Shown: positions 1 through 56,612 of the stretch, piece after piece
Position numbering within the stretch: position 1 is the stretch's first letter
Layout of the letters: each line of letters opens with the position of its first letter
Assembly: GCA_045888315.1 (NCBI GenBank)
Contig: JBGCVQ010000001.1
Span: 1 to 56,612 of the forward strand
DNA length: 56,612 nt
Reading direction: 5' to 3'
Source of the DNA: Anaerolineales bacterium
Lineage (GTDB): Bacteria; Chloroflexota; Anaerolineae; Anaerolineales; UBA11858
The notes under the pieces: model-generated
Told to the model about the DNA's origin: nothing
The model's database searches: none
What the model saw: only the letters and a program-made list of their open reading frames with translations
Translations under genes and position numbers: made by a program

Positions 1-87
1 GTCTGGAACCAAAGGTTTATGTCAGCCGGGCATCTGATGGGACCAGCTACGAGGTTTTCTCCTGAGTTTACCCCCCAAAACAAGTCA

Positions 88-108
88 TGCAGGCCCTCCC
101 GGCCTGCA
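88..108 (-). terminator. Candidate stem-loop downstream of hypC; possible end of the hydrogenase operon
   Basis: On the minus strand GCAGGCC-GGGAG-GGCCTGC forms a 7-8 bp stem, followed by ATGACTTGTTTTGG. The T tract is weak. Confidence 0.3.
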
Positions 109-160
109 GGCGATAAGTTCAAGCTCTGGAAATAATGCACCCTCGATGATCAGTGAGGAA

Positions 161-430
161 TTAAATCCCGGCTTCTGGACCCAGGCCGGCATCGATCAGG
201 GATTCCGTATCATACAGTTCCTGGAGCAGTTCTAAGCTCTTTTGAGCTTCTTCTTCATCCAGCACGCTGATCGCAAACCCGACATGGATGATCACATACT
301 GCCCGATCTCGACCTCGGGCACGACTTCCAGGCAGGCCTCCCGGATCACTCCCCCAAAATCCACCTTGGCCATCCTGATGCCCCCCGCATCATAGAGTTC
401 GATCACTTTTCCAGGTACACCTAAGCACAT
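161..430 (-). CDS. hypC: [NiFe] hydrogenase maturation chaperone HypC/HupF family
   Basis: An internal Met gives the N-terminus MCLGVPGKV, the HypC signature with the essential Cys2. GGGAGG lies 5 nt upstream of ATG 430. The track ORF (161..451) carries a 7-aa extension that would bury Cys2. Confidence 0.85.
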   Translation of the reverse strand: MCLGVPGKVIELYDAGGIRMAKVDFGGVIREACLEVVPEVEIGQYVIIHVGFAISVLDEEEAQKSLELLQELYDTESLIDAGLGPEAGI

Positions 431-476
431 ACTACCTCCCAAAAAATTCAACCGCTAATTAGTTTACAAGCGCTCC

Positions 477-1529
477 TTACTCGGCTGGCAAGACCGCCCG
501 GGCGAAATCAAGGGGCTCAATTCCGGGAGATTCGATTCCATGCTGCTGGTAGAATCCCCGGATGGCATTCAGGATGGTCTCCTGGTCCGCCGGCAGGTTC
601 TCCAGGGTATTTTCCAGCCCCACCAGGTCCTTGGCGGGGTAGAAGAAGAAATCTCCTGAGAGATGGACATCTCGCAGGAACCCATCTTCCTGCACGGCGG
701 CAACCTGGATCAATCCTCCTGCTGCCTTATAGGCTTGGTGGATGACATAAACACCTTCCCTGATTTTAACCGACTCTTCAGCCTGGCGGTTATCATTCTC
801 AAACAACCAATCATTGGTGTACATTCGCTCGAAGATCTCGTCCGCTTTGGCCATCAGTTCGCCATCAACCTGATATTTGATAGGATGGCTGCCGAGCAGA
901 GGGACATAACGGCTGATGAGGTCTTCCGCGATCAGGGCCGTGTCGGGCATTTCTCCGGTCACGTCCTTGATCGTGGTCAGATTTTCCCGGAGCGTTTTGA
1001 AGACCTTGTCCCGGAATTTCTCATCCGGGACCCGGAGGCATTTGCTCATGGTCTCATGGTCGAAATCCAGGATGAGATTCCCAACCAGGATGATCATGTC
1101 ATTGATCTCCGCCGCACCGTTCCCGGAGATCTTCTGGTGCTGATAAAGGATATCATTGACGGGTTTATAGACAGCATCCACGCCAAAAGCCCGGTAGGAG
1201 CCCACAACCGGCTCCAGGAATTTGCGGTAGAAATCAGCTTTTTTGGGGGGAACTTGGGGATGATCAGCCCGCAGCACCAGCTGATAGAACAGCTGGTGAC
1301 CGTCCAGGAAGACCGCGCCGCCTCCTACCTCCCGCCGGAAGACCGGGATCCCCTGTCTGGCAGTAAACTCGAGGTCGATGACCTGCCTGGCGTTCTGGTG
1401 ACAGCCGATACACACGTATGGGGTTGCCGGTCTGAGCATGAAGAGCGCTTCCTGCCCTAAATAAGCAGCCGCATGATAGAGAGCCTGGCTGTGTTCCCAG
1501 GAAACCTGGTCTAGAAAATAATACTCCAC
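477..1529 (-). CDS. lplA: Two-domain lipoate-protein ligase (LplA / Lpl(AB)-like)
   Basis: RREVGGGAVFLD matches the LplA RRxSGGGAVFHD motif. HQKISGNGAAE contains the catalytic Lys motif KxSGxA. The C-terminal region (NDWLFEN ... VHLSGDFFFYP) resembles the LplA accessory domain. I place the start at GTG 1529, preceded by AGGAAGG, not at the track start 1928. Confidence 0.75.
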   Translation of the reverse strand: MEYYFLDQVSWEHSQALYHAAAYLGQEALFMLRPATPYVCIGCHQNARQVIDLEFTARQGIPVFRREVGGGAVFLDGHQLFYQLVLRADHPQVPPKKADFYRKFLEPVVGSYRAFGVDAVYKPVNDILYQHQKISGNGAAEINDMIILVGNLILDFDHETMSKCLRVPDEKFRDKVFKTLRENLTTIKDVTGEMPDTALIAEDLISRYVPLLGSHPIKYQVDGELMAKADEIFERMYTNDWLFENDNRQAEESVKIREGVYVIHQAYKAAGGLIQVAAVQEDGFLRDVHLSGDFFFYPAKDLVGLENTLENLPADQETILNAIRGFYQQHGIESPGIEPLDFARAVLPAE

Positions 1530-1567
1530 AATGACCTTCCTGATTTTGATGTTGGACCGAGTGAGGC

Positions 1568-2047
1568 TTATACCCTGTCCCAGTCGGCAATGATCCTTTC
1601 TGCCCTGGCAAGCAGATCGGGGATGACAGCTGAGATCTCCGGACTCAGCTCGGTACCGATTCCCAGATCGAACGGCACAGCGCCCACCAGGTGCAGATGA
1701 CCGGGCAGCTTCTCGCGGAATCTTGCCAACCCCAGCACCTCTTGAAAGGTGATCTGGTGATCGGACATCTTGATCCCGGTGTACATGGGGATCTCGTCCC
1801 CGTCCAGTTCGATCACGGATCCTGGATCCTGGCGGGCATTCACCGCATCCAGGATCAGCAGATGGCTGGCTCCCTCCACCCAGGAGAGCAGGTTCAACCC
1901 CAGCACTCCCCCATCCACGAATTCCCACCCGGGAAGATCTCCCAGACGGGCCTCCAAGGCCTTGAGGGCGTGTACGCCCAACCCTTCATCCTTATTCAAG
2001 GTGTTACCTAAACCAAGAACGATTTTTCTACCTGGTTGATCAGTCAT
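1568..2047 (-). CDS. [NiFe] hydrogenase maturation endopeptidase (HyaD/HybD/HupD family)
   Basis: IVLGLGNTLNKDEGLGVH, LILDAV and MSDHQITFQEVL are typical of HybD-type proteases. It lies directly downstream of the large subunit, which carries a cleavable C-terminal extension. Confidence 0.9.
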   Translation of the reverse strand: MTDQPGRKIVLGLGNTLNKDEGLGVHALKALEARLGDLPGWEFVDGGVLGLNLLSWVEGASHLLILDAVNARQDPGSVIELDGDEIPMYTGIKMSDHQITFQEVLGLARFREKLPGHLHLVGAVPFDLGIGTELSPEISAVIPDLLARAERIIADWDRV

Positions 2048-2073
2048 AATTCCACGATTTCAGAGGGTAAAGG

Positions 2074-2106
2074 ATTCGGTGGCAGCCCGATGGGCTGCCA
2101 CCGAAT
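2074..2106 (-). other. Perfect 15-bp hairpin between hynL and the protease gene
   Basis: ATTCGGTGGCAGCCC-GAT-GGGCTGCCACCGAAT begins 3 nt after the hynL stop codon. No U tract follows. Confidence 0.6.
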
Positions 2107-2108
2107 GA

Positions 2109-3854
2109 TTAGCGGATGATCTGACAAACACTCAGTCCGGTACCGACCTCACCCAGGTCCTGGCCTTCCGCGTCGATCATGTGAATGGCACAGGCCATGC
2201 AAGGATCGAAGGAATGGATGGTCCGCAGGATCTCCAGGGGCCATTCCGGTTTTGCCAGGGGCGTGCCAACCAGGGAAGCCTCATATGCCCCGGGTTTTCC
2301 GTTGTGATCCCGGGGAGAGGCGTTCCAGGTCGTAGGCACGACCATCTGGTAGTTGTCGATCTGGCCGTTCTCGATCACGATCCAATGGCCCAGGGCGCCG
2401 CGGGGGGCTTCCATGTAGCCAAATCCCCTGGCAGATTTCGGCCATGTGTTCGGCTCCCATTTCTGGTCATTGAAGGTCTTGGTATTCCCAGCCGCGATGG
2501 CAGCCACCAGGTCATCATACATACCTGTCATGGCATCGGCAAAGACCTTGGTCTCGATCCCCCGGGCAGCGGTGCGGCCCAGGGTGGAGAAAACTGCCTC
2601 CAGCGGGGCGCCCAGGGTCTTGAGGACGTAATTGGTCAGTTCCTGGGTTTGCTCATGACCCGAAGCGTACATGACCAGCACCCGGGCCAAGGGGCCGACT
2701 TCCATCGGCGTGTCATTCCAGCGGGGCGCTTTCAACCAGGAATATTTCTGATCGACCTCCAGGAAATCATAAGGAGGGTAAGGACCGGTGAACTTGAACT
2801 CGGTCTCCCCTTCCCAGGGATGCAAGCCTTTTCCATCCCCACCCTGATAGTCATACCAGGAATGGGTCACGAATTCCTTCATGAGGTCGAAGTCGCGGGG
2901 ATTGGGCTCGATGATATTGTTGAGGTCGCGGCCCATGATCACGGCCCTGGGAACCAGGAATTGGGATGTGTCGCTGTTATCCGGCCCCGGGAACTCACCC
3001 CAGGTCAGGAAATTCCCCAGGCCCTCTCCCAAGGAAGCGTATTCCAGGTAATAGGGCGCGATGGCCAGCAGGTCGGGGATATAGACCTGGTCCACGAATT
3101 CCTGCATGCGCTGGATGGAATCCTTGATGATCGATAGGCGGCTGATATTCAAAGCGGTATCGCTGTTGACGTCGATCGGCATGGGGACACCACCGACCAC
3201 GAAGTTCGGATGGGGGTTCTTGCCGCCAAAGATGGTGTGGATCTGAGTGACATGGGACTGCCAGTCCAGAGCTTCCAGATAATGGGCAACAGCCAGCAAG
3301 TTCACTTCCGGGGGCAGCTTATAAGCTGGATGCCCCCAGTAAGCATTGGCGAACAGGGAAAGCTGCCCACTGTCAACAATGCGCTGGACTTTGGCCTGCA
3401 CATCCGCAAAATAACCCGGCGAAGAATTCTTCCAGGCTGAAATGCTCTGCTGGATCTGACTGGTCACAGCGGGATCAGCCTTGAGGGCAGAAACCACATC
3501 CACCCAGTCCAGGGCGTGCAGATGGTAGAAATGCATGACATGGTCATGGACATACTGCTGGGCGATCATCAAATTGCGGATCAGGTTGGCCGCTTCCGGG
3601 ATCTGGATGCCCAGGGCATCCTCCACCGAGCGGATCGAGGCAAAGGAATGCACCGTGGTGCAAACCCCGCAAGCCCGCTGGGTGAATGCCCAGGCTTCCC
3701 GTGGATCACGGCCTTTGAGGATCTTCTCGATCCCCCGCACCATGGTGCCGGAGGAGTAGGCGCTAGCGATCTTGTTGTCAGCATCGAGTTCCGCTTCGAT
3801 TCGCAGATGGCCTTCAATACGTGTAATGGGATCAATCACTATTCTCTCAGTCAT
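2109..3854 (-). CDS. hynL: [NiFe] hydrogenase large subunit, group 1 membrane-bound uptake type (Isp-type context)
   Basis: It has N-terminal RIEGHLRIE and RACGVCTTVHS (RxCGxCxxxH). The C-terminal DPCMACAIH is followed by a 23-aa extension for proteolytic maturation. Confidence 0.95.
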   Translation of the reverse strand: MTERIVIDPITRIEGHLRIEAELDADNKIASAYSSGTMVRGIEKILKGRDPREAWAFTQRACGVCTTVHSFASIRSVEDALGIQIPEAANLIRNLMIAQQYVHDHVMHFYHLHALDWVDVVSALKADPAVTSQIQQSISAWKNSSPGYFADVQAKVQRIVDSGQLSLFANAYWGHPAYKLPPEVNLLAVAHYLEALDWQSHVTQIHTIFGGKNPHPNFVVGGVPMPIDVNSDTALNISRLSIIKDSIQRMQEFVDQVYIPDLLAIAPYYLEYASLGEGLGNFLTWGEFPGPDNSDTSQFLVPRAVIMGRDLNNIIEPNPRDFDLMKEFVTHSWYDYQGGDGKGLHPWEGETEFKFTGPYPPYDFLEVDQKYSWLKAPRWNDTPMEVGPLARVLVMYASGHEQTQELTNYVLKTLGAPLEAVFSTLGRTAARGIETKVFADAMTGMYDDLVAAIAAGNTKTFNDQKWEPNTWPKSARGFGYMEAPRGALGHWIVIENGQIDNYQMVVPTTWNASPRDHNGKPGAYEASLVGTPLAKPEWPLEILRTIHSFDPCMACAIHMIDAEGQDLGEVGTGLSVCQIIR

Positions 3855-3865
3855 AATATCTGCTC

Positions 3866-4189
3866 CTACTGCTCGCGCAACCAGGCCAGCGCTTGTTCCT
3901 CGGACTGGAAGTGACGAACCTCGTGTACATAGTAGCTGTCAGGGATCTCAAGTGTTACCGGGTCGAGATCAGCGCCGATGATGGCTGAAATCGGCATCAT
4001 AGGGCGAAACTGTTTCAGCTGCGCAGCGCATTCCTCCCCGGTCGTACCGCTCAGGTCGATCAGCAATTTCCCGTGGTAGTCCGCCAGGAAATTGGCCAGC
4101 GACCGCACATCTTCATGGGAGAACTTGCTGGTATGAACACAGCGCAAGATCCCTTTTTCCACAGGTGTAAGTGTAAAGGATGCCGTCAT
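3866..4189 (-). CDS. Hypothetical 107-aa protein inserted between isp2 and hynL, possibly SpoIIAA/STAS-like
   Basis: The ORF fills the gap exactly, with 10-11 nt spacers on each side. KLLIDLSG and the C-terminal VRHFQSEEQALAWLRE resemble STAS/SEC14-like (DUF3478-type) proteins. The fold call is weak. Confidence 0.55.
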   Translation of the reverse strand: MTASFTLTPVEKGILRCVHTSKFSHEDVRSLANFLADYHGKLLIDLSGTTGEECAAQLKQFRPMMPISAIIGADLDPVTLEIPDSYYVHEVRHFQSEEQALAWLREQ

Positions 4190-4199
4190 CTGATACCTC

Positions 4200-5459
4200 C
4201 TAGGTTTCTAAGGCGTCGGCTACCATTTGAGCGAAGCCAGCCACTTTGACATCCAGATTGAAATGACCCACGCAGTCCGTGAACTGCAGGCGGCAGTTGG
4301 AGCAGGCCATCACCACCGTATCTGCACCGATTTTCTCGAGCTGGTCCATCTTCAATTCGAAGACAGCATAGCGTAGAGGGTCGGCGTCCTTGATGGCGAT
4401 CACGCCTCCACCGCCGCCGCAGCAGATCGCCTGCTCTTTATTGGGACTCATCTCCTTGAAGGAATCCGGAGCCAGGATGTTCATGACCAGGCGGGGTTCC
4501 TTGATATGGCCGCCATTGCGCTGGATCTTGCAGGCGTCATGAAAGGTGATGGTGCCGTTGTTGTAGGCGTTTGCCTTGAGCTTGATGCGCCCGGATTCGA
4601 CATATTCGCCGATCAGCCCCACGATGTGGGTGATCTCCAGGTCCGGGGGAACGTCGACCAGGTTGTAGGCTGTCCAGCGCAGCGCGTCATAAGCGTGACC
4701 GCATTCAGTGACCACGATCTTCTTGACACCCATCTCTTGCGCGCCATCCAGCACCCGCTTGAGGATCACTTTGGTATGCGCCTTACTCCCCTCATAAAAA
4801 CCGAAGTTCACGACCTCCCGGGCTTTAGAGCTCAGGGTCCAGTTCTCTCCAGCCGCATTAAGGATCTCGGCAATGGCAGCCAGGTTCTGGGGAAATTTCA
4901 TGATCTCGATCGAGGAGAATACCACCAGGGTCTCGGCGTCTTTCTTGTCGAGGGGGATATCGACCTCCCACTCATCCTGTACGAAATCTATCCTCTCCGA
5001 GAAGACATCGTCAGTGACGCCTAGCGGGCTGCCCTCATCGAGCTGCTTCTGGACCGCGTCCTCCAAATCTGTGGGAACAACTCCCGCGGCCACCAAGCCG
5101 GTGCGCACATCCGCGATCAAGTGGCCGATATCGATGCCCATCGGGCACACCAGGGCGCATTTGTTGCAGACCGTACAAGCGTGGTAGACATACGAGCTCC
5201 AGTTCTGGAGGTCCTCTTCTGTGACCCGCTTATCAACCCCAAGAGCCAGTTTGATCTTACCGCCCAGGGTGAAGCGCTGCTCGTAAGCTTTGCGGAGCAG
5301 CTCGAACTTCCAGACCGGGGCATATTCGGGAACGCCGGTTGCCTGGTAGAAGTGGCAGGCCTCTGCGCACATACCGCAGCGGGTGCAAGCTTCCAGCTGC
5401 GATGCAACTCGGGAACCAGTTTCCCTGATAAATGTATCAATTGCGTTTTGAGTGTCCAT
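4200..5459 (-). CDS. isp2: Isp2: HdrD/DsrK-like Fe-S protein with two 4Fe-4S ferredoxin motifs and CCG cysteine-rich domains
   Basis: Motifs seen: CTRCGMCAEAC, CTVCNKCALVCP, and CCGGGGG ... CSNC (CCG domain). It has no signal peptide. Its position after isp1 matches hynS-isp1-isp2-hynL operons. Confidence 0.88.
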   Translation of the reverse strand: MDTQNAIDTFIRETGSRVASQLEACTRCGMCAEACHFYQATGVPEYAPVWKFELLRKAYEQRFTLGGKIKLALGVDKRVTEEDLQNWSSYVYHACTVCNKCALVCPMGIDIGHLIADVRTGLVAAGVVPTDLEDAVQKQLDEGSPLGVTDDVFSERIDFVQDEWEVDIPLDKKDAETLVVFSSIEIMKFPQNLAAIAEILNAAGENWTLSSKAREVVNFGFYEGSKAHTKVILKRVLDGAQEMGVKKIVVTECGHAYDALRWTAYNLVDVPPDLEITHIVGLIGEYVESGRIKLKANAYNNGTITFHDACKIQRNGGHIKEPRLVMNILAPDSFKEMSPNKEQAICCGGGGGVIAIKDADPLRYAVFELKMDQLEKIGADTVVMACSNCRLQFTDCVGHFNLDVKVAGFAQMVADALET

Positions 5460-5471
5460 ATCTGACCTCTA

Positions 5472-6149
5472 CTAAGGGTTGACTCCACGTTTTCCGAAAT
5501 AAATCCCCTGCCTGGTGCGGGAGAAGAAATAGAAAATGAAGTGGGAGATGCGGCTGAGGGGAATCCAGATGAGCAGGAAATCCACCGTCAGCATATGCAG
5601 CGCGAAGGCTTTCTCATAGGGATTGATGAGATGGTGCGTCATCAGGTAGCCGCTGACCATGGGCAGGAAGACCAGGGTCCAGTTCAACCATTCTGCCGGT
5701 CCGGTAAGAAGCTTCATGACCGGATTGACCAGGCGGTTGATCAGCAGGGCGATCATGGCCACGATGGATACCGCTGCCAGCCAGTCTGTGATCGGAAGTG
5801 GTAGGGTAGGCCACCCGAAACCAAGCAGGCTCTTCCAGGCCAGCATATGGGGGGTTCCCAAGATGAGGACAACCAGCAGTCCCAGGTGGAACAACCCGCC
5901 AGCCAGGTAGGTGACCATATTCTTTGAGAAAGTCCGCTTTACCCAGGGAATGAAAGGCCAGACGATCCCGCCTTTCAAATAGGACTTGACCACCCCACCC
6001 AGCTTGCTTCCCATGGAGGGTACCTTGTCCTTCTTCCAGGCCAGGAAAATCACCCTGGCAAGGCGGTATGTCATACCGCCTATAAACACCAACCACGCCA
6101 CCTTGAACAAGGGTCCGCGTGCGAATTCAAGAAGTGTATACCAGTTCAT
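5472..6149 (-). CDS. isp1: Isp1: NarI/DsrM/HdrE-like integral membrane b-type cytochrome
   Basis: About five hydrophobic helices carry His residues (FHLG, PHML, THHL, LHML, SHF). It lies between the small subunit and the HdrD-like gene. Confidence 0.8.
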   Translation of the reverse strand: MNWYTLLEFARGPLFKVAWLVFIGGMTYRLARVIFLAWKKDKVPSMGSKLGGVVKSYLKGGIVWPFIPWVKRTFSKNMVTYLAGGLFHLGLLVVLILGTPHMLAWKSLLGFGWPTLPLPITDWLAAVSIVAMIALLINRLVNPVMKLLTGPAEWLNWTLVFLPMVSGYLMTHHLINPYEKAFALHMLTVDFLLIWIPLSRISHFIFYFFSRTRQGIYFGKRGVNP

Positions 6150-6158
6150 GATTATCTC

Positions 6159-7280
6159 CTAGTCTCCATCCTGTGCGGGTTGGGCATCATCCGTGGTCTT
6201 CTTTTTTGCCTTGCCGATGGAAGAGACTGCCGCACCTGCGACAGCTCCTGCCGCAGCGGCAGCACCGACCATGGTGACCTCAGGCCTGGTGAGTGGAGCG
6301 GATTGTCCTTGATAGAATCCGCCGCCATCCCAGAAATTAGGCTCTGAGCAGCCCAGGCAGGGATGTCCGGATTGAACCGGGAATGATAACCCCTGGTCCC
6401 ACTTCATCACCGCGCAGGCGTTGTAGGTGGTGGGTCCCTTGCAGCCCAGCTTATACAGGCACCAGCCCTGCTTGGCACCTTCATCATCGAACGATCCAGC
6501 AAACTTGCCGGCCTCATAGAAGGGGCGCCGCAGGCAGCGATCGTGGATGGTGTGACCATAGAAAGGCATGGGCCGATTGAGGCTGTCCAGTTCTGGCAGC
6601 GCTCCGAAGACCACGAAGTGGGCCACGGAACCAGTGAAGACCTCCGGGATCGCCGGGCAGCCGGGAATGTTCAAGACCGGTTTATCGGTGATGATCTCCC
6701 AGACTCCTTTGGCTCCCGTGGGGTTAGGTTTAGCCTTGGGAAGTCCGCCAAAGGCAGCACAGTTCCCGGTGGCTATGATGGCAGCTGCGCCATCGGCTGC
6801 TTCTTTCAGCAGATCCAAAGCCGAACGGCCGCCTATGGTGCAGTACGCCCCATTCTCACCTGAAGGAATCGAGCCTTCGACCACTAGAACATACTGGCCG
6901 CGATACTGCTCCATGACGCTCTCTTTATTGGCTTCGGTTTGAAAACCAGCGGCTGCGGTCAGGGTCTCATGGTATTCCACTGAAATGACATTCAGGACCA
7001 GGTCGATCAATGTTGGGGACTGGGAGCGGGTCAAGGCTTCACTGCATCCAGCACAATCCTGGAATTCCAGCCAGATGACCGGGACCCGCGGCTTGGATTC
7101 CAAAGCCCGGGCAACCTGCTTAGCGGTCACTGCCCCCAGATCTGTGGGCGTTTTCCCCATCTCGAAGGGAGGAAGCTGACCCAGGCCCATAACCCCTGCC
7201 AGCATCCCACACATCTTGATGAAATCCCGCCGCGAAACGCCTTCCTTCTGTAGATGTTCGTAAATCGTTTCCTCGGGCAT
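6159..7280 (-). CDS. hynS: [NiFe] hydrogenase small subunit with Tat signal and C-terminal membrane anchor
   Basis: SRRDFIKMCGMLAG is a twin-arginine signal. Fe-S cysteine patterns are present (QDCAGCSE, GNCA, PGCP, CxxC... CLGCSEP). The C-terminal Ala/Gly-rich helix is followed by KAKKK. Confidence 0.95.
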   Translation of the reverse strand: MPEETIYEHLQKEGVSRRDFIKMCGMLAGVMGLGQLPPFEMGKTPTDLGAVTAKQVARALESKPRVPVIWLEFQDCAGCSEALTRSQSPTLIDLVLNVISVEYHETLTAAAGFQTEANKESVMEQYRGQYVLVVEGSIPSGENGAYCTIGGRSALDLLKEAADGAAAIIATGNCAAFGGLPKAKPNPTGAKGVWEIITDKPVLNIPGCPAIPEVFTGSVAHFVVFGALPELDSLNRPMPFYGHTIHDRCLRRPFYEAGKFAGSFDDEGAKQGWCLYKLGCKGPTTYNACAVMKWDQGLSFPVQSGHPCLGCSEPNFWDGGGFYQGQSAPLTRPEVTMVGAAAAAGAVAGAAVSSIGKAKKKTTDDAQPAQDGD

Positions 7281-7307
7281 CGTGATTTTCTCCTTTTCCA
7301 GCGCTGG

Positions 7308-7754
7308 TTACTCGCAGGAAACCCCATCTTCCTCTAACTTGGCTTTATAAGCATCTAGCCCTTCCGAGCCAGTAGCCAAGGAACCCTTTTCGCCATCCCA
7401 GTCCTCAGCCTTGATCTCTGCGATCCAGCCCTCCCCATAAGGATCTGAGACCACGATATTGGGATCGCTGGCCAGCTTGTCATTCCCACGGAGCAGCTCA
7501 CCCGTGACGGGAGCGGGAACCGGACCCACGAATTTACTGGATTCGACGGTCGCAGTGCTCTTTCCCTGGGGGACGGTCTTGCCGACCTTCCTGTCGCTGA
7601 CTGTCACTGCCGTAAACGAGCCCCCGGCCAGCTTGGTCGCTACTGCGGTCATACCGATCCGGATCACATTCTCACCCATGGGCTTGGCCCAGACATGTTT
7701 CTCGATCAGGTAATAGAGATCATCGGGTAGATCACATCCATTGATTTTTGCCAT
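7308..7754 (-). CDS. GcvH-family lipoyl carrier; candidate LbpA-type lipoate-binding protein
   Basis: TVESSKFVGPVPAPVTGEL ... SDPYGEGWIAEIK aligns with the GcvH core VESVKA...PVSGE...EPYxxGW. The candidate lipoyl Lys is K74. No gcvT or gcvP is in the window. Confidence 0.8.
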   Translation of the reverse strand: MAKINGCDLPDDLYYLIEKHVWAKPMGENVIRIGMTAVATKLAGGSFTAVTVSDRKVGKTVPQGKSTATVESSKFVGPVPAPVTGELLRGNDKLASDPNIVVSDPYGEGWIAEIKAEDWDGEKGSLATGSEGLDAYKAKLEEDGVSCE

Positions 7755-7766
7755 CTTGCCTCCTCC

Positions 7767-8135
7767 TTAAAATGTCAGGACCGTTTTGCAGTCGTCTGCC
7801 ACAGACCACATATATGCCCCACCAACCATCTTGATCCCATCCAGCATGTCCTCTGCTTTGAGATCGTGCAGTTCCATCGATGCCGTGCAGGCAGTGAATT
7901 CCACTCCTGCTTCCAGAGCGTCATTGAGGAATTTGCTGACGGGCTCCCCCCCTTCCTTGGGGAATACCTTCTCCGCTGCACCTTTCTTGAGCAGCTGGGT
8001 CCCGTCAATGGTGAAGAACATGGTGACTTCATAGTCCATAGCGGCAGCCAGGGTCGCGAAGAAAAAAGGGGTCGCGCAGCGCCGGGGGGTTTCCGGCCCA
8101 CTGGTCATGATGATCAATACCTTATCCTCGTCCAA
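7767..8135 (-). CDS. DsrE/DsrF-family sulfur-relay protein (122 aa)
   Basis: ETPRRCATPFFFA has the DsrE-type active-site Cys context (Cys20). A second Cys lies in FTACTASMELH. The size and alpha/beta pattern fit the DsrE family. Confidence 0.75.
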   Translation of the reverse strand: MDEDKVLIIMTSGPETPRRCATPFFFATLAAAMDYEVTMFFTIDGTQLLKKGAAEKVFPKEGGEPVSKFLNDALEAGVEFTACTASMELHDLKAEDMLDGIKMVGGAYMWSVADDCKTVLTF

Positions 8136-8174
8136 CGTTTCCTCCTCTTGGGTACTTCATTTTCAATTAACTTA

Positions 8175-8651
8175 CTAGAACGAAAGCGCGATGGCGTTGT
8201 CGCTGGCATACTCCAGGAAGGTGGCTGCGCCGCCAATCTCGACCCCATCGATCAGGTCTTCCTTCTTGATACCCATCACGTCCATGCTCATCTGGCAGCC
8301 GATTATCCTCACCCCACCCTCAACAGCTATTTCCAGCAGCTCGCTCAGCTTGGCGACATTGGCTTTTTTCATCCAGGAATTCATCATCATAGTCGCCATG
8401 GGGGTCATCCCAGGCAGCATACCAATGATGTTAGGGATCGGGACAGGCATAGCAGGATTGGCGATCGGGGCCACTTGCAGTTTATCCGCTTTGCCCTTCT
8501 TGATAATCTCCAAGCCGTAGAACGTAAAGAAAATTGCCGCTTCCATACCCAGGCCAAGCGCTCCAGTGGCAATGATCAGCGGTGGGTAGCCCGCGTCCAG
8601 GGTTCCATGAGCAGCAATGATCGCCACCCGATTTGCTTGATTATTTGACAT
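8175..8651 (-). CDS. DsrE/DsrF-like (COG2210-type, DsrE3-like) sulfurtransferase, 158 aa
   Basis: RVAIIAAHGTLD, the Met/Pro-rich insert NPAMPVPIPNIIGMLPGMTPMATMMM, and a conserved Cys in RIIGCQMSMDVMG (Cys119). Confidence 0.7.
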   Translation of the reverse strand: MSNNQANRVAIIAAHGTLDAGYPPLIIATGALGLGMEAAIFFTFYGLEIIKKGKADKLQVAPIANPAMPVPIPNIIGMLPGMTPMATMMMNSWMKKANVAKLSELLEIAVEGGVRIIGCQMSMDVMGIKKEDLIDGVEIGGAATFLEYASDNAIALSF

Positions 8652-8689
8652 TTTTCACCTCATTAACATACATAAATGGAATTTCAAGG

Positions 8690-8923
8690 CTACGCTTTCT
8701 TGATATAGAATGTGTAGGATCCTCCGTCCTCCTCATGACCGAGAAGCTCATGTCCGGTCTTCTTCGAAAAAGCCGTGACATCCGGGACCGAGCCGGGATC
8801 GGTGGAGATCATCTTCAGCACCTGGCCGGATTGCAGCTCGTCCATAGCCTTCTTGGTCTTGATGATTGGCATCGGGCAGGAAAGCCCACTAGCGTCCAGA
8901 ACCTGATCGAATTCGTATGTCAT
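8690..8923 (-). CDS. tusA: TusA/SirA-family sulfur carrier
   Basis: The 77-aa protein has LDASGLSCPMPI (CPxP motif, Cys16). Confidence 0.9.
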   Translation of the reverse strand: MTYEFDQVLDASGLSCPMPIIKTKKAMDELQSGQVLKMISTDPGSVPDVTAFSKKTGHELLGHEEDGGSYTFYIKKA

Positions 8924-8953
8924 GATTGTTCTCCTTTATTCTGTCGATTTCCG

Positions 8954-9703
8954 TTAACTTTTATGGATACTGCTCATCTCTGAGATCACCTTCAGCCGCC
9001 GGAGCATCTCAGCTCTTTCTGTGCTGATATCCCCGAAAGTTTCCGCCACCTCAGCGATCCAGGTGGCAATCTTGGCCTGTTTGCGTTCATCAAGTACCGG
9101 CAGATCGGCTGCGGCTTTCAGCAGTTCAGCGCGGTCAATCCCATATTCCTCAGCCAGGCGGCTAATTTCCCGGTCCCGCTCTTCAGGATCAGGCTGGTTG
9201 AGATAGAACTGGCCGGCAACGATCATCGCGCTGGGCTTGTCTTCCACCATGATAAAACCCCGGGCGTAACGCAGGCCGGCGTGGCAGCTGTGAAAGATGG
9301 GGCGCGTGTCGCGCTCCTGCGCTAATTCCTTCCAGGAATCCAGACAGGCCTGGTGGCCAGCTGGGCTGTCCTGGATCAGTTCGCAGAATCTTGAGCAGTG
9401 GCTCATCTCTGAAAGAGGCTGGCCCTCCATATCCGTGACCACCGCGCCGACTTCCGCAATCTGGGAAAATACATTCTGGATGGATTGGATGCAGTGCAGG
9501 GGAAGGATCTCAGTAGGAGCCGAATCGACCACCTCAGCGTCGTGAGTCAGGGAGAGCAGCTTATCGATCTCTTCCTGCCGGAATCTCCAATGACTGCCAA
9601 CCTTAATGCCTTCTAGCCTGCCGTCTTTAAGCATGCGGTAGATAGTGGTCCTATCCACATTGAGCAGTTTTTGCACTTGTTTGGCGGTGAGTAGCTCTGT
9701 CAT
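8954..9703 (-). CDS. Transcriptional regulator: excisionase/MerR-type HTH plus PocR sensory domain
   Basis: The N-terminus TAKQVQKLLNVDRTTIYRMLKDGRLEGIKVGSHWRF is an HTH. The Cys/His-rich PocR-like core reads HCSRFCELIQ...GHQACLDSW...FHSCHAGL. Confidence 0.75.
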   Translation of the reverse strand: MTELLTAKQVQKLLNVDRTTIYRMLKDGRLEGIKVGSHWRFRQEEIDKLLSLTHDAEVVDSAPTEILPLHCIQSIQNVFSQIAEVGAVVTDMEGQPLSEMSHCSRFCELIQDSPAGHQACLDSWKELAQERDTRPIFHSCHAGLRYARGFIMVEDKPSAMIVAGQFYLNQPDPEERDREISRLAEEYGIDRAELLKAAADLPVLDERKQAKIATWIAEVAETFGDISTERAEMLRRLKVISEMSSIHKS

Positions 9704-9717
9704 AGGACCTCACTATA

Positions 9718-9791
9718 CAATAGTTTGCATGTGTTTGCAATAGTTTATTATAAAATACTAGTGTTTTTTCACCAGAATGTGACATTTGTCA
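9718..9791. promoter_or_regulatory. Candidate promoter/operator region of the regulator-tusA-...-hydrogenase operon
   Basis: A minus-strand TATAAT lies at 9747..9752. The direct repeat CAATAGTTT occurs at 9718..9726 and 9738..9746. The palindrome TGACATTTGTCA lies at 9780..9791. Confidence 0.35.
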
Positions 9792-9964
9792 TGGATATCT
9801 GACCCTATCCACTCCTAATAAGCAGGATCCCAAGGTGCACATGATGTGTACTGGCAATCCGCTTAATTGACAAAAAGAAAGGACCTCGGGGGTCTTTTAG
9901 TTAAAGGTTAAAGGTTATAATTTCTAAAGCAATTCTAAAACTATCCTCAAGGAGATCCCCCACT

Positions 9965-11455
9965 ATGAAAACCCAGCGTTTTGAGGTCCTGAGCCAGTCA
10001 GAACTGGACCAGATCCATGCCGCCTCGATGGAGATTCTAGAGGAAGTAGGCATCAAGGTACCCTGGAAGCCAGCCCGAGATTATTACCGCGAGAAAGGCG
10101 CCAGAGTCGATGACGATGCCCAAGCCGTAAAAATACCCGAATCACTTGTCATGTGGGCCCTGGACCAAGCGCCGTCTGAATTCAAGCTATATGGAAACGA
10201 CCCAGAATTCCAGCTCCAGATCGGTGGTGAACAGTTAAATCCAGTCTTTGCCGGGTTGGGCACTCCGCTCAGTGTGGTCGACCTAGACAGCGGTGAGACC
10301 CGGAAAGCGAGTTTTCAGGATACCCTAGAGCATATCATCCTGGTCAATGCCTGCCAGAACATCCACAACACTCAGATGGATGTCTGGCCAGATGATATTC
10401 CCATGACCACCATCCACACCGAAGCCATTTGGGCCTGGGCCCATAACAGTCGCAAAGCCTATGGGATGGGCTGCTACGGCTACCTTCCTACCTGGGACAT
10501 GATGCGCATGATGGCCTTGGCGGTGGGGGGTAAAAAAGAACTCCGGGAACATCCCCGCTTTTTAGCCATTTGCTCCGTGGTCAGTCCCCTCCAGATGGAC
10601 CAGGCCCAGGCGGAGGGCATGTTCATCTGCGCAGATTACGGCCAACCGCTGGCTATATCCCCGGAAGGCATCGCCGGGGCAACCGCGCCGGTCACCCTGG
10701 CGGGACTGCTAGCCCAGGAGAATGCCAACATCCTGGCGCATATCACCCTGTCCCAGATCTACAAGCCTGGGGCACCGGTGCTCTATGGGACAGTCTCCAC
10801 GGTCGCCAATATGCGGGACGGCTCAGTGGCGCTGGGTGCCCCGGAAACCGGCTTGATCACCGCCGGTTCCGCCCAGCTAGCCCGCCGCTACGGGCTCCCC
10901 ATCCGCAGCGTGGGAGGCACCACGGAATCGAAACGAGCAGATGTCCAGGCTGGTTTTGAGCGCCTGGGCAGTCTGCTCCCAGCAGTCTTGGCGGGGGTCA
11001 ACCTGATCACCTGTGCTGGTACGCTGAGCGGCACCATGTTGGAAGATCATGCCCTGCTCATGCTGGACGATGAGTTTTGCGGTGCTGCACTGCGGATCGC
11101 CCGCGGGATCGAGGTCACTCCAGAGACACTCGCCCTGGACCTGATCAAGCAAACCGGCTATGAAGGGAATTATCTGGCAGCTGATCACACAGTGGAAAAC
11201 TTCAGAGAAGAGCTGTTCATTCCCTCGCTGTTCTCTCGGCAGACCGATGTCGATTGGGAAGAGAGCGGCCGCAAACAAGCCCTTGATCTTGCCAGGGAGA
11301 AGGTCAGGCAGGTGCTGGCAGATCACCAGCCTCGCCAGCTTGACCCTGCCGTTGAAAAAAGTATGGAAGAATTCCGAGCGATGGTCGCCGAACGTGATTT
11401 GAACGATTTTTATAACTACGAACAGCCCGAATACCAGGACTTTGACAACTTATGA
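9965..11455 (+). CDS. MttB-superfamily (trimethylamine methyltransferase family) protein, non-pyrrolysine type
   Basis: The 496-aa protein has an N-terminus typical of the family (FEVLSQSELDQIHAASMEILEEVGIKV). The frame is uninterrupted, with no internal TAG. Confidence 0.8.
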   Translation: MKTQRFEVLSQSELDQIHAASMEILEEVGIKVPWKPARDYYREKGARVDDDAQAVKIPESLVMWALDQAPSEFKLYGNDPEFQLQIGGEQLNPVFAGLGTPLSVVDLDSGETRKASFQDTLEHIILVNACQNIHNTQMDVWPDDIPMTTIHTEAIWAWAHNSRKAYGMGCYGYLPTWDMMRMMALAVGGKKELREHPRFLAICSVVSPLQMDQAQAEGMFICADYGQPLAISPEGIAGATAPVTLAGLLAQENANILAHITLSQIYKPGAPVLYGTVSTVANMRDGSVALGAPETGLITAGSAQLARRYGLPIRSVGGTTESKRADVQAGFERLGSLLPAVLAGVNLITCAGTLSGTMLEDHALLMLDDEFCGAALRIARGIEVTPETLALDLIKQTGYEGNYLAADHTVENFREELFIPSLFSRQTDVDWEESGRKQALDLAREKVRQVLADHQPRQLDPAVEKSMEEFRAMVAERDLNDFYNYEQPEYQDFDNL

Positions 11456-12807
11456 ACAACGACCAGAAACTCTCTCTCCGTACCAAGCTGCTATTCAGCA
11501 CAGGGGACCTGAGCACCAGCATTCCCCTGGCGATCCTGATGTTCTTCCAGCTGTATTTCTTAACCGATATTGCCGGTTTGCGTCCAGACCTGGCCGGGTA
11601 CGCAGTAGGACTGCCCCGCATCTGGGACGCCATTAATGATCCCCTCTTCGGTTTGATCTCCGACCGCATCCGCACCCGCTGGGGCAGGCGTCGGGTCCTG
11701 CTGCTGTTTGGCTCTGTACCCCTGGGATTGAGCTTCATTTTCATGTGGCTGGTCCCAAATCTGGGGCAGATCGGATTGGCTTTCTATTATGCGATCGTTT
11801 TCATTGTCTTCGATACAGCCTTTACTGTGGTCCATGTCGGCTACAACTCCCTGACGCCAGAAATGACCAGCGATTATGACGAGCGCAGTTCCCTGAATGG
11901 TTATCGGATGGTATTCTCGATCAGCGGCACCCTGGGCGCTATTATCTTGGCGACGGTACTGGGCTGGTATATCGCAGACTCCCGGACCTTATTTTCCATC
12001 CTGGGCATCGGATTGGGTCTGATCTCAATCATCCCCCCCCTGATCGTCTTCCGGATCACACATGAAAAACCGGCTGAGGAGCTTCCCGAACCCCTTTCGC
12101 TGGGAACAGCCCTGAAACAAACCCTCACCAATCAACCCTTCCGGATGGTGATGGGACTGTACCTGCTGAGCTGGACCACAGCCAGCATCCTGGCTGCTGT
12201 GCTGGTGTACTATGCAAATTATTATCTAAGGGTGCCAGATCAAGCCAATTATTTCGTGCTGGTGGCGGAAGGAGCTGCCATACTCTTTATCCCGTTCTGG
12301 GTCTGGGTTTCCCGGGTTTTGGATAAACGGAGGGCTTTTATACTTGGTTCACTAAGCTGGATCGTGGTGCTCCTGGGCATTTATCTCCTGCCTGCAAACC
12401 AGGTACTCCTGGCCTATTTACTTGCTGGCCTCTCCGGTTCTGGAATCGCCACCGCCTATGTACTGCCCTGGGCGATGATCCCGGACGTGGTGGAGCACGA
12501 CGAATTACGCTCCGGCCAGCGCCGGGAGGGATCCTATTATGCCTTTGCCTCCTTCTTCCAGAAGTTAGCCACTGGCGCTGCGCTGTGGGGCATGGGGATG
12601 GCCCTATCCCTGACCGGTTACATCACTCCCCCTTCCAGCGGCGCCCTACCCGTGCAGCCAATTCAGGCCGTGGATGCCATTCGCTTCTTTATTGGCCCCG
12701 TGCCCACGGTCCTGCTAATCCTGGCTGTACTGTTCGCCTGGCGGTACCCGATAACTCGCGAGAAACACCAAGAAACACTTCAAGCCCTTGCCGATCGGGA
12801 AATGTAG
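11452..12807 (+). CDS. GPH-family (MelB-like, MFS superfamily) cation symporter
   Basis: About 12 TM segments. WDAINDPLFGLISDRIRTRWGRRR is the GPH signature. The start overlaps the mttB stop (ATGA). Confidence 0.8.
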   Translation: MNNDQKLSLRTKLLFSTGDLSTSIPLAILMFFQLYFLTDIAGLRPDLAGYAVGLPRIWDAINDPLFGLISDRIRTRWGRRRVLLLFGSVPLGLSFIFMWLVPNLGQIGLAFYYAIVFIVFDTAFTVVHVGYNSLTPEMTSDYDERSSLNGYRMVFSISGTLGAIILATVLGWYIADSRTLFSILGIGLGLISIIPPLIVFRITHEKPAEELPEPLSLGTALKQTLTNQPFRMVMGLYLLSWTTASILAAVLVYYANYYLRVPDQANYFVLVAEGAAILFIPFWVWVSRVLDKRRAFILGSLSWIVVLLGIYLLPANQVLLAYLLAGLSGSGIATAYVLPWAMIPDVVEHDELRSGQRREGSYYAFASFFQKLATGAALWGMGMALSLTGYITPPSSGALPVQPIQAVDAIRFFIGPVPTVLLILAVLFAWRYPITREKHQETLQALADREM

Positions 12808-12852
12808 CGATTCAGGATTCAATCTCTCACCCATCAGATAGCAGGAGGGGAT

Positions 12853-14118
12853 ATGGATGATTTCAAAGCCTTTGAGACCCTGGCGATCCATGCCGGCGAA
12901 GCAGCCGATCCAGAAACCGGTGCCTTGAGAACACCGATCCACATGACGACCACTTTTCAGCTGCCAAAATTCGGCACTAAACTCTTCGATGCCCTGTTCA
13001 TGGAGAGGCCGGACAGCCCCTATGTCTACACGCGCTGGAGCAATCCTACCCTGCGCTCTCTTGAAGTACGCCTGGCAGCTTTAGAGGAAGCCGAGGAATG
13101 TGCTGTCTTTGCCAGCGGCGTGGGTGCCATTTCTGCCTTGGTGCTCACCCTGCTGAGCGCGGGTGATCATCTGGTCAGCAGTGATGTCTGCTATGCCGGA
13201 GCCTTGGAATTATTTACCCTTCATCTACCCCGCTTCGGGATAGAGGTCAGTCTGGTTGACAGCAGCGATCCAGAACAGGTCCAGGCTGCCCTGAAAGAAA
13301 ACACAAAATTAATTTACATTGAGACGCCTGCCAATCCTATCTTGAAACTGACCGATATCAAGGCGATCAGCCAGATCGCTCGCGATGCAAATATCCCCCT
13401 GGCAGTTGATTCCACTTTCGCCAGCCCGGTCCTCCAGAAACCCCTTAATCTGGGAGCCGATTACGTGGTCCACAGCCTGACAAAATACATCAACGGCCAC
13501 GGGGATGCGCTGGGCGGAATGATCGCCGGCTCAACCGACAAGATCCACCACATCCGCAAGGAGATGCTAGTGCATCTGGGTAGTGCGATGAGTCCCTTCA
13601 ACGCCTGGCTGATCAACCGGGGGATCAACACCCTGGCTTTACGGGTCAGACAGCAGTCAGCCAGCGCTATGAAGGTCGCCCAATTCCTTGAAAAACATCC
13701 GGCAGTGAAACGCGTAATCTACCCGGGTCTGGAAAGCCACCCCCAACATGAACTTGCCAGAGAGCAGATGGATGGATTCGGGGGGATGCTCAGCTTCCAG
13801 CTGAAAGCCGGACTGGAGGGAGCGATCAACTTGGCAGAGAATGTCAGGCTGTTCCAGTACGCAACATCCCTGGGCCATGCTCACAGCCTACTTTTCTACT
13901 ACCCTAGTGATCTATACGTAGATGCGGTTTCGTATTACAGCGAGAAGCAGAAAACACAGATCCGGGAATGGACTGGGGAGGGAGTTTTTCGCACCAGCAT
14001 CGGGTTAGAGGATCCAGACGACCTGATTAAAGATCTGGACCAAGCGCTGAAAGCAAAATCCATCAAAGGGAAAATTGCTCCCATGGTATATGAGCTTCTC
14101 AAGAAATACACGGGATAA
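12853..14118 (+). CDS. PLP-dependent Cys/Met-metabolism enzyme (methionine gamma-lyase / O-acylhomoserine sulfhydrylase-like)
   Basis: The N-terminus FETLAIHAGE and the PLP lysine motif HSLTKYINGHGD fit the family, as does the length. Confidence 0.8.
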   Translation: MDDFKAFETLAIHAGEAADPETGALRTPIHMTTTFQLPKFGTKLFDALFMERPDSPYVYTRWSNPTLRSLEVRLAALEEAEECAVFASGVGAISALVLTLLSAGDHLVSSDVCYAGALELFTLHLPRFGIEVSLVDSSDPEQVQAALKENTKLIYIETPANPILKLTDIKAISQIARDANIPLAVDSTFASPVLQKPLNLGADYVVHSLTKYINGHGDALGGMIAGSTDKIHHIRKEMLVHLGSAMSPFNAWLINRGINTLALRVRQQSASAMKVAQFLEKHPAVKRVIYPGLESHPQHELAREQMDGFGGMLSFQLKAGLEGAINLAENVRLFQYATSLGHAHSLLFYYPSDLYVDAVSYYSEKQKTQIREWTGEGVFRTSIGLEDPDDLIKDLDQALKAKSIKGKIAPMVYELLKKYTG

Positions 14119-14122
14119 AAAA

Positions 14123-14153
14123 GACCTCCGAGGTCTTCCCGACCTCGGAGGTC
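14123..14153. repeat. REP-like palindromic element, also a likely bidirectional terminator
   Basis: GACCTCCGAGGTC-TTCCC-GACCTCGGAGGTC forms a 13-bp stem between convergent genes. The A6 run on its 5' side gives a U tract for the minus-strand gene. Confidence 0.7.
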
Positions 14154-14159
14154 AGTTAT

Positions 14160-14486
14160 TCACTGCAGGATCTGCAGCATCTGCTTGCGATAGCGCTGGA
14201 AAGCTTGCCGTCCAGCTTCGGTCAGCGAGATCATCGTTTGGGGGCGGTTATCCTTATAGCCCTTTTCGACCTCGATGTATCCCGCCTCCTGGAGCTTGCT
14301 GATATGGGCGGACAAGTTTCCCATGGTCAAGCCCAACCGGCTGACCAGGAAAGTGAAATCAGCGCTTTCCAAGAGGGACAGGAAGGCCAGCACCTTCAAC
14401 CGGGCCGGTTCATGGACCAGGCGGTCTATCTCCTGATCCAGAGTGAGTTTTTCCTCAGGATTCCCAGCCATATCACGCCTCCCCAC
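14160..14486 (-). CDS. Winged-helix transcriptional regulator (ArsR/MarR-like)
   Basis: HEPARLKVLAFL ... LGLTMGNLSAHISKLQEAGYIEVEK is a wHTH pattern. Confidence 0.7.
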   Translation of the reverse strand: MGRRDMAGNPEEKLTLDQEIDRLVHEPARLKVLAFLSLLESADFTFLVSRLGLTMGNLSAHISKLQEAGYIEVEKGYKDNRPQTMISLTEAGRQAFQRYRKQMLQILQ

Positions 14487-15078
14487 GAACGATGGGATAC
14501 TTTCCCAGGAAGCGGATCAGCACAGCGAGCCCAGCTGCCAGGATCAACCCACCGGCGCTGATCACAGCCACCAGGAAGGGATCGAAGGCGGTCACACTCT
14601 GGCTGAGCAGGTTCCCCCCGGCCATGGCCAGGAAGACCAGACCTCCATAGTAGTAGAACCTGGCTGTATCCAGCACCAACCCCAGCGAACTGATGCCCAG
14701 GGCGACCACCAACCCGAAGAGACTCAGCGAGTAGCGGGCAAACAGCGAGCCGCCTCCTCCTGCTCCGGCTGCGAGGAAAAGGGTAAAAACCCCTGCCCCT
14801 AAGAGGATCAGCGTGATGAAAAAGCTCTTAAAGCGATCCTTCATCTCCCGTCCGGGCTTGATGGAGCCCACCCGGGGTATGACCAGGCTGCCTTTTCCGA
14901 GATACCACACCGACAGGGCCAGCAGGCCCAGCAGACTTACCAGCGCGGGAAAGTCCAGCAGCAGCAGAAGGCCAAAGCCCAGGATGACCAGGCCAACTGC
15001 GATATCCACCAGACCGTCCTCGGCATAATACAGGAATACCTGGCGCCGGATATCCTTGAGGTCCAAACTTTCTTTCAT
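14473..15078 (-). CDS. Hypothetical polytopic membrane protein co-transcribed with the wHTH regulator
   Basis: About six hydrophobic helices. Its 3' end overlaps the regulator start by 14 nt. Confidence 0.6.
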   Translation of the reverse strand: MKESLDLKDIRRQVFLYYAEDGLVDIAVGLVILGFGLLLLLDFPALVSLLGLLALSVWYLGKGSLVIPRVGSIKPGREMKDRFKSFFITLILLGAGVFTLFLAAGAGGGGSLFARYSLSLFGLVVALGISSLGLVLDTARFYYYGGLVFLAMAGGNLLSQSVTAFDPFLVAVISAGGLILAAGLAVLIRFLGKYPIVRGEA

Positions 15079-15338
15079 GATTAACTCCTTTTGTTCTGCC
15101 CAGAACGTGTATTTGCGCTATAATTTTATTTGTAGCACAAAGTTATTTATGACATTTTACACCAAAGGCAGGGTTTGTCAAGAGGGGAATCCCCCAAAAT
15201 ACAGCTTTCAAATTAGGTATCGCCACAAGTAGACGCCCAGAACCAGACGCTGCAAATGGTCCCTTCCCAGGTGCAACTTATCTTTCAAAAATAGGGTATA
15301 TTGTTTTATAATATTCCAAATCAGGGAATGTGAACCTT

Positions 15339-15554
15339 ATGGGAAATCCAGCCAAGACCATCTTACTGATCATTCTGCTGCTGATCATCATCCTTGTCTT
15401 TTTCGCGCTGACCGGAATCAACCTCCGGAAACCGGAACAGGCCGCCTACACCCTGGTGGATAAAGTCCTCGAGCTCAACCGGGCCATCAACGCGGCCATG
15501 CGCCAATTCTTCTACTCCATTCGCCTGAAGCTCAAGGATACCTTCTCCCGCTGA
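15339..15554 (+). CDS. Small hypothetical membrane protein
   Basis: One strongly hydrophobic helix (TILLIILLLIIILVFFALTG). The start is uncertain and the coding evidence is weak. Confidence 0.3.
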   Translation: MGNPAKTILLIILLLIIILVFFALTGINLRKPEQAAYTLVDKVLELNRAINAAMRQFFYSIRLKLKDTFSR

Positions 15555-15586
15555 GAGCTGCTTCATTTTACACGACACGCCGAACA

Positions 15587-16420
15587 TCAGCCCGCTTCAG
15601 ATAGGGAGACCTCGCCTTCCTGCAGGTCCGTCCTGTTCTGGCGCGCGGACCGCCATCGTCTTCCCAGCAAGCCGCTGAGTACCGCTGCCGGAACCAAACC
15701 CCCACCCCAGCGCATGAACTGGTTGATCCAGCCCGGGATCACGACTCTCCTGCCCTGGAGAGCCCGGTCAACGGTCAGCCTGGCCACCCAGCCGACATTC
15801 CGAGTTGTCAGCTGGCCCAGCAAGCCCTGGGCTTCAATGCCTTCGATGGCGCTGGGAGTAGTCGGCAGACCCGCGGGGCAGAGTACCGTGATGGTCGCCA
15901 CCCGGGTTTTGATCTCATCCCGCAGAGCCATTGAAAAATCCAGCAGGAAACGCTTGGAAGCCGCATAGGTCGCCTTGACAGGGATCGGGAAAAAGGCTGC
16001 CAGGCTGGAGACCGTGATGATCCAGAAAGGCTGCATGGGGTCAATTCTGTCCAGGATCGTGTGGGTGACCTCCAGGGTACCTTCCACATTGAGCCGGATG
16101 ATCCCGCGTAGTTCCTCCCGGGTCCTTTCCTTGAAGCTCCCCTCCACATCCAACCCAGCGACATTGATCAAGCCCCGGAAACGGAGCCGTTCCTCCTGTA
16201 AAGCCCGGAATAGCTCGGTCCTTGAGGCAGGATCCATTAGGTCACTTTCCCTGTAGAGGACAGAGATCCCGTACGTCCGCTCCAAGCCATCCGCCAGCAT
16301 TGCCAGGCGGCTGCGGTCCAGGTCCGTCAGGTACAGATCCCAACCCCGCCGGGCACACTCCACGGCAAAAGCCTTGCCCAGTCCACCCGCAGCACCAGTG
16401 ATGATCACCCTGCTTTTCAT
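15587..16420 (-). CDS. Short-chain dehydrogenase/reductase (SDR)
   Basis: VIITGAAGGLGKAF is the Rossmann motif and YAASK the catalytic motif. ATG 16420 is preceded by AAGGAGTGAGGG. Confidence 0.85.
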   Translation of the reverse strand: MKSRVIITGAAGGLGKAFAVECARRGWDLYLTDLDRSRLAMLADGLERTYGISVLYRESDLMDPASRTELFRALQEERLRFRGLINVAGLDVEGSFKERTREELRGIIRLNVEGTLEVTHTILDRIDPMQPFWIITVSSLAAFFPIPVKATYAASKRFLLDFSMALRDEIKTRVATITVLCPAGLPTTPSAIEGIEAQGLLGQLTTRNVGWVARLTVDRALQGRRVVIPGWINQFMRWGGGLVPAAVLSGLLGRRWRSARQNRTDLQEGEVSLSEAG

Positions 16421-16454
16421 ATCCCTCACTCCTTGCTCCCGTTCCAATACAAGC

Positions 16455-16542
16455 AGTGTACCGGATGACCGCCAGTTTGTCAATCATTTGTTTGAAATTA
16501 TTGTTTGAAACACTTGACAAAATCTTGCCTCTCCAGTATCAT
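16455..16542. promoter_or_regulatory. Back-to-back divergent promoters with candidate TetR operator repeats
   Basis: Plus strand: TTGACA 16514..16519, a 17-nt spacer, then TATCAT 16537..16542. Minus strand: TTGACA (16478..16483), 17 nt, then TACACT (16455..16460). The direct repeat TTGTTTGAAA lies at 16488..16497 and 16501..16510. Confidence 0.45.
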
Positions 16543-16564
16543 CCTCAGCAACAGGAGCAATCTT

Positions 16565-17431
16565 ATGGCAATCGCTACACGGAAAAACTACCTGGTAACC
16601 GGAGCGACCTCGGGGATCGGCCTGGCGATCATCGAAATCCTGGCCGCTAATGGCCAGCGGCTGATCGGGGTCGGCCGCTCCCTGGAGCGCTGCAGTGAGC
16701 AGCAGAATCGACTCAGAGAGACATACCCCCAGGCGCAAATTGTCTATCTGGTCGCTGACCTCTCCCAACAGATCCAGATCAGGCACCTTGCCAAACGGGT
16801 CCCTGAGGTATTGGAAAGCTGGGGGCAATCCAGCCTGGATGGCTTGATCAACAACGCTGGCACCTTCACCTTCTGGCAAGCATTGACCACGGAAGGCTTT
16901 GAAACCCAGTGGGCTGTCAATCACCTGGCGCCCTTCCTGCTTACCAACCTACTCCTGCCTCTACTCCATAAAGCCCCCTCCGCCCGGATCCTCACGGTCA
17001 GTTCCGGCTCCCATTACGGAGCCCGATTGAACTGGTCTGATATCCAGGGATTGGGAAGGTATAATCCCCTCAAAGCTTATAAGGTGACCAAACTGGCCAA
17101 TGTCCTGTTCAGCGTGGAGCTCAACCGCAGGCTGGGACCTGATTCCTCGGTCCGGGCTCTGGCTGTCGATCCGGGATTGGTCAACACCGGGATCGGCGGG
17201 AAATCTCGCTCACAGATCGCAGCCCTGGTCTGGAAATGGCGCCGGAATAAGGGGCTCTCCCCGGCCCAGTCCGCCGCCGGCATTGTCGAGACCCTTGAAA
17301 AGGACCTGAATGGTTCTCCGGGAGTATACTGGAAGCACGGGCAGCCCAAGAAACCCGACCCCTATACGTTGGAAGAGGACTATGGCTGGCGGCTCTGGGA
17401 GATCTCTCTCCAAATGACCGGCCTCATGTGA
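16565..17431 (+). CDS. Short-chain dehydrogenase/reductase (SDR)
   Basis: YLVTGATSGIGLA and YKVTK motifs. ATG 16565 is preceded by AGGAG. Confidence 0.85.
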   Translation: MAIATRKNYLVTGATSGIGLAIIEILAANGQRLIGVGRSLERCSEQQNRLRETYPQAQIVYLVADLSQQIQIRHLAKRVPEVLESWGQSSLDGLINNAGTFTFWQALTTEGFETQWAVNHLAPFLLTNLLLPLLHKAPSARILTVSSGSHYGARLNWSDIQGLGRYNPLKAYKVTKLANVLFSVELNRRLGPDSSVRALAVDPGLVNTGIGGKSRSQIAALVWKWRRNKGLSPAQSAAGIVETLEKDLNGSPGVYWKHGQPKKPDPYTLEEDYGWRLWEISLQMTGLM

Positions 17432-17444
17432 GGGAAGGATAAGC

Positions 17445-18038
17445 ATGACTGACAAGGAAACATCCACCCAGGAAGCCATCTTATTGGCAGCCATAGACTG
17501 CATCAATGAGAGCGGCCTCGAAAACGTCACCACCCGGATGATCGCCGAAAAGGCCGGAGCTAATATCGCTTCCATCAACTACTATTTCCGGACCAAGGAG
17601 ATCCTGGTCAATAAAGCCCTGGAGATCACCATCAACCACATGCTGGAAGACGTCATGGCTACGGTACAGGACACCAACCTGGATTTTCGCCAGATCCTGC
17701 AAGATGTGGTCTATTATCTGATCTCAGGCGCGAGCAGCAATCTCGGGATCTCCTCAGCCCACTTATATCGGCTTGTGGTCGAAAAGGATTATGAATCCAT
17801 CAGTGCCCAGAGCTTTCTGAGCGCTTTCAACAACCTGCTGGACCGAGCCGAGAGTGCCTTTCCAGAGACAGAACCACAACATTTGCGGCGCATCCTGGCT
17901 AGTATCTTTTCCTCCATCATGTTCATGATGCTGACTCCCTTCTTTTTTCAGCTCAAGGGGGAGGACTTTCCCGGGGATGACGCCTACCACCATGAGATGG
18001 CGGAATATTTCACCCAGATGTTCTACGCGATGATATAG
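17445..18038 (+). CDS. TetR/AcrR-family transcriptional regulator
   Basis: N-terminal HTH AILLAAIDCINESGLENVTTRMIAEKAGANIASINYYFRTKE. Confidence 0.85.
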   Translation: MTDKETSTQEAILLAAIDCINESGLENVTTRMIAEKAGANIASINYYFRTKEILVNKALEITINHMLEDVMATVQDTNLDFRQILQDVVYYLISGASSNLGISSAHLYRLVVEKDYESISAQSFLSAFNNLLDRAESAFPETEPQHLRRILASIFSSIMFMMLTPFFFQLKGEDFPGDDAYHHEMAEYFTQMFYAMI

Positions 18039-18132
18039 GTTCAGGCAATCTCGGGCCTGCGAGGAAAACCCGAACCCCCTTGCCTCCTGAGCACAGCCGC
18101 AACTTTCCCATCCTGACAGCTGTATCTCTATT

Positions 18133-18846
18133 ATGAAACTGACAGCCCTGGATAAGCTGGTTGCTGGAGCCTGCCTGTGGGCAGGTATCCTATTGATCCT
18201 CTCAACCATCTTCGAACCTACCCCTGAGAATCTGACCCTGGCTGTATCGATCACCCTCAGCGGCGCCTATACCTGGCTGCTGTACCTGACCCGATCACGC
18301 TGGATGGGTATCTTTACCAGCAATCCCCCGCGCGGCGCCTTCCTGGTCGGGTCGCTCAATGCAGCAGTCATCGAAACCCTCTTCCTGGTCGTTGAAAAGA
18401 TCTTTGGAGCCGTAGGCGTGGCTGCCCATCCCAATCTGCTGATCGATCTGCTGATCACGATGCCCTGGTACCTGGGAATGATCTGGATCTTCGTGCGGGT
18501 CCAGAAAGAGGAGCGGTTCACCCCTGGAGCGGTTCTGCTGCTGGGCGCTGTATACGAATTGGGAGCAGACGGGATCATCGGGGGCTTGATCTTCCCCACC
18601 ATCACCGGATCCCCTCCGGATTTCCTCGGGTACGGGGCCTTCATGGTCCTGGCGGTCTTCTGGCAGTTCATCCCTGTCTACAGCTCGATGGTCCTGCCTC
18701 CTGCCTGGATTCTGGCTTCCCAGAAAGAACCTAGCCCACCTAGCCGTCCCCGCTGGCTCCGCGGTTTCCTTCCCTTGCTGTGGATGATCCCTTATCTTCT
18801 TTACGTAATGCTCCTGTTCTTCTTGATCAGCGCGCTGGGAATCTAG
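18133..18846 (+). CDS. Hypothetical polytopic membrane protein
   Basis: Multiple hydrophobic helices and no recognisable motif. Confidence 0.55.
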   Translation: MKLTALDKLVAGACLWAGILLILSTIFEPTPENLTLAVSITLSGAYTWLLYLTRSRWMGIFTSNPPRGAFLVGSLNAAVIETLFLVVEKIFGAVGVAAHPNLLIDLLITMPWYLGMIWIFVRVQKEERFTPGAVLLLGAVYELGADGIIGGLIFPTITGSPPDFLGYGAFMVLAVFWQFIPVYSSMVLPPAWILASQKEPSPPSRPRWLRGFLPLLWMIPYLLYVMLLFFLISALGI

Positions 18847-19010
18847 GTCGATGATTTTTCTGATTGCGGGTCTTGTCTTGAATTTCAGGATCTAAACGGC
18901 AACGGCTTGTGCGACCTGGGAGAATGCCTGGAAAGTGAGAACAGCGCAGAGCTCCCAGCCAGCAGTCTGGGGGGAGGAGGACGGCGGAGAAGAGGCAGAT
19001 GGAAAAAGGA

Positions 19011-19031
19011 CCGGGAGCAGATTGCTCCCGG
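19011..19031 (-). terminator. Rho-independent terminator of the aldo/keto reductase gene
   Basis: CCGGGAGC-AATCT-GCTCCCGG on the minus strand, followed by TCCTTTTTCC. Confidence 0.6.
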
Positions 19032-19038
19032 TAATGAA

Positions 19039-20019
19039 TCAAGCAGGCCAGATCTTCCTACCCCCGCCGGGGGGAACGATCTCGTCGATCCGGGAAAGGA
19101 CATCCCGGCTGAGCGGGGGAACCAATCCAGCCCGGACATTCTGCTCCAGCTGCTTGACGGTCTTGGCGCCGGGAATCACAGTGGTGACAGCCGGGTGAGC
19201 CAGCACGAACTGCAAGGCCAGCTGGGCGAGGCTGCCATCGTAGGGGATTTTCCTGAGCTGATCCACCTTCGCCAGGTCCTCCAGGAAAATCTGGTTCTCC
19301 TCCGGATTCTCGATCCAGCTGCGCCGGAAATCACCCTTGGGAAATCGGGAATCCCTGTCGAATTTACCGGTCAGGACGCCCATCGCCAAGGGGCCGCGGA
19401 CGATGACCCCGATATCATGTTCCAGGCAGTAGGGGAATATTTCCTTCTCAGCAGTGCGGTTGAGGATGCTGTAATCGATCTGTAATGCTGACAGACCGCC
19501 ATCCGCGTTGAATTCCCGGATGAATTCGAAAATTGACGAACTGACCCCATAAGCTTTAATGACACCATTTCTCTGCATCATCTGGAAACCCTGGATGAAA
19601 TTCCGGGTATTTGGCTCCGGTTCATTGATATGGCACTGCAGCAGCTCGATATGGTCCGTGCCCAGCCTGGCAAGATTCTTCTCCACCCCGGCGATCAAAG
19701 CTTCCGGACTATCGTAAGCCGATTTGAAATGCTCCCGGTCGAAATCGATCCAGCCGACCTTGGTGGCCACGATGAAATCGTCCCTGCGTCCCCGCATAGC
19801 CTTGCCAAGCAGTTCTTCGCTGTGTCCAAAGCCGTAGACATCTGCGGTATCAAAGAAGGTGATGCCCGCTTGAACGGCAGCTTCGATGGTATCCAGTGAA
19901 TTCTGGTCATCCACGGGCCCCCATTCATTTCCGCCGATAGCCCACAGCCCGATCCCGATCTCAGTGACTTCCAGGCCGCTCTTTCCGAGCCTGCGGGTGT
20001 GCAATTTCCCAACAGTCAT
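19039..20019 (-). CDS. Aldo/keto reductase
   Basis: RRLGKSGLEVTEIGIGLWAIGG, FFDTADVYGFGHSEELLGKA and a C-terminal IPGAKTVKQLEQN. Confidence 0.9.
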   Translation of the reverse strand: MTVGKLHTRRLGKSGLEVTEIGIGLWAIGGNEWGPVDDQNSLDTIEAAVQAGITFFDTADVYGFGHSEELLGKAMRGRRDDFIVATKVGWIDFDREHFKSAYDSPEALIAGVEKNLARLGTDHIELLQCHINEPEPNTRNFIQGFQMMQRNGVIKAYGVSSSIFEFIREFNADGGLSALQIDYSILNRTAEKEIFPYCLEHDIGVIVRGPLAMGVLTGKFDRDSRFPKGDFRRSWIENPEENQIFLEDLAKVDQLRKIPYDGSLAQLALQFVLAHPAVTTVIPGAKTVKQLEQNVRAGLVPPLSRDVLSRIDEIVPPGGGRKIWPA

Positions 20020-20048
20020 CGATCCTCCTCAACCATATCCAAACCACC

Positions 20049-20606
20049 TCACAACCCCAGCAGCTGGGATTCAGCCTGCATGGCTTCCAGGACCCATCCG
20101 ACAAATGTCTTGAGAGGTACCTTCAGGTTCTCTTCGCACTTGAGGATCTTGTCCCGGTCCACGCTGGCCGCAAAGGCTTTGCTCTTGAATTTCTTTATGA
20201 CCGAGTCGACCGTGACGCCAGCCAGATGCTCGGGGTGGACCAGGGCAACAGCTACGATCAGCCCGGTGAGATCGTCACAGCTGAGCAGGGCGTAATCCAT
20301 CATGGTTGATGGTTCCACCCCGCTGTATTCCGAGGCATGGGATTGTATGGAGCGGATGATCTCCTCATCAACATCTTCACCCGCCAGCAAATCCTCCAAG
20401 AGGAGGGTGTGCCGTTCCATGTCATCCTTGGTCTGTTCGTAATCTGCGTCGTGCAGCAAGCCTACGATCTCCCATTGCTCAGCATCGCCGTCCAGTTCTT
20501 GGGCCAGCTTCTTCATGGCGATCGCCACACCGTAATGATGCTTCCGGAGATTCACGTTCTTGATGTGCTGGTGGAGCAGGTCCAGGGCTTTCTCCTTGTC
20601 GATCAT
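20049..20606 (-). CDS. HD-domain phosphohydrolase
   Basis: The H...HD pattern is present (LRKHHYGVAIAM ... GLLHDADYE). ATG 20606 is preceded by GGGAGAGGAAG. Confidence 0.7.
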   Translation of the reverse strand: MIDKEKALDLLHQHIKNVNLRKHHYGVAIAMKKLAQELDGDAEQWEIVGLLHDADYEQTKDDMERHTLLLEDLLAGEDVDEEIIRSIQSHASEYSGVEPSTMMDYALLSCDDLTGLIVAVALVHPEHLAGVTVDSVIKKFKSKAFAASVDRDKILKCEENLKVPLKTFVGWVLEAMQAESQLLGL

Positions 20607-20825
20607 CTTCCTCTCCCGGGTATTTACCTGCAGTATATCACGGAGACAATCCTCCAAAACGCTTCTGGCGCCAGTTTAACTTCAGACATTCCGCCCAGGT
20701 GCCGGAATCCATAAACCTCTGCCTTCCTGAGATGCGAGTAAACGAATCTGGCCTTTTACGGGTCCCTTGAGAACACCGAGCAGCAGACCGAGGTCACACT
20801 CACCATGGCGCCGGGAATAGAAAAA

Positions 20826-20845
20826 AGCGGAGCGCTAGCTCCGCT
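20826..20845 (-). terminator. Rho-independent terminator downstream of the fasciclin gene
   Basis: AGCGGAGC-GCTA-GCTCCGCT is flanked by A6 and T6 runs, so it could act in both directions. Confidence 0.75.
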
Positions 20846-20872
20846 TTTTTCACTACACTAAGGAGAAGAAAA

Positions 20873-22228
20873 CTATTGAGGGAGTAATACGGCATCGATG
20901 ACGTGAATGACACCGTTGGACGCCTCGATATCCGGAATGATCACCACGGAATCGTTGATCATCACCTCGCCATCCATTACAGAGATGCTCACATCCTGAC
21001 CCAAGAGAGTGATTGCTGAACTGAGGTCAACCACATCAGAGGCCATGACTTTACCATCCACAACATGATATAGGAGCACATCGGTCAGGGCCGGGATGTC
21101 CGCCAGCAGGCCTTCCACGGTTCCTTCAGGAAGAGCTGCAAAAGCCTCGTCGGTGGGGGCGAAAACGGTCAGGGGACCTTCAGCCTTGAGGGCATCCACC
21201 AAACCTGCGGCTTCCAAAGCAGCCACCAGGGTAGTGAAGCGGCCATCTTCCACTGCGATATCAACGATATCCCTTGTTTCCGGAAGGACAACAGCATCGA
21301 TGACATGAATGACGCCATTGCTGGCCTCAATGTCAGTGATAATGATCTGAGCGTTGTCGATCATCACCTTACCGTCCATGACCTGGATATCCAGGTACTG
21401 ACCTTGCAGGGTCTCAAGCTGGCTGAGCTCAACGACATCACTGGCCATGTATTTTCCATCAACGACATGGTAAAGCAGGATGTTGGTCAGTGCCGGTATA
21501 TCGGCCAAGAGGGCTTCTACTGTGCCTTCGGGCAGGGCCGCAAAGGCATCATCAGTGGGGGCAAACACGGTCAGGGGCCCTTCGGCCTTCAGGGCATCCA
21601 CCAAACCAGCTGCTTGCACGGCAGCAACCAGGGTAGTGAAGCGGCCATCTTCCACTGCGATATCGACGATATCACGGGTTTCGGGCAGCAGGACAGTGTC
21701 GATGACATGGATGATCCCGTTCGAAGTCTCGATGTCGGTAATAATCACCTGGGCATTGTCAATCATGACCTTGCCATCTTCAACTTGAACATTCACATAT
21801 TGACCCTGAAGTGTTTGGGCTTGAGTCAGCTCAACCACCTGGTCTGAAGTGACTTTCCCTTCTACAACGTGATAAAGCAGCACGTCAGTCAGAGCGGGGA
21901 TGTCAGCCAGCAGTGCGTCGACAGTGCCTTCTGGCAATGCTGCAAAGGCATCATCGGTGGGCGCAAAAACGGTCATGGGACCTTCAGCTTTCAAGGCATC
22001 CACCAAACCGGCAGACTCAACTGCAGCTACCAGAGTAGTGAAGCGGCCGTCAGCGATCGCAGTATCCACTATGTCCAGCATTTCAGGCGCAGGCTCTTCC
22101 GTGGGTTCCGGGACCGGGGTCGCAGTAGGTTTGGGCTCTTCTGTTACTGTCTCAACAGCTGCCGGGGCACAAGCAGCCAGGACCAGCACTACCGCTAAAG
22201 CAACGAGTAAAAAGGGTTTGAACTTCAT
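20873..22228 (-). CDS. Secreted lipoprotein with three tandem fasciclin (FAS1) domains
   Basis: Lipobox LVLAAC. The block [38 protein letters not shown]...LLYHVV...SNG.IHVID.VLLP is repeated three times. AGGAGG lies before ATG 22228. Confidence 0.9.
20876..22075 (-). repeat. Three in-frame tandem coding repeats of ~402 bp (FAS1 domains)
   Basis: Unit boundaries derived from the translation are 21674..22075, 21272..21673 and 20876..21271. Confidence 0.85.
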
Positions 22229-22411
22229 TTGTTCCTCCTGGATAAAGGTTTTGTCCTCTTATTGTCAATATTTTGCCAAATATTCTAGGTTTTGTCAAGG
22301 GTTATTTTTGCAATACTTTGACAAAATATTGGCGATATTGCCCTATCCTGGGGGAAGAACCCTTGCAGTTTGATTGCCATTTTAATTTTAGGAGGGTCGC
22401 TTAAATAAAAA

Positions 22412-22430
22412 AATGGCTGCGAGAGCCATT
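22412..22430 (-). terminator. Rho-independent terminator downstream of the ycaQ-like gene
   Basis: AATGGCT-CTCGC-AGCCATT on the minus strand, followed by a run of seven T. Confidence 0.65.
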
Positions 22431-22456
22431 TAGCAGCTGCGTCAACAGCTGGATAT

Positions 22457-23695
22457 CTACAGCCCCACTAACCACTCCAGATCGCGCTTTTTCCTTAGCT
22501 TGGAAGAAAGCCGCAGCTCTTTGGCATCCAGGTAGTGGAGGAAATCAGCCAGGCAGTCTTTCACCGCCCCAATCAGATCCCCTGTGATCTCCACCCCAGG
22601 TTCCCACCACCAGTCCTGGATGGTCAGTGCGGCTGATTCCCGGTCGAAAGCGGGATCCAGGCGGGCCACAAAACGGTCCATATAGAGGACCGGCAGCACA
22701 TAATAGCCGTATTGGCGCTTTTTCTGTGGCTTATATACTTCCCACATATAGTTAAAGTCGAACAGTCTGGAAACTGATTTGCGGTCCCACAGCAGGTTGT
22801 CAAGGGGGGCGATCAGGGCTGCCTGGGGGAGGACCTCGGCTTCCAGCGCTTCCTGGAGGATGGCTTCATCGTCTTTCCGGAGGTAGAACTGCTCCCCGGG
22901 CAATTCCTCGATTTCAACTTCCAGCAGCTCGCCTGCGTCCACCTGGGCGCGAATGATATCCCGTCTGCGGGCTGATTTCACACCCATAATCCCGCCCCAC
23001 TGTTCTCCCGCGTTGGGATGGGCTAATCCCAGGGCGCCCACACGCCGCAGGACATGCCAGTGTTGGTATTCCTCTCGGCTAAGGTTGGGATCTGCAGCGT
23101 TGAGTATCTCTTCCGGGACCAGGTTCTCGATCAGATCGAAATACCTGCGGTTGTTCACCCGGTGGTGAACGCCCAGCTTGCCCATCTTGAACAAGCCCTC
23201 CAAGCTGGCCCGGGCCACCCGGGTCGGTCCCCAAGCCCAATCCGTTTTATGGTTAAAATCATAATCCAGGGAACACTGCGGTCCCTCCCTTCGGATCTGC
23301 TCCAGCATATCCGGAGCCAGGCTCATCACCACGTCACTGGGAATCCCGAAGATATCCTCCATGCGAGCCCGATGGCGGGCGAAATACGGCCAATCCTCCA
23401 CCAGGCTGAGGCTGGCCATCTTATCCCAATTATCGACCAGATAGCGGTCCTCGTACAGCAGCTCATCCAGCATCTCAGGGCGATAATCCTGGACCCGCGA
23501 TTGGAGCACCAGATCGGGATTACGGCCGACAACGTTGATGGGATCGAACTGGATCGACCTCACCTGTTGGAAATATTCCTTTACACCCCGCTTTCCCTGC
23601 CATTTTCGAGGAGGGTAGAGGCCTTGGAGGGCCAAGACGGTTTTGCGCGCTTGAGCCATGGTCAAAGTACGGGGAATACGGGAACTGGAACTCAT
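22457..23695 (-). CDS. YcaQ/AlkZ-family winged-helix DNA glycosylase (interstrand crosslink repair)
   Basis: ALQGL ... FDPINVVGRNPDLVLQSRV.DY ... VLPVLYMDRFVARLD pattern. The start is uncertain (ATG 23695 or 23659). Confidence 0.7.
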   Translation of the reverse strand: MSSSSRIPRTLTMAQARKTVLALQGLYPPRKWQGKRGVKEYFQQVRSIQFDPINVVGRNPDLVLQSRVQDYRPEMLDELLYEDRYLVDNWDKMASLSLVEDWPYFARHRARMEDIFGIPSDVVMSLAPDMLEQIRREGPQCSLDYDFNHKTDWAWGPTRVARASLEGLFKMGKLGVHHRVNNRRYFDLIENLVPEEILNAADPNLSREEYQHWHVLRRVGALGLAHPNAGEQWGGIMGVKSARRRDIIRAQVDAGELLEVEIEELPGEQFYLRKDDEAILQEALEAEVLPQAALIAPLDNLLWDRKSVSRLFDFNYMWEVYKPQKKRQYGYYVLPVLYMDRFVARLDPAFDRESAALTIQDWWWEPGVEITGDLIGAVKDCLADFLHYLDAKELRLSSKLRKKRDLEWLVGL

Positions 23696-23974
23696 TGAAA
23701 TTCATCGCCGGTTGTGGTGGAATTTGGAACTGTATTGTAACACGCACCGGGCTCAGATGAATCTAGGCCCGCACGTCCAGCCCGTCGGGAGGAGGAAGCG
23801 TTTCGCACAGACTCAGAAGGCGGATTATACAGCGCAGGATTTTCCACCAATAAAATAACCTGCAAAAGATCCTTGGCAGCTAACCCGCCTTCTGAGCGGG
23901 CACGAAACAACTTTCGACAATCCGTTATCTGTGGAAATCCTGCGGATTATCCGGTCAGATTTCTCATCAAATAC

Positions 23975-24004
23975 CGGCGTGTGGGCATATCAACCCACAC
24001 GCCG
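23975..24004. other. Perfect 11-bp hairpin in the long divergent intergenic region
   Basis: CGGCGTGTGGG-CATATCAA-CCCACACGCCG. Confidence 0.5.
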
Positions 24005-24089
24005 TTACTAAGGAGGAGAGAAACAGAAGGAGAAATAACTGTTTCACCACGCCTTAAAGACGATCTTTTAAGCGCCATTCTTACCTCTC

Positions 24090-24165
24090 AACCTCCGAGG
24101 TCGATTGGTAAATTCTGAGGGAAAATCAAGCGAGACCTCCGAGGTCTTATAGACCTCGGAGGTCT
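24090..24165. repeat. REP-like palindromic elements: one single unit plus one inverted pair
   Basis: AACCTCCGAGGTC at 24090..24102. AGACCTCCGAGGTCT-TAT-AGACCTCGGAGGTCT at 24133..24165 forms a 15-16 bp stem. The unit is the same as at 14123..14153. Confidence 0.7.
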
Positions 24166-24195
24166 CCCACGCAGCGAATCTGTTACAATCATAAA

Positions 24196-24969
24196 ATGTT
24201 CACTATCACTACCTGGAATGTCAATGGGATCAGGGCAGCATTTAAAAACAAGGCAGACGAATGGTGGGAGAAACATGACCCGGACTTGCTCTGCCTGCAG
24301 GAGATCAGAGCCCAGCCCGATCAGCTCACGGCAGCCCAGCGCGAGTCCCTGGAACGAAGATATCCTGTTTGGAATTCCGGAGAACGGGCTGGATACAGCG
24401 GTGTGGCCACCTTCGCGAAGGAACAGCCGCTGGCAAGCGAACTGGGGTTGGGAATCCCCAAATTCGACCAGGAAGGACGGGTGATCCAGACCATCCTGGA
24501 ACAGTTCCGGGTTTTCAACATCTACTTTCCCAATGGAGGCCGCGACCTCTCCCGGGTCGAGTTCAAGCTGGAATTCTACCAGGAGCTGCTGGAAATCTGC
24601 GATCAGCTCCACGACCAGGGGGAGAAGATCATCATCACCGGTGACTTCAACACCAGCCACCGCCCGATCGACCTCCGCAACGCCAAAGCTAATGAAGGCA
24701 ATACCGGCTTCCTGCCCGAGGAAAGAGCCTGGATCGATATCTATCTCGAGCATGGATTCGTGGATATCTTCCGGGAGCTCTATCCGGATCGAGAGCAGTA
24801 TACCTGGTGGACCTACCGGGGCAACGCCAGGGAAAGGAACGTCGGCTGGCGGTTGGACTATTTCTTGATCACTGAATCCCTGGCAGACCAGGTTGACGAC
24901 GTCATTGTCCATGACGATGTGATGGGCTCGGATCACTGCCCGGTCAGCTTGCTGATCGACCGCGGTTGA
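24196..24969 (+). CDS. xthA: Exodeoxyribonuclease III (AP endonuclease)
   Basis: TWNVNGIRA, LCLQEIRA, and the C-terminus GSDHCPVSL. Confidence 0.92.
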   Translation: MFTITTWNVNGIRAAFKNKADEWWEKHDPDLLCLQEIRAQPDQLTAAQRESLERRYPVWNSGERAGYSGVATFAKEQPLASELGLGIPKFDQEGRVIQTILEQFRVFNIYFPNGGRDLSRVEFKLEFYQELLEICDQLHDQGEKIIITGDFNTSHRPIDLRNAKANEGNTGFLPEERAWIDIYLEHGFVDIFRELYPDREQYTWWTYRGNARERNVGWRLDYFLITESLADQVDDVIVHDDVMGSDHCPVSLLIDRG

Positions 24970-25053
24970 TCCAGCCTGCAAATCGAGGGCCACGCCTGCC
25001 AATCCGACCTTTGAGGTATAATTTTTTTAGGTCAGGATACCTCTGGAGGCAGT

Positions 25054-25455
25054 ATGGGAAGTCCACAGAAGAAGATCAGGGTTTTAATCGCCAAAGCTGG
25101 TCTGGACGGCCATGACCGGGGAGCTAAAGTGGTCGCCCGGGCGCTGCGGGATGCAGGCATGGAAGTGATCTACACTGGCCTGCGGCAGACTCCAGAGATG
25201 ATCGCCGAAGCGGCCCTGCAAGAAGACGTCCAGGTGGTAGGCCTGTCGATCCTATCCGGCGCTCACATGACCCTGGTGCCCAAAGTAGTGAGTTTGCTCA
25301 AAGATGAGGGCCTCGGAAGCGTCAGGCTCTTCCTGGGGGGCATCATTCCCGATGAAGACAAGCCTGAACTGGAAAAACTGGGGGTATCCGGCATTTACGG
25401 ACCCGGCACCTCAACCCAAATAATCATAGAAGATATCCAAAAAGCATGCCAGTAA
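25054..25455 (+). CDS. Methylmalonyl-CoA mutase-type B12-binding small subunit/domain
   Basis: [34 protein letters not shown] contains the DxHxxG cobalamin-binding motif. Confidence 0.88.
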
Positions 25456-26468
25456 CCGATCCAAGCTCAGTGGTCAAAGGGGAGCGGCTGGCAGTCACCC
25501 GCGCCCTGACCCAGGTTGAGAATAACTCTGCGGAAGGATATAAACTCCTGGAAGCGCTGTTTCCCCACACTGGCAAGGCCCACCTGATCGGTGTCACTGG
25601 TGCTCCCGGGACCGGAAAGTCGACCCTGGTGAACCAGTTGGTATTCAGCTACCGGCATCCCGCACCGGGCAGCACACCACCCAGGATCGCTGTTGTGGCT
25701 GTGGACCCAACCAGCCCATTCAGCGGCGGCGCGCTTCTGGGAGACCGGGTGCGCATGGTAGACCTGGCGGGAGATCCCGGGGTATTTGTGCGTTCGATGG
25801 CCTCCCGAGGATCCCTAGGCGGCTTGGCAGCGGCGACTGCCGGTCTGGTAGCGGTCTTCGATGCGGCTGGATATGAGATCATCATCATTGAGACTGTCGG
25901 TGCGGGCCAGGCAGAGGTGGACATCGCCAGCCTGGCACATACTACGATCGTAGTGGAAGCGCCGGGCTTAGGAGATGAAATCCAGACCATCAAGGCTGGC
26001 ATCCTGGAAATCGCGGACATCCTGGTTGTCAATAAATCAGATAAGCCCGGAGCAGAACATACGCTCCGGGCTCTTCGAAATATGCTCTCCCTGGCGCACC
26101 CCCTGCCGGAAGAGATCGCCCACCATGGGGAGTCAGCCCCCAAATCCCCTCGACCGCAAGAAAAGGATGACCAGGGTTGGATCCCCCCCGTACTGCCCAC
26201 AACCGCCATTTCCGGTGAGGGATTCCAGGAATTGATCGCTGCCATCGAGGATCACCAGGACTACCTGGAAACCAGCGGGGAGCGGGAGGTCCGTGATAAA
26301 CGCCGCCTCAAGAACGAACTCGAGGACCTGCTGCAGGACTCTCTCCGAGACCAGTGGGAAAAGGGCATCTCACACGAGATCTATCAAGAAACCCTGAACA
26401 AAGTACTCGGCAGAGAGCTCACTCCCTGGCGGGCGGTTGACCTATTACTGGAAGGAGCTGGAGAATGA
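25446..26468 (+). CDS. meaB: Methylmalonyl-CoA mutase-associated GTPase MeaB/ArgK
   Basis: P-loop [12 protein letters not shown], plus IIETVGAGQ and VVNKSD (NKxD). Confidence 0.9.
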
Positions 26469-27013
26469 TCATTGGTGACCGGATCCGCTTCCGTGCTATC
26501 GAAAAAGCCGACCTACCGAATTTCGTCCACTGGCTGAATGATCCCGAGGTCAGGCAGGGCCTCTCGCTGATCCACCCCCTCTCCCTGGCAGAGGAAGAAG
26601 AATGGTTCAAAGCGGTCCTGCAGAACCCTCCCGAGGGGCGGCCGCTGGCAATCGAGATCCAGCCTGAACCGGGGAAGGATGATTGGGTCTTTGTCGGCAA
26701 CTGCGGCCTGATGAATATCCAATGGGAGAACCGCTCTGCGGAGGTAGGCATTCATATTGGCGAGAAGAAATACTGGAACCAGGGCTTTGGCAGCAAAGCC
26801 ATGAAGCTGATGTGCAAGCACGTTTTTGATGATCTTAACCTCCACCGGTTGTGGCTGCGCGTCTTCCAGACCAACCAGCGGGCGATCCGGGCTTACGAAA
26901 AAGCCGGTTTTGTACAGGAAGGCAGAATGCGGGAAGCCCAGTATCTCGATGGAAGATATGTTGACGTATTGATCATGAGCGTACTGCACTCCGAATGGCG
27001 AGATCAAGACTAA
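26465..27013 (+). CDS. GNAT-family N-acetyltransferase (RimJ/RimL-like)
   Basis: RFRAIEKADLPNFVHWLNDPEV ... WNQGFGSKAM ... NQRAIRAYEKAGF. Confidence 0.8.
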   Translation: MIIGDRIRFRAIEKADLPNFVHWLNDPEVRQGLSLIHPLSLAEEEEWFKAVLQNPPEGRPLAIEIQPEPGKDDWVFVGNCGLMNIQWENRSAEVGIHIGEKKYWNQGFGSKAMKLMCKHVFDDLNLHRLWLRVFQTNQRAIRAYEKAGFVQEGRMREAQYLDGRYVDVLIMSVLHSEWRDQD

Positions 27014-27024
27014 AGGATGGAATT

Positions 27025-28020
27025 ATGTCACATGTGATTTCTGATAACCCAGGGATGTATGGCGACATCAAGCTCTATGCGGGAACAGCGATCCCGGAGG
27101 TCGCCCAGGGAATTGCGGATTACCTGCATATCTCCTGCAGCGGCCGGGATATCATCGAATTCCCCAATGAGAACATCTGGGTCCGGCTCCACAACAGCGT
27201 TCGGGGACAGGACGTGTATCTGGTCCAGAACACATCACGGCCGGTACACCGCAACCTGATGGAGCTGCTGATCACCCTGCAAACCCTGCGCCTGGATTCT
27301 GCCGGGAGAGTGACCGCTGTCATCCCTTACCTGAGCTACACGAGGTCAGATAAGAAGGACAAGCCCCGGGTGCCGATCACTGCCAGACTGATCGCAGATA
27401 TGATCGAGATCGCTGGCGCGGACCGCTACATGACCATGGACATGCATGCAGGTCAGATCCAGGGCTTCTTCTCCATCCCTGGCGACGTCCTCACCGCCTA
27501 CCATATCCTCAAAGAACGCCTCTGCCAGCTGCTGCCCAAGATGAAAGACCCGGTTGTGCTGACAGTCGACCTGGGCTTTGCAAAAAAAGGCCGCAACCTG
27601 GCAGTAGAGCTGGGAGTGCCGATCGCTTTCATTGAGAAGAGGCGCCAGACCAAATCCAACTCGGCTGAAGCCTTGTCCCTGATCGGCAGCACCCAGGACC
27701 GGGACGTGATCATAGTCGACGATGAGGTGGATACGGGCGGATCCATGACCGAAGCTGCCTACCTGGCTCATCAAAATGGAGCAAAGGATATCTACTCGGT
27801 CTTCGTCCACCCGGTCTTTTCCAAATCGGCAGTTGAGAGGCTGGCTGAGTCGCCCATCACCCACTTGATCACAACCAACACCGTTCCGGTTTCGAAAGAA
27901 GACCAGAAAACCCTTAAAAAGAACCGCCAGGTAGACATCCTAGATATCTCTCCCCTGCTTGGGGAAGTCATCCGCAGAGCCCATGAAGGGCGCAGCGTGG
28001 GCGAGATGTTTGACGAATAG
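27025..28020 (+). CDS. prs: Ribose-phosphate pyrophosphokinase
   Basis: DMHAGQIQGFF and IIVDDEVDTGGS (PRPP loop). ATG 27025 lies after the upstream stop and an AAAGGA. Confidence 0.9.
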   Translation: MSHVISDNPGMYGDIKLYAGTAIPEVAQGIADYLHISCSGRDIIEFPNENIWVRLHNSVRGQDVYLVQNTSRPVHRNLMELLITLQTLRLDSAGRVTAVIPYLSYTRSDKKDKPRVPITARLIADMIEIAGADRYMTMDMHAGQIQGFFSIPGDVLTAYHILKERLCQLLPKMKDPVVLTVDLGFAKKGRNLAVELGVPIAFIEKRRQTKSNSAEALSLIGSTQDRDVIIVDDEVDTGGSMTEAAYLAHQNGAKDIYSVFVHPVFSKSAVERLAESPITHLITTNTVPVSKEDQKTLKKNRQVDILDISPLLGEVIRRAHEGRSVGEMFDE

Positions 28021-28025
28021 AGTTT

Positions 28026-28850
28026 ATGCCTGAACTGCCCGAGGTTGAGACTTTCTGCCGATTCCTGCTCCAGGGAGTATCTGGATCCCCATCGATCCTT
28101 GGAAAAAGGATCGATCACGCCGAGTTATTGTGGCCAGGAGCCCTGGCGTATCCCGATCCAGACCGATTCCTGGACGAGATCCAGGGCCAGTATGTCACAG
28201 GCATCGGGAGGCGTGGGAAGAACCTGCTGATCTCGCTCTCAGACCAGACCTTGATCATTCACCTCAGGATGAGCGGAGAACTGATCGTTGAGGAAAAATT
28301 CAATCCAATTGGACCGCATTACCGGATCATTCTCAATTTTACAGATCAATATCGGCTGGCTTTCAACAATATTCGCAAATTTGGCCGGATGTGGATGACA
28401 GGCGACCCGGATCTCATTATTGGTCATCTGGGGCCAGAACCGTTGGCAGAGGATTTCTCCCCTCAGGACCTTCACCAACTGCTTCACAGCCAAAACCGGC
28501 AGCTGAAATACTTCCTCCTGGACCAGACCGTGATCGCCGGTATGGGTAATATCTACACCGATGAAACACTCTACCGCGCCCGGCTGCATCCCGCCCGGAT
28601 CTCATCCTCTCTGACCGAAGCTGAAAGCACCCTGCTCTGGAAATCTATGCGCGAAGTCCTCAATGCTGGCATCCAGAACCATGGTTCCAGTATTGATTGG
28701 ATGTACAAGGGTGGGGATTACCAGAAATATCTCTCGGTGTATAATTTAGAGGGAAAGCCTTGCCAGCATTGTCAAACGCCGATCAAGCGCATCAAGATTG
28801 CCCAGCGCAGCACTTATTTTTGTCCCAGCTGTCAGACTCTTCCTGAATGA
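28026..28850 (+). CDS. mutM: Formamidopyrimidine-DNA glycosylase
   Basis: N-terminal MPELPEVE and a C-terminal zinc finger CQHC...CPSCQ. Confidence 0.92.
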   Translation: MPELPEVETFCRFLLQGVSGSPSILGKRIDHAELLWPGALAYPDPDRFLDEIQGQYVTGIGRRGKNLLISLSDQTLIIHLRMSGELIVEEKFNPIGPHYRIILNFTDQYRLAFNNIRKFGRMWMTGDPDLIIGHLGPEPLAEDFSPQDLHQLLHSQNRQLKYFLLDQTVIAGMGNIYTDETLYRARLHPARISSSLTEAESTLLWKSMREVLNAGIQNHGSSIDWMYKGGDYQKYLSVYNLEGKPCQHCQTPIKRIKIAQRSTYFCPSCQTLPE

Positions 28851-28862
28851 GAAGGAGTTCCT

Positions 28863-29540
28863 ATGCAAACAGCCTTGTTGATCTTTATCGTAGTCTTTGC
28901 CTTGGCGATCGGCTTTTTCCTGGGATTATTTCTTCTTTCCCTGAACGTGCCGTTCTTGAAGAAACTCTTCCAGAAGGAAGATGCTGATGAAGTGATCCCG
29001 ACTCCCTCAGCAGCTGCCAGCAGCGGCACTTCCTCCGATCCGGCCCAGGAAGTCAAAAAACCCTCTCCGGACTCCCAACTGCTGCTGAAAGTCTGGAAGG
29101 CTGAAGGCAAACCCCCGGTCTATGAATTCGGCGGCATCTATGTCGACAAGGAAAAACTGCCCCGCGAGCTGCTTAATGTGATCACCGTTCAGGAGGGCAG
29201 CCCGCCTCAGGGGAAACCCCAGCCAGCGCCACAACCACAACCGAAACCGGCAATCCCGCAAGAGAATAAAGCCCTCGAACCCTCCTCGGAACCAGAAGAG
29301 GAAGAAGAGGGTGAAGTTAAAATGCTCAGCGTGGTTGACGAAGTGAACGAGATCCTGCAGCGCAAGCTCCACGGCTCCCCGTTGGCGGGAAAAGGCATCC
29401 ACCTGATGGAGAACTACAACAAGGAGATCCGCTTCTGGGTGGGTTTGGAATCCTACAACGACGTTGCAGAGATCCCGGATCCCGAGATCAGGCGCATGAT
29501 CAATGAAGCTGTCAAGGAATGGGAGCAGAATCGCAGTTGA
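28863..29540 (+). CDS. Hypothetical membrane-anchored protein with a Pro/Gln-rich linker
   Basis: N-terminal TM helix, a PQPAPQPQPKPAIPQ linker, an acidic stretch, and a conserved-looking C-terminal domain of unknown function. Confidence 0.55.
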   Translation: MQTALLIFIVVFALAIGFFLGLFLLSLNVPFLKKLFQKEDADEVIPTPSAAASSGTSSDPAQEVKKPSPDSQLLLKVWKAEGKPPVYEFGGIYVDKEKLPRELLNVITVQEGSPPQGKPQPAPQPQPKPAIPQENKALEPSSEPEEEEEGEVKMLSVVDEVNEILQRKLHGSPLAGKGIHLMENYNKEIRFWVGLESYNDVAEIPDPEIRRMINEAVKEWEQNRS

Positions 29541-29543
29541 CCA

Positions 29544-30617
29544 TTAATCCGGCAGGATCAACTTTCTCATAAATTCCGCTTCAACGGCATCAGCTAGTTT
29601 CATCCTGAGCTCTGGAGGCAGAAAAGCGCCTTGAGCAGCTGCTTTGACGCGTGTTCCGATCACATTCATGGAGATCTCCAGATCTCGGTGAATTGTTTGG
29701 TATTCGCTCGAGAGGGTGATGCGGGAGATACTGGGGTCGTCTGTGTTGATCGAGACATTCAAGCCACGATTGATCATATCGATGATCGGGTGATTGGCTA
29801 TAGCGTCCACAACCCCTGAATGATAATTGCTGGTTACACAGACCTCGAACAGTGTCCCCCTTTCACGGGTTAATGCAACCACGTCAGGATCCTCCAAGAC
29901 CCGGATGCCGTGCCCGATCCTTTCCGCCTTGAACTCCTCAACTGCCTGGCGGACATTCTCAGCCCCACCCCATTCTCCGGCATGGATGGTGATATGTAAA
30001 CCGCCTTGCTGTGCTTCAGCAAACAGCTCACAGAAGGGGCCTGCAGGAAATTCAGCCTCGTTGCCGGCCAGGTCCAACCCCACGATCCCCTGGTCTTTCC
30101 TTTCCAGGGCGATTTCGACTGCCTCCCGGGCCAGCTCCAGGCTCTCATGCCGATTGATGGATACGATCAGCCGAACCATAACCTGGAAGTGGTCTGCTGC
30201 CTCTCGGACACTTTCCAGCACCCAATCTGCGACCTGGGCCATGGGAAAACCTTCCGCCCTGCTGAGGGCTGCAGGCGTAAAACGCAGTTCTAAATAGCGG
30301 ATGTTGTCGTGGGCAGCATCCTCAACGGCTTCCCAGCTGATGCGCTTGATGATCTCTGGGGATTTATAGAACAGCCGCAGGGTACCAAACTTAGACAGAA
30401 AATTCTCAAAAGTATAGTCTTCCTGCCGTTCCACCTGGACCAAAGGGCGTAAATATCCGGTATTCTTGACATCCATCTCGTGCGACCGGACGATCTCCAT
30501 CATGGTAGGCACCCTTAAGGATCCCTCCAAGTGGCGGTGCAGCTCCACTTTGGGAAGCACCTGGTAAAAATCCGCAACTTCCGGTAGAGAAAAGTCTGCC
30601 ATCAATGATCCGGTCAA
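29544..30617 (-). CDS. add: Adenosine deaminase
   Basis: LPKVELHRHLEGS, ITIHAGE and SINTDDP motifs. Confidence 0.9.
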   Translation of the reverse strand: MTGSLMADFSLPEVADFYQVLPKVELHRHLEGSLRVPTMMEIVRSHEMDVKNTGYLRPLVQVERQEDYTFENFLSKFGTLRLFYKSPEIIKRISWEAVEDAAHDNIRYLELRFTPAALSRAEGFPMAQVADWVLESVREAADHFQVMVRLIVSINRHESLELAREAVEIALERKDQGIVGLDLAGNEAEFPAGPFCELFAEAQQGGLHITIHAGEWGGAENVRQAVEEFKAERIGHGIRVLEDPDVVALTRERGTLFEVCVTSNYHSGVVDAIANHPIIDMINRGLNVSINTDDPSISRITLSSEYQTIHRDLEISMNVIGTRVKAAAQGAFLPPELRMKLADAVEAEFMRKLILPD

Positions 30618-30670
30618 TCGTTATCTGGAATTTTCTTTATTTTACCTGATAAATATCCTCAAAAACCAAA

Positions 30671-30700
30671 CAGGCTGCCTCTCCCACCCGAGGCAGCCTG
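30671..30700 (-). terminator. Rho-independent terminator of secA
   Basis: CAGGCTGCCTC-GGGTGGGA-GAGGCAGCCTG on the minus strand, followed by TTTGGTTTTT. Confidence 0.75.
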
Positions 30701-30725
30701 TACCGGGCGCAAATATGCATGCAAC

Positions 30726-33700
30726 TCAGGCGTTCTCAACTCCTGCCTGGATGCGCTCCAGATTCCTGGGCTGGAAAGTGAACATCCGGTTCACCACGCC
30801 CAGGCGCATATTCTCCATCAACCGCTGGAACATCTCAAATCCGCGGGTCTTGTACTGTACCAGTGGATCCCGTTGGGCGTATGCCTCCAGGCCAATCGCG
30901 ACCCGGAGCGCCTCCATCTCTGTCAGGTATTCAACCCATAATTCGGAGATCACCCTCAAGAACAGGTCCCGGTAGATATTGCTCAGCACGGACCTACCCA
31001 GCAGGTCCTGTACCTTCCGTTTGATATCAGCGGGGAGATTTTCTATATTCAGGTCAACCACCTGGCTGAAGGTTTCAGGCCCCAACTCCTGGCGGATGGT
31101 CTCCTGCAAATCCTCGTCCAGGGAAGAGAGTTGATATTCCTTCAATCGCTGCATTTCATTCTGTCCCCAGGCTTCCTGGATAGCCAGCCTGGCAGTTTCC
31201 AGGTGTTGAAGGATCTCTTTTCCGATCTCTTCCTGGGGGTAGTTCAGCAGCAGCTCAGCAGCATAAAAAGGATAACGTAAGCGCTGGGTGCGAAGCCAGA
31301 TGCGTTTGTGGCTCTTCTTATCAAAAGCCGCCTGCCGGCCCTCTGCCATTAATCCCAGGATCTTCACCAGGTCAGACTCGGTGAGCTGATCACCCCGGAT
31401 ATCCTTCAAGCCGATCTCGACGCTCTTGATCACCAATGCGTCCTCAGGATCATTGAAATAGCGTTCTCTGCGGTCTCGGAACTGATCCTTCACCAAGCTT
31501 GAGATCCACTCAGCAGCTGAATCCCAATCCAGATCGGCAAGCTGATCATCCTCGACATCCAGGGAAGCTCCCAGCAATCTTTCCGCTGCACCAACCAGCC
31601 GCCTGAATTCCAGGGTGAGCAGTTGGTTTTCGATCTGTCGGCTGAGCTCTTCCGCCAATTCTGGGCTGGTGCCTTCGCTCAATTCCCGGATCTGCTGGGG
31701 ATCTAGCTCTAATCGGGTCCGGGTCAGCTCCCGCAGCTCTCCAAACACCACCTGGGGATTGATGGGCTCTTCCCGCCCATAGGACAGCCCCTCGAGGAAG
31801 GTGTCCAGGGTATCCAGTCGAGTGTCAAGCTGATCCTGGAAGCGCAGCAGGCGATCCTCGGCAACCCGTTCAACCGCCTCCACCACATAGGCTTCCTCGG
31901 AAGCCAAGACCTGCTCACCCAGCTCTTTGAGAATCGGGAGAATACCGGATACCTTCAATTCCGGATCGCGGGATTTGATCTCGTTGATCAAGAGCTTGAT
32001 CGTGAAGGACGGGATCCTGCGGTCTGTGAATGTCAACGTAGGCTGGATCTGGGTCACCCAGGCGAGCAGACGCCAAGGGCTTGCCAGGTCCGCCATGTCC
32101 ACCTCATCCCACTGGGTGTTCTCCACCCGGTTGTTGACCTCGTCCTCCAGCATGGCCAGGATGTCCTCCAGCAGATCCGCCTTGACGAAGACCCGGTCCC
32201 TCTGCTGATAGATCTTGGCGCGCTGCGTGTTGAGCACATCATCGTACTCCAGCAGGTGCTTGCGGACATCAAAGTTGGCCCCCTCGACACGATTTTGGGA
32301 TTGCTCCACGACCCGGTCCACCAGGGGATTGGTGATGGGCATGGATTCATCGACCTGGAGTCGGGTCATAAGAGCTTCCATCTGCTGGCCGCCAAAGCGG
32401 GCCATCAGCTCATCTTCCAGAGACAGATAGAAGCGGGATGAACCGGGGTCACCCTGGCGGCCAGCACGACCGCGCAGCTGGTTATCGATCCGGCGGGCTT
32501 CATGCCTCTCAGAACCGATGACGTGCAGTCCGCCCAGGGCCTTGACGCGTTCCTTGTCGCGCATGTGCTTGAGGAAGAAGTTGATCTCGGCATCATAGAT
32601 ACCGTACTCCTCTTCGTTCATTTTCAGCAGGATCTCTTCTTGTTCCGCCATCGTCAAGTCGTAGGGATCCTCCACGCCCGTGCGGGCCAGGACCCGGACC
32701 ACATCGCTAATGATCTCCTCTGCCAGTTCGCCGCCCAGCTTGATGTCTACGCCACGGCCTGCCATGCTGGTCGCGATCATGACTGCCCCAAAGGCACCTG
32801 CCCCGGCAATGATCTGGCTCTCTTCAGTGTGTTTGCGGGCATTGAGAACACTGTGTTCGACACCGCGCTTCAATACCTGGGCTAAACGCTCCTCATGAGA
32901 GGGATCAAGCTGGAGGATCTCCAGCAGCAGCTGGACATTCTGGGGCTCATTGAGGTTGAGATTCAAGTCCAGGTCAAGGTCTTTGATCAGGTTCCGGAGC
33001 GAACCCATCTTCAGCTGGTCCAGGGGTTCGTTCAGCGGGCTCAATTCAGGGATTCGCCGCCCGTCAGGATAACGGTCATGCTTGCGCATCCAGCTTTCAC
33101 GGATCATCAAGGTATAGAGCAAGGTGCGGATGGAAGGTCCTTCCAGCCGATTGGACAGGGTCTCAGAATTCTCCACTGAGGTCGTACCTACCAATAAAGG
33201 CCTGCCCATCACATGATAGGCGAGGATCTCTTCGGTGATCGCCCGCAGTTTGGCTTCCTCGCTGAGATAGATCAGATCGGAATAATCCTTCCTCTTCCAG
33301 TACAGCGGTTCCTGCTGGGAATCATCCTTGTCCGCGTAAAAGGTATACTCAAAATTGCTTTCCGGCTCACGATCCTTAAGGGTGACCAGGGAAGTGTCCT
33401 CCTGGGCAGCGACGTAATCCAGGTTGGTCGGGATGGCAATTGGATCAAGGCTGTAGATCTCGTTGAACTCCTCGGATTCTGTCACAGCGGTACCGGTCAT
33501 GCCGGATAATTTCTCATACATCCGGAAATAATTCTGAATAGTGATGGTCGCATAAGTGACATTCTCGCTCTGGACTTTGACGTTTTCCTTGGCTTCCACA
33601 GCCTGATGAAGGCCATCTGACCAGCGCCGACCTGGCATCAGCCGGCCGGTGAACTCATCGATGATGACCACCTTTCCAGCCTGAACGAGGTAATCCTTGT

Positions 33701-34796
33701 TCTTTTTGAAGATATATTCCGCTCGCAGCGCCTGCTCCAGGTAGCCCAGCAGGCGAGCTTGTTCAGGAGTGATGTCCTCGGGATTGTCAGGGTCGCCCAG
33801 CGGCTGCCCTAGCAGCTCTTCCACATGCATCTCCCCCAGCGGCGTGAGCGTGATATTGCGGTCCCGGATGCTGATCTCATAGTCCTCTGGCTGAAGCTTC
33901 TTGACGATAGCGGCCATCCGCCGGTACCATTCCGGGTCATCGTGGGAAGGTCCCGAGATGATCAGAGGGGTCCTGGCCTCATCGATCAGGACATTGTCGA
34001 CCTCGTCGATGATAGCGTAATAGTGGCCGCGCTGGACCCGAGCCTCCAACTGCATGGCCATGTTGTCCCGCAGGTAATCAAAACCGAACTCATTGTTCGT
34101 CCCATAGAGGATATCCGCTTGATAAGCCTCTTTCCTGAGGACCATATCCAACTGATCCCGGTCTTCCTGGGGGTTCTTATTCTCAAGATTGACCAGGAAA
34201 GCCTTCTTGCCGTGCTCCGTGCGGGCTGCCATTTGCAGCACACCCACGCTCAGTCCCAGGAAATTGTAAATGGGGGACATCCAGCGGGCATCCCTGCGGG
34301 CCAGGTAATCGTTCACTGTCACCAGGTGGACTCCCCTGCCAACCGGCAGACCTCCCAGAGGGATGAATTTCCAGCTGTCTGGATCATCCCCCCAGGCAGC
34401 CCGAGCTTTTTTCACCCAGGACTCTGATAGAGCTAAGGCATTCAGGTAGAGGGGCAAGGTCGCGCCCAGGGTCTTTCCCTCACCAGTCCGCATTTCCGCC
34501 ACAAAACCGCGGTGCATGGCAATACCCCCGATCATCTGCACATCATAATGGCGCTGGCCGATGGTGCGCTTCCCGGCTTCACGAACCGCCGCATAGGCTT
34601 CAGGAAGGATGTCATCCAACGTTTCCCCTTTAGCCAGGCGCCTGCGAAAGGAATCGGTCTTCCCTTTCAGCTCCGCTGCATCCAAAGACTCATAATCCGC
34701 TTCCATGGCATTGATCGCCGCCACTTCCTCGGCCAGTTGCAGAAGGATTTTCTGGTGGGGATCTCCCCCAATGAAACGAACGATTTTCTCTAACAT
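30726..34796 (-). CDS. secA: Preprotein translocase ATPase SecA, unusually long (1356 aa)
   Basis: MRTGEGKTL (Walker A), IIDEVDNVLIDEARTPLIISG, TGTA, GRGVDIKLGG, GSERHEARRIDNQLRGRAGRQGDPG, and LRVAIGLEAYAQRDPLVQYK. Confidence 0.95.
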   Translation of the reverse strand: MLEKIVRFIGGDPHQKILLQLAEEVAAINAMEADYESLDAAELKGKTDSFRRRLAKGETLDDILPEAYAAVREAGKRTIGQRHYDVQMIGGIAMHRGFVAEMRTGEGKTLGATLPLYLNALALSESWVKKARAAWGDDPDSWKFIPLGGLPVGRGVHLVTVNDYLARRDARWMSPIYNFLGLSVGVLQMAARTEHGKKAFLVNLENKNPQEDRDQLDMVLRKEAYQADILYGTNNEFGFDYLRDNMAMQLEARVQRGHYYAIIDEVDNVLIDEARTPLIISGPSHDDPEWYRRMAAIVKKLQPEDYEISIRDRNITLTPLGEMHVEELLGQPLGDPDNPEDITPEQARLLGYLEQALRAEYIFKKNKDYLVQAGKVVIIDEFTGRLMPGRRWSDGLHQAVEAKENVKVQSENVTYATITIQNYFRMYEKLSGMTGTAVTESEEFNEIYSLDPIAIPTNLDYVAAQEDTSLVTLKDREPESNFEYTFYADKDDSQQEPLYWKRKDYSDLIYLSEEAKLRAITEEILAYHVMGRPLLVGTTSVENSETLSNRLEGPSIRTLLYTLMIRESWMRKHDRYPDGRRIPELSPLNEPLDQLKMGSLRNLIKDLDLDLNLNLNEPQNVQLLLEILQLDPSHEERLAQVLKRGVEHSVLNARKHTEESQIIAGAGAFGAVMIATSMAGRGVDIKLGGELAEEIISDVVRVLARTGVEDPYDLTMAEQEEILLKMNEEEYGIYDAEINFFLKHMRDKERVKALGGLHVIGSERHEARRIDNQLRGRAGRQGDPGSSRFYLSLEDELMARFGGQQMEALMTRLQVDESMPITNPLVDRVVEQSQNRVEGANFDVRKHLLEYDDVLNTQRAKIYQQRDRVFVKADLLEDILAMLEDEVNNRVENTQWDEVDMADLASPWRLLAWVTQIQPTLTFTDRRIPSFTIKLLINEIKSRDPELKVSGILPILKELGEQVLASEEAYVVEAVERVAEDRLLRFQDQLDTRLDTLDTFLEGLSYGREEPINPQVVFGELRELTRTRLELDPQQIRELSEGTSPELAEELSRQIENQLLTLEFRRLVGAAERLLGASLDVEDDQLADLDWDSAAEWISSLVKDQFRDRRERYFNDPEDALVIKSVEIGLKDIRGDQLTESDLVKILGLMAEGRQAAFDKKSHKRIWLRTQRLRYPFYAAELLLNYPQEEIGKEILQHLETARLAIQEAWGQNEMQRLKEYQLSSLDEDLQETIRQELGPETFSQVVDLNIENLPADIKRKVQDLLGRSVLSNIYRDLFLRVISELWVEYLTEMEALRVAIGLEAYAQRDPLVQYKTRGFEMFQRLMENMRLGVVNRMFTFQPRNLERIQAGVENA

Positions 34797-34953
34797 CAGT
34801 TCACCTTGTGATTATCCATGCCGGCAGGGTGTACAGCCAGCGTACAGCTGATTTCTGGAGCGATTATAGCATAACGATATATACAAATTCTTAGAAGGCC
34901 AGCCAGCAATCTGAGGGAGGTTTGAAAGCCCGCTGATGTTATAATCCAAAATT

Positions 34954-36549
34954 GTGGATAGCCTTCCTGAAGCCCCGGTTCCCCTGACAGCCAACCGCCA
35001 AATCGCCCGCGCTGCCGGCTTGGTAACAACGGCTTTTGTGCTCAGTAACATCACTGGCCTGATCCGCCAGATCCTGGTTGCCAATGCCTTTGGTACTTCA
35101 GCGTCCATGGAAGCCTTTAATGCCGCCAACCGGATCTCCGAAACGCTCTTCAACCTGGTTGCCGGCGGAGCATTGGGATCCGCTTTTATCCCGACCTTCA
35201 CCAGTCTGCTTGCCAAAGAAAAACGCGCAGAGGCCTGGAAGCTGGCCTCCTCGATATTCAATATCATCCTGATCGCCCTCTCCCTCCTGGCAGGGCTGGC
35301 GGCGATCTTTGCCCCCCAGGTGGTGCGCTACGTGATTGCGCCAGGATTTGCATCCGATCCAGCCAAGGAAGCCTTGACCATAGCGCTGACGCGGCTGATG
35401 CTGCCTTCAGCCGTGCTGTTTGGGATCAGCGGCCTGGTGATGGGAATCCTCAATTCCCATCAAAAATTCTTCATTCCAGCTCTAACACCAGCCATGTACC
35501 AGCTGGGAATGATCTTTGGCGTACTGGTGCTGTCGCCATCACTGGGTATATTCGGCCTGGCCTATGGCGTGCTGATCGGGGCTGCCTTCCATCTGATCCT
35601 CCAGCTGCCTTCCCTTTTCCGACAGGGAGCCCACTATACGGCTTCCCTGGGCCTTGAATCGCCTGATGTGAGGGAAGTCGCTCGCTTGATGGGACCCCGC
35701 CTGCTGGGCGTTGCTGTTGTCCAGCTGAATTTTTGGATCAACGTCCGCCTGGCATCCCAGCAGGCAGAAGGTAGCGTGACAGCCATCCAATTCGCCTTCG
35801 CGTTGATGCTCATGCCCCAGGCAGCCATCGCCCAATCGATCGCTACCGCAGCCCTGCCAACCTTTGCTGCCCAGGTTGCCAGGGATGAACTGGCAGAGAT
35901 GCGGGCCAGCCTGGCTGCCTCCCTGCGGGGCATCTTGCTGCTCTCGATACCAGCCAGCATTGGCTTGATGCTGCTGAACTATCCCATTGTCCAATTGATC
36001 TATCAACGGGGAGAGTTCACCGCATTTTCAACCAGATTAGTCGGGTGGGCACTGCTCTGGTACGCTGCCGGGCTGGTGGGCCATGCTATGGTGGAGATCC
36101 TGTCCAGGGCGTTTTATGCCCTGCACGATACCAAGACACCGGTCTTGATCGGGATCGCTGCCATGTCCTTGAATGCGGCTTTCAGTTATGGGTTTTCAGC
36201 CTTGTTCCGGGGACTGGGATGGCTGCCTCACGGGGGCTTGGCCCTGGCAAATTCCCTGGCAACCGCCCTGGAAATGGTCGGCCTGCTGTTGATCATGCGC
36301 AAACGCCTGGCGGGTATCGATGGCAGGACCATTCAGCCAGCTCTCCTGGCTGCCCTGGGTTCTGGCGCTGCGATGGCCGCCGCACTGCTAGCCTGGAAAG
36401 CAACCGCCAGCTCGCTGCCCAATTCCCTTTTGAGCCTGGGAGGTATCCTGGTTGGTATGCTGGTTTACGGAGCGGGGTTATGGGTCCTCAAGACCCGAGA
36501 ACTTAGGACACTGTTCAAGGCAGTGAGCTCCCGCCTGATCAAGAATTGA
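34954..36549 (+). CDS. murJ: Lipid II flippase MurJ (MviN family)
   Basis: N-terminus SNITGLIRQILVANAFG...AFNAANRI, about 14 TM segments, and a GTG start. Confidence 0.88.
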   Translation: MDSLPEAPVPLTANRQIARAAGLVTTAFVLSNITGLIRQILVANAFGTSASMEAFNAANRISETLFNLVAGGALGSAFIPTFTSLLAKEKRAEAWKLASSIFNIILIALSLLAGLAAIFAPQVVRYVIAPGFASDPAKEALTIALTRLMLPSAVLFGISGLVMGILNSHQKFFIPALTPAMYQLGMIFGVLVLSPSLGIFGLAYGVLIGAAFHLILQLPSLFRQGAHYTASLGLESPDVREVARLMGPRLLGVAVVQLNFWINVRLASQQAEGSVTAIQFAFALMLMPQAAIAQSIATAALPTFAAQVARDELAEMRASLAASLRGILLLSIPASIGLMLLNYPIVQLIYQRGEFTAFSTRLVGWALLWYAAGLVGHAMVEILSRAFYALHDTKTPVLIGIAAMSLNAAFSYGFSALFRGLGWLPHGGLALANSLATALEMVGLLLIMRKRLAGIDGRTIQPALLAALGSGAAMAAALLAWKATASSLPNSLLSLGGILVGMLVYGAGLWVLKTRELRTLFKAVSSRLIKN

Positions 36550-36561
36550 TGGATCCTGATC

Positions 36562-37596
36562 TCAAGGGCTGACCAGCACTTCCACACTGGAAAGGGACTG
36601 GATCCCGGAGAATTGTCCATCCCTGGCTATCACCTGGACCCTGATCCATGATGATGACCCCACCTGGAAGGGGATCTCCCCCTCAAACAGCCGGTAACCT
36701 TTCCCCAGATCCTCCTCAGGCACCTCAATCACAGCAGAACCCACTTTAGCCCCATCGCGATTGATGCACTCGACCAGCAGCTCTCCTCCCGGGGCGATGC
36801 GGGTCACGCCCTGGACGATGAGCACATCCCCCTGGATCAGGGTGCTGGGCACAGGCTGCTGGATGATCATGTCGGCATATAGATCCAGGATGGTCTTGAT
36901 CTCCTGTTCTCCTCCGGACAGCAGGACGATATCCGTTGTCGCTATCGAGGAGATCCTGCCATAGGGATCCACCGCGCTGATCTCCAGGCGGGCAGTCTCA
37001 GCCGCCTTGCTGATCTTGAAATCGAGATCCAGGAGCAGATGGGAATCACCTGTCTGGTCCGCGGACCTGGAAATCGTCTCCCGGTTGATCAGCCTCCCGT
37101 CATCGCCGTAGAGCGAGACCTGATAGATCAACTCCTCTTCCCGGTCATTGCGGGGCGGGACCAGATAAAGATGGAGGCTGAAGGGAGATAATACCCTGGA
37201 AAGCCGTCCCGGGCTGATGATCTGGATCTCCGCTTGCGGCAGGGGATCCGGGACAGAGATCGGCTCCGGCGTTCCGAGGACGATATCCAGGGTCGCTGTT
37301 GGTGGATCCAGAAGAATCTCCGGCGTAGCAGACGGCGTACTGGAGGGCTGGGGCGTATCACTAGCAGCCAGGGGATCGACTGTGTTCGTAGGCGGTAAGG
37401 TCACCTGGCCGCTGTCCACCAGCGCCTGGGCGGTTAGCTCTATCACCGTGGGCAGCTGGTCTTCTGGGATAAAGGTCGGCAGGGGGCCTCCTATCAAACC
37501 GGCACAGCCAGCGGTTAAGAAAACGCTGAAGAGGGTGCAAGCGAAGATGCTGCGGAGAGTCATACGGGGAAGATTCAAACGCATTGGTCCAAACAA
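36562..37596 (-). CDS. Hypothetical lipoprotein
   Basis: Lipobox FLTAGC, a Pro/Thr/Ser-rich linker, and a beta-rich C-terminal region. The start is uncertain (TTG 37596, ATG 37584 or ATG 37563). Confidence 0.55.
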   Translation of the reverse strand: MFGPMRLNLPRMTLRSIFACTLFSVFLTAGCAGLIGGPLPTFIPEDQLPTVIELTAQALVDSGQVTLPPTNTVDPLAASDTPQPSSTPSATPEILLDPPTATLDIVLGTPEPISVPDPLPQAEIQIISPGRLSRVLSPFSLHLYLVPPRNDREEELIYQVSLYGDDGRLINRETISRSADQTGDSHLLLDLDFKISKAAETARLEISAVDPYGRISSIATTDIVLLSGGEQEIKTILDLYADMIIQQPVPSTLIQGDVLIVQGVTRIAPGGELLVECINRDGAKVGSAVIEVPEEDLGKGYRLFEGEIPFQVGSSSWIRVQVIARDGQFSGIQSLSSVEVLVSP

Positions 37597-37600
37597 GAGG

Positions 37601-37966
37601 CTAGCTTTCGAACTCTTCGATCACTGAATAGAGCTGGTCCAGGGCAACCGGCTTTTCAAGGAACATTTTGGCTCCAGCATGCAGTACATCATCGACCTGG
37701 CTGCTTCCTTCCGGCATAGCAGAGAGGATGATCACCGGTGTCTTATTTGTCTTTTCATCCGCCTGGATCTTTATGAGCAGTTCGAATCCAGAGACACCCG
37801 GAATGTTGAGGTCCACAAATATCAGATCGTAATCCTTGCTCTTGATCAGATCCCAGCCTTCCAGGGCACTGGAGGCGATGTCCGCCTGGTGGTTGGCAAG
37901 AGAGACGGCTTTTACGTACATTGCCAAGGAATCAGTATCATCGTCCACAAATAGGATCTGTCCCAC
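37601..37966 (-). CDS. Stand-alone response-regulator receiver domain (CheY-like)
   Basis: ILFVDDD, the phospho-acceptor context LIFVDLNIPGVSG, and IILSA ... KP. Confidence 0.85.
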   Translation of the reverse strand: MGQILFVDDDTDSLAMYVKAVSLANHQADIASSALEGWDLIKSKDYDLIFVDLNIPGVSGFELLIKIQADEKTNKTPVIILSAMPEGSSQVDDVLHAGAKMFLEKPVALDQLYSVIEEFES

Positions 37967-38025
37967 TGCCCCTCACTTGTGTATCCCTACATTGCCTGCC
38001 AGAGCCATGATCTCCAGCATATATA

Positions 38026-39528
38026 TCAAAGCTTGTAGATCGCACCAAACTTCTCGTTGAGATATTCCAAATACGGCTCAGGCGAGATGCCCTTTCCCAC
38101 CACCCGTTTTACCAGGTCCTGGGGTTTGAACTTGGAACCATGCTGGTGGACATGCTCGCGCAGCCAGGCCAGCAATTCAGAGAAATTCCCTGCCTGGATC
38201 TGCTTGGAAAGACCTGGGATATCCTGGTTGATCTTCTCCCACAGCTGGTTGGCGACCAGATTCCCGAGGGAATAGGTGGGGAAATAACCCAAGATACCAC
38301 TGGACCAGTGGACATCCTGGAGGACACCATCGGCATCATCCGGCGGGACAACGCCCAAATAATCGTTCATCCGATCATTCCAGGCCGTGGGAAGATCAGC
38401 GACCTTGAGATCTCCTTCCATCAAGGCGATTTCCAGCTCAAGTCTGAGCATGATGTGCAGGTTGTAAGTGGCTTCATCTGCCTCAACCCGGATCAAGGAC
38501 GGCTCAACCTTGTTGATCCCTTTATAAAAGGTATCCAGATCGACATTGCCCAGCTGGGTGGGGAAGAGCTCCTGGAGCCGGGGGTAAAAATGGATCCAGA
38601 AATCATAGGACCGACCCAGCAAGTTCTCAAACATGCGCGATTGGGATTCGTGGACAGCCAGCGAGGCACCCTCTCCCAAGGGTGTACGATCCAAACGCTT
38701 GGCCACGCCCTGTTCATAAATCGCATGACCGGCTTCGTGCAAAGTGCCGAACAAAGCCGTGTTGAGGAAGTCCTCATCGACCCGGGTGGTGATCCTGACA
38801 TCTCCCAGGCCAAAATTCGTTGTGAAGGGGTGGGCGGCTTTGTCCTGGCGGCCGTGTTTCCAATCATAACCGTACTTGGTAATAGCCTCCTCCCCAAATT
38901 GCCACTGCACATCACCATCATAATGGAGATGCAGGAAGCTATCATCCACCTGGTCCTTTTCGGCGATTGCCTGCAGGAGTTCAACCTGTTTGGGTCGCAG
39001 CTCGGAAAAGATCTTCTGGACGGCGGCGGTCTTCATGCCCGGTTCGAAATCATCCAGCAGCGGATCATAGACATGATCGTAGGGTGCGAAGAAATCGGCA
39101 TACTGTCGCCTGAGATCAACGATCTTTTCCAGGTGGGGCTGGAAGTGGGGGAAATCATTATTGGCGCGAGCCTCTTCCCAGGCCCCGTGGGCCAGCACGG
39201 TTACCCGTGAAAATTCCTCAACATATTCACTGGGGACTTTGACTGCCCTCTGATATTCCCGGTCAGTGACCTCGACCAGGCAGGCATCATCGGAATCGCT
39301 ATCTAGTGTCTCGGCATATGGTTTGAGATCCTCCAGGAGAGATCCAACCTCATCTGAGACAAATTTGGAATGGGACAGGCTGCTCAGGGTGCCAATCTGA
39401 TAACCGCGGTTCTCCACGCCACCAGGAGGCATATAGGTCTGCTGATCCCAGCCCAGCAAGGCCGTGGCCCCATTGAGGTCAGCCACCACGCCCAAGATCC
39501 TTTTCAGTTGGTCCAATTTCTCTTGCAT
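38026..39528 (-). CDS. M32 carboxypeptidase (carboxypeptidase Taq family)
   Basis: HEAGHAIYE (HExxH), HESQSR, DVRITTR and IRVEADE motifs. Confidence 0.9.
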   Translation of the reverse strand: MQEKLDQLKRILGVVADLNGATALLGWDQQTYMPPGGVENRGYQIGTLSSLSHSKFVSDEVGSLLEDLKPYAETLDSDSDDACLVEVTDREYQRAVKVPSEYVEEFSRVTVLAHGAWEEARANNDFPHFQPHLEKIVDLRRQYADFFAPYDHVYDPLLDDFEPGMKTAAVQKIFSELRPKQVELLQAIAEKDQVDDSFLHLHYDGDVQWQFGEEAITKYGYDWKHGRQDKAAHPFTTNFGLGDVRITTRVDEDFLNTALFGTLHEAGHAIYEQGVAKRLDRTPLGEGASLAVHESQSRMFENLLGRSYDFWIHFYPRLQELFPTQLGNVDLDTFYKGINKVEPSLIRVEADEATYNLHIMLRLELEIALMEGDLKVADLPTAWNDRMNDYLGVVPPDDADGVLQDVHWSSGILGYFPTYSLGNLVANQLWEKINQDIPGLSKQIQAGNFSELLAWLREHVHQHGSKFKPQDLVKRVVGKGISPEPYLEYLNEKFGAIYKL

Positions 39529-39739
39529 TTTCTCTCTCCGATAACCAATTCTCTAGGTTGTCTTTGCCGGGATAAGATCTCCCTTTTCATACCAGACGGA
39601 CCACCGTCCAAGTCAAACTCGGTCTCCAAGCCTGCGAACGGCCTAAATCTTCTTCACCAACCATTATCATACCACGACTTATCTGGATGAGATTGGCGCG
39701 AAAACCAGTCAAGCCCAACTCTCCAGGCAAGCCGTACAT

Positions 39740-40084
39740 TCAATCCTGGTCAATCCCGCGGGTCTCCTGCAGGATCCAGTCCAGATAGTTCCTTTCTCCG
39801 CCTATGATCGGCAGGGCAATGATCTCGGGAAGCTGGTAGGGATGGAGTTCCTGGACCGCGGGGATGAGCTGGTCGGTCAGCAATTCCCGGCGGGTTTTGA
39901 TCAACAGCAAGACCTCTGGATCGCGCTGGATCTCACCTTCCCAGCGGTAAAGCGAGACCAATCCGGGAGAGATATTGACGCAAGCTGCCAGCTGTCCCTC
40001 CAGCAATCCTCTAGCGATCCGCTCACCGGTATCCAGATCCGGAGCCGTAACCAGGACCAGGATCGGCTGGCTGCTGTTCTCCAT
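39740..40084 (-). CDS. cutA: Divalent-cation tolerance protein CutA
   Basis: LAACVNISPGLVSLYRWEGEIQRDPEVLLLIKT. Confidence 0.88.
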   Translation of the reverse strand: MENSSQPILVLVTAPDLDTGERIARGLLEGQLAACVNISPGLVSLYRWEGEIQRDPEVLLLIKTRRELLTDQLIPAVQELHPYQLPEIIALPIIGGERNYLDWILQETRGIDQD

Positions 40085-40108
40085 CGTTCCTCCTCAACAA
40101 TTACAACG

Positions 40109-40687
40109 TTAGATTCCCATCCCTGAACCGGGCTGCTGCACCGCCCCGCCCCAGCGGCCGAAGGACACCAGATACAGCAGGAAATCAGCGGTATTCCCCA
40201 ATAGGTTGCCCATTCTGATCATCCGTAAAGCGATATCGATCGCGCGTGCAGTCCCTTCTCCGTATACTTCCCGGATCTGATCCTTGATTTCCGGATCCGG
40301 GTCAGCGTTCGTTTCTGCCCAGTGCTGAGCGTAGCATACAGCCAGCTTCTGATCCTCCGGGGTATCCTCAGGGACCAGCCCCTGCAGATATTGAGTGATC
40401 TCCTCCGTGGAGACGCCGGCTTGCCTGGCCTGACCGACATGGAAGGTGCGGCAGTAGCGGCAGCCGTTGACTTCGGTGACTGCCAGCATCAGCCGTTCCC
40501 GGAAATCTGGCGGCAGGGTATCTGAACCCATAGCTTCTCTGATCTGGGCCCTGCGGGAAAGCAAGTACTTGAGGTCCTTCCAAAATGGTCTCAAGCCGGA
40601 ATAATACCGGCGCTTAAAGCCCTTCTTTAAACTGCGTTCATGTCCATCCGACCTGGGTTGGCGTTTATCCTCGCTCATAGTTGGCAC
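40109..40687 (-). CDS. Carboxymuconolactone decarboxylase / AhpD-like family protein
   Basis: VTEVNGCRYCRTFH has the AhpD-type CxxC..H motif. Confidence 0.75.
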   Translation of the reverse strand: MPTMSEDKRQPRSDGHERSLKKGFKRRYYSGLRPFWKDLKYLLSRRAQIREAMGSDTLPPDFRERLMLAVTEVNGCRYCRTFHVGQARQAGVSTEEITQYLQGLVPEDTPEDQKLAVCYAQHWAETNADPDPEIKDQIREVYGEGTARAIDIALRMIRMGNLLGNTADFLLYLVSFGRWGGAVQQPGSGMGI

Positions 40688-40955
40688 CTATCCTGCAAAC
40701 TTGGTCTTTCGGTCTTCCATAATATTATCAGCAACCTGGAAGGATGAGCAATCCTTCTCTGAAGGAATATCCCTGTGGATTAGAAGTAGTGGACTGGGCT
40801 TTCTTTCGCGTGAGTGTTCGGGTAAGCTGCCGCATCCCTCCAATCAACACATGACAAGTTACATGAAAAAAGGTGACGAACAAACAGCTTATCTGGATAT
40901 AATTGAATATGTGCCGTCAGGCACTTTAATTTATGCACGTCTCAGGAGTGAAGAT

Positions 40956-41798
40956 ATGTTCAAGATAACCAAGAAGAAGGTCCTAGCTCCTAAAATAACC
41001 CGGTTCAGCGTGGAAGCGCCTGAGGTGGCCCGCTCCAGAAAGCCCGGCCAGTTCGTGGTAATCCGGGCGGAGGAGACCAGTGAACGCGTCCCGCTGACGA
41101 TCGTTGATTCCGACCCGGATAAGGGAACGATTGACCTGATCATCCAGGATGCCGGGTACAGCACCCACTGCATCAGCTGTTTGGAAGTGGGAGATAGTTT
41201 GCAGGATGTGTTGGGACCGCTTGGTCAACCAACCCATATGGAGAAATTTGGCACGGTTGTATGTGTTGGCGGCGGGGTTGGCACCGCTGTTCTCTTCCCC
41301 ATCGCCAAGGGGCTGAAAGAGGCCGGCAACTACGTGATCACCATCAACGGTGCCCGCAACAAGGAGCTGGTAATCCTGGAAGATGAGCTGAGACAGGTCA
41401 GCGATGAGCTGATCATCACCACAGATGATGGCAGCTATGGGATCAAGGGCTTCGGCACCACAGTACTGCAGAAGCTGATCGATGAGGGCAGGAAGATCGA
41501 TTTTGTGGTAGCCATCGGTCCGACCATCATGATGAAAATGGTTGCAGAAGTGACCCGCCCCTACAAGATCCCTACCATCGCCAGCCTGAACGCGATGATG
41601 ATCGACGGAACGGGCATGTGCGGCGGCTGCCGGGTCACCGTGGGTGATGAGGTCAAGTTCGCCTGCGTTGACGGACCAGAATTCGATGCCCACCTGGTGG
41701 ATTTTGATGAACAGATCGCCAAGCACCATTACTACGATCATGAGCAAGCCTGCCAGATGGAAAAGATTATCGCCGAAGCAGAACAGGAGAGATCATAA
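40956..41798 (+). CDS. NfnA/SudB-like FAD and [2Fe-2S] subunit of ferredoxin:NADP oxidoreductase (sulfide dehydrogenase beta-like)
   Basis: PGQFVVIR, RVPLTI, and the C-terminal cluster CGGCRV...FACVDGPEF. ATG 40956 is preceded by CAGGAG. The upstream 85 aa of the track ORF look non-coding. Confidence 0.8.
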   Translation: MFKITKKKVLAPKITRFSVEAPEVARSRKPGQFVVIRAEETSERVPLTIVDSDPDKGTIDLIIQDAGYSTHCISCLEVGDSLQDVLGPLGQPTHMEKFGTVVCVGGGVGTAVLFPIAKGLKEAGNYVITINGARNKELVILEDELRQVSDELIITTDDGSYGIKGFGTTVLQKLIDEGRKIDFVVAIGPTIMMKMVAEVTRPYKIPTIASLNAMMIDGTGMCGGCRVTVGDEVKFACVDGPEFDAHLVDFDEQIAKHHYYDHEQACQMEKIIAEAEQERS

Positions 41799-43228
41799 TG
41801 GCCGAAGAAAAACGCTCCCGGCCCCCCCGCCAGAAGAAGGAACGCATTCCCCGCCAGGAAATGCCCGTACGCCCGCCGGAAGAGCGTATTCAAGATTTCA
41901 ACGAAGTGGCTCTGGGTTTCACAGAAGAACTGGCCCTGACCGAGGCGAAACGCTGCCTGCAGTGCCCCAAACACCCCTGCATGGAAGGCTGCCCGGTCTC
42001 AGTGGATATCCCGGGCTTCATCCACCTCATCACCGAGGGAGACTATATCGGAGCCGCCCAGAAGATCAAGGAAACCAACCTGCTGCCAGCTGTCTGCGGG
42101 CGGGTTTGTCCCCAGGAAGAGCAGTGCGAGCAGGTCTGTGTGGTGGGCAAGATCGACCAGCCGGTTGCCATTGGACGATTGGAGCGTTTCGTGGCTGATT
42201 ACGAGCGGGAAAAAGGCGCTGTGGGAATCCCGCAGATCGCCCCTGCTACCGGGAAAAAGGTAGCGGTGGTGGGCTCTGGACCAGCCGGCATCACCGTGGC
42301 TTATGAGCTGCTCCAAGCGGGACACGAAGTGACCATCTATGAAGCTCTTCATAAGTTGGGCGGGGTGCTGGTCTACGGCATCCCGGAATTCCGTCTGCCC
42401 AAAGCCATCGTGGCAGCGGAAATCGACACCATCAAGCACATGGGAGCGGAAATCAAGCTCGATATGCTGATCGGCAAGACCAGGACGATCGACCAGCTGA
42501 TGGAAGAGGACGGTTTTGATGCCGTCTTCATCGGCACGGGGGCGGGACTGCCTATGTTCCTCAACCTGCCCGGTGAGAACTTGAACGGGATCAGTTCCGC
42601 GAACGAGTTCCTCACCCGCGTCAATCTCATGAAAGCCTATCGAGATGACTACGACACCCCGGTTAAGGTCGGAAAGAAAGTGTCAGTGATCGGCGCTGGC
42701 AACGTGGCCATGGATGCTGCCCGGTCCGCAAAACGGGTAGGAGGCGAGGACACCGAGGTATCGATCGTCTACCGCCGGGCCCGGGACCAAATGCCCGCTC
42801 GAGCGGAAGAGATCCACCATGCGGAAGAAGAAGGTATCATCTTCAATCTGCTTAACAACCCCATTCGTTTCATCGGAGATGACAAGCATAACGTGATCCA
42901 GATGGAGTGCATTAAAATGGAGCTGGGAGAACCGGATGACTCCGGCAGAAGGCGCCCGGTAGCTATCAAGGGCTCCGAACATATCATCGACACCGATACC
43001 GTGATCGTCGCCCTGGGCACCACACCCCGGAAATTCATTGCCCAAACCACCCCGGACCTGAAAACCAGCAAATGGGGTACATTCCTGGTCGATGAAGAGA
43101 CCGGGGAGACCACGAAAAAAGGCGTCTTTGCCGGCGGTGATATCGTCACCGGGTCCGCCACGGTCATCAAAGCCATGGGGGCTGGCAGGGTCGCTGCTAA
43201 ATCGATCAAAGAATACCTGGCAGGCTGA
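41798..43228 (+). CDS. NfnB/GltD-like subunit (glutamate synthase small-chain family, 2x[4Fe-4S] + FAD/NADPH)
   Basis: RCLQCPKHPCMEGCPV, CGRVCPQE and VAVVGSGPAGI. The start overlaps the nfnA stop. Confidence 0.85.
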   Translation: MAEEKRSRPPRQKKERIPRQEMPVRPPEERIQDFNEVALGFTEELALTEAKRCLQCPKHPCMEGCPVSVDIPGFIHLITEGDYIGAAQKIKETNLLPAVCGRVCPQEEQCEQVCVVGKIDQPVAIGRLERFVADYEREKGAVGIPQIAPATGKKVAVVGSGPAGITVAYELLQAGHEVTIYEALHKLGGVLVYGIPEFRLPKAIVAAEIDTIKHMGAEIKLDMLIGKTRTIDQLMEEDGFDAVFIGTGAGLPMFLNLPGENLNGISSANEFLTRVNLMKAYRDDYDTPVKVGKKVSVIGAGNVAMDAARSAKRVGGEDTEVSIVYRRARDQMPARAEEIHHAEEEGIIFNLLNNPIRFIGDDKHNVIQMECIKMELGEPDDSGRRRPVAIKGSEHIIDTDTVIVALGTTPRKFIAQTTPDLKTSKWGTFLVDEETGETTKKGVFAGGDIVTGSATVIKAMGAGRVAAKSIKEYLAG

Positions 43229-43251
43229 AAACCAAGCCTAAACACACTCAA

Positions 43252-43279
43252 AAACCCCGGGAAACCCGGGGTTTTTTTT
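43252..43279 (+). terminator. Rho-independent terminator of the nfnAB operon
   Basis: AAACCCCGGG-AAA-CCCGGGGTTT followed by a T run. Confidence 0.85.
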
Positions 43280-43333
43280 ATCTCTCCTGGAAGGCTTTTA
43301 GAGGCCCCGCAGAGGCTATTTAAGGGCCTGGAG

Positions 43334-43342
43334 TGGTATAAT
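43334..43342 (+). promoter_or_regulatory. Candidate extended -10 promoter element of gyrA
   Basis: TGgTATAAT lies 75 nt upstream of the gyrA ATG. A 7-bp hairpin (GTGTGCT...AGCACAC) follows in the leader. Confidence 0.4.
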
Positions 43343-43416
43343 ATAGAGATGTGTGCTTCCCTCAAAGCAGCACACTCTTTCATTAATATGTCTCAAATTA
43401 CCTGAAAGGTTATTTT

Positions 43417-45900
43417 ATGGATATTGGAGCCGTACAACCGATCAATATTGACCAGGAAATGCGCTCTTCCTACCTCGATTATGCCATGAGTGTGATCGTT
43501 GCCAGGGCGCTTCCTGACGCCAGGGATGGGCTGAAGCCAGTACACCGGAGAATACTCTACGGCATGTATGATATGGGCATTCGCTCCAACAGTTCCTATA
43601 AAAAATCAGCCCGGATCGTCGGTGAAGTGCTCGGTAAATACCATCCCCACGGCGACAGCGCTGTCTATGACGCCATGGTCCGCATGGCCCAGCCTTTTTC
43701 GATGCGCTACCCCATGGTGGATGGCCAGGGCAACTTCGGATCCATTGATGGTGATGAGCCCGCTGCCATGCGCTACACCGAGGCACGCATGGACTCCATC
43801 TCCGAGGAGATGCTGGCGGATATCGATAAGGACACGGTTGACTTTGTCGATAACTTCGACGGCTCCCTCAAGGAACCGGATGCGCTCCCTGCTCGCCTTC
43901 CCAATCTGCTGCTGAATGGAGCATCTGGTATCGCTGTCGGAATGGCGACCAACATACCCCCTCACAACCTGACCGAATTGGCGGCGGGGATCAATTACCT
44001 GATCGACAACTTCGATGACATCGATCAAGTCACCCTGGAGGACCTGATCAAGCTGATTCCCGGCCCAGATTTTCCCACGGGTGGAATCATCATCGGTGAT
44101 GAAGGCATTCGCCAGGCATATGTCACGGGCAGGGGCCGGATCATCCTGCGGGGAAGAGCTCATATCGAAGAGATGGATCAGAGCGGCCGCTACCGGATCG
44201 TGATCACAGAGATTCCCTACCAGCTGAAGAAGACCACCCTGATCGAGCGGATTGCGAACCTGGTCAGGGATGAAAAGATCAAGGAAATCTCGGACCTGCG
44301 CGATGAATCCGACCGCAATGGGATGAGCATCATCATTGAGCTCAAGCGCATCGCCCAACCCCGCAAAGTGCTCTTCCAGCTCTATAAATACTCGGCTCTG
44401 CAGACTACCTTCGGGGTGCAGATGCTGGCGCTGATCAACGATGAGCCGGTCCTGCTCTCTCTCAAGCAAGCGCTGAAACTTTACATCGACCACCGTCTGG
44501 ACATCATCCGGCGCCGGACCCAATTTGAGCTCAACAAAGCGAAAGCCCGAGCCCATATCCTGGACGGTCTGCTGATCGCACTCGCCAACCTGGACGATGT
44601 CATTGAAACCATCCGCAATTCTGCGGATACAGAATCTGCCCGAATAACCTTGATGGAACGCTTCGAGCTATCGGAGATCCAGGCGCAGGCAATCCTCGAT
44701 ATGCAGCTCAAGCGCCTGGCTGCCCTCGAACGCCAGAAGATCGAGGACGAACACAAAGATCTTGTCAAGCTCATCAAGAAATTGAACGCCCTTCTCAAGA
44801 GCCAAAAAAAGCAGCTGGGGTTGATCAAGGATGACCTCGCTCAACTAGTGGAAAAATACGGGGATAAGCGGCGCACGGATATCGCCCCTGACGCAACAGA
44901 AGAGATCGATGAGGAAGACCTGGTATCCGATCAACCGATCTTGATCAGCCTCACCGAACGGGGTTACATCAAGCGGGTGATGGCCCTGACCTACCGCTCC
45001 CAGAAGCGGGGCGGCATCGGGGTTAAAGGTCACAGCACCCGGGACGAGGACGAGGTCATGGCCTTGATACCCGCCCGGACCCTGGACACGATCCTGTTCT
45101 TCTCAGACCGCGGCAAGGTCTACTCTGACAAAGCCTATCGGATACCCGAGGCAGGCCGTACCAGCCGGGGACTTCCCATCGTCAACGTGCTTAACATTGA
45201 TCCCCAGGAAAAGATCACCGCTATCCTGCCAGTGTCCGATTTCAAAGAGGCTAAATACTGCACAATGGCCACCAAGAATGGGCTGATCAAAAGGGTTGAC
45301 CTGAGAGAGTTCGAATCCGTTCGCCCTTCCGGCTTGATCGCCATCAACCTCAAAGACGATGACAGCCTGGGGTGGGTCCAGCTCAGCAGCGGAAAGAACG
45401 ATGTTGTCCTGGTCACCCGGAATGGTTATGCTCTGCGGTTCTCAGAGAAGGAAGTCCGGCCGATGAACCGTCCGGCGATGGGTGTGATCGGTATCCGACT
45501 CCGGGAAAAGGACCAGGTTGTGGGAATGGATATCGTCGAAAAGAATGGCGACCTGCTGGTCATTACTGAAAAAGGCTATGGAAAACGGACCGAACTGAAA
45601 GCCTACCCCAGCCGCAGTCGAGCGACCATGGGTGTTCTCACCATCGATAAGAAATCCCTTAAGAAGATCGGCCACATCGCCGCTGCCAGGGTCATCCAGC
45701 CTAAAAAGGATCAGATCACGGTCATTTCTGCTGAAGGCACCGTGATGCGAACCCGGGCGGAAGCCATATCCCAGTATAATCGGGTCGCCCAGGGAGTCAT
45801 GGTGATGCAAATGCGGGAAGACGATGAAGTGGTCTCGATCGCCCGCTTCGCTGACCAGGAGCTGGAGATCGATCTGGACCACCAACCCCAAGATAATTAA
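43417..45900 (+). CDS. gyrA: DNA gyrase subunit A
   Basis: [35 protein letters not shown] (active-site Tyr), and a C-terminal beta-pinwheel region. Confidence 0.97.
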
Positions 45901-45905
45901 GACAG

Positions 45906-45939
45906 TAAACGGTTTCCCGAGAATCCGGGAAACCGTTTA
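45906..45939. terminator. Strong hairpin after gyrA (14-bp stem)
   Basis: TAAACGGTTTCCCG-AGAATC-CGGGAAACCGTTTA followed by TTATT. Confidence 0.65.
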
Positions 45940-45959
45940 TTATTAGGCTAGTGCCCGGG

Positions 45960-46166
45960 TCAAAATGGCAGGGCTACCTTACCGGCTACCAGCAGGCAGA
46001 ACGCGCTCAACAGGGTTGCGGTCAAGAACAGCAGAAAGGCCAGCACAAAGCGCTGCCCAGGGGTCATGCCCAGGAACTGGGGTTTAGGCGTTGGCTCTCC
46101 CCAGACATCTTCCTCTGAAAAATCAAAATCATCGTCAAACTGGTTTCGGATATCATCTAGTGACAT
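45960..46166 (-). CDS. Small hypothetical membrane protein (acidic N-terminus plus one TM helix)
   Basis: GGGAG lies before ATG 46166. One hydrophobic helix (FVLAFLLFLTATLLSAFCLLVAG). Confidence 0.45.
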   Translation of the reverse strand: MSLDDIRNQFDDDFDFSEEDVWGEPTPKPQFLGMTPGQRFVLAFLLFLTATLLSAFCLLVAGKVALPF

Positions 46167-46212
46167 AATCTACTCCCAGAACCCCTTAATCATTTACCAG
46201 TGTAGCTTATTT

Positions 46213-47007
46213 TCAGGATCTGTCAACCAGGCGGATCTGGATCTCTCCCGAATGATAGGATTGGACCAGACCCGTTTGGTCCCGCAGGCTGAGTGAACCA
46301 TCCTCGTTAATCCCCAGCACTTCCCCCTGGGCCATCTCGCCCTGCGGCGTGGACAGGACCACCGCCTGGTTGCGGTAAGCCAGAGCTGAGTTCCAGGTAT
46401 TGATAAGAGAAGGCTCTGCCAGCCTTTTATACCACTTGAGAAGTGACTCCATGATCTGGAAGAGCAGCTCCAGGCGGGAGATGCGCTTTCCGAGACATTC
46501 TTCCAGGGTGGCAGCAGGAAAAAGCAGCTCCACATCCGGCGGCAGCGCCTCCCGGTGGACATTCAGGCCAATACCCAGGATGATGGCGATCAGCTGACAT
46601 CCGTCCCAATGCACCTCCGGCAGGATGCCCGCGACCTTTTTGCCCTCCACCAGGACATCATTGGGCCACTTGATACTGGCGGACAACTGGTAGATCTCCT
46701 GGAGGACCTCCCAGACAGCCACCGCGCCCAAACCCGCCAGTCGGCCCAACAGCTCCGGCTGGATCCTGCCCGGTTCGGGATAGAGGACCCAGCTCAAAGC
46801 CAGGGCACTTCCCGGCTCAGTGATCCAGCCTCGTCCCTGCCTGCCCCTGCCCGCTGTCTGGGAATCAGCCAGCACCAGCGAGAAGGGAGGAGCTCCCTTT
46901 TGGACGAGTGCTTCTGCTTCAGAATTTGTTGACCCCACCTCCTGGAAGAGGTAGAGCTCCCCCAGGGGAAGTTCCTCCAGGCGCTGTCGCCAGATATCAA
47001 TATCCAT
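46213..47007 (-). CDS. birA: Biotin--[acetyl-CoA-carboxylase] ligase, class I (no N-terminal HTH)
   Basis: GRGRQGRGW, the KWPND motif (IKWPNDVLV), and a 264-aa length. Confidence 0.88.
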   Translation of the reverse strand: MDIDIWRQRLEELPLGELYLFQEVGSTNSEAEALVQKGAPPFSLVLADSQTAGRGRQGRGWITEPGSALALSWVLYPEPGRIQPELLGRLAGLGAVAVWEVLQEIYQLSASIKWPNDVLVEGKKVAGILPEVHWDGCQLIAIILGIGLNVHREALPPDVELLFPAATLEECLGKRISRLELLFQIMESLLKWYKRLAEPSLINTWNSALAYRNQAVVLSTPQGEMAQGEVLGINEDGSLSLRDQTGLVQSYHSGEIQIRLVDRS

Positions 47008-47066
47008 AACCTTAATTTTACTTGAAAGGGATCAAGATCGAGGGCTGATCTGGTCTGGAAAACAAG

Positions 47067-47091
47067 AACGGCTTCCTTACGAAAGCCGTTC
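47067..47091 (-). terminator. Rho-independent terminator of ftsH
   Basis: GAACGGCTT-TCGTAAGG-AAGCCGTTC on the minus strand, followed by TTGTTTTCC. Confidence 0.6.
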
Positions 47092-47118
47092 AGTATCACA
47101 ATTCGAGGGGCATAAAGC

Positions 47119-48984
47119 CTATTTGCTGTTCTTGACAGGCATACCGCCGTTCTTCGGTTCAGGAACAGGGAAGATCTTATCCAACTCAGCAGCCTCGATG
47201 GTCTCCTGCTCCAGAAGCCTGACGGCAATGGCATCCAGGACCTCTCGGTGCTGAAGGAGGATTTCTTTTGCTCGTTCATAGGAATCCCAAACCAGCTGTT
47301 TGACTTCCCCGTCGATCTTCTCGGCTATAGCTTCCGAGTAATCGCGCTGTTCTGTGAACTCCTTACCAAGGAAGATCATCTCGTCCTTCTGCCCGTAGAC
47401 CATCGGTCCCAGCTCAGTGCTCATCCCCAGGCGGGTGACCATCTCCCGAGCGAGCTTGGTGACCCGCTCAAGGTCGTTGCTGGCGCCTGAAGTGATGTCG
47501 CTGAAGACGATCTCTTCTGCCGCCCTTCCGCCCAACAAGCTGATCATATCAGCCAGCATCTTCTTCCGGGAGACCAGCGTGCGGTCAGTCTCCGGCAGGA
47601 TCAGGGTATAGCCGCCTGCCTGTCCGCGAGCGATGATGGAGATCTTGTGGACCGTATCCGCCTCGGGCAGTGAGCGGGCTGTGATGGCGTGGCCGGCTTC
47701 GTGGTAAGCGATGATCTCCTTCTCGACATCGCTGATCAAGCGGCTCTTGCGCTCAGGACCAGCGATCACACGTTCAATAGATTCCTGGAAATCGGTCTGT
47801 TCGATCATCTTCTTACCGCGCCTGGCAGCCAGGATAGCAGCTTCATTGATCATATTTTCCAGATCCGCACCCACAAAACCAGGGGTGCCTTTTGCGATGA
47901 TCTTGAGATCCACATCGGGAGCAAGCGGTTTGCCGCGGGCATGGACCTCGAGGATGGCTTCCCGACCGCGCATATCCGGACGGTCCAAAATCACCCGCCG
48001 GTCAAAACGTCCGGGCCTCAGCAGCGCCGGGTCAAGTACATCGGGCCGGTTGGTAGCAGCGATGATGATCACATTGGTGTCGGTATCAAACCCATCCATC
48101 TCCACCAGGATCTGGTTCAAGGTCTGCTCGCGCTCATCGTGACTGCCTCCCAATCCGGCTCCCCTATGGCGGCCAACTGCATCGATCTCGTCCACGAAAA
48201 CAATGCAGGGCGAATCGCTCTTGGCCTTATCAAATAGGTCCCGGACCCGGCTGGCGCCGACACCGACGAACATTTCCACAAATTCAGATCCAGAAATGGA
48301 ATAGAATGGAACGCCTGCTTCACCAGAGACCGCTTTCGCCAGGAGGGTCTTGCCAGTACCCGGCGCCCCCATCAGCAGCACGCCTTTCGGGATCCGGGCT
48401 CCCAGGGAAATGAATTTCTCGGGTTCACGGAGGAACTCGACCACCTCGAACAGCTCTTCCTTGGCCTCCGGGATCCCTGCCACATCATCAAAGGTGACAG
48501 TGGGATTGTCCCCGGTGAATTTCCTGGCCCGTGATTGTCCGAAATTCATAGCAGCTGAGCCGCCGCCCCTGGCCTGCCGGAACACAAAATAGAACAAGCC
48601 GGCGATCATAATGAACGGCAGGATATAACCCAGCACATTGATCACGCCAAACCAGGCGCTGGGGGGCTTGATATCGATCAGCACGTTCTCAGGGCTGAGG
48701 TCCTCAGCGGTCACTCCCAGCTCCTTGAGCTGCTCCACATAAGTCGCCCCAGGCTCCTTTTGCGAGGTTGCCTCAGATTCATCCGGGTAGATCAAGGTGA
48801 TCTCATCTTCATTAACGACCACACGGTTGACCTTGCCCTCCACGATCTGTTGGGCTACCTCTCCAATGGATAACTCTTCTGTGGTAATCGCCTGCTGCCT
48901 GACAGCATAAAAGACCAGGATGATGATCCCGACGAATACCAGCATATAAACCAATGATTGTCTGTTATTTGATCCAGAATCCAC
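47119..48984 (-). CDS. ftsH: ATP-dependent zinc metalloprotease FtsH
   Basis: [22 protein letters not shown] and HEAGHA. The GTG start is preceded by GGAGG. Confidence 0.96.
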
Positions 48985-49195
48985 AAAAACCTCCGTTGGG
49001 CAAATGCCCAGCGCGCCTGGATTGACCGCTCCAGCGCAGGGTGCTTTTCAGCAATTTACGCAAATTGCCTGTTGGAAAGCAGAGACATTATACCAATCAC
49101 CCCCTGCATTGAATATAGACGAATGCGCAATTAACAGGATATTTATATTATCCCCCGTTTTTCTCCAGATTCATGAACAAGACCCTGGATGCGCT

Positions 49196-49948
49196 CTAGC
49201 TGGCACTCTGGTGTGAATCACAGAACAGATGAACCGCTTCGCGGACAAACTCCGCTCCTCCCTCGCGGATGCGCTCATAATTCACTGCGAACCGAGGATC
49301 CTGGACCCACATGTCAGCCAGGTTTCGCAAGAATTCGACATCGCAGGTATAGAAATAGCGGTTGAGGTATTTGTAGTAATCCCCTACAGCAGCCTGGACA
49401 GCAGGATCTGCTGGCCGTGCCAGGGAATCCTCGGTCACCATCCGCCGGATGATATCTCCACCCTGCTGTTTGATATCCTCTTTCTGAGCATCGCTGTAGC
49501 TGGACCATTTTCGGCGGGATTCCTGATATTGAGGCGTATCCCCCCAGCGTTCCTTGACCTCGTCCTCATACTCCTTCTCATCAAATCCAGAAAAAAGGTT
49601 CTTATCCGACATTTTAAAATCTCCTTCCAAGCTCTGGATTGTCTCATCAATGGTTGAAATGAGCTTCTGGTAACGCTGGATCTGTTTCCGCAGGGCCAGT
49701 TGGTGCTGTTTTAGCGAGGGTAATAGCTGGAAATCAGGGCGATCCAGAAGGTACTGGATCTCCTTCAGCGGCACGTCCAGCTCGCGGAAGAACATGATCT
49801 GCTGGAGGGTCAGCAGATTGCCCCGATCATAATAGCGGTAGCCATTCTCGGCAACCAGGGCTGGTTGGAATAAACCTTGCTGTTCGTAATAGCGCAGTGC
49901 CCTTGGTGTTGACCCTGCCAGGTCAGCCAGCTCCTTGATGGTATACAT
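49196..49948 (-). CDS. MerR-family regulator with a TipAS-type antibiotic-recognition domain
   Basis: N-terminal HTH YTIKELADLAGSTPRALRYYEQQGL. The C-terminus WGDTPQYQES...YYKYLNRYFY...FLRNLADMWVQDPRF fits TipAS. Confidence 0.85.
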   Translation of the reverse strand: MYTIKELADLAGSTPRALRYYEQQGLFQPALVAENGYRYYDRGNLLTLQQIMFFRELDVPLKEIQYLLDRPDFQLLPSLKQHQLALRKQIQRYQKLISTIDETIQSLEGDFKMSDKNLFSGFDEKEYEDEVKERWGDTPQYQESRRKWSSYSDAQKEDIKQQGGDIIRRMVTEDSLARPADPAVQAAVGDYYKYLNRYFYTCDVEFLRNLADMWVQDPRFAVNYERIREGGAEFVREAVHLFCDSHQSAS

Positions 49949-49967
49949 AGACTCACCTCAGGGAGAC

Positions 49968-49998
49968 ATTCTACACCTTAACGTTACGTTAATGTCAA
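49968..49998 (-). promoter_or_regulatory. MerR-type promoter with a 19-bp spacer containing a perfect palindromic operator
   Basis: The minus strand reads TTGACA-ttaacgtaacgttaaggtg-TAGAAT. The palindrome TTAACGT-n-ACGTTAA (49978..49992) lies inside the spacer. Confidence 0.6.
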
Positions 49999-50027
49999 GG
50001 GCAAAAAGAACCACTCAGCGGTGTGAA

Positions 50028-50615
50028 TCACTCCAGGTTGTTAAGCTGGTTTCGCAGTTCCTCAATCTTGTCCGAGGTGTAAGCCCCACTCTCCCGCCAC
50101 AGGATAGTCCCCTCATTATCCACTAGCAAGACCGTGATGGCATCCTCACTGTCGATTGCCAGAGCCTTTTTGAACCTTTCCTTATCAAGATACAAGGTGA
50201 TCGTCCGCTCCCGGGCTGTCTGATCGGGGATCCCAGCGCGCATGCCTTCGTTTATGAATGTCCGTGAAAGAGCTGGCAGCTCATAGATCGTAGGCAGTTC
50301 ATAATAGACCAGTCCCTTCTGCTCCTGTTCCAACTGCTGGGCAGCAGGGATCCAGGTGTTGACTTCTCTCTGCTGCCATTGCTGGAAGGGAACGAACAGC
50401 AAATTGTACTCCCCCTCGAAATCCCGGGGGAACTCATATTCAATCCGCATCAGATTCTTACCGCTGACAATTGGAAAATGGGCTCCTTCCCGGATGACCC
50501 CCAGCCGGCTCTTACCAACACCGATCCTTGAGTTCAAAAAGGACAACATCCCAATGATCAACAGTGCTGCCAGAATAACGCTTAGAATAATTTTCATTTC
50601 CCTCGTAATCATCAA
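50028..50615 (-). CDS. Hypothetical membrane-anchored protein
   Basis: N-terminal TM helix and no recognisable motif. It lies directly upstream of the merR promoter, in the same orientation. Confidence 0.5.
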   Translation of the reverse strand: MMITREMKIILSVILAALLIIGMLSFLNSRIGVGKSRLGVIREGAHFPIVSGKNLMRIEYEFPRDFEGEYNLLFVPFQQWQQREVNTWIPAAQQLEQEQKGLVYYELPTIYELPALSRTFINEGMRAGIPDQTARERTITLYLDKERFKKALAIDSEDAITVLLVDNEGTILWRESGAYTSDKIEELRNQLNNLE

Positions 50616-50750
50616 AAACCACTTATCAGTTTCCTAGATGGAACCAACCAGGGATGTCTTACCTGCCTTTTTTCCTCACATATGTGCGCATTTTTCTTTT
50701 ATGATTTATACTGATGGTATCCAATTATCCGTTTCACAAGGAGGATTTCC

Positions 50751-51119
50751 ATGTCTCGCGTTATTCATTTTGAGGTTCCGGCAGACGATCCGCAACGGCT
50801 GATCAAGTTCTATGAAGAGGTTTTCGGCTGGCGAATTGAGAAATGGGATGGTCCGATGGAATACTGGCTGGTAATGACCGGGTCGGAGGATGACCCAGGG
50901 ATCGACGGCGGCCTGGCCAAGAGAACTGATCCGGAAGTTGGAGTGGAGATCACGGTTGATGTGGCCGACCTCGATCAAGCCCTTGCCGGGGTAGAATCCC
51001 ACGGCGGAGAGGTCATCCGCCCTAAAGGAGCTGTACCCGGTGTTGGCTGGCTGGCCTATATCAAAGACACCGAAGGCAATATCCTGGGCATGATGGAAAG
51101 CGATCCGGATGCCGCCTGA
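50751..51119 (+). CDS. VOC/glyoxalase-family protein
   Basis: VIHFEVPADDPQRLIKFYEEVFGW ... DTEGNILGMME. AAGGAGG lies before the ATG. Confidence 0.8.
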   Translation: MSRVIHFEVPADDPQRLIKFYEEVFGWRIEKWDGPMEYWLVMTGSEDDPGIDGGLAKRTDPEVGVEITVDVADLDQALAGVESHGGEVIRPKGAVPGVGWLAYIKDTEGNILGMMESDPDAA

Positions 51120-51142
51120 AGATTCGCCAGATAGATGAGACC

Positions 51143-51631
51143 ATGAGCGATCAACAATACAACACACTGCAGGATGACCATCTGAGGTTCGCCAAGTCGA
51201 TCTGGAATAGAATCTGGGAGCTCCTGGAAAAGGACAACCGCTCACCTTCGGAGGAGGAAGACCTGCTGCTGAGTGCTTATGCCTCACTTTACCACTGGAA
51301 GCAGGTCGGCAAGGAGGCTAATCTCCAGCGGGGGTATTGGATGCTGTCCCGGGTCTATCTAGCCCTGGGAGCCGCGGATCAGGCCCTGGATTGGGCACTT
51401 AAGTGCCAGAGGATCACCCAGGAATACACCATGTCCATGGAGGATTTTGACCTGGCTTATGCTCAGGAAGGATTAGCCAGGGCTTATGCCATGGTGGGTG
51501 AGCTTGAGCTAGCCAGAAAGCACCGGCATGAGGCTGCAGTCCTCAGCGAGCAGATCGAGGATCCGGAAGACCGCGAGATCTTCTTAGGTGATTTCCAGGG
51601 AGGGGATTGGTTCGAGCTGGACCTGGGGTAG
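51143..51631 (+). CDS. Hypothetical helical protein
   Basis: Coding-like composition, with no motif recognised. Confidence 0.5.
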   Translation: MSDQQYNTLQDDHLRFAKSIWNRIWELLEKDNRSPSEEEDLLLSAYASLYHWKQVGKEANLQRGYWMLSRVYLALGAADQALDWALKCQRITQEYTMSMEDFDLAYAQEGLARAYAMVGELELARKHRHEAAVLSEQIEDPEDREIFLGDFQGGDWFELDLG

Positions 51632-51771
51632 CTTCGCCGAGATCGAGAATGCACCCCTGCAAAGAGGTCCGGTTCTGGTCCTCCAACAGACCAGGACAGC
51701 CTCGATCCCTTGGTCCGGCTCATCCTCGGGTCGGTTGCCAGGGTCACTAGAATTTGGCTGGGAGGTGGAGC

Positions 51772-52671
51772 ATGTCTGAATTCCGGGGAGCTATCTGGGG
51801 TGTCAGATGGCTGCTTGTCCCGCTGATCCTGCTCAGCGCCTGCCAGGGAGTTCCTTCTCCTTCCCCGGGCACAGGGCAGGAAACTCTCAACAGCACAGCT
51901 CCCCCTTCCCCAACAGCAACCGAGGTTGCCCCTCCTCAGCCGACTTTCGATGTTGGAGTCCAGCCCTACCTGGAGGATGTTGAAGATATCTTGCGGCACA
52001 GCGCAGTGGTCATCAAGGATCGTGCCCTGGGGATCCCGGATGCCTGCCCGGATCTCTATATCACGGCCTTCCCTTATTCTGAACCTGACCGCACCGGAGG
52101 GCAGACCCTGGCTGTCACGGCCCTGACCCGCGAGGATGACGGCTCGATCATCCTGGGCGAACACCGCTACCTGTGGAATCTCAAGGGGGAAGGCGTGGAT
52201 CCAGAGCGCTGTAAGCAGGTCTACATCCAAGATAGATCCGAACCGGGCTTGATCCGGATCGTTTTTCAGGTCCAGGATCCCTACGACAGCTCCTGGAGGA
52301 TCGGAGTTGCTTCCGGCATCTGCCCCAGCCTTGAGCTGGCTGGCTACTTTTACCTGGAACATCCGGATGACTTCCAGCTGCTGATCACAACATATGCCCA
52401 AGGAGAGCCAACTGACTTCTGGCTCCGGGATGGTTCCCAGCTCCTGCGGTATCACTGGGAACCCTGGCAGGAGACGCTGCTGTGGACCATAAACGATGTG
52501 CCAGGGAGCATCTCTGATTTGAATTGGGACAATACCTCCCAGGATATCAACGGAGACGGCCTGCCAGACCTGGCAATCACCTGGAATATCAGCGGAAACC
52601 AGGAAACCAGGTATTACAGTCCTGCCGCGAATGGTTTCATCTTATTGGAAAATGGAAGCGCAGGAGACTAG
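51772..52671 (+). CDS. Hypothetical lipoprotein with a C-terminal FG-GAP/VCBS-like DINGDGLPD motif
   Basis: GGAGGTGGAG lies before ATG 51772. Lipobox LLSAC, and a calcium-binding-like DINGDGLPDLAI. Confidence 0.6.
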   Translation: MSEFRGAIWGVRWLLVPLILLSACQGVPSPSPGTGQETLNSTAPPSPTATEVAPPQPTFDVGVQPYLEDVEDILRHSAVVIKDRALGIPDACPDLYITAFPYSEPDRTGGQTLAVTALTREDDGSIILGEHRYLWNLKGEGVDPERCKQVYIQDRSEPGLIRIVFQVQDPYDSSWRIGVASGICPSLELAGYFYLEHPDDFQLLITTYAQGEPTDFWLRDGSQLLRYHWEPWQETLLWTINDVPGSISDLNWDNTSQDINGDGLPDLAITWNISGNQETRYYSPAANGFILLENGSAGD

Positions 52672-52684
52672 CATCGGTATGGTA

Positions 52685-53701
52685 CTAGGGGGAGAAGAAA
52701 TCCCGCACTGCACTGACCCCTGATCCATAGAGCTGGTTGTATTTCTCATCCCCCACCCGGATGTCGAAATTCGTAGGATCTATATTGCAATCGCTGATCT
52801 CGATCGTCCGATGTTGATCAACAGAGCTGGAGGAATAGCTGGCTAGCTCATAGGAATGGTAGATATTCCTGAAGGTCAGACTCAGGAATTCCCAGACATT
52901 CTCAGGAAACTCCGGCTGGTCAGGGTGGAGATAATGATCGGGATAGAGAAACAACCCCAAGGTCTCCCAATTGATGCCTTCCCGGAAAGCCCAGGATCTG
53001 CTCGCCAGGTCCGGCCGGTCAAAAATATGCATGGGGAAATTATCGAACAGCCCCCCATCGACGTAGTAATCCCCTTTACCAAAGGATTGGCCGTCGAACT
53101 GCAGGGCCTCGAAATAAATCGGGATGGACATGGACATCCTGACAGCGTCCGCAACCGCCACATCAGGGGTAGAGAGCGCTGAAAAGACCTCAGCTCGCTG
53201 GCGGGACAGGTTAGCTGCTACGATATACAAGTCCCGAAAACCGAGGTTCTTGAAGTCTGCGAAAGTTGCCCTCCCATTTCCCTCACAATGATCTTCAATG
53301 ACCCCGATCAACCATTCGTAGAAGTACTCACTGGAATACCAGCCGTACTTGGTCACGAAGCGGTGGGCACTCTGCTGTTCAGCAAGCCAGGGAAGCAACT
53401 TATGAGCAGGGCGAGTAAGATTCTGGGGCACTTTAGTCAGATCCAGGGTGTTGAAGAGCTCAAGGGTTGCGGGAATGGGCAGCCGCAGCGAGAGGACGGC
53501 CGCGGTTATAGCGCCCGCGGATGTCCCGGCAACACGCTCGATGTTATCGATGACCCGGTATTCGTCCAGTACTTCAAGCGCCCCCATGTAGGCAATGCCC
53601 CTGACACCTCCACCTTTGAACACCAGATTCCGATAGAGGGTCCTCTTGTATTCGTGGTCGATGGCAGATTTCAGCTTTTGTAAGAAATTTGGTAAGGCCA
53701 T
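52685..53701 (-). CDS. Patatin-like phospholipase
   Basis: GGGVRGIAYMG (oxyanion hole), GTSAGA (nucleophilic Ser) and DGG (catalytic Asp). Confidence 0.88.
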   Translation of the reverse strand: MALPNFLQKLKSAIDHEYKRTLYRNLVFKGGGVRGIAYMGALEVLDEYRVIDNIERVAGTSAGAITAAVLSLRLPIPATLELFNTLDLTKVPQNLTRPAHKLLPWLAEQQSAHRFVTKYGWYSSEYFYEWLIGVIEDHCEGNGRATFADFKNLGFRDLYIVAANLSRQRAEVFSALSTPDVAVADAVRMSMSIPIYFEALQFDGQSFGKGDYYVDGGLFDNFPMHIFDRPDLASRSWAFREGINWETLGLFLYPDHYLHPDQPEFPENVWEFLSLTFRNIYHSYELASYSSSSVDQHRTIEISDCNIDPTNFDIRVGDEKYNQLYGSGVSAVRDFFSP

Positions 53702-53782
53702 ATTCTCATCATAACATATGCCAAATATCGCGCATGGCATCCGATCAGACAGCTTGAAGAAGGCCTGTCAGGTCAGCACATG

Positions 53783-55090
53783 CTAGCGGGATCCCGCAGC
53801 CATGTTGAATTTCCTCCAAGCTATGCCGTGGAAGAGGGAGGCTTTGACCGGGAGCCGCCTGACCTCCTCCAGCCAGCGCTCCTCTGCCTCGCGAGCCTGC
53901 TGGAAGCAGCTCCTGGAATAATCGCTGCGCTCCTCCCGGGATGCGCCCCGGCGCTCCAGGGCGCCCTGGATGAACTTCGTTTCGAGCACATCGCGTTCCT
54001 CCTGGAAGGCTGCGGCTCGCTGGGGATAATTGGCAAGGACTTCGCGATGCAGGCGCTCATGGGCCCAGAACAGGGTCGCAGGATCGAAGGTGTCACGGGG
54101 TTCCGGCCCCAGGTCGAGCGGGGCATCCACCCAAACCGGTTTGAATATCCCAGTGCAGGGTGCAGCGGTGCCGGTAGCCAGGATCAAGGGATTCCCTTCC
54201 TCCAGGGAAACGATCAGCGATGCTGTGGTCTGGCTGCTCCTGATCGGTCCCAGGCTGGCGTGCATGCAGATATCAGCACCTGCCAACCCGGGAAGCGGAT
54301 TCTCATCCCCTCCATGGTCGCGGAGGATCTTAGCCATGGTTTCCGGGCTGATCGATCCCCTGGAAGCTTCCATGAGCGCCCGGGAGCGGGCACAGCGTTT
54401 TCTTCCATCAGCAAAGGTGGTGTAGATCAGATCCGAGAGATCCCCGGCGAGGCGGATATCCTTCTCAGATTTTGCCAGTCCCCGGTCAATGATATAGTCC
54501 ACCAGGCCAGGCGAGGATCGATCCCAGCTGTCTTGCAGGGAAAGCAAATTCGAGATACTGTAAAGGGGATCCACCCGGCGGGCAGCCCAGTGGCGATCGA
54601 TGGTCTCCAGCACCCAGCTCTCTTGTGGATCAGCAATCAAAAAGCTGTTGTGATAGTACAGGTGGCCCTGATGGACACAATTTCCGCCCTGGCCGAACTG
54701 CTCCAGCAGGCTGCCAATGACATCGACTGCTTCCGGGGCGGATGCTGCCCGCTCCAGGCCCAGGCGCAGGAGGTCCATCCCCAGCAGCGCAGGCTCCTTG
54801 TTGGCAGGGATTTTTGAGAACACCGCTTCGTTGCCAATGGCCAGTCCATGCTGGTTGACACCCATTTCCGCTCCCCACATCCAGAAGGGGCGGGAGAGCA
54901 GCACTGCCCAGGTGCGGGCCACCTGGGGGATCTCCAGGTATGTGCAGCGGAGAATTTCTCCAGGTTGATAAGAACGCTCGGGGATCCAATCCAAGAACTG
55001 AGCCTCGTTCGGCGGGCGGTCCGAGTTCTTCGCCAGCAGAGTACGCCCCGCAGCAGTGATTGTGGAATCGGCGATCAAAGTATCACACAT
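53783..55090 (-). CDS. C69-family (secernin-like) Ntn-hydrolase dipeptidase
   Basis: N-terminal MCDT (nucleophilic Cys2) followed by AKNSDRPPNE. Confidence 0.75.
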   Translation of the reverse strand: MCDTLIADSTITAAGRTLLAKNSDRPPNEAQFLDWIPERSYQPGEILRCTYLEIPQVARTWAVLLSRPFWMWGAEMGVNQHGLAIGNEAVFSKIPANKEPALLGMDLLRLGLERAASAPEAVDVIGSLLEQFGQGGNCVHQGHLYYHNSFLIADPQESWVLETIDRHWAARRVDPLYSISNLLSLQDSWDRSSPGLVDYIIDRGLAKSEKDIRLAGDLSDLIYTTFADGRKRCARSRALMEASRGSISPETMAKILRDHGGDENPLPGLAGADICMHASLGPIRSSQTTASLIVSLEEGNPLILATGTAAPCTGIFKPVWVDAPLDLGPEPRDTFDPATLFWAHERLHREVLANYPQRAAAFQEERDVLETKFIQGALERRGASREERSDYSRSCFQQAREAEERWLEEVRRLPVKASLFHGIAWRKFNMAAGSR

Positions 55091-55120
55091 ATAAAATACC
55101 TCCTGGCAAAATTATAAACG

Positions 55121-55152
55121 GAAACGGTTTCCACCATGGTGGAAACCGTTTC
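55121..55152. terminator. Perfect 32-nt palindrome downstream of the PadR operon
   Basis: GAAACGGTTTCCACCA/TGGTGGAAACCGTTTC. The arms share AAACGGTTTCC with the gyrA terminator. Confidence 0.6.
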
Positions 55153-55204
55153 GATCGTTTTGGTCTTCGACTGCTCAGGATTGAGCGATCGGTGTGAATC
55201 CTGG

Positions 55205-56209
55205 CTACTTGATTTCTACAACGGCGGCCTTGGGTGAGAAGTCGCTTCCCAGTTTGCTCTTGATCAGCCTGTAGATGGATACCAGGAACTCGATGCTGGA
55301 AACGATCAGCGCTACCAGGAATCCCCAGCGGTAAGCGTGCATGCCAACCAGCTCCCATTTCAGGTTCTCAATAGCGGTCAAACCTTCCATCAAGCCTGAA
55401 GAGGAGCGGGCAGCCAGCCACAAGGTATGTCCCTGGACCAGCAAGGCCAAGACACCGATGGTGTAGAGACTGAGGACCAATTTGGCGATCCTTCCAGGCC
55501 AATCCATCCGGCCTTTCCAGAACAAGTAGATATTGAGCAGGATACCTGCGGCTAAGCCGATCTGGATCCAGATCAGGAAGTCCAAGATGACGGGATTGGG
55601 GTAGAACTCTCCCCCAGGGAAGGTGACAATTCCGATCCACTGCGGGAAGAAGGTCACCAGGACCAGCAGCAGCACACCCATGACCATGCTGAAAACCATC
55701 TCGCCCCGCTTGAGATCCTCATCGGGATTGATTTCTGGCAGGCTGCGCGGGTCCCAGGGTTCTTCCTTGGGGTATGGTTTCGCATCAAAATACTGCAGGA
55801 TCATGAAGGTGATCAGCACCCATCCCAGGGAGGCTGGCACACTGTTCACCAGGGAGGAGATGATCTCCAGAAAGGTAAAACTCTCTCCCGCCACGAGCAT
55901 GCTGATCCCCCAGGCTAGCAACTGGGCCCCCAGAACTGCCACAACCACGATCCAGGCGACCATCCGGAACAGCGGGTAAAGCACCGGTCCAACCAGGTAC
56001 TGACCTTCAGGATGGTAAGATGCGGCTACCTGCCGGGGGCGACCCAATTCCTTCAGCAGCTCTTCAACCTGGGCATCCGTGGGCTCCGGGCCATAGCGGT
56101 CTTCCAGATTGTCAACCACAGAGGAACGCAGCTCAGCCTGGATATCTCCTCTCTTTTTGCGCGGGATAAAGCGCCCAACTTCATAAATATAACGATCTAT
56201 CATACTCAT
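55205..56209 (-). CDS. Membrane protein with an N-terminal HAAS/DUF1700-like domain (PadR-associated)
   Basis: IDRYIYEVGRFIPRKKRGDIQAELRSSVVDNLEDRYG followed by about seven TM helices. GGAGG lies before ATG 56209. Confidence 0.7.
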   Translation of the reverse strand: MSMIDRYIYEVGRFIPRKKRGDIQAELRSSVVDNLEDRYGPEPTDAQVEELLKELGRPRQVAASYHPEGQYLVGPVLYPLFRMVAWIVVVAVLGAQLLAWGISMLVAGESFTFLEIISSLVNSVPASLGWVLITFMILQYFDAKPYPKEEPWDPRSLPEINPDEDLKRGEMVFSMVMGVLLLVLVTFFPQWIGIVTFPGGEFYPNPVILDFLIWIQIGLAAGILLNIYLFWKGRMDWPGRIAKLVLSLYTIGVLALLVQGHTLWLAARSSSGLMEGLTAIENLKWELVGMHAYRWGFLVALIVSSIEFLVSIYRLIKSKLGSDFSPKAAVVEIK

Positions 56210-56228
56210 TGTATTATCCTCCTCTGGC

Positions 56229-56573
56229 TCAGTTGGCCAGTAATGAATCCATGACATCTGTGAGCTGGCGCCAGTCTCCAGTCAGATCGGCGAGCATCGT
56301 TTCACCGCCATCACTGAGTTTGTAGTAGCGCCTGGGTCGTGAACCTTCCACGTTCCACTCACTTTCCAGCAGACCCTGTTCCTCCAACCTCCGCAGCAGC
56401 GGATAGAGAGTGCCCTGTTCTATGTCCAGTCCCTTCTCAGCCAGGCTGCTAATCAAAGCGTACCCGTACTTTTCCTCCTTCAGCTGGCTGAGTGCGGCCA
56501 GGACCAGGATACCCCGTCGGAGTTCCTGGGTCAGCTTCTGATACTGTTCTTGCAATGCGTTTTCTATCATCAT
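56229..56573 (-). CDS. PadR-family transcriptional regulator
   Basis: GYALISSLAEKGLDIEQGTLYPLLRRLEEQGLLESEW...RRYYKLS. The start is ambiguous (ATG 56582, 56573 or 56570). Confidence 0.85.
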   Translation of the reverse strand: MMIENALQEQYQKLTQELRRGILVLAALSQLKEEKYGYALISSLAEKGLDIEQGTLYPLLRRLEEQGLLESEWNVEGSRPRRYYKLSDGGETMLADLTGDWRQLTDVMDSLLAN

Positions 56574-56582
56574 GTTACACAT

Positions 56583-56595
56583 TATACAATGTATA
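56583..56595. promoter_or_regulatory. Palindrome immediately upstream of padR; candidate autoregulatory operator
   Basis: TATACA-A-TGTATA. The window ends 17 nt later, so the context is incomplete. Confidence 0.3.
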
Positions 56596-56612
56596 ACACA
56601 GTATTGTCAATA

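Follow-up and report, generated by a model that had tools for sequence, protein, structure and literature searches.

Genes for a [NiFe] hydrogenase are found in an Anaerolineales bacterium among genes for a lipoate-binding protein, a lipoate-protein ligase and sulfur carriers, raising the question of whether, and in which direction, electrons of hydrogen are coupled to sulfur on a lipoylated protein. We addressed this by analyzing the cluster within a stretch of 56,612 nucleotides (nt), referred to below as the 56-kb window, and by comparing it with related loci from other bacteria.

Gene order and boundaries of the cluster

The cluster comprises 13 genes, all encoded on the minus strand (9703..161), in the same order as described in a first-pass annotation: PocR-HTH regulator, tusA, DsrE2-like, DsrE3-like, lbpA, hynS, isp1, isp2, orf107, hynL, endopeptidase, lipoate ligase, and hypC (Table 1). 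Successive genes are separated by 30, 38, 39, 12, 27, 9, 12, 10, 11, 61, 38 and 46 nt, respectively (i.e., 9-61 nt, in keeping with the mostly 10-60 nt given previously), and from this spacing alone we infer that the thirteen genes would be co-transcribed as a single operon. A terminator scan detected no terminator-like sites inside the cluster's intergenic gaps; the scan overall was not above shuffled expectation, and the hairpin following hypC (108..88) was also read directly in the sequence. Two start sites were corrected. For the ligase, the most likely start is GTG 1529, which is preceded by the ribosome-binding site AGGAAGG and yields 350 aa; the far-upstream GTG of the raw open reading frame was rejected. 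HypC starts at ATG 430, with the N-terminus MCLGVPG.

Table 1. Features of the hydrogenase/LbpA cluster in gene order, with the matches on which the predicted products rest
Feature	Position	Strand	Length (aa)	Supporting evidence
Transcription regulator	8954..9703	(-)	249	HTH_17 PF12728, 1.7e-14 (MerR/excisionase-type); PocR PF10114, 6.8e-36
TusA sulfur carrier	8690..8923	(-)	77	Pfam PF01206, 7.5e-28
DsrE2-like sulfur transferase	8175..8651	(-)	158	Pfam DrsE_2, 8.8e-48 (DrsE_2/DsrE)
DsrE3-like sulfur transferase	7767..8135	(-)	122	Pfam DsrE, 4.8e-17
LbpA-type lipoate-binding protein, GcvH fold	7308..7754	(-)	148	Pfam GCV_H, 4.7e-27
HynS, [NiFe] hydrogenase small subunit	6159..7280	(-)	373	PF01058, PF14720; TIGR00391, 439 bits (above cut-off)
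Isp1, membrane di-haem b-type cytochrome, NarI/DsrM/TmcC type	5472..6149	(-)	225	NCBIfam resemblance
Isp2, cytoplasmic DsrK/HdrD-like iron-sulfur protein	4200..5459	(-)	419	Pfam Fer4_8 and CCG
orf107, small STAS-like protein	3866..4189	(-)		Weak Pfam SpoIIAA-like match
HynL, [NiFe] hydrogenase large subunit	2109..3854	(-)	581	PF00374 (NiFeSe_Hases), 2.1e-229
HycI/HynD-type maturation endopeptidase	1568..2047	(-)	159	PF01750, 1.4e-24
Lipoate-protein ligase	477..1529	(-)	350	PF21948 (LplA-B_cat), 2e-35; PF10437 (Lip_prot_lig_C)
HypC, [NiFe] maturation chaperone	161..430	(-)	89	PF01455, 5.3e-28
Terminator-like hairpin and T-run, operon end after hypC	88..108	(-)		8 pairs, 6 G-C; tail TGACTTGTTT

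The hydrogenase is predicted to be Isp-type and membrane-bound

HynS carries a Tat signal (SRRDFIK; TIGR01409, residues 15-35) and a C-terminal hydrophobic anchor (residues 335-353), and HynL ends in a DPCMACAIH motif followed by a 22-residue extension. The top PDB match of HynL is 3MYR_B, the membrane-bound hydrogenase of Allochromatium vinosum (6.2e-248; 827 bits versus 708 for the next match). We predict that HynSL is exported via Tat and anchored outside the membrane, and that the enzyme is a membrane-bound, group 1e-like hydrogenase of the Isp type; both the gene order hynS-isp1-isp2-hynL and the best solved relative of HynL agree with the earlier assignment to this type.

Isp1 has no match in Pfam, and its NCBIfam scores (TmcC, 126.7 bits; HmcE, 102.7 bits) are sub-cut-off; hydrophobic helices are present, and His88, His101, His185 and His203 are kept in 26/26 orthologues with NarI-like spacing. 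Likewise, none of the top NCBIfam models for Isp2 (DsrK, 231.7 bits; HmcF; TmcB) reaches its cut-off, and two CxxCxxCxxxC motifs together with C310-x35-CCG-x38-C386xxC389 are unchanged in 27/27 orthologues. With neither a signal peptide nor a transmembrane segment predicted, Isp2 is taken to be cytoplasmic; its two [4Fe-4S] motifs are accompanied by a single complete CCG motif. Its previous description as HdrD-like with CCG sequence holds, whereas the plural CCG domains do not, as one complete motif is present rather than two.

The small orf107 lies between isp2 and hynL in 12/28 loci and has only 380 homologues among 5.8 billion proteins; its Cys17, His19 and Cys54 are invariant. Its AF2 model (pLDDT 84.8) resembles a STAS/anti-sigma-antagonist fold in Foldseek (E 6e-3, TM 0.5-0.58). 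The endopeptidase gene is found in 22/28 loci and that of HypC in 6/28. Both partners have maturation enzymes encoded in the operon: HynL has the endopeptidase and HypC, and LbpA has the ligase.

The GcvH-like protein is an sHdr-type LbpA by its sequence features

The GcvH-like protein fell short of two NCBIfam GcvH models (98.4 bits, cut-off 117; 75 bits, cut-off 115.85). Its Lys74 aligns to the lysine that bears the lipoyl group in solved GcvH structures, and across 121 homologues this residue is invariant, as are Cys7 and Cys147, the pair of additional cysteines by which LbpA is defined; Cys147 is penultimate in the C-terminus ...SCE, and the AF2 model has a pLDDT of 93. Hydrogenase-linked LbpAs form one monophyletic clade (96.7% bootstrap), and their closest relatives outside it belong to type II sHdr clusters, adjoining EMO (a membrane CCG protein), although the sister placement of these two groups has a bootstrap of only 25%. 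The sub-cut-off scores, the two LbpA cysteines and the sHdr LbpAs as nearest relatives led us to reject a glycine-cleavage H protein, and the protein groups apart from canonical GcvH; we assign it as an sHdr-type LbpA.

The ligase consists of a catalytic domain followed by a C-terminal LplB-like domain, scores below cut-off against all NCBIfam ligase models, and is 17% identical to E. coli LplA. Its nearest kin outside this type of cluster are lbpA-adjacent ligases of type II sHdr loci (36%). A ligase is found in 19/28 loci and is not orthologous throughout: the ligases fall into two sets, with identities of 57-63% and 34-38%, respectively.

Sulfur-relay proteins retain their active-site cysteines

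TusA keeps its active-site Cys16 (CPMP motif) in 26/26 orthologues. The 158-aa protein belongs to the DsrE family as proposed, and within it is DsrE2-like, not DsrE3-like: it scores 168.6 bits against NCBIfam DsrE2 (under the cut-off of 210), its Cys119 is invariant among orthologues, and its top PDB match is 2QS7, which is DsrE2B (PMC11094781). In the 122-aa DsrE3-like protein, which among PDB entries is matched best by 3MC3 (S. solfataricus DsrE3A, 2.7e-19), Cys20 and Cys83 are kept in 27/27 orthologues. LbpA, TusA and both DsrE proteins are all predicted to be cytoplasmic, with the active-site Lys or Cys retained. As the first-pass annotation recognized, TusA, DsrE2/DsrE3-type proteins, LbpA and a ligase make up an sHdr-type accessory set (PMC6067878, PMC11094781); a role in reductive sulfur metabolism has also been proposed for TusA/DsrE-type domains (PMC3543383). 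The absence of sHdrA/B/C genes noted earlier extends over the 56-kb window and every hydrogenase-linked locus. The PocR regulator heads the cluster in 23/28 related loci, and its His70, Cys71, Cys107, Cys120, Cys140 and His141 are unchanged across 13 orthologues.

The arrangement recurs across phyla

The synteny is not unique to this genome: 26 GTDB species representatives and 2 further assemblies also carry the cluster, and they come from Chloroflexota (several orders), Ignavibacteriaceae/Melioribacteraceae (Ignavibacteria-like), Calditrichia, Acidobacteriota and Actinomycetota, including a metagenome-assembled genome (MAG) assigned to Brevefilum fermentans and one record without a MAG label, Oscillochloris sp. 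ZM17-4 (L022). The order is shared by loci L001-L027, L029 and L039, among which orf107, ligase and HypC vary; TusA and DsrE2 are absent from some members (L017, L022, L039). No other gene family is conserved around the cluster among the 28 loci, and catalytic residues of the cluster proteins are invariant across 23-28 orthologues. Pairwise distances of LbpA track those of HynL, Isp1 and Isp2 (r = 0.81-0.83, 21 loci). Recurrence of one order in this many genomes places the arrangement far beyond what chance would be expected to produce, and we regard the association of the hydrogenase with the LbpA/sulfur-relay module as near certain.

Relatives of Isp1 and Isp2 also occur without hydrogenase. 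Three loci (L052, L054, L088) combine NarI-like and DsrK-like proteins with LbpA, TusA and two DsrE proteins; in L053, Isp1/Isp2-like proteins lie beside LipS-LipT-LipS-ligase-DsrE-LbpA, and in L089 such a pair lies within a type II sHdr/LbpA cluster. In L090 and L091, more distant homologues with 43-47% identity are encoded as DsrC-DsrM-DsrK, with the DsrC ending ...GCV, i.e., with a penultimate Cys. That these hydrogenase-free relatives adjoin LbpA or DsrC supports LbpA as a DsrC-like substrate of Isp2.

Proposed coupling of hydrogen and sulfur, and its alternatives

Somewhat better than even, in our judgment, is the chance that this Isp-type hydrogenase works through Isp2 on a dedicated, lipoylated two-cysteine LbpA fed by a TusA/DsrE2-like/DsrE3-like relay. 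H2 would be oxidized on the outer side of the membrane, and electrons would cross it via the haems of Isp1 to Isp2, which would reduce an oxidized sulfur species on LbpA. This species might be the disulfide of the lipoamide itself, or else Cys7 and the penultimate Cys147 might take part in a disulfide, persulfide or trisulfide. Sulfane sulfur would be supplied by TusA and the two DsrE proteins, and H2S would be released; with protons released outside and consumed inside, an H2:sulfane-sulfur oxidoreductase generating proton-motive force would result. That Isp2 would pass electrons straight to LbpA, which way they would flow and which species would be reduced are deductions, and we consider the direction of flow and the exact substrate given here moderately likely. 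The energetic margin speaks against lipoamide as acceptor: by textbook values, H2 lies at -414 mV and lipoamide at about -290 mV, so that ~120 mV is available for an electrogenic two-electron transfer, which is near equilibrium at environmental H2. An acceptor of higher potential may therefore be required.

LbpA might instead be an electron carrier: Isp2 would reduce its lipoamide with H2 electrons and an E3 (dihydrolipoamide dehydrogenase) encoded elsewhere would pass them to NAD+, while the sulfur transferases would act in regulation, in the supply of cofactors or in some side reaction. A shared E3 acting on LbpA was discussed by Cao et al. 2018 (PMC6067878), a membrane complex reducing a lipoyl carrier protein that E3 re-oxidizes was proposed in the Pelobacter genome paper (PMC3543383), a Pyr_redox_2/Pyr_redox_dim gene lies directly downstream of the cluster in L001, and the operon's own ligase shows that the lipoyl group matters. 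However, no E3-like family is conserved in the 28 loci or present in the 56-kb window, a pure electron carrier fits poorly with the two invariant LbpA-specific cysteines, and TusA plus two DsrE proteins with invariant active-site cysteines in nearly all loci are hard to square with a lack of sulfur transfer; we therefore hold this H2:NAD+ route to be unlikely. Quite unlikely, too, is an oxidative mode in which the cluster is a minimal sHdr replacement, LbpA-bound sulfane sulfur from TusA/DsrE being oxidized and electrons passing from Isp2 to Isp1 and from there either into menaquinone or, with membrane potential aiding outward transfer, into H2 via the hydrogenase. The accessory proteins are indeed those of sulfur-oxidizing sHdr, the nearest LbpA kin lie in sHdr clusters, a quinone site is usual in NarI-type cytochromes, and the cluster is carried by Oscillochloris (L022), a phototroph genus using sulfide and H2; Hyn-type enzymes are reported to be reversible (PMC10892978). 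Yet a single CCG protein would have to manage without the flavin or multiple sHdr catalytic subunits thought necessary for the four-electron oxidation to sulfite, and no sulfite-handling genes are conserved near the cluster in the 28 loci. Moreover, reducing H+ by sulfane-sulfur oxidation is strongly uphill (textbook potentials), and the hosts are mostly Anaerolineae, whose known cultured members are anaerobic fermenters.

Least probable to us is that the two modules share a regulon only, with a separate substrate for Isp2 and a relay that detoxifies or senses sulfane sulfur or supplies sulfur for Fe-S maturation of the hydrogenase. Gene neighborhood never proves physical interaction, the regulator at the cluster head is rich in Cys and His, and, to our knowledge, Isp-type hydrogenases of purple sulfur bacteria function without an adjacent lbpA. 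In contrast, the fixed order and tight gaps in at least five phyla, the monophyly of the hydrogenase-linked LbpAs and their distances correlated with those of the hydrogenase genes argue for coupling; Isp1/Isp2-like pairs accompany LbpA in clusters with no hydrogenase to mature, and related pairs have DsrC, a known DsrK substrate, in the corresponding neighborhood.

Relation to known systems

Full-text literature searches returned no published description of a hydrogenase-LbpA linkage, and the cluster suggests a so far undescribed H2-sulfur coupling in several bacterial phyla. The Thiocapsa Hyn enzyme is known for H2-dependent sulfur reduction, and Isp2 has been likened to heterodisulfide reductase (PMC10892978). 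The CCG motif of Isp2 is the disulfide-reducing site in HdrB, HdrD and DsrK, and in the favored H2-driven scheme LbpA would stand to Isp2 as DsrC stands to DsrMK. Against this reductive scheme stands the oxidative direction in which LbpA acts in sHdr systems (PMC6067878).

Gene content and limits of the operon

The first-pass annotation had described a run of thirteen co-directional genes, and our database searches bear this out: all thirteen lie on the minus strand from the regulator to the end of hypC, and every gene call was matched by Pfam/NCBIfam. In order, the genes encode the HTH_17-PocR regulator, TusA, DsrE proteins of 158 and 122 aa, the GCV_H carrier, HynS, Isp1, Isp2, orf107, HynL (581 aa), a HycI-type endopeptidase, the lipoate ligase, and HypC. 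Judging by the organisms behind its close homologues, the window belongs to Anaerolineales (Chloroflexota). Gaps within the cluster measure 9 to 61 nt, and terminator-like sites were found in none of them. A G+C-rich hairpin with a T-run lies 3' of hypC; taken as a whole, the promoter/terminator scan did not exceed the shuffled expectation, and only this post-hypC hairpin was used. Start codons were assigned for the ligase (most likely GTG, with an AGGAAGG site upstream) and for hypC (ATG).

Coordinates of features in the window and of clusters in the compared loci
Feature	Sequence	Position	Strand	Remark
Thirteen-gene cluster, regulator to hypC end	window	9703-161	-	
HTH_17-PocR regulator	window	8954-9703	-	Pfam/NCBIfam
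orf107 (107 aa)	window	3866-4189	-	STAS-like fold predicted
Lipoate ligase, most likely start	window	1529	-	GTG
hypC, start	window	430	-	ATG
Hairpin and T-run	window	108-88		3' of hypC
MttB-family, MFS_2 and PLP-enzyme genes	window	9965-14118	+	adjoining the cluster
NfnAB/sulfide dehydrogenase-like pair	window	40701-43228	+	
BPL_LplA_LipB + BPL_C protein	window	46213-47007	-	most likely BirA-like
Second LbpA and lipoate genes	L005	10107-12000		hydrogenase-linked
Second LbpA and lipoate genes	L021	16207-19000		hydrogenase-linked
DsrMK-like/LbpA cluster	L052	6600-10441		
DsrMK-like/LbpA cluster	L054	4800-8794		
DsrMK-like/LbpA cluster	L088	3771-8756		
Isp1/Isp2-like pair with LbpA	L053	2605-10429		Hyphomicrobiaceae MAG
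Type II sHdr set with DsrMK-like pair	L089	201-11044		deltaproteobacterial MAG
DsrC-DsrM-DsrK gene set	L090	6024-8353		Aminicenantes MAG
DsrC-DsrM-DsrK gene set	L091	5027-7341		second assembly

Hydrophobic segments were found as a C-terminal anchor in HynS and as strongly hydrophobic helices in Isp1, and none was detected in Isp2, LbpA, TusA, orf107, or the 122-aa DsrE; the 158-aa DsrE has a single segment, barely over threshold. The orf107 product belongs to a family nearly restricted to this operon type (380 homologues among 5.8 billion proteins), in which Cys17, His19, and Cys54 are invariant, and its gene sits between isp2 and hynL in 12 of the 28 hydrogenase-linked loci. Its predicted STAS-like fold comes from a weak structural match. 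In the PocR sensory domain of the regulator, four Cys and two His (i.e., H70, C71, C107, C120, C140, and H141) are invariant, a pattern that points to a site for sensing metal, Fe-S, or sulfane sulfur. Two of the compared loci (L001 and L002) have a divergent tatA gene upstream of the regulator; the window has none at that place.

The hydrogenase is of the Isp type

The two structural subunits of the hydrogenase were assigned to PF00374 (HynL, 2.1e-229) and to PF01058 plus PF14720 (the small subunit HynS, which carries a TAT signal, TIGR01409), and both are of the kind found in group 1 enzymes that are Tat-exported and membrane-bound. Among solved structures, HynL matched the membrane-bound enzyme of A. 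vinosum best (3MYR, 827 bits), followed by a group 1d enzyme (708 bits). Moreover, isp1 and isp2 lie between hynS and hynL, and the order HynS-Isp1-Isp2-(orf107)-HynL recurs in 27 related loci. Judged by this top structural match together with the gene order, the hydrogenase is an Isp-type enzyme, probably group 1e-like. In one of the compared loci (L015), the hynL frame is apparently broken.

Isp1 (225 aa) resembles TmcC/HmcE, and its His residues 88, 101, 185, and 203 are present in 26/26 orthologues with a NarI/DsrM-like spacing. For Isp2 (419 aa; Fer4_8 and CCG domains), the top NCBIfam models were DsrK, HmcF, and TmcB, with a DsrK score of 231.7 bits against a cut-off of 400, and no close solved structure was found (best match 9OJN, 1e-12). 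It had been annotated as carrying CCG domains; its identity as a CCG protein holds, and the motif count comes to one complete copy (C310-x35-CCG-x38-C386xxC389), accompanied by two CxxCxxCxxxC motifs, in 27/27 sequences. Taken as a pair, Isp1 and Isp2 fit the DsrMK subunit type, i.e., a NarI-type di-haem membrane subunit and a CCG-domain cytoplasmic subunit.

An LbpA-type carrier encoded together with a lipoate ligase and sulfur transferases

The most conspicuous feature of sHdr-associated LbpAs is a pair of conserved cysteines near the termini that is absent from GcvH (Cao et al. 2018, PMC6067878). The 148-aa carrier (PF01597, GCV_H) has this pair: Cys7 and the penultimate Cys147 (C-terminus ...SCE) are invariant in 121/121 homologues, and E. 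coli GcvH lacks both. Lys74, at the alignment position of the lipoyl lysine in solved H proteins, is likewise invariant (121/121), and the AF2 model of the carrier has a pLDDT of 93. Both NCBIfam GcvH models scored it below their cut-offs (98.4 versus 117, and 75 versus 115.85). It is 49-54% identical to its nearest relatives outside its own clade, namely the LbpAs of type II sHdr clusters, as opposed to 31% identical to E. coli GcvH. When the protein, which the first-pass annotation had called GcvH-like, was tested against canonical GcvH, it grouped with LbpAs in a tree having E. coli as the sole GcvH outgroup. A canonical glycine-cleavage H protein is ruled out by the sub-cut-off scores, the two extra cysteines, and this grouping; by its sequence, the carrier is an LbpA. 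Its neighbour is a hydrogenase, and the hdr-like (shdr) cluster in which LbpAs of the type described by Cao et al. lie is not found around it.

The ligase, encoded in the same operon as lbpA, comprises PF21948 and PF10437, and its residues 273-354 match the NCBIfam LplB model; that is, an LplA catalytic domain and an LplB-like accessory domain stand beside lbpA, as in sLpl(AB). It is 17% identical to E. coli LplA and scored 100.6 bits against the curated LplAB model NF053751 (cut-off 550), and outside this cluster type it comes closest to ligases encoded beside lbpA in type II sHdr loci (36%). No LipS1/S2 or LipT gene was found in the window, and among the hydrogenase-linked loci LipS-like genes occur solely in L005 and L021. 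In these two loci, the maturation genes are followed by an extra gene set for radical-SAM LipS-like proteins, a further ligase, and a second LbpA, which is more distant (32-33% identity); this set resembles the sHdr-type lipoate assembly set.

Regarding the sulfur transferases, the 158-aa DsrE (DrsE_2/DsrE) has DsrE2B as its nearest structure (2QS7) and scored 168.6 against the NCBIfam DsrE2 model (cut-off 210), and the 122-aa DsrE has DsrE3A (3MC3). The active-site cysteines of both proteins are invariant.

No sHdr genes accompany the cluster

The earlier statement that no sHdrA/B/C genes were in view could be extended: they are absent across the window, and none of the 28 hydrogenase-linked loci carries them. 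The same search found sHdrA/B/C in at least 20 comparison loci. A hidden sHdr system in the window is ruled out, the remainder being housekeeping or unrelated genes. More specifically, the remaining 47 kb encodes SecA, MurJ, GyrA, FtsH, Prs, Fpg, MeaB, an NfnAB-like pair (one subunit DHODB-type with FAD/[2Fe-2S], the other Fer4_20 plus Pyr_redox_2), a biotin ligase, and adenosine deaminase. That protein, most likely a BirA-like biotin protein ligase, is the only other member of the ligase superfamily in the window. A tRNA scan and an Rfam search of the window gave no match.

The genes adjoining the cluster on the opposite strand code for an MttB-family methyltransferase, an MFS_2 transporter, and a Cys/Met-metabolism PLP enzyme, and they are not kept beside the cluster in other loci. 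The MttB-family gene is full length with no in-frame stop, so its product is not pyrrolysine-dependent.

Hydrogenase and carrier genes are linked in several phyla

A single scan of 185,579 GTDB species representatives, seeded with the LbpA alignment, returned 80 loci, which were annotated by similarity to the window proteins. The cluster is not peculiar to this genome: it was found in the same order in 26 of the 80 loci and in two further assemblies, spanning several phyla. By record title, its carriers include Anaerolineae, Caldilineaceae, Thermoflexales, Herpetosiphon, Oscillochloris sp. ZM17-4, and a MAG assigned to Brevefilum fermentans, as well as Ignavibacteriaceae, Melioribacteraceae, a "Bacteroidetes" MAG, Calditrichia, Acidobacteriota, Acidimicrobiia, and Actinomycetes; all of these assemblies bar Oscillochloris sp. 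ZM17-4 are MAGs, and some labels may reflect binning errors. All LbpAs with at least ~53% identity to the query are hydrogenase-linked. Outside the thirteen gene families, the sole recurring family is HypB-like (5 loci). Three loci (L017, L022 from Oscillochloris sp. ZM17-4, and L039) are reduced, having no recognisable TusA and DsrE2-like protein and retaining one DsrE, LbpA, and the hydrogenase.

A neighbour-joining tree was built from 119 LbpA-like proteins (bootstrap with capped distance), and in it the hydrogenase-linked LbpAs form a single clade with 96.7% bootstrap support. Those closest to this clade, at the 49-54% identity already mentioned, have their genes immediately behind that of EMO, which is the membrane-bound CCG protein in sHdr clusters of type II; a sister relationship of the two groups received 25% support, and we report them as nearest by identity only. 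Pairwise LbpA distances track those of HynL, Isp1, and Isp2 (r = 0.81-0.83), which fits a cluster inherited and transferred as one unit. Gaiellales-type loci (L062 and L064-L066) were set aside as evidence, because they hold the carrier cassette without an adjacent redox module and are uninformative.

LbpA also occurs beside Isp1/Isp2-like pairs without hydrogenase

Three compared loci (L052, L054, and L088) combine thioredoxin, TusA, DsrE2-like and DsrE proteins, a NarI/DsrM-like cytochrome b, a DsrK-like CCG protein, and LbpA, with an ArsR-type regulator in L052 and L088. The CCG protein is 36% identical to Isp2, and proteins of its type make up ~33 protein clusters at 72-84% identity. These loci look like an undescribed quinone-linked LbpA system. 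The Hyphomicrobiaceae MAG (L053) carries Isp1-like (32%) and Isp2-like (39%) proteins, followed by a radical-SAM protein, a LipT-like flavoprotein, a further radical-SAM protein, a ligase, DsrE, and LbpA, with no sHdrABC gene in the 20 kb covered. In H. denitrificans, the shdr genes are located between dsrE3C and lbpA. The deltaproteobacterial MAG (L089) holds a type II sHdr set (CCG protein, EtfBA, EMO, and LbpA) in one cluster with a DsrM-like/DsrK-like pair, along with TusA, two DsrE proteins, and a second LbpA.

Homologues of the CCG protein at 43-47% identity to the LbpA-linked ones belong to DsrC-DsrM-DsrK gene sets in an Aminicenantes MAG and a second assembly (L090 and L091). Their DsrC ends in ...GCV, with the penultimate Cys typical of DsrC, and no dsrAB lies within 6-7 kb of either triplet. 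Further homologous CCG proteins occur in dsrN-like contexts (L092 and L093). As such pairs are found either with DsrC or with LbpA, they point to one protein family whose small adjoining carrier is either of the two. The hydrogenase-free loci lend separate support to a partnership between a CCG protein and LbpA.

A proposed electron route from H2 to LbpA

At the level of sequence, the data establish the topology of the parts with their conserved cofactor-binding and active-site residues, the encoding within the operon of its own maturation enzymes for HynL and for LbpA, and a tight, multi-phylum linkage of the hydrogenase and carrier modules. We regard an electron route from H2 to LbpA as the most likely mechanism, each step of which we infer. 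HynSL would oxidise H2 outside the membrane, the two Isp1 haems would carry the electrons across it to Isp2, and the Isp2 CCG cluster would reduce an oxidised sulfur species on LbpA, be it the lipoamide disulfide or a disulfide, persulfide, or trisulfide of Cys7/Cys147; TusA and the DsrE proteins would load sulfane sulfur, which would exit as H2S. Textbook potentials leave little driving force (~120 mV) between H2 and lipoamide, so the true acceptor may be a higher-potential sulfur species. The scheme mirrors DsrMK-DsrC and VhoGAC-HdrDE, and agrees with what is known of Hyn in Thiocapsa, which takes part in the H2-dependent reduction of sulfur (PMC10892978).

Three other explanations were weighed against this route, and each appears improbable. 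LbpA might act as a pure electron carrier to E3 and NAD+, which we judge unlikely; the window encodes no dihydrolipoamide dehydrogenase. Operation in the oxidative direction seems slightly less probable again; that is the direction of sHdr, from which the present system differs in being likely reductive. Least probable of the three is mere co-regulation of the two modules with direct coupling absent, a reading against which the correlated LbpA and hydrogenase distances speak.

We further propose, tentatively and at somewhat short of even chances, that LbpA is a general DsrC-like, lipoate-bearing sulfur/redox carrier for a family of membrane-bound "cytochrome b + CCG protein" modules. If so, a cassette of TusA, DsrE2, DsrE3, and LbpA, with or without the ligase, would plug into at least three modules: the hydrogenase of this operon, the quinone-linked DsrMK-like pair (L052, L054, L088, and L053), and EMO in type II sHdr clusters. 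The hydrogenase form would then be an unrecognised H2-dependent sulfur respiration with redox-loop energy conservation, one that would be widespread in Anaerolineae and other anaerobes, and the acceptor class of Isp2 in group 1e hydrogenases would be named.

Novelty and significance

The first-pass annotation knew of no described hydrogenase tied to a lipoate-binding protein, and we likewise found no description of this linkage in the openly accessible full-text literature, including the main sHdr/LbpA papers. What comes closest in print is the hypothesis that a membrane complex of Pelobacter passes electrons to a lipoyl carrier (PMC3543383). All parts belong to known families; what appears to be undescribed is their combination, the separate clade of LbpAs, and the parallel clusters of the DsrMK-like/LbpA kind. 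Standard annotation names the carrier "glycine cleavage system H protein," which masks the link.

Two questions meet in this operon: which physiological electron acceptor is reduced by Isp2 of Isp-type hydrogenases, and whether LbpA serves at a CCG active site as sulfur carrier, electron carrier, or both, a point that the size and difficult handling of the sHdr complex have kept out of reach. The operon offers a minimal system for both questions, combining a single H2-driven electron source and a single CCG protein with one LbpA that comes with a ligase and a sulfur relay, and its interest lies in making them directly testable. It is also a candidate route by which Anaerolineae, Ignavibacteria-like bacteria, and others, groups common in anoxic sediments and digesters, may cycle sulfur with H2.

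Comparison with known systems

The closest hydrogenase is the group 1e HynSL-Isp1-Isp2 enzyme of Thiocapsa and Allochromatium (PDB 3MYR), with which the operon shares the hynS-isp1-isp2-hynL order, the Tat-exported small subunit, the b-type cytochrome Isp1, the HdrD-like Isp2, and, on the function proposed here, a physiological tie to sulfur reduction (PMC10892978). Beyond that type, the present operon also encodes TusA, DsrE2-like and DsrE3-like proteins, LbpA, a lipoate ligase, the PocR regulator, and often the STAS-like orf107, and its hosts are Chloroflexota, Ignavibacteria-like bacteria, and others, whereas classical group 1e hosts are purple sulfur bacteria.

With the sHdr-LbpA systems of types I and II (Cao et al. 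2018, PMC6067878; Tanabe et al. 2023, 2024), the operon has in common an LbpA with a lipoyl Lys and two extra Cys, TusA, DsrE2/DsrE3-type transferases, a ligase beside lbpA, and a CCG-domain partner enzyme. Unlike those systems, it has no sHdrA, B1, B2, C1, or C2 and no EtfAB/EMO, its sole CCG protein is a hydrogenase subunit, and the hydrogenase-linked LbpAs constitute their own clade.

Similarly, DsrMK(JOP)-DsrC of sulfate reducers and sulfur oxidisers pairs a NarI-type di-haem cytochrome b with a cytoplasmic CCG protein, which there reduces a sulfur-bridged thiol pair on a small carrier (PMC10861901). A penultimate cysteine is present in both carriers, and DsrK is the top NCBIfam model of Isp2. 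However, the donor is menaquinol there and would be H2 via HynSL here, and the carrier here has a GcvH fold presumably bearing lipoate, unlike DsrC. Neither dsrC nor dsrAB occurs in the cluster, which thus stands outside the dsr context with DsrC that goes with DsrMK.

In the H2:heterodisulfide oxidoreductase system of Methanosarcina, VhoGAC-HdrDE, H2 is oxidised outside, b-type cytochromes take part, a cytoplasmic CCG-domain subunit reduces a disulfide, and energy is gained by a redox loop. That system consists of two complexes linked by methanophenazine and acts on CoM-S-S-CoB, whereas here a single complex would act on a protein-bound substrate.

Follow-up and report, generated by a model that had tools for sequence, protein, structure and literature searches.

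An Isp-type hydrogenase operon of Anaerolineae that could bring electrons from hydrogen into the cell, with sulfur and lipoate carriers as likely partners of the DsrK-related protein Isp2

Isp Hydrogenases and Carrier-Bound Sulfur

Isp-type [NiFe] hydrogenases are encoded together with the proteins Isp1 and Isp2. To our knowledge, no cytoplasmic acceptor of Isp2 has been established from the first reports on these enzymes onward, and a recent study offers ferredoxin or NAD+ as a guess (PMC11018855). In vivo, Thiocapsa uses its Hyn (HydSL) hydrogenase to reduce elemental sulfur at the expense of H2 (PMC10892978). The likeness of Isp1/Isp2 to DsrMK and HdrDE is already in the published literature.

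In the DsrMKJOP complex, a persulfidated Cys and a His of DsrK are assigned roles in sulfur relay and as proton donor, respectively, by a structure preprint (10.64898/2026.08.25.746951). In EtfD, the cluster equivalent to the CCG cluster of Isp2 is fully ligated, has His583 as a ligand, and was called non-catalytic (PMC13083937). A CCG cluster can serve electron transfer alone. The literature links LbpA and its sulfur transferases to the sHdr complex of sulfur oxidation, and LbpA, TusA, and DsrE3-type proteins are known so far from sulfur oxidation, not reduction. LbpA of sHdr systems carries a signature of two Cys, one N-terminal and one near the C-terminus, that is missing from GcvH (PMC6067878).

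The operon described here lies in a window of 56,612 nucleotides, the whole stretch of DNA analyzed, from an Anaerolineales bacterium (GCA_045888315.1, contig JBGCVQ010000001.1). Coordinates are those of the window, and all genes listed with coordinates are on the minus strand.

Hydrogenase Genes and the Cytochrome Isp1

The [NiFe] hydrogenase small subunit HynS (6159..7280; TIGR00391, 1e-131) has the Tat signal noted in the first-pass annotation, with the motif SRRDFIK (TIGR01409, 3.1e-5), and a C-terminal hydrophobic anchor at about residues 335-355 by hydropathy. The large subunit HynL (2109..3854; PF00374, 2.1e-229) matches generic models only (PF00374, PRK10170). Maturation genes encode the protease HynD (1568..2047; PF01750, 1.4e-24) and the chaperone HypC (161..451; PF01455, 5.3e-28). 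The order hynS, isp1, isp2, a 107-aa ORF, and hynL, with gaps of 9-12 nt, is, apart from the 107-aa ORF, that by which Isp-type [NiFe] hydrogenases are defined (PMC11018855). A Tat-exported small subunit, a b-type cytochrome Isp1, and an Hdr-like Isp2, also typical of these enzymes, were recognized by profile and fold matches.

Isp1 (5472..6149; 225 aa) is a predicted five-helix di-haem b-type cytochrome with the NarI/DsrM/HmcE/TmcC fold. Its NCBIfam matches, TmcC (8.7e-37; 126.7 bits for a cut-off of 240) and HmcE (2.2e-29; 102.7 bits for a cut-off of 275), are both below cut-off, and the Pfam search gave no match, including none to PF02665 at E <= 0.01. Five membrane helices are predicted by hydropathy and by the AF2 model (pLDDT 85.5). 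Lys and Arg are concentrated in the loop 36-78 (nine) and the C-terminal tail (four), which by the positive-inside rule indicates an N-out/C-in orientation. Five His (H88, H101, H173, H185, and H203) do not vary among 70 homologues. Four of them match the di-haem pattern, which places two His in helix 2 (H88, H101) and a second pair, spaced by about 18 residues, in helix 5 (H185, H203); H88 with H203 (inner) and H101 with H185 (outer) are the candidate ligand pairs of the predicted haems.

The Isp1 model aligns end to end with NarI (Z 11.2-11.7, rmsd 4.0-4.6 A, 169-179 residues; 4.2 A over 175 residues at Z 11.7). Generic helical bundles reach Z 8 or less, a modest margin for a helical protein, and the membrane part of EtfD comes second after NarI (Z 9.8). 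Sequence searches of PDB chains gave one chance match (E 0.08) with the single sequence and none with a profile, so the link to NarI rests on the fold and on the TmcC and HmcE matches. The earlier description of Isp1 as a polytopic NarI/DsrM/HdrE-type protein with intramembrane His agrees with these data.

Isp2 and its Relation to DsrK and HdrD

Isp2 (4200..5459; 419 aa) is predicted to be a cytoplasmic Fe-S protein. It has two motifs for cubane [4Fe-4S] clusters, a single CCG motif for a noncubane cluster, and the element C253-G-H255. The two CxxCxxCxxxC(P) motifs reported at first are both there, as C25-x2-C28-x2-C31-x3-C35 and C95-x2-C98-x2-C101-x3-C105-P, with Pro after the second only and His after C35. 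The CCG domain, likewise read earlier from CCGGGGG...CSNC, is a single domain at residues 304-393 (Pfam, 1.2e-13; Fer4_8 is matched at 2.3e-11) with the motif C310...C346-C347-GGGGG...C386-S-N-C389. The N-terminal CCG half is degenerate, C253-G-H255 being its sole remnant. None of the 14 motif Cys, nor H255, varies among 79 homologues, which excludes a chance pattern.

Among NCBIfam models, Isp2 matches DsrK (1.3e-68), HmcF, and TmcB. Its DsrK score of 231.7 bits is below the equivalog cut-off of 400 bits (NF045796), compared with 509-734 bits for true Chloroflexota DsrK. In an alignment with four true DsrK sequences (NF045796, > 700 bits; 26-28% identity), the ECGH (Cys-x-His) of Isp2 matches column for column. 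Like DsrK, Isp2 has two ferredoxin [4Fe-4S] motifs with a single CCG motif, and a non-ligating Cys with a nearby His (C329/H331 of AfDsrK). It does not have the Asp that in DsrK replaces the supernumerary Cys of CxxC (D500 of AfDsrK; numbering from 10.64898/2026.08.25.746951): Isp2 and all Isp2-like proteins have CxxC (C386/C389) where true DsrK has CAID (CxxD). The comparison with DsrK proposed in the first-pass annotation thus upholds a common ECGH and finds one cluster ligand changed, Cys for Asp. No DsrC was found above cut-off in the genome (best PF04358 match 21.5 bits, cut-off 24.9; genome 90.5% complete).

Judged by its sequence, Isp2 is a relative of DsrK and not DsrK itself. DsrK proper is ruled out by the score below cut-off, CxxC in place of CxxD, and a genome lacking DsrC. 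HdrD is ruled out by one CCG domain instead of two complete ones. The proposed DsrMK/HdrDE-like character of the pair therefore stands by family and fold, with a single CCG cluster site as in DsrK, not two as in HdrD. In structure comparisons EtfD is the best match of the Isp2 model (TMq 0.74) and HdrB is also matched; H255 aligns with His583, the cluster-ligand His of EtfD.

Sulfur and Lipoyl Carriers

The LbpA-type lipoyl carrier (7308..7754; PF01597, 4.7e-27) has a lipoyl-Lys K74 (ESSK), an N-terminal C7, and a penultimate C147, all invariant in 70 homologues. It shares the lipoyl-Lys and the two conserved Cys with sHdr-type LbpA, and has 46-49% identity to LbpA of type II sHdr clusters from the same bacterial class. 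Its partner genes are hyn and isp, not those of an shdr cluster. The penultimate Cys is a feature in common with DsrC.

Upstream of LbpA are a 122-aa DsrE-family sulfur transferase with invariant C20 and C83 (7767..8135; PF02635, 4.8e-17), a 158-aa DsrE2-like sulfur carrier with invariant C119 and a Met/Pro-rich loop (8175..8651; NF047629 DsrE2, 1.1e-49, below cut-off), and TusA with invariant C16 in a CPMP motif (8690..8923; NF001423, 1.8e-17). An HTH-PocR regulator (8954..9703; PF10114, 6.8e-36) is the first gene of the conserved block, and is found upstream of tusA in most loci. An LplA-type lipoate-protein ligase (477..1529; PF21948, 4.2e-35), at a conserved position after hynD, presumably lipoylates LbpA; it is 50-52% identical to ligases beside other CCG/lipoyl-protein pairs. 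The 107-aa STAS/SpoIIAA-like protein between isp2 and hynL (3866..4189; PF11964, 5.1e-4, below cut-off) has an invariant C17 and a near-invariant C54, is present in 47 loci and relocated twice, and may be a further thiol protein.

Sidedness of the Components

The topology assigned here draws on hydropathy and the positive-inside rule, together with similarity of fold and naturally fused proteins. Isp2 has no hydrophobic segment (KD >= 1.5 over 19 aa), no RR motif, and no membrane helix, in keeping with its earlier description as a protein without signal peptide. By the same measures, hydrophobic segments and RR motifs are absent from TusA, the 122-aa DsrE, LbpA, the 107-aa protein, and LplA. 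The first-pass annotation had all carriers and the ligase free of signals. In the 158-aa DsrE, residues 25-50 form a single stretch of moderate hydrophobicity.

In the natural fusions, one being EtfD and the other a NarI-HdrD fusion encoded on contig C51 of this genome, the CCG part is located behind the final membrane helix. For an archaeal Isp hydrogenase, an AF2-Multimer model in the literature has Isp2 on the cytoplasmic side (PMC11018855). From hydropathy, the positive-inside rule (which predicts a cytoplasmic C-terminus of Isp1), the NarI-CCG fusions, and the archaeal model, Isp2 is predicted to sit on the cytoplasmic side, so that the CCG site faces the carriers as originally suggested.

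Conservation of the Gene Block

The order PocR-TusA-DsrE-DsrE-LbpA-HynS-Isp1-Isp2-(STAS)-HynL-HynD-LplA is kept in 80 of 80 related loci, as far as the contigs reach, with the carriers, LbpA, and LplA flanking hynS-isp1-isp2-hynL each time. These loci are from Anaerolineae and from bins labelled as other phyla. In a 201-genome sample of the class, nine genomes encode a close Isp2, and in all nine a gene for a close LbpA is located about 2 kb from it. About 30 more CCG-protein genes in this sample have a GcvH/LbpA-like gene within 3 kb, and lipoyl-protein genes beside other CCG membrane complexes hint at a general partnership. A cultured carrier of the operon was sought via cluster names, which returned only MAG records with generic 'Fe-S oxidoreductase' names. 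In the literature searched, which covered few subscription journals, no paper linked LbpA or a lipoyl carrier to Isp, hydrogenase, DsrK, HdrD, or Anaerolineae, and an operon with TusA, two DsrE, sHdr-type LbpA, lipoate ligase, PocR, and the 107-aa protein is unreported there.

Hydrogenase-free clusters of the type TusA-DsrE-DsrE-NarI-like-DsrK-like-LbpA are present in relatives and keep the Isp-like pair, so the carriers follow this pair. Isp hydrogenases without the relay exist within the same class (loci L084/L085); the carriers are thus not universally required by Isp2. Such operons would suit a scheme in which Isp1/Isp2 merely wire the hydrogenase to the quinone pool and/or a soluble acceptor (ferredoxin, NAD+), with CCG as an electron-transfer centre and the carriers co-transcribed for other purposes, e.g., thiol homeostasis or sulfane sulfur detoxification. 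Leung et al. suggested that the archaeal Isp pair serves a quinone together with an acceptor of low potential (PMC11018855), and the His ligand of the non-catalytic EtfD cluster D2 aligns with H255 of Isp2 (PMC13083937). Simple wiring of this kind is nevertheless quite improbable, given carriers that adjoin Isp-like pairs even where the hydrogenase is missing, a gene block intact in bins of several phyla, a dedicated LbpA ligase among the hydrogenase maturation genes, and ECGH, the motif that DsrK uses in its sulfur relay.

Four other CCG systems are encoded in the genome: HdrCBA-MvhDGA, the NarI-HdrD fusion accompanied by Rieske/cyt b, a set near POR that resembles HdrA/MvhD/HdrCB, and MetFV together with an HdrCB-like protein. 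LbpA and the carriers might serve one of these, e.g., HdrCBA-MvhDGA or the fusion on contig C51, and be merely co-regulated with the membrane hydrogenase. This would be surprising, as LbpA, TusA, and DsrE are missing from all four loci and the linkage of carriers and Isp pair is one-to-one in every genome examined. None of the four is an sHdr complex that could account for LbpA; genes for sHdrA, B1, B2, and C were sought and are absent from the window and the rest of the genome. With neither sHdr nor a DsrC above cut-off, no partner other than Isp2 suggests itself for LbpA, and DsrC is not available to Isp2. The neighboring sulfur- and lipoate-carrier genes point to a likely candidate partner for Isp2.

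Proposed Mechanism and its Direction

Part identities, conserved ligands, predicted sidedness, and obligate gene linkage are established by sequence, fold, and synteny. On these grounds Isp1 and Isp2 are probably the pair that carries electrons through the membrane for a bacterial [NiFe] hydrogenase of the Isp type (group 1e-like), with H2 oxidized outside and carrier-bound sulfur or disulfide reduced inside; the substrate (lipoyl disulfide, persulfide, or trisulfide), the direction, and LbpA as DsrC-like partner are putative. HynSL, exported by Tat, would oxidize H2 at the outer membrane face, and the two b-haems of Isp1 would pass electrons across the membrane to the two cubane clusters and then the single noncubane [4Fe-4S] site of cytoplasmic Isp2. 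In this way, hydrogen-derived electrons could enter the cell via Isp1/Isp2. Sulfur would be supplied by TusA and the two DsrE proteins and presented to Isp2 by LbpA, through its lipoyl arm together with Cys7 and Cys147. Sulfane sulfur or disulfide on the co-encoded carriers would there be reduced to sulfide and thiols, with Cys253 as a possible relay and His255 as a possible proton donor, as proposed for DsrK. Protons would be released outside and consumed inside, giving an energy-conserving redox loop, which near equilibrium may be reversible.

The relevant potentials are -414 mV for H+/H2, -290 mV for lipoamide, and about -270 mV for S0/HS-. The driving force from these textbook values, about -24 to -28 kJ per H2, barely covers two charges across an energized membrane, which makes the direction uncertain. 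In the reverse operation, reduced LbpA (dihydrolipoyl/thiol) or carrier-bound sulfur would feed electrons through Isp2 and Isp1 to HynSL, driven outward by the proton-motive force, with H2 evolved. It would provide a sink for reducing equivalents in fermentative or syntrophic Anaerolineae. Hyn-type enzymes are reversible, the H2/lipoamide couple by the same potentials would be near equilibrium once membrane energization is counted, the known pathway of LbpA, TusA, and DsrE is oxidative, and for syntrophs a reverse redox loop via a twin-haem EtfD/EMO-type protein has been put forward (10.64898/2026.08.18.745454). Oxidation of sulfane sulfur to sulfite, however, cannot reduce protons without a large energy input, the operon has neither a sulfite-handling gene nor an HdrA-type flavoprotein, and H2-dependent sulfur reduction is the sole in vivo role reported for the Thiocapsa enzyme; H2 evolution by this route is considered unlikely. 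The conserved operon suggests how H2 could be linked to the sulfur cycle in Anaerolineae, which are abundant and for the most part uncultured.

Comparison with Known Systems

The group 1e HynS-Isp1-Isp2-HynL enzymes of Thiocapsa and Allochromatium, and the archaeal 1g enzyme of Acidianus, have in common with this operon the b-type cytochrome Isp1, the heterodisulfide-reductase-like Isp2, the Tat-exported HynS, and the link to sulfur metabolism. The operon here adds TusA, two DsrE, an sHdr-type LbpA, a lipoate ligase, PocR, and the 107-aa STAS-like protein. Relay-less Isp hydrogenases also occur in classical purple sulfur bacteria.

HdrDE of Methanosarcina and EtfD/EMO, a fused NarI-HdrD-like ETF:menaquinone oxidoreductase (PDB 9ojn), have the two-module architecture of Isp1/Isp2. 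In HdrD and EtfD the CCG domains and the special clusters both number two, as against one in Isp2, and the clusters of EtfD are electron-transfer centres for ETF, not sulfur-reactive sites (PMC13083937).

The sHdr-LbpA sulfur oxidation systems (types I and II) resemble the operon in TusA, DsrE-type transferases, the two-Cys LbpA, and a dedicated LplA. They differ in that sHdrA, B1, B2, and C have no counterpart here, the CCG partner being the membrane-bound Isp2 tied to a hydrogenase. The operon joins Isp2 and LbpA in multiple phyla and gives each a testable partner.

DsrMK of DsrMKJOP (menaquinol:DsrC-trisulfide oxidoreductase) is similar in its NarI-type di-haem membrane subunit and in a cytoplasmic one that combines two cubane sites with a single CCG site and ECGH. 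DsrC, DsrAB, and DsrJOP are absent from the genome, and electrons would enter from the hydrogenase, not from quinol at DsrP. The sulfur on which DsrMK acts is carried by a small protein with a penultimate Cys, and LbpA has a penultimate Cys. More tentatively, LbpA may be to Isp2 what DsrC is to DsrK, its lipoyl dithiol and penultimate Cys bringing a disulfide or zero-valent sulfur to the CCG pocket. In that case, the operon would specify a respiratory loop not described before, from H2 to protein-bound sulfur (or lipoyl disulfide), and lipoyl proteins might be the missing cytoplasmic redox partners of several membrane-bound CCG families (Isp, DsrMK-like, and Hmc-like).

Organization and Conservation of the Operon

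The hydrogenase operon is encoded on the minus strand as a co-directional block with intergenic gaps of 9–61 nt. It runs from an HTH-PocR regulator (8954–9703) through TusA (8690–8923), a 158-aa DsrE2-like protein (8175–8651), a 122-aa DsrE protein (7767–8135), the GcvH-like lipoyl protein LbpA (7308–7754), HynS (6159–7280), Isp1 (225 aa; 5472–6149), Isp2 (419 aa; 4200–5459), a 107-aa STAS-like protein between isp2 and hynL (3866–4189), HynL (2109–3854), the HynD protease (1568–2047) and an LplA-type ligase (477–1529) to HypC (161–451). The genome (assembly 2.54 Mb, completeness 90.5%) has nearest relatives named Anaerolineales or Anaerolineae.

Of all lines of evidence, gene context is the strongest. 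A scan with one genome per species gave 314 Isp2 relatives, the best 80 of which were kept (63–88% identity), and among these the order PocR-TusA-DsrE-DsrE-LbpA-HynS-Isp1-Isp2-(STAS)-HynL-HynD-LplA was found in every locus where the contig was long enough. The hosts of these best 80 are mostly Anaerolineae, and several loci lie on long contigs of bins named Ignavibacteriota, Calditrichia, Bacteroidetes, Aminicenantes, and Actinomycetota; a distinct sub-order, HynD-HypC-LplA, common to some of the non-Anaerolineae bins argues against simple mis-binning. Of 201 genomes sampled evenly across the class, nine contain a close Isp2, and in each of the nine a close LbpA lies 1.9–2.4 kb away on the same strand.

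The STAS/SpoIIAA-like ORF was retrieved from 46 related loci, in two of which (L044 and L050) it is relocated upstream of PocR. Its C17 (RCxH) is invariant and its C54 (EEC) nearly so, and it could be a further thiol protein of the system. Divergent from the operon, the plus strand at 9965–14118 encodes a non-Pyl MttB-family methyltransferase, a GPH/MFS_2 transporter and a Cys/Met-metabolism PLP enzyme, which may constitute a pathway for organosulfur compounds or quaternary amines adjoining the sulfur-relay operon.

Isp1 and the Sidedness of the Complex

Isp1 has no Pfam match; its NCBIfam matches, both under the equivalog cut-offs, are the NarI-type cytochromes b TmcC (8.7e-37) and HmcE (2.2e-29) from the Tmc and Hmc complexes of Desulfovibrio. 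Hydropathy and an AlphaFold2 model (pLDDT 85.5) predict five membrane helices, and four His residues, H88 and H101 in helix 2 and H185 and H203, 18 residues apart, in helix 5, are all invariant, in agreement with the polytopic protein with intramembrane His described in the first-pass annotation. These residues pair naturally as predicted inner (H88/H203) and outer (H101/H185) haem ligands, which is the haem arrangement of NarI. The model superposes end to end on Escherichia coli NarI (Z 11.7, rmsd 4.2 Å, 175 residues) and on M. smegmatis EtfD over its membrane part (Z 9.8), with generic helical bundles at Z ≤ 8. For a protein made up of helices alone this is a modest margin, and the fold match is best weighed jointly with the profile matches. 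The K/R residues, nine in loop 36–78 and four in the C-terminal tail, imply an N-out, C-in orientation. Codon 178 of the Isp1 gene in the nearest related MAG (L004:559–1233; 88% identity) is an in-frame TAG, explicable by a sequencing error, by pseudogenization or by recoding of the codon.

Three lines of evidence, independent of one another, put Isp2 on the cytoplasmic side. The protein lacks an export signal, and the C-terminus of Isp1 is predicted inside; the CCG part comes after the last membrane helix both in EtfD, a natural fusion of a NarI-like and an HdrD-like domain, and in a 622-aa NarI-HdrD fusion of the same genome; and in an AlphaFold-Multimer model published for archaeal Isp hydrogenases, Isp2 lies at the cytoplasmic face (PMC11018855). 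HynS carries a Tat motif, SRRDFIK (TIGR01409 3.1e-5), plus a C-terminal anchor by hydropathy. No hydrophobic segment was found by hydropathy, and no RR motif, in Isp2, TusA, the 122-aa DsrE, LbpA, the 107-aa protein or LplA. The DsrE2-like protein has one moderately hydrophobic stretch, at residues 25–50. The predicted sidedness was shown in silico, as were the identities of the parts, the conservation of ligands and the linkage. Homology, predicted topology and gene context support the initial interpretation of Isp1/Isp2 as a module facing candidate cytoplasmic carriers, with the CCG site and these carriers predicted on the same side.

Isp2 as a Relative of DsrK

Every motif named in the first-pass annotation was found in Isp2: two ferredoxin motifs, C25/C28/C31/C35 (the next residue being His, not Pro) and C95/C98/C101/C105-Pro, and the CCG motif C310 … C346-C347-GGGGG … C386-S-N-C389. 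Pfam recognizes Fer4_8 and a single CCG domain; the N-terminal CCG half is degenerate, with C253-G-H255 as its only remnant. All these residues are invariant across 79 homologues having a mean identity per column of only ~71%. The best family matches are to DsrK (1.3e-68), HmcF and TmcB. Structurally, the AF2 model (pLDDT 80) has EtfD as its top match (TMq 0.74), and its CCG half matches HdrB with TMt 0.60–0.65.

When Isp2 is compared with four true DsrK from Chloroflexota genomes (NF045796, 715–734 bits), the two ferredoxin motifs, HD-x-C and CCG fall into register, and an ECGH motif is common column for column. At the last motif, DsrK reads C-A-I-D, whereas Isp2 and every Isp2-like protein examined read C-x-x-C. 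According to a cryo-EM preprint on DsrMKJOP, DsrK has one noncubane cluster, a strictly conserved, non-ligating Cys329 that was seen persulfidated and is proposed to relay sulfur, His331 as proposed proton donor, and Asp500 replacing the 'supernumerary' Cys of HdrB (10.64898/2026.08.25.746951). Isp2 has the same single-cluster layout and Cys-x-His relay motif but keeps the Hdr-type fifth cysteine; its identity to true DsrK is 26–28%, and it is a relative of DsrK and not DsrK. Assignment to DsrK proper was rejected on score (232 bits, the cut-off being 400), on CxxC in place of CxxD and on the lack of a DsrC above cut-off in the 90.5% complete genome, and assignment to HdrD on the presence of one CCG domain only. 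The equivalent cluster of EtfD is fully ligated, with His583 as ligand, and is termed non-catalytic (PMC13083937). H255 of Isp2 aligns with this residue, and sequence alone cannot distinguish a sulfur-reactive from a plain electron-transfer role of the site.

Candidate Carriers and Variant Architectures

Lipoyl-lysine K74 (ESSK), C7 (GC[DN]LP) and the penultimate C147 (G[IV]SC-x-COOH) are invariant in LbpA. According to Cao et al. (PMC6067878), this two-Cys pattern separates sHdr-associated LbpA from GcvH, and lbpA genes are 'inevitably' associated with shdr genes. The 90.5% complete genome has no sHdr among its CCG loci, the others being HdrCBA-MvhDGA, the NarI-HdrD fusion, an HdrA/MvhD/HdrCB-like set and MetFV with an HdrCB-like protein. 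On contig C51 of this genome (L001), HdrCBA-MvhDGA and a protease adjoin the 622-aa fusion, which lies beside Rieske and cytochrome b genes. Only one gene of the GcvH family besides LbpA exceeds the Pfam cut-off (146 bits vs 95 bits for LbpA), and we take it to be an ordinary GcvH. DsrC was not detected above cut-off in this genome at the same completeness. Its hallmark, too, is a flexible C-terminus with a cysteine in the penultimate position. In the DsrMKJOP preprint, the arm of DsrC swings into the DsrK pocket (10.64898/2026.08.25.746951); by analogy, we infer that LbpA parallels DsrC. The other carriers also have invariant cysteines, TusA C16, DsrE2-like C119, and C20 and C83 in the 122-aa DsrE. 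In addition, a Met/Pro-rich loop (PIANPAMP...GMLPGMT..MATMMMN) is conserved in the DsrE2-like protein, for which membrane association or the binding of metal or sulfur is possible.

Variant loci separate the hydrogenase from the carriers. L084 (7448–13509) and L085 have HynS-Isp1-Isp2-Isp2'-HynL with tandem Isp2 paralogues (46–49% identical to Isp2 of the operon), and no TusA, DsrE or LbpA was found on their contigs. L086 (3892–8794) and L087, in genomes G096 and G134, have thioredoxin-TusA-DsrE-DsrE-NarI-like-DsrK-like-LbpA without hydrogenase; the NarI-like protein matches PF02665 (1.7e-16) and LbpA has the same Cys/Lys/Cys signature. In L089–L091, (PocR)-DsrE-TusA, or one DsrE, adjoins an Isp1-like/Isp2-like pair. 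Judged by these architectures, the carriers go with the Isp-like pair, not with the hydrogenase. Isp2 might instead be a plain electron-transfer subunit to quinone, ferredoxin or NAD+, in which case co-regulation of the carriers would have some other cause; for the archaeal enzymes, NAD+ or ferredoxin was only guessed as acceptor by the authors (PMC11018855). This reading, like one in which the carriers serve another Hdr-type complex of the genome, is disfavoured by the one-to-one linkage and by the carrier/Isp-like clusters that lack a hydrogenase.

The pairing of a lipoyl protein with a CCG protein extends further. Hand cross-matching of the 201-genome sample gave ~30 further sites with a GcvH/LbpA-like gene ≤3 kb from a CCG-protein gene. 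Because the genomes are related, this and the preceding locus counts are descriptive and not statistical. In all seven sites examined (L092–L098), a GcvH-like gene comes right after the one for the CCG protein. The GcvH-like products end in a conserved ...KYGK (KYDK/KYEK in two loci) and at least five of them lack cysteine altogether, which suggests the lipoyl group itself as the CCG partner there. LplA (50–52% identical to LplA of the operon) is next in three of the seven; by Pfam, L097 (3374–10239) is an Hmc-like set of FeS protein, NrfD protein, multihaem cytochrome c, two-CCG HdrD-like protein, cysteine-free GcvH-like protein, and LplA. Three Anaerolineae loci (L099, L100, L101) resemble sHdr clusters by tblastn, and L100 (4855–19951) has by Pfam the type II set (as defined in PMC11094781) HdrC1-B1-A-hyp-B3-EtfBA-EMO, with 2–3 LbpA genes, LplA, and DsrE. 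Their LbpA, the nearest relatives of LbpA of the operon, are 46–49% identical to it with the same termini, and one LbpA of the type II loci ends ...CVHCEG[FY]EMP. Taken with the Isp operons, these loci indicate that the lipoyl/CCG pairing is recurrent in the class, the present operon being one version.

Proposed Mechanism and Comparison with Known Systems

The nature of Isp1 as a b-type cytochrome and of Isp2 as an Hdr-like protein is already published. Neither the Isp linkage to TusA, DsrE, LbpA, and LplA nor the hydrogenase-free and Hmc-like versions were found in a full-text literature search, which is to be read as 'not found', not 'absent', since subscription journals were mostly outside it. 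The operon linkage makes the long-open question of the Isp2 partner directly testable.

Substrate, relay order and direction we infer as follows. H2 would be oxidized at the outer face by Tat-exported HynSL, and electrons would travel by way of the haems of Isp1 and the cubane clusters of Isp2 to the noncubane site, where carrier-bound sulfane sulfur or disulfide, delivered by TusA and the DsrE proteins and presented by LbpA, would be reduced with help from C253 and H255. Protons would appear outside and be consumed inside, forming a redox loop. With potentials of -414 mV for H+/H2, -290 mV for lipoamide and about -270 mV for S0/HS-, these textbook values give about -24 to -28 kJ per H2 for H2 to lipoamide or S0, about what the transfer of two charges against 120–150 mV costs. 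The system should therefore be near equilibrium and could work both ways, the direction being set by H2 pressure. Reverse flow, in which the membrane potential would drive electrons from reduced LbpA to H2, could be an electron sink for fermenters, and nothing in the evidence separates it from forward flow. Such near-equilibrium, two-way operation fits the Thiocapsa enzyme, which is reversible and for which the sole role reported in vivo is to reduce elemental sulfur at the expense of H2 (PMC10892978).

What the first reader, a model, noticed from the sequence alone, without database searches (positions are those of the whole stretch)
7308..7754. GcvH-family lipoyl carrier with no glycine-cleavage partners, placed directly upstream of hynS
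The 148-aa protein keeps the H-protein core, including the lipoyl-lysine context VESSK(74)FVGPVPAPVTGEL and SDPYGEGW. It lies 27 nt upstream of the hydrogenase small-subunit gene and 12 nt downstream of a dsrE-like gene. No gcvT, gcvP or lpd gene is anywhere in 56 kb. It also ends in a Cys-containing tail (DGVSCE). The length, the N-terminal extension and the sulfur-relay neighbours fit the LbpA class described for sHdr systems better than a metabolic GcvH.
Basis: partly seen in the sequence, partly recalled or inferred. Interest (0 to 1): 0.65.

Follow-up and report, generated by a model that had tools for sequence, protein, structure and literature searches.

The report
Lipoyl carrier built into a hydrogenase operon
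A small lipoic-acid-carrying protein of the kind known only from bacterial sulfur-oxidation systems sits here inside a conserved, actively transcribed hydrogen-uptake operon, which suggests it is the missing partner of a hydrogenase subunit whose substrate has never been identified.

Summary
It has an H-protein fold, and K74 aligns with the lipoyl lysine. It is not a metabolic GcvH. It scores below both NCBIfam GcvH cut-offs. It carries the two extra invariant cysteines (C7, C147) that define LbpA proteins. In trees it groups with LbpAs from sHdr clusters, not with GcvHs found next to gcvP.

The gene is part of a tight operon: tusA-dsrE2-dsrE-lbpA-hynS-isp1-isp2-(STAS)-hynL-hynD-lplA-hypC. All 28 relatives with at least 53% identity sit in this cassette, and their records are labelled with several phyla. 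Three salt-marsh rhizosphere metatranscriptomes cover it selectively. No sHdr genes are present.

A sibling Chloroflexi module has the same sulfur relay, a cytochrome b, an HdrD-like protein and an LbpA, but no hydrogenase.

Best reading (inferred): the lipoylated protein is the cytoplasmic thiol/disulfide or sulfane-sulfur partner of Isp2, which is DsrK/HdrD-like. That would link H2 oxidation to sulfur chemistry much as DsrMK works with DsrC.

I judge it a new variant of a known kind. I found no paper describing this link.

The parts
7308..7754 (-). LbpA-class lipoyl carrier (GcvH fold). Lipoyl lysine K74; signature cysteines C7 and C147, the latter being the penultimate residue.
   Evidence: Pfam GCV_H E=4.7e-27. 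Below the NCBIfam GcvH cut-offs. K74 aligns to the lipoyl lysine. C7, K74 and C147 are invariant. AlphaFold pLDDT 94.4; TM 0.89-0.90 (normalised to target length) to solved H-proteins.
7767..8135 (-). Small DsrE-family sulfurtransferase (122 aa)
   Evidence: Pfam DsrE/DrsE_2. C20 and C83 are invariant in 28 sequences.
8175..8651 (-). DsrE2-like sulfur carrier (158 aa)
   Evidence: Pfam DrsE_2 8.8e-48. NCBIfam SulfCarrDsrE2 168.6 bits, below the cut-off of 210. C119 invariant.
8690..8923 (-). TusA sulfur carrier (77 aa, CPMP motif)
   Evidence: Pfam TusA 7.5e-28. C16 invariant.
8954..9703 (-). HTH_17 + PocR sensory-domain regulator, first gene of the cluster
   Evidence: Pfam. Present in the same position in 21 related loci.
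6159..7280 (-). HynS: [NiFe]-hydrogenase small subunit with a Tat signal and a C-terminal membrane anchor
   Evidence: Pfam and NCBIfam hydA 439 bits, TAT signal. Hydrophobic segment at residues 335-353.
5472..6149 (-). Isp1: membrane anchor, putative cytochrome b of the TmcC/HmcE type
   Evidence: NCBIfam TmcC 126.7 bits and HmcE 102.7 bits, both below cut-off. Several hydrophobic segments and five invariant His residues.
4200..5459 (-). Isp2: cytoplasmic HdrD/DsrK-like iron-sulfur protein with one complete CCG motif
   Evidence: Pfam Fer4_8 + CCG. NCBIfam DsrK 231.7, HmcF 223.7 and TmcB 217.4 bits, all below cut-off. Two CxxCxxCxxxC motifs and C310/C346/C347/C386/C389 are invariant; no predicted TM segment.
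3866..4189 (-). 107-aa STAS/SpoIIAA-like ORF; an optional part of the cassette
   Evidence: Weak Pfam hit, E=5e-4, below cut-off. Present in 16 of 28 related cassettes.
2109..3854 (-). HynL: [NiFe]-hydrogenase large subunit, Isp-type (group 1e-like)
   Evidence: Best solved relative is 3MYR_B at 827 bits, against 708 for the next; I recall 3MYR as the Allochromatium vinosum membrane-bound hydrogenase. Gene order is hynS-isp1-isp2-hynL.
1568..2047 (-). HynD: hydrogenase maturation endopeptidase
   Evidence: Homologue in L001 carries PF01750 HycI. Conserved in the cassette.
477..1529 (-). Lipoate-protein ligase with Lpl(AB) architecture (catalytic domain plus C-terminal accessory domain). Start is GTG at 1529, after AGGAAGG.
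   Evidence: Pfam LplA-B_cat 2e-35 and Lip_prot_lig_C. NCBIfam lipoyltrans, LplAB and LplB hits below cut-off. Start assigned from the alignment to L001. Present in 21 of 25 cassettes that have enough downstream DNA, in most of them directly after hynD.
161..430 (-). HypC hydrogenase maturation chaperone (begins MCLGVPGKV)
   Evidence: ORF and sequence. Named from the MCLG N-terminus typical of HypC, which is my own knowledge. Homologues occur near several cassettes.

Best explanation
The gene encodes an LbpA-class lipoate-binding protein, not a glycine-cleavage H protein. It is lipoylated at K74 by the ligase encoded at the end of the same operon.

It works in the cytoplasm as the swinging-arm thiol/disulfide (or sulfane-sulfur) carrier of a membrane complex made of an Isp-type [NiFe] hydrogenase: HynSL outside the membrane, Isp1 cytochrome b in it, and the DsrK/HdrD-like Isp2 inside.

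Proposed electron and sulfur flow:
1. H2 is oxidised outside the cell by HynSL.
2. Electrons cross the membrane through Isp1 to the Isp2 iron-sulfur clusters.
3. At the Isp2 CCG site they reduce the lipoyl disulfide, or a lipoyl/Cys147-bound per- or trisulfide, on the carrier.
4. TusA, DsrE2 and DsrE load the sulfane sulfur.
5. The net reaction is H2-dependent reduction of protein-bound sulfane sulfur to sulfide. This parallels DsrMK reducing the DsrC trisulfide. The same hardware could also run in reverse.

What is shown: the fold, the lysine, the two cysteines, the placement away from canonical GcvH, the operon membership, the conservation and the transcription.

What is inferred: that the protein is lipoylated, that Isp2 is its partner, and the direction of electron flow.

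My confidence by step:
- LbpA-class identity: about 0.85.
- Functional partner of the Isp1/Isp2 pair: about 0.6.
- Direction from H2 to sulfane sulfur: about 0.4.
For: Identity:
- GCV_H fold, with K74 on the lipoyl position.
- Below the GcvH equivalog cut-offs.
- C7, K74 and C147 are invariant in 27 sequences. This matches the two-cysteine LbpA signature of PMC6067878.
- The clade has 98.5% bootstrap support. Its sister group consists only of LbpA-type proteins from sHdr-type clusters in 98 of 150 bootstraps and includes a canonical GcvH in 1 of 150.

Operon:
- Intergenic gaps are 9-61 nt from the regulator to hynD.
- All 28 relatives with at least 53% identity lie in the same cassette. Their records are labelled Chloroflexota, Ignavibacteria, Calditrichia, Acidobacteriota and Actinomycetota.
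- The ligase is present in 21 of 25 loci long enough to tell.

Transcription:
- Assembled transcripts from three metatranscriptomes cover 1383-9676 and cross the lbpA/hynS, lbpA/dsrE/dsrE2 and lplA/hynD junctions.
- The next 20 kb is almost empty of transcripts.

Partner:
- Isp2 is DsrK/HmcF/TmcB-like, with invariant CCG cysteines and no TM segment.
- A sibling module in Chloroflexi keeps TusA-DsrE2-DsrE, a NarI-like cytochrome b, an HdrD-like protein and an LbpA, but has no hydrogenase. The constant neighbours of the carrier are therefore the cytochrome b/HdrD pair and the sulfur relay.
- In sHdr systems LbpA is likewise proposed to present sulfur to CCG-type clusters.

Hydrogenase type: the best solved relative is 3MYR. 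The order hynS-isp1-isp2-hynL defines group 1e, which is linked to sulfur respiration (PMC7735108).

My own knowledge: lipoamide E0' is about -290 mV (also quoted), H2 about -414 mV, and S0/HS- about -270 mV, so the proposed direction is exergonic. DsrC also carries its reactive cysteine as the penultimate residue.
Against: There is no biochemical evidence. Lipoylation, contact with Isp2 and sulfur binding are all untested.

Classical Isp-type operons (hynS-isp1-isp2-hynL in Acidithiobacillus and Acidianus) are described without an lbpA gene, so Isp2 does not generally need such a partner.

A few cassettes lack parts within the DNA held. Examples are the ligase in L007-L009 and L020, and TusA/DsrE2 in L020 and L032.

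Deep branches of the H-protein tree are weakly supported; the sister relationship to type II LbpA has only 33% support.

Isp1 might pass electrons to quinone rather than to Isp2.

The AlphaFold model shows the C-terminal tail at high confidence rather than as an obviously floppy arm.
Confidence: 0.55

Rival explanations
1. The hardware is the same but runs oxidatively. The cassette would be a minimal sHdr-like sulfur-oxidising unit: TusA and DsrE load sulfane sulfur onto the lipoyl carrier, Isp2 oxidises it, and the electrons go through Isp1 to quinone. The bidirectional hydrogenase would feed extra electrons in or vent surplus ones.
For: The closest relatives of the carrier outside the cassette sit in sHdr type II/ETF clusters of the kind attributed to sulfur oxidisers (PMC11094781). 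The hydrogenase-less sibling module with an ArsR-type regulator is most simply read as quinone-linked. Oxidation of dihydrolipoamide by menaquinone is exergonic (my own knowledge of the redox potentials). Group 1e enzymes are described as bidirectional.
Against: No HdrA, no second CCG protein and no HdrC-like protein are present. A single CCG site is not known to make sulfite. The hydrogenase genes are interleaved with isp1 and isp2 in every one of the 28 cassettes, which points to H2 as the main substrate.
Confidence: 0.2
2. The protein and its ligase are a housekeeping lipoate-scavenging or lipoyl-relay pair, like B. subtilis GcvH acting as a lipoyl donor, and merely sit next to the hydrogenase genes.
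For: The H-protein fold and an adjacent LplA-type ligase. GcvH proteins are known lipoyl relays in Firmicutes (discussed in PMC6067878).
Against: The carrier is separated from the ligase by seven genes. It sits 12 and 27 nt from dsrE and hynS. The position is kept across several phylum labels. It has the LbpA cysteines. LbpAs tested so far lack relay activity. The gene is co-transcribed with hyn genes. The hydrogenase-less sibling keeps the carrier next to the HdrD-like gene without a ligase beside it.
Confidence: 0.08
3. The carrier is a hydrogenase maturation or protection factor, for example a dithiol reductant or sulfur donor for cluster assembly or reactivation of HynSL, rather than a metabolic substrate carrier.
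For: The ligase lies among maturation genes (hynD, hypC). Lipoyl dithiols are good reductants (my own knowledge).
Against: HynSL is exported by the Tat pathway, whereas the carrier has no signal sequence or TM segment. The same carrier, sulfur relay and cytochrome b/HdrD set exists without any hydrogenase. The great majority of characterised [NiFe] hydrogenases mature without such a protein (my own knowledge).
Confidence: 0.07
4. It is an ordinary glycine-cleavage H protein that happens to be encoded away from gcvT and gcvP.
For: Several source databases name homologues 'glycine cleavage system H protein'. Pfam GCV_H matches and the lysine is conserved.
Against: It scores below both curated GcvH cut-offs. 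It has two extra invariant cysteines. No gcvT or gcvP is in the window. No GcvP-family ORF was found within about 6.5 kb of the gene in any of the 28 cassette loci, whereas true GcvHs in the same scan sit next to GcvP. A canonical GcvH appears in the sister group in 1 of 150 bootstraps.
Confidence: 0.03

Closest known systems
LbpA lipoate-binding proteins of sHdr sulfur-oxidation systems (Cao et al. 2018, PMC6067878)
   Same: GcvH fold and lipoyl lysine. An N-terminal 'GC' cysteine and a C-terminal cysteine. Neighbourhood of TusA and DsrE-family sulfurtransferases. A dedicated LplA-type ligase in the cluster. Nearest sequence relatives (45-53% identity) are LbpAs of sHdr type II/ETF clusters.
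   Different: No sHdrA/B/C genes. The only CCG protein is Isp2 of a [NiFe] hydrogenase. There is one carrier gene instead of two or three. No LipS1/LipS2 radical-SAM genes or LipT were found in the window or in the cassette loci. The lysine context is ESSKF instead of ESGKW.
GcvH, H protein of the glycine cleavage system
   Same: Fold (TM 0.89-0.90, normalised to target length, to 1ONL and 3AB9) and lipoyl-lysine hairpin.
   Different: 33-39% identity. Below the curated family cut-offs. About 20 residues longer, with a cysteine-bearing N-terminus and tail. Never next to gcvP in the loci examined.
Isp-type (group 1e) [NiFe] hydrogenases HynSL-Isp1-Isp2 (Allochromatium, Thiocapsa, Aquifex, Acidithiobacillus)
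   Same: Gene order hynS-isp1-isp2-hynL. Tat-exported small subunit. Best solved relative is 3MYR. Presumed link to sulfur metabolism.
   Different: Here the operon is extended upstream by tusA-dsrE2-dsrE-lbpA and downstream by a lipoate ligase. This extension is not described for the classical operons.
DsrMK(JOP) with DsrC (a functional analogy only)
   Same: A membrane cytochrome b plus a cytoplasmic CCG-domain protein acting on a small cysteine-bearing sulfur carrier fed by TusA and DsrE. Isp2's top NCBIfam hit is DsrK. The carrier's reactive cysteine is the penultimate residue, as in DsrC (the DsrC fact is my own knowledge).
   Different: The carrier has a lipoyl-protein fold, not a DsrC/TusE fold. 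No dsrAB is present. Electrons would come from H2 rather than from quinol or DsrAB chemistry.
Hydrogenase-less TusA-DsrE2-DsrE-cyt b-HdrD-LbpA module of Chloroflexi (L038, L039, L082; found here, and in none of the papers I searched)
   Same: The same sulfur relay, a NarI-like membrane protein, an HdrD-like protein 36% identical to Isp2, and a two-cysteine carrier directly downstream.
   Different: No hynS or hynL. An ArsR-type instead of a PocR-type regulator. No ligase in the cluster. The carrier is only 40-42% identical.

Membership tests
LbpA (sulfur-metabolism lipoate-binding protein) | GcvH-like fold with the strictly conserved lipoyl-attachment lysine | tested here: met
   Pfam GCV_H. 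K74 aligns to the lipoyl lysine. Invariant. Model TM 0.89-0.90 (normalised to target length) to H-proteins.
LbpA (sulfur-metabolism lipoate-binding protein) | Two conserved cysteines absent from GcvH, one near the N-terminus and one near the C-terminus (PMC6067878) | tested here: met
   C7 and C147 are 100% conserved in 27 cassette sequences. They are present in all sHdr-linked relatives and absent in the GcvP-linked ones.
LbpA (sulfur-metabolism lipoate-binding protein) | Encoded in or next to an shdr (HdrA/B1/B2/C1/C2-like) gene cluster | tested here: not met
   No HdrA/B/C-like genes in the 56-kb window or in the 28 cassette loci. The only CCG protein is Isp2.
LbpA (sulfur-metabolism lipoate-binding protein) | Accompanied by TusA and DsrE-family sulfurtransferases (PMC11094781) | tested here: met
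   TusA, a DsrE2-like protein and a small DsrE lie directly upstream. This holds in 25 of 28 cassettes. Active-site cysteines are invariant.
LbpA (sulfur-metabolism lipoate-binding protein) | Dedicated LplA-like ligase in the cluster, usually together with LipS1/LipS2 and LipT | tested here: inconclusive
   A ligase with catalytic and LplB-like domains is present at 477-1529 and in 21 of 25 cassettes. No radical-SAM or LipT gene was found in the window or in the cassette loci.
LbpA (sulfur-metabolism lipoate-binding protein) | Phylogenetic placement with LbpAs rather than with GcvH | tested here: met
   The sister group is made only of LbpA-type proteins from sHdr-type clusters in 98 of 150 bootstraps and includes a canonical GcvH in 1 of 150. 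Deep nodes are weak.
LbpA (sulfur-metabolism lipoate-binding protein) | Actually lipoylated by its own ligase, not by canonical LplA or LipM, and inactive in glycine cleavage or lipoyl relay | not testable with these tools
   Needs expression, mass spectrometry and complementation.
GcvH (glycine cleavage H protein) | Scores above the curated equivalog/subfamily thresholds | tested here: not met
   TIGR00527 scores 75 bits against a cut-off of 115.85. NF002270 scores 98.4 against 117.
GcvH (glycine cleavage H protein) | Genomic association with gcvT and gcvP | tested here: not met
   None in the 56-kb window. No GcvP-family ORF in the cassette loci, whereas L060, L072, L073, L078 and L079 show GcvP next to canonical GcvH. 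Whole genomes could not be inspected.
Isp-type (group 1e) [NiFe] hydrogenase operon | Gene order hynS-isp1-isp2-hynL, with a membrane Isp1 and an HdrD-like Isp2 | tested here: met
   HynL is closest to 3MYR. Definition taken from PMC7735108. A formal HydDB classification was not run.

The most novel reading that the evidence does not exclude
The lipoylated carrier is the physiological substrate of Isp2. In that case HynSL-Isp1-Isp2 plus LbpA, TusA and DsrE would form a previously unrecognised respiratory module: an H2:protein-bound sulfane-sulfur oxidoreductase using lipoate. It would be a DsrMK/DsrC-like system built on a lipoyl protein, carried by records labelled with several phyla and strongly expressed in sulfidic rhizospheres. 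The hydrogenase-less sibling would be its quinone-linked counterpart.
Probability: 0.4. Interest if true: 0.85.

Novelty: new variant of a known kind. Interest (0 to 1): 0.7.

Why it matters
Lipoate-binding LbpA proteins are so far known only as parts of sHdr sulfur-oxidation systems. The cytoplasmic Isp2 subunit of Isp-type hydrogenases has had no known substrate since these operons were first described, and a 2021 review still lists it as of unknown function.

A conserved, transcribed operon that places an LbpA, its ligase and a complete sulfur relay around hynS-isp1-isp2-hynL gives a concrete candidate for that substrate, and it can be tested. It also extends lipoate-dependent sulfur chemistry to hydrogen metabolism.

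The cassette has at least 120 sequence clusters at 90% identity. It is found in salt-marsh, rhizosphere and marine-sediment samples. It may therefore matter for H2 and sulfur cycling by Anaerolineae and other abundant sediment bacteria.

It also flags a systematic mis-annotation: these proteins are labelled 'glycine cleavage system H protein' in public records.

Tried and rejected
- **Solved LbpA structures.** I searched the PDB by sequence and by fold for an LbpA structure to compare with. Only GcvH and GcvH-L entries came back.
- **Isp1 in Pfam.** Pfam gave nothing for Isp1. NCBIfam gave only sub-threshold TmcC/HmcE hits.
- **Canonical gcvH in the same genomes.** I considered checking whether genomes with the cassette also hold a canonical gcvH next to gcvT and gcvP. 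A trick of matching contig lengths was judged too unlikely to succeed to justify another whole-database search, so I did not run it.
- **Representative search.** The 1.84-billion representative search showed only 10 representatives at E<1e-30. It carries no context, so I used it only for that count.
- **Literature.** Searches combining LbpA or lipoate with Isp1/Isp2, Hyn, group 1e or Anaerolineae found no paper making this link. PMC6776052 mentions lbpA only in the Thermomicrobium sHdr cluster.
- **Rejected readings.** Canonical GcvH, a housekeeping lipoyl relay and a maturation factor are rejected for the reasons given under the rival explanations.
- **Mirror-tree test.** I did not pursue a co-evolution test of the carrier against Isp2. 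All cassette genes share one history, so it could not discriminate between partners.
Full report
**1. The observation**

It has an ATG start preceded by a GGAGGAGG ribosome-binding site. The plus-strand translation of the same coordinates is full of stops.

Pfam assigns GCV_H at E=4.7e-27. In phmmer alignments to solved H-proteins from T. thermophilus, M. tuberculosis and E. coli, the K of VESSK (K74) falls on the lipoyl lysine. DPYGEGW is shared.

Pfam scans of the large ORFs of the window, several of which matched no family, found no gcvT, gcvP or lpd.

An AlphaFold model built on 44 homologues is confident (pLDDT 94.4). It superposes on solved H-proteins with TM 0.89-0.90, normalised to target length.

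**2.

The gene is the fifth of about thirteen co-oriented genes on the minus strand, from 9703 down to 161. Gaps are 9-61 nt as far as hynD, then 38 nt to lplA and 46 nt to hypC by the start coordinates I assigned (parts list). In order:
- a PocR/HTH regulator
- TusA
- a DsrE2-like protein
- a small DsrE
- the H-like protein
- HynS, with a Tat signal
- Isp1, a membrane protein similar to TmcC/HmcE
- Isp2, similar to DsrK/HmcF/TmcB, with Fer4 and CCG domains
- a 107-aa STAS-like ORF
- HynL
- the HynD protease
- an LplA-type lipoate-protein ligase
- HypC

These assignments rest. The ligase has catalytic and LplB-like accessory domains. Its real start is a GTG at 1529.

HynL is closest to 3MYR (827 bits, against 708 for the next entry). 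I recall 3MYR as the Allochromatium vinosum membrane-bound hydrogenase. The order hynS-isp1-isp2-hynL is the signature of Isp-type, group 1e hydrogenases, which are linked to sulfur respiration (PMC7735108).

**3. GcvH or LbpA?**

The protein scores below both curated NCBIfam GcvH thresholds: 98.4 against 117 bits, and 75 against 115.85 bits.

Cao et al. 2018 define LbpAs by three things: the lipoyl lysine; two conserved cysteines that GcvH lacks, one N-terminal and one C-terminal; and linkage to shdr genes and a specific ligase (PMC6067878). The window protein has C7 (in NGC) and C147 (in SCE, the penultimate residue). C7, K74 and C147 are invariant in 27 cassette sequences.

I scanned 185,579 species-representative genomes and kept 80 loci. 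In them:
- Every protein with the two cysteines lay either in the hydrogenase cassette or in an sHdr-type cluster. Those clusters contain HdrA-like and CCG proteins, EtfAB, a 716-aa CCG/Fer4 membrane protein, a second H-like gene, LplA and radical-SAM genes.
- Cysteine-less proteins of 123-134 aa lay next to GcvP.

An NJ tree with 200 bootstraps recovers the hydrogenase-linked clade at 98.5%. Its sister is the type II sHdr/ETF-linked LbpAs of Actinomycetota, Alicyclobacillus and Gemmatimonadota, which are 45-53% identical, but that node has only 33% support.

In a second run of 150 bootstraps, the sister group was made only of LbpA-type proteins from sHdr-type clusters in 98 replicates. It contained a canonical GcvH in 1.

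The exception is that there is no sHdr here.

**4. Conservation and expression**

At least 120 clusters (90% identity) of 147-149-aa homologues at 67-95% identity exist. The records that name an organism say Anaerolineae or Chloroflexota.

All 28 genome loci with a relative of at least 53% identity carry the same cassette. Their record labels include Anaerolineae, Caldilineaceae, Thermoflexales, Oscillochloris, Herpetosiphon, Ignavibacteria/Melioribacteraceae, Calditrichia, Acidobacteriota and Actinomycetota. Some of these are submitter labels and may be wrong.

The ligase is present in 21 of the 25 loci that extend far enough, in most of them directly after hynD. TusA is present in 25 of 28.

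These residues are invariant across the cassette:
- the active-site cysteines of TusA, DsrE2 and DsrE
- five histidines of Isp1
- both ferredoxin motifs of Isp2
- one complete CCG motif of Isp2 (C310-X35-CC-X38-CxxC)

The window sequence occurs in salt-marsh, rhizosphere and marine-sediment metagenomes. Assembled transcripts from three rhizosphere metatranscriptomes cover 1383-9676 almost continuously. They span the lbpA/hynS, lbpA/dsrE/dsrE2, isp1/hynS and lplA/hynD junctions.

As a control I laid the same runs on the adjacent 20 kb. That stretch is nearly empty apart from one fasciclin gene. The signal is therefore RNA, and it is specific to the cluster. Contigs carry no strand information and their depth is only a rough measure.

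**5. A sibling module**

Two related Chloroflexi genome loci (L038, L039) and a metagenome contig (L082) carry this gene order: ArsR-type regulator, TusA, DsrE2, DsrE, a NarI-like membrane protein, an HdrD-like protein (36% identical to Isp2), and a two-cysteine H-like protein. There is no hydrogenase.

The next relatives of that carrier are again in sHdr/ETF clusters.

So two separate LbpA lineages have the same constant neighbours: the sulfur relay and a cytochrome b/HdrD pair.

**6. Mechanism**

The following is inferred, not shown.
- HynSL is exported by the Tat pathway and anchored by a C-terminal helix.
- Isp1 spans the membrane.
- Isp2, TusA, the DsrE proteins, the ligase and the carrier have no export signals.

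I propose that the carrier is lipoylated at K74 by the operon's ligase and acts as the cytoplasmic substrate of Isp2. Electrons from H2 would pass through HynS and Isp1 to the Isp2 clusters. There they would reduce the lipoyl disulfide, or a lipoyl/C147-bound per- or trisulfide whose sulfur is delivered by TusA, DsrE2 and DsrE, releasing sulfide.

Three points make this plausible:
- It mirrors DsrMK acting on the DsrC trisulfide. Isp2's best family hit is DsrK. DsrC's reactive cysteine is also the penultimate residue (my own knowledge).
- It mirrors the proposed presentation of sulfur by LbpA to the CCG clusters of sHdr.
- The energetics allow it: H2 about -414 mV, lipoamide -290 mV, S0/HS- about -270 mV. 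The values other than lipoamide are my own knowledge.

The oxidative direction, from sulfane sulfur to quinone or H2, cannot be excluded. It is the main rival.

Housekeeping lipoyl relay, hydrogenase maturation and ordinary glycine cleavage are unlikely, for the reasons listed with each rival.

**7. Comparison with what is known, and novelty**

The protein meets the structural, sequence-signature, sulfur-relay and phylogenetic criteria of LbpA. It fails the criterion of linkage to shdr genes. Its maturation set is partial: a ligase, but no LipS1/LipS2/LipT.

Classical Isp-type operons are described without lbpA, and Isp2 is still listed as of unknown function (PMC8551704).

None of seven full-text searches found a paper connecting LbpA or lipoate with Isp-type hydrogenases. 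The library does not hold most subscription-journal papers, so prior mention cannot be excluded.

I rate it a new variant of a known kind, with interest 0.7. It takes LbpA outside the sHdr paradigm and offers a testable substrate for Isp2 in a widespread, expressed operon.

**8. Limits**

- There is no biochemistry.
- Deep nodes of a 148-residue tree are weak.
- The tree is NJ, not maximum likelihood.
- Whole genomes could not be inspected for a separate canonical gcvH, for lipoyl synthases or for shdr genes elsewhere.

Noticed in passing
window 3866-4189 (-): A 107-aa ORF with a weak STAS/SpoIIAA-like hit is wedged between isp2 and hynL, with 10-11 nt gaps on each side. It is present in 16 of 28 related cassettes and absent from others such as L001. 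Its role is unknown.
   Followed up: partly
L039 4427-8794; L038; L082 4224-8441: A hydrogenase-less module in Chloroflexi: ArsR-type regulator, TusA, DsrE2, DsrE, NarI-like membrane protein, HdrD-like CCG protein and a two-cysteine LbpA-like protein. The carrier family has about 50 clusters at 80% identity or more. None of the papers I searched mentions it.
   Followed up: partly
window 9965-14118 (+): Divergent from the PocR regulator lie an MttB-family methyltransferase (496 aa), an MFS_2 transporter and a Cys/Met-metabolism PLP enzyme. A B12-binding protein and a MeaB GTPase lie at 25054-26468. This may be a methylated-amine or betaine demethylation system.
   Followed up: no
window 30726-34796 (-): SecA of 1356 aa. 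The DEAD, P-loop and wing/scaffold domains each hit in two stretches, which implies large insertions relative to typical SecA.
   Followed up: no
window 40701-43228 (+): An adjacent pair: a DHODB-type Fe-S/FAD protein and a Fer4_20 + Pyr_redox_2 protein. This is NfnAB/SudAB-like (ferredoxin:NADP or sulfide dehydrogenase type). It is not Lpd.
   Followed up: no
window 20873-22228 (-): A protein with three fasciclin domains. It is the only gene in the 20 kb next to the cluster with transcript coverage comparable to the hydrogenase operon, in all three metatranscriptomes.
   Followed up: no
window 2822-3063 (inside hynL): Transcript contigs in two runs join 2822 to 3063, skipping 240 nt (80 codons), but with only 21 nt on the short side and unlike sequence beyond. 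These are probably chimeric assemblies with a related hydrogenase rather than a real deletion.
   Followed up: no
L032 10086-10442: In one Actinomycetes MAG the cassette's carrier gene is frameshifted. The N-terminus is missing and the tail is unrelated. This is either a pseudogene or an assembly error.
   Followed up: no
L049, L053, L067, L068; L055, L056, L059, L065: There are further non-canonical H-like families. One is a cysteine-less 138-aa protein next to HdrA/HdrB/HdrC-like genes in Bacillota and Betaproteobacteria MAGs. Another is a Desulfobacteraceae 'QSRKW' H-like protein followed by LplA and a radical-SAM gene.
   Followed up: no
one search hit table: Public records name these hydrogenase-linked proteins 'glycine cleavage system H protein'. 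That is likely a systematic mis-annotation.
   Followed up: yes
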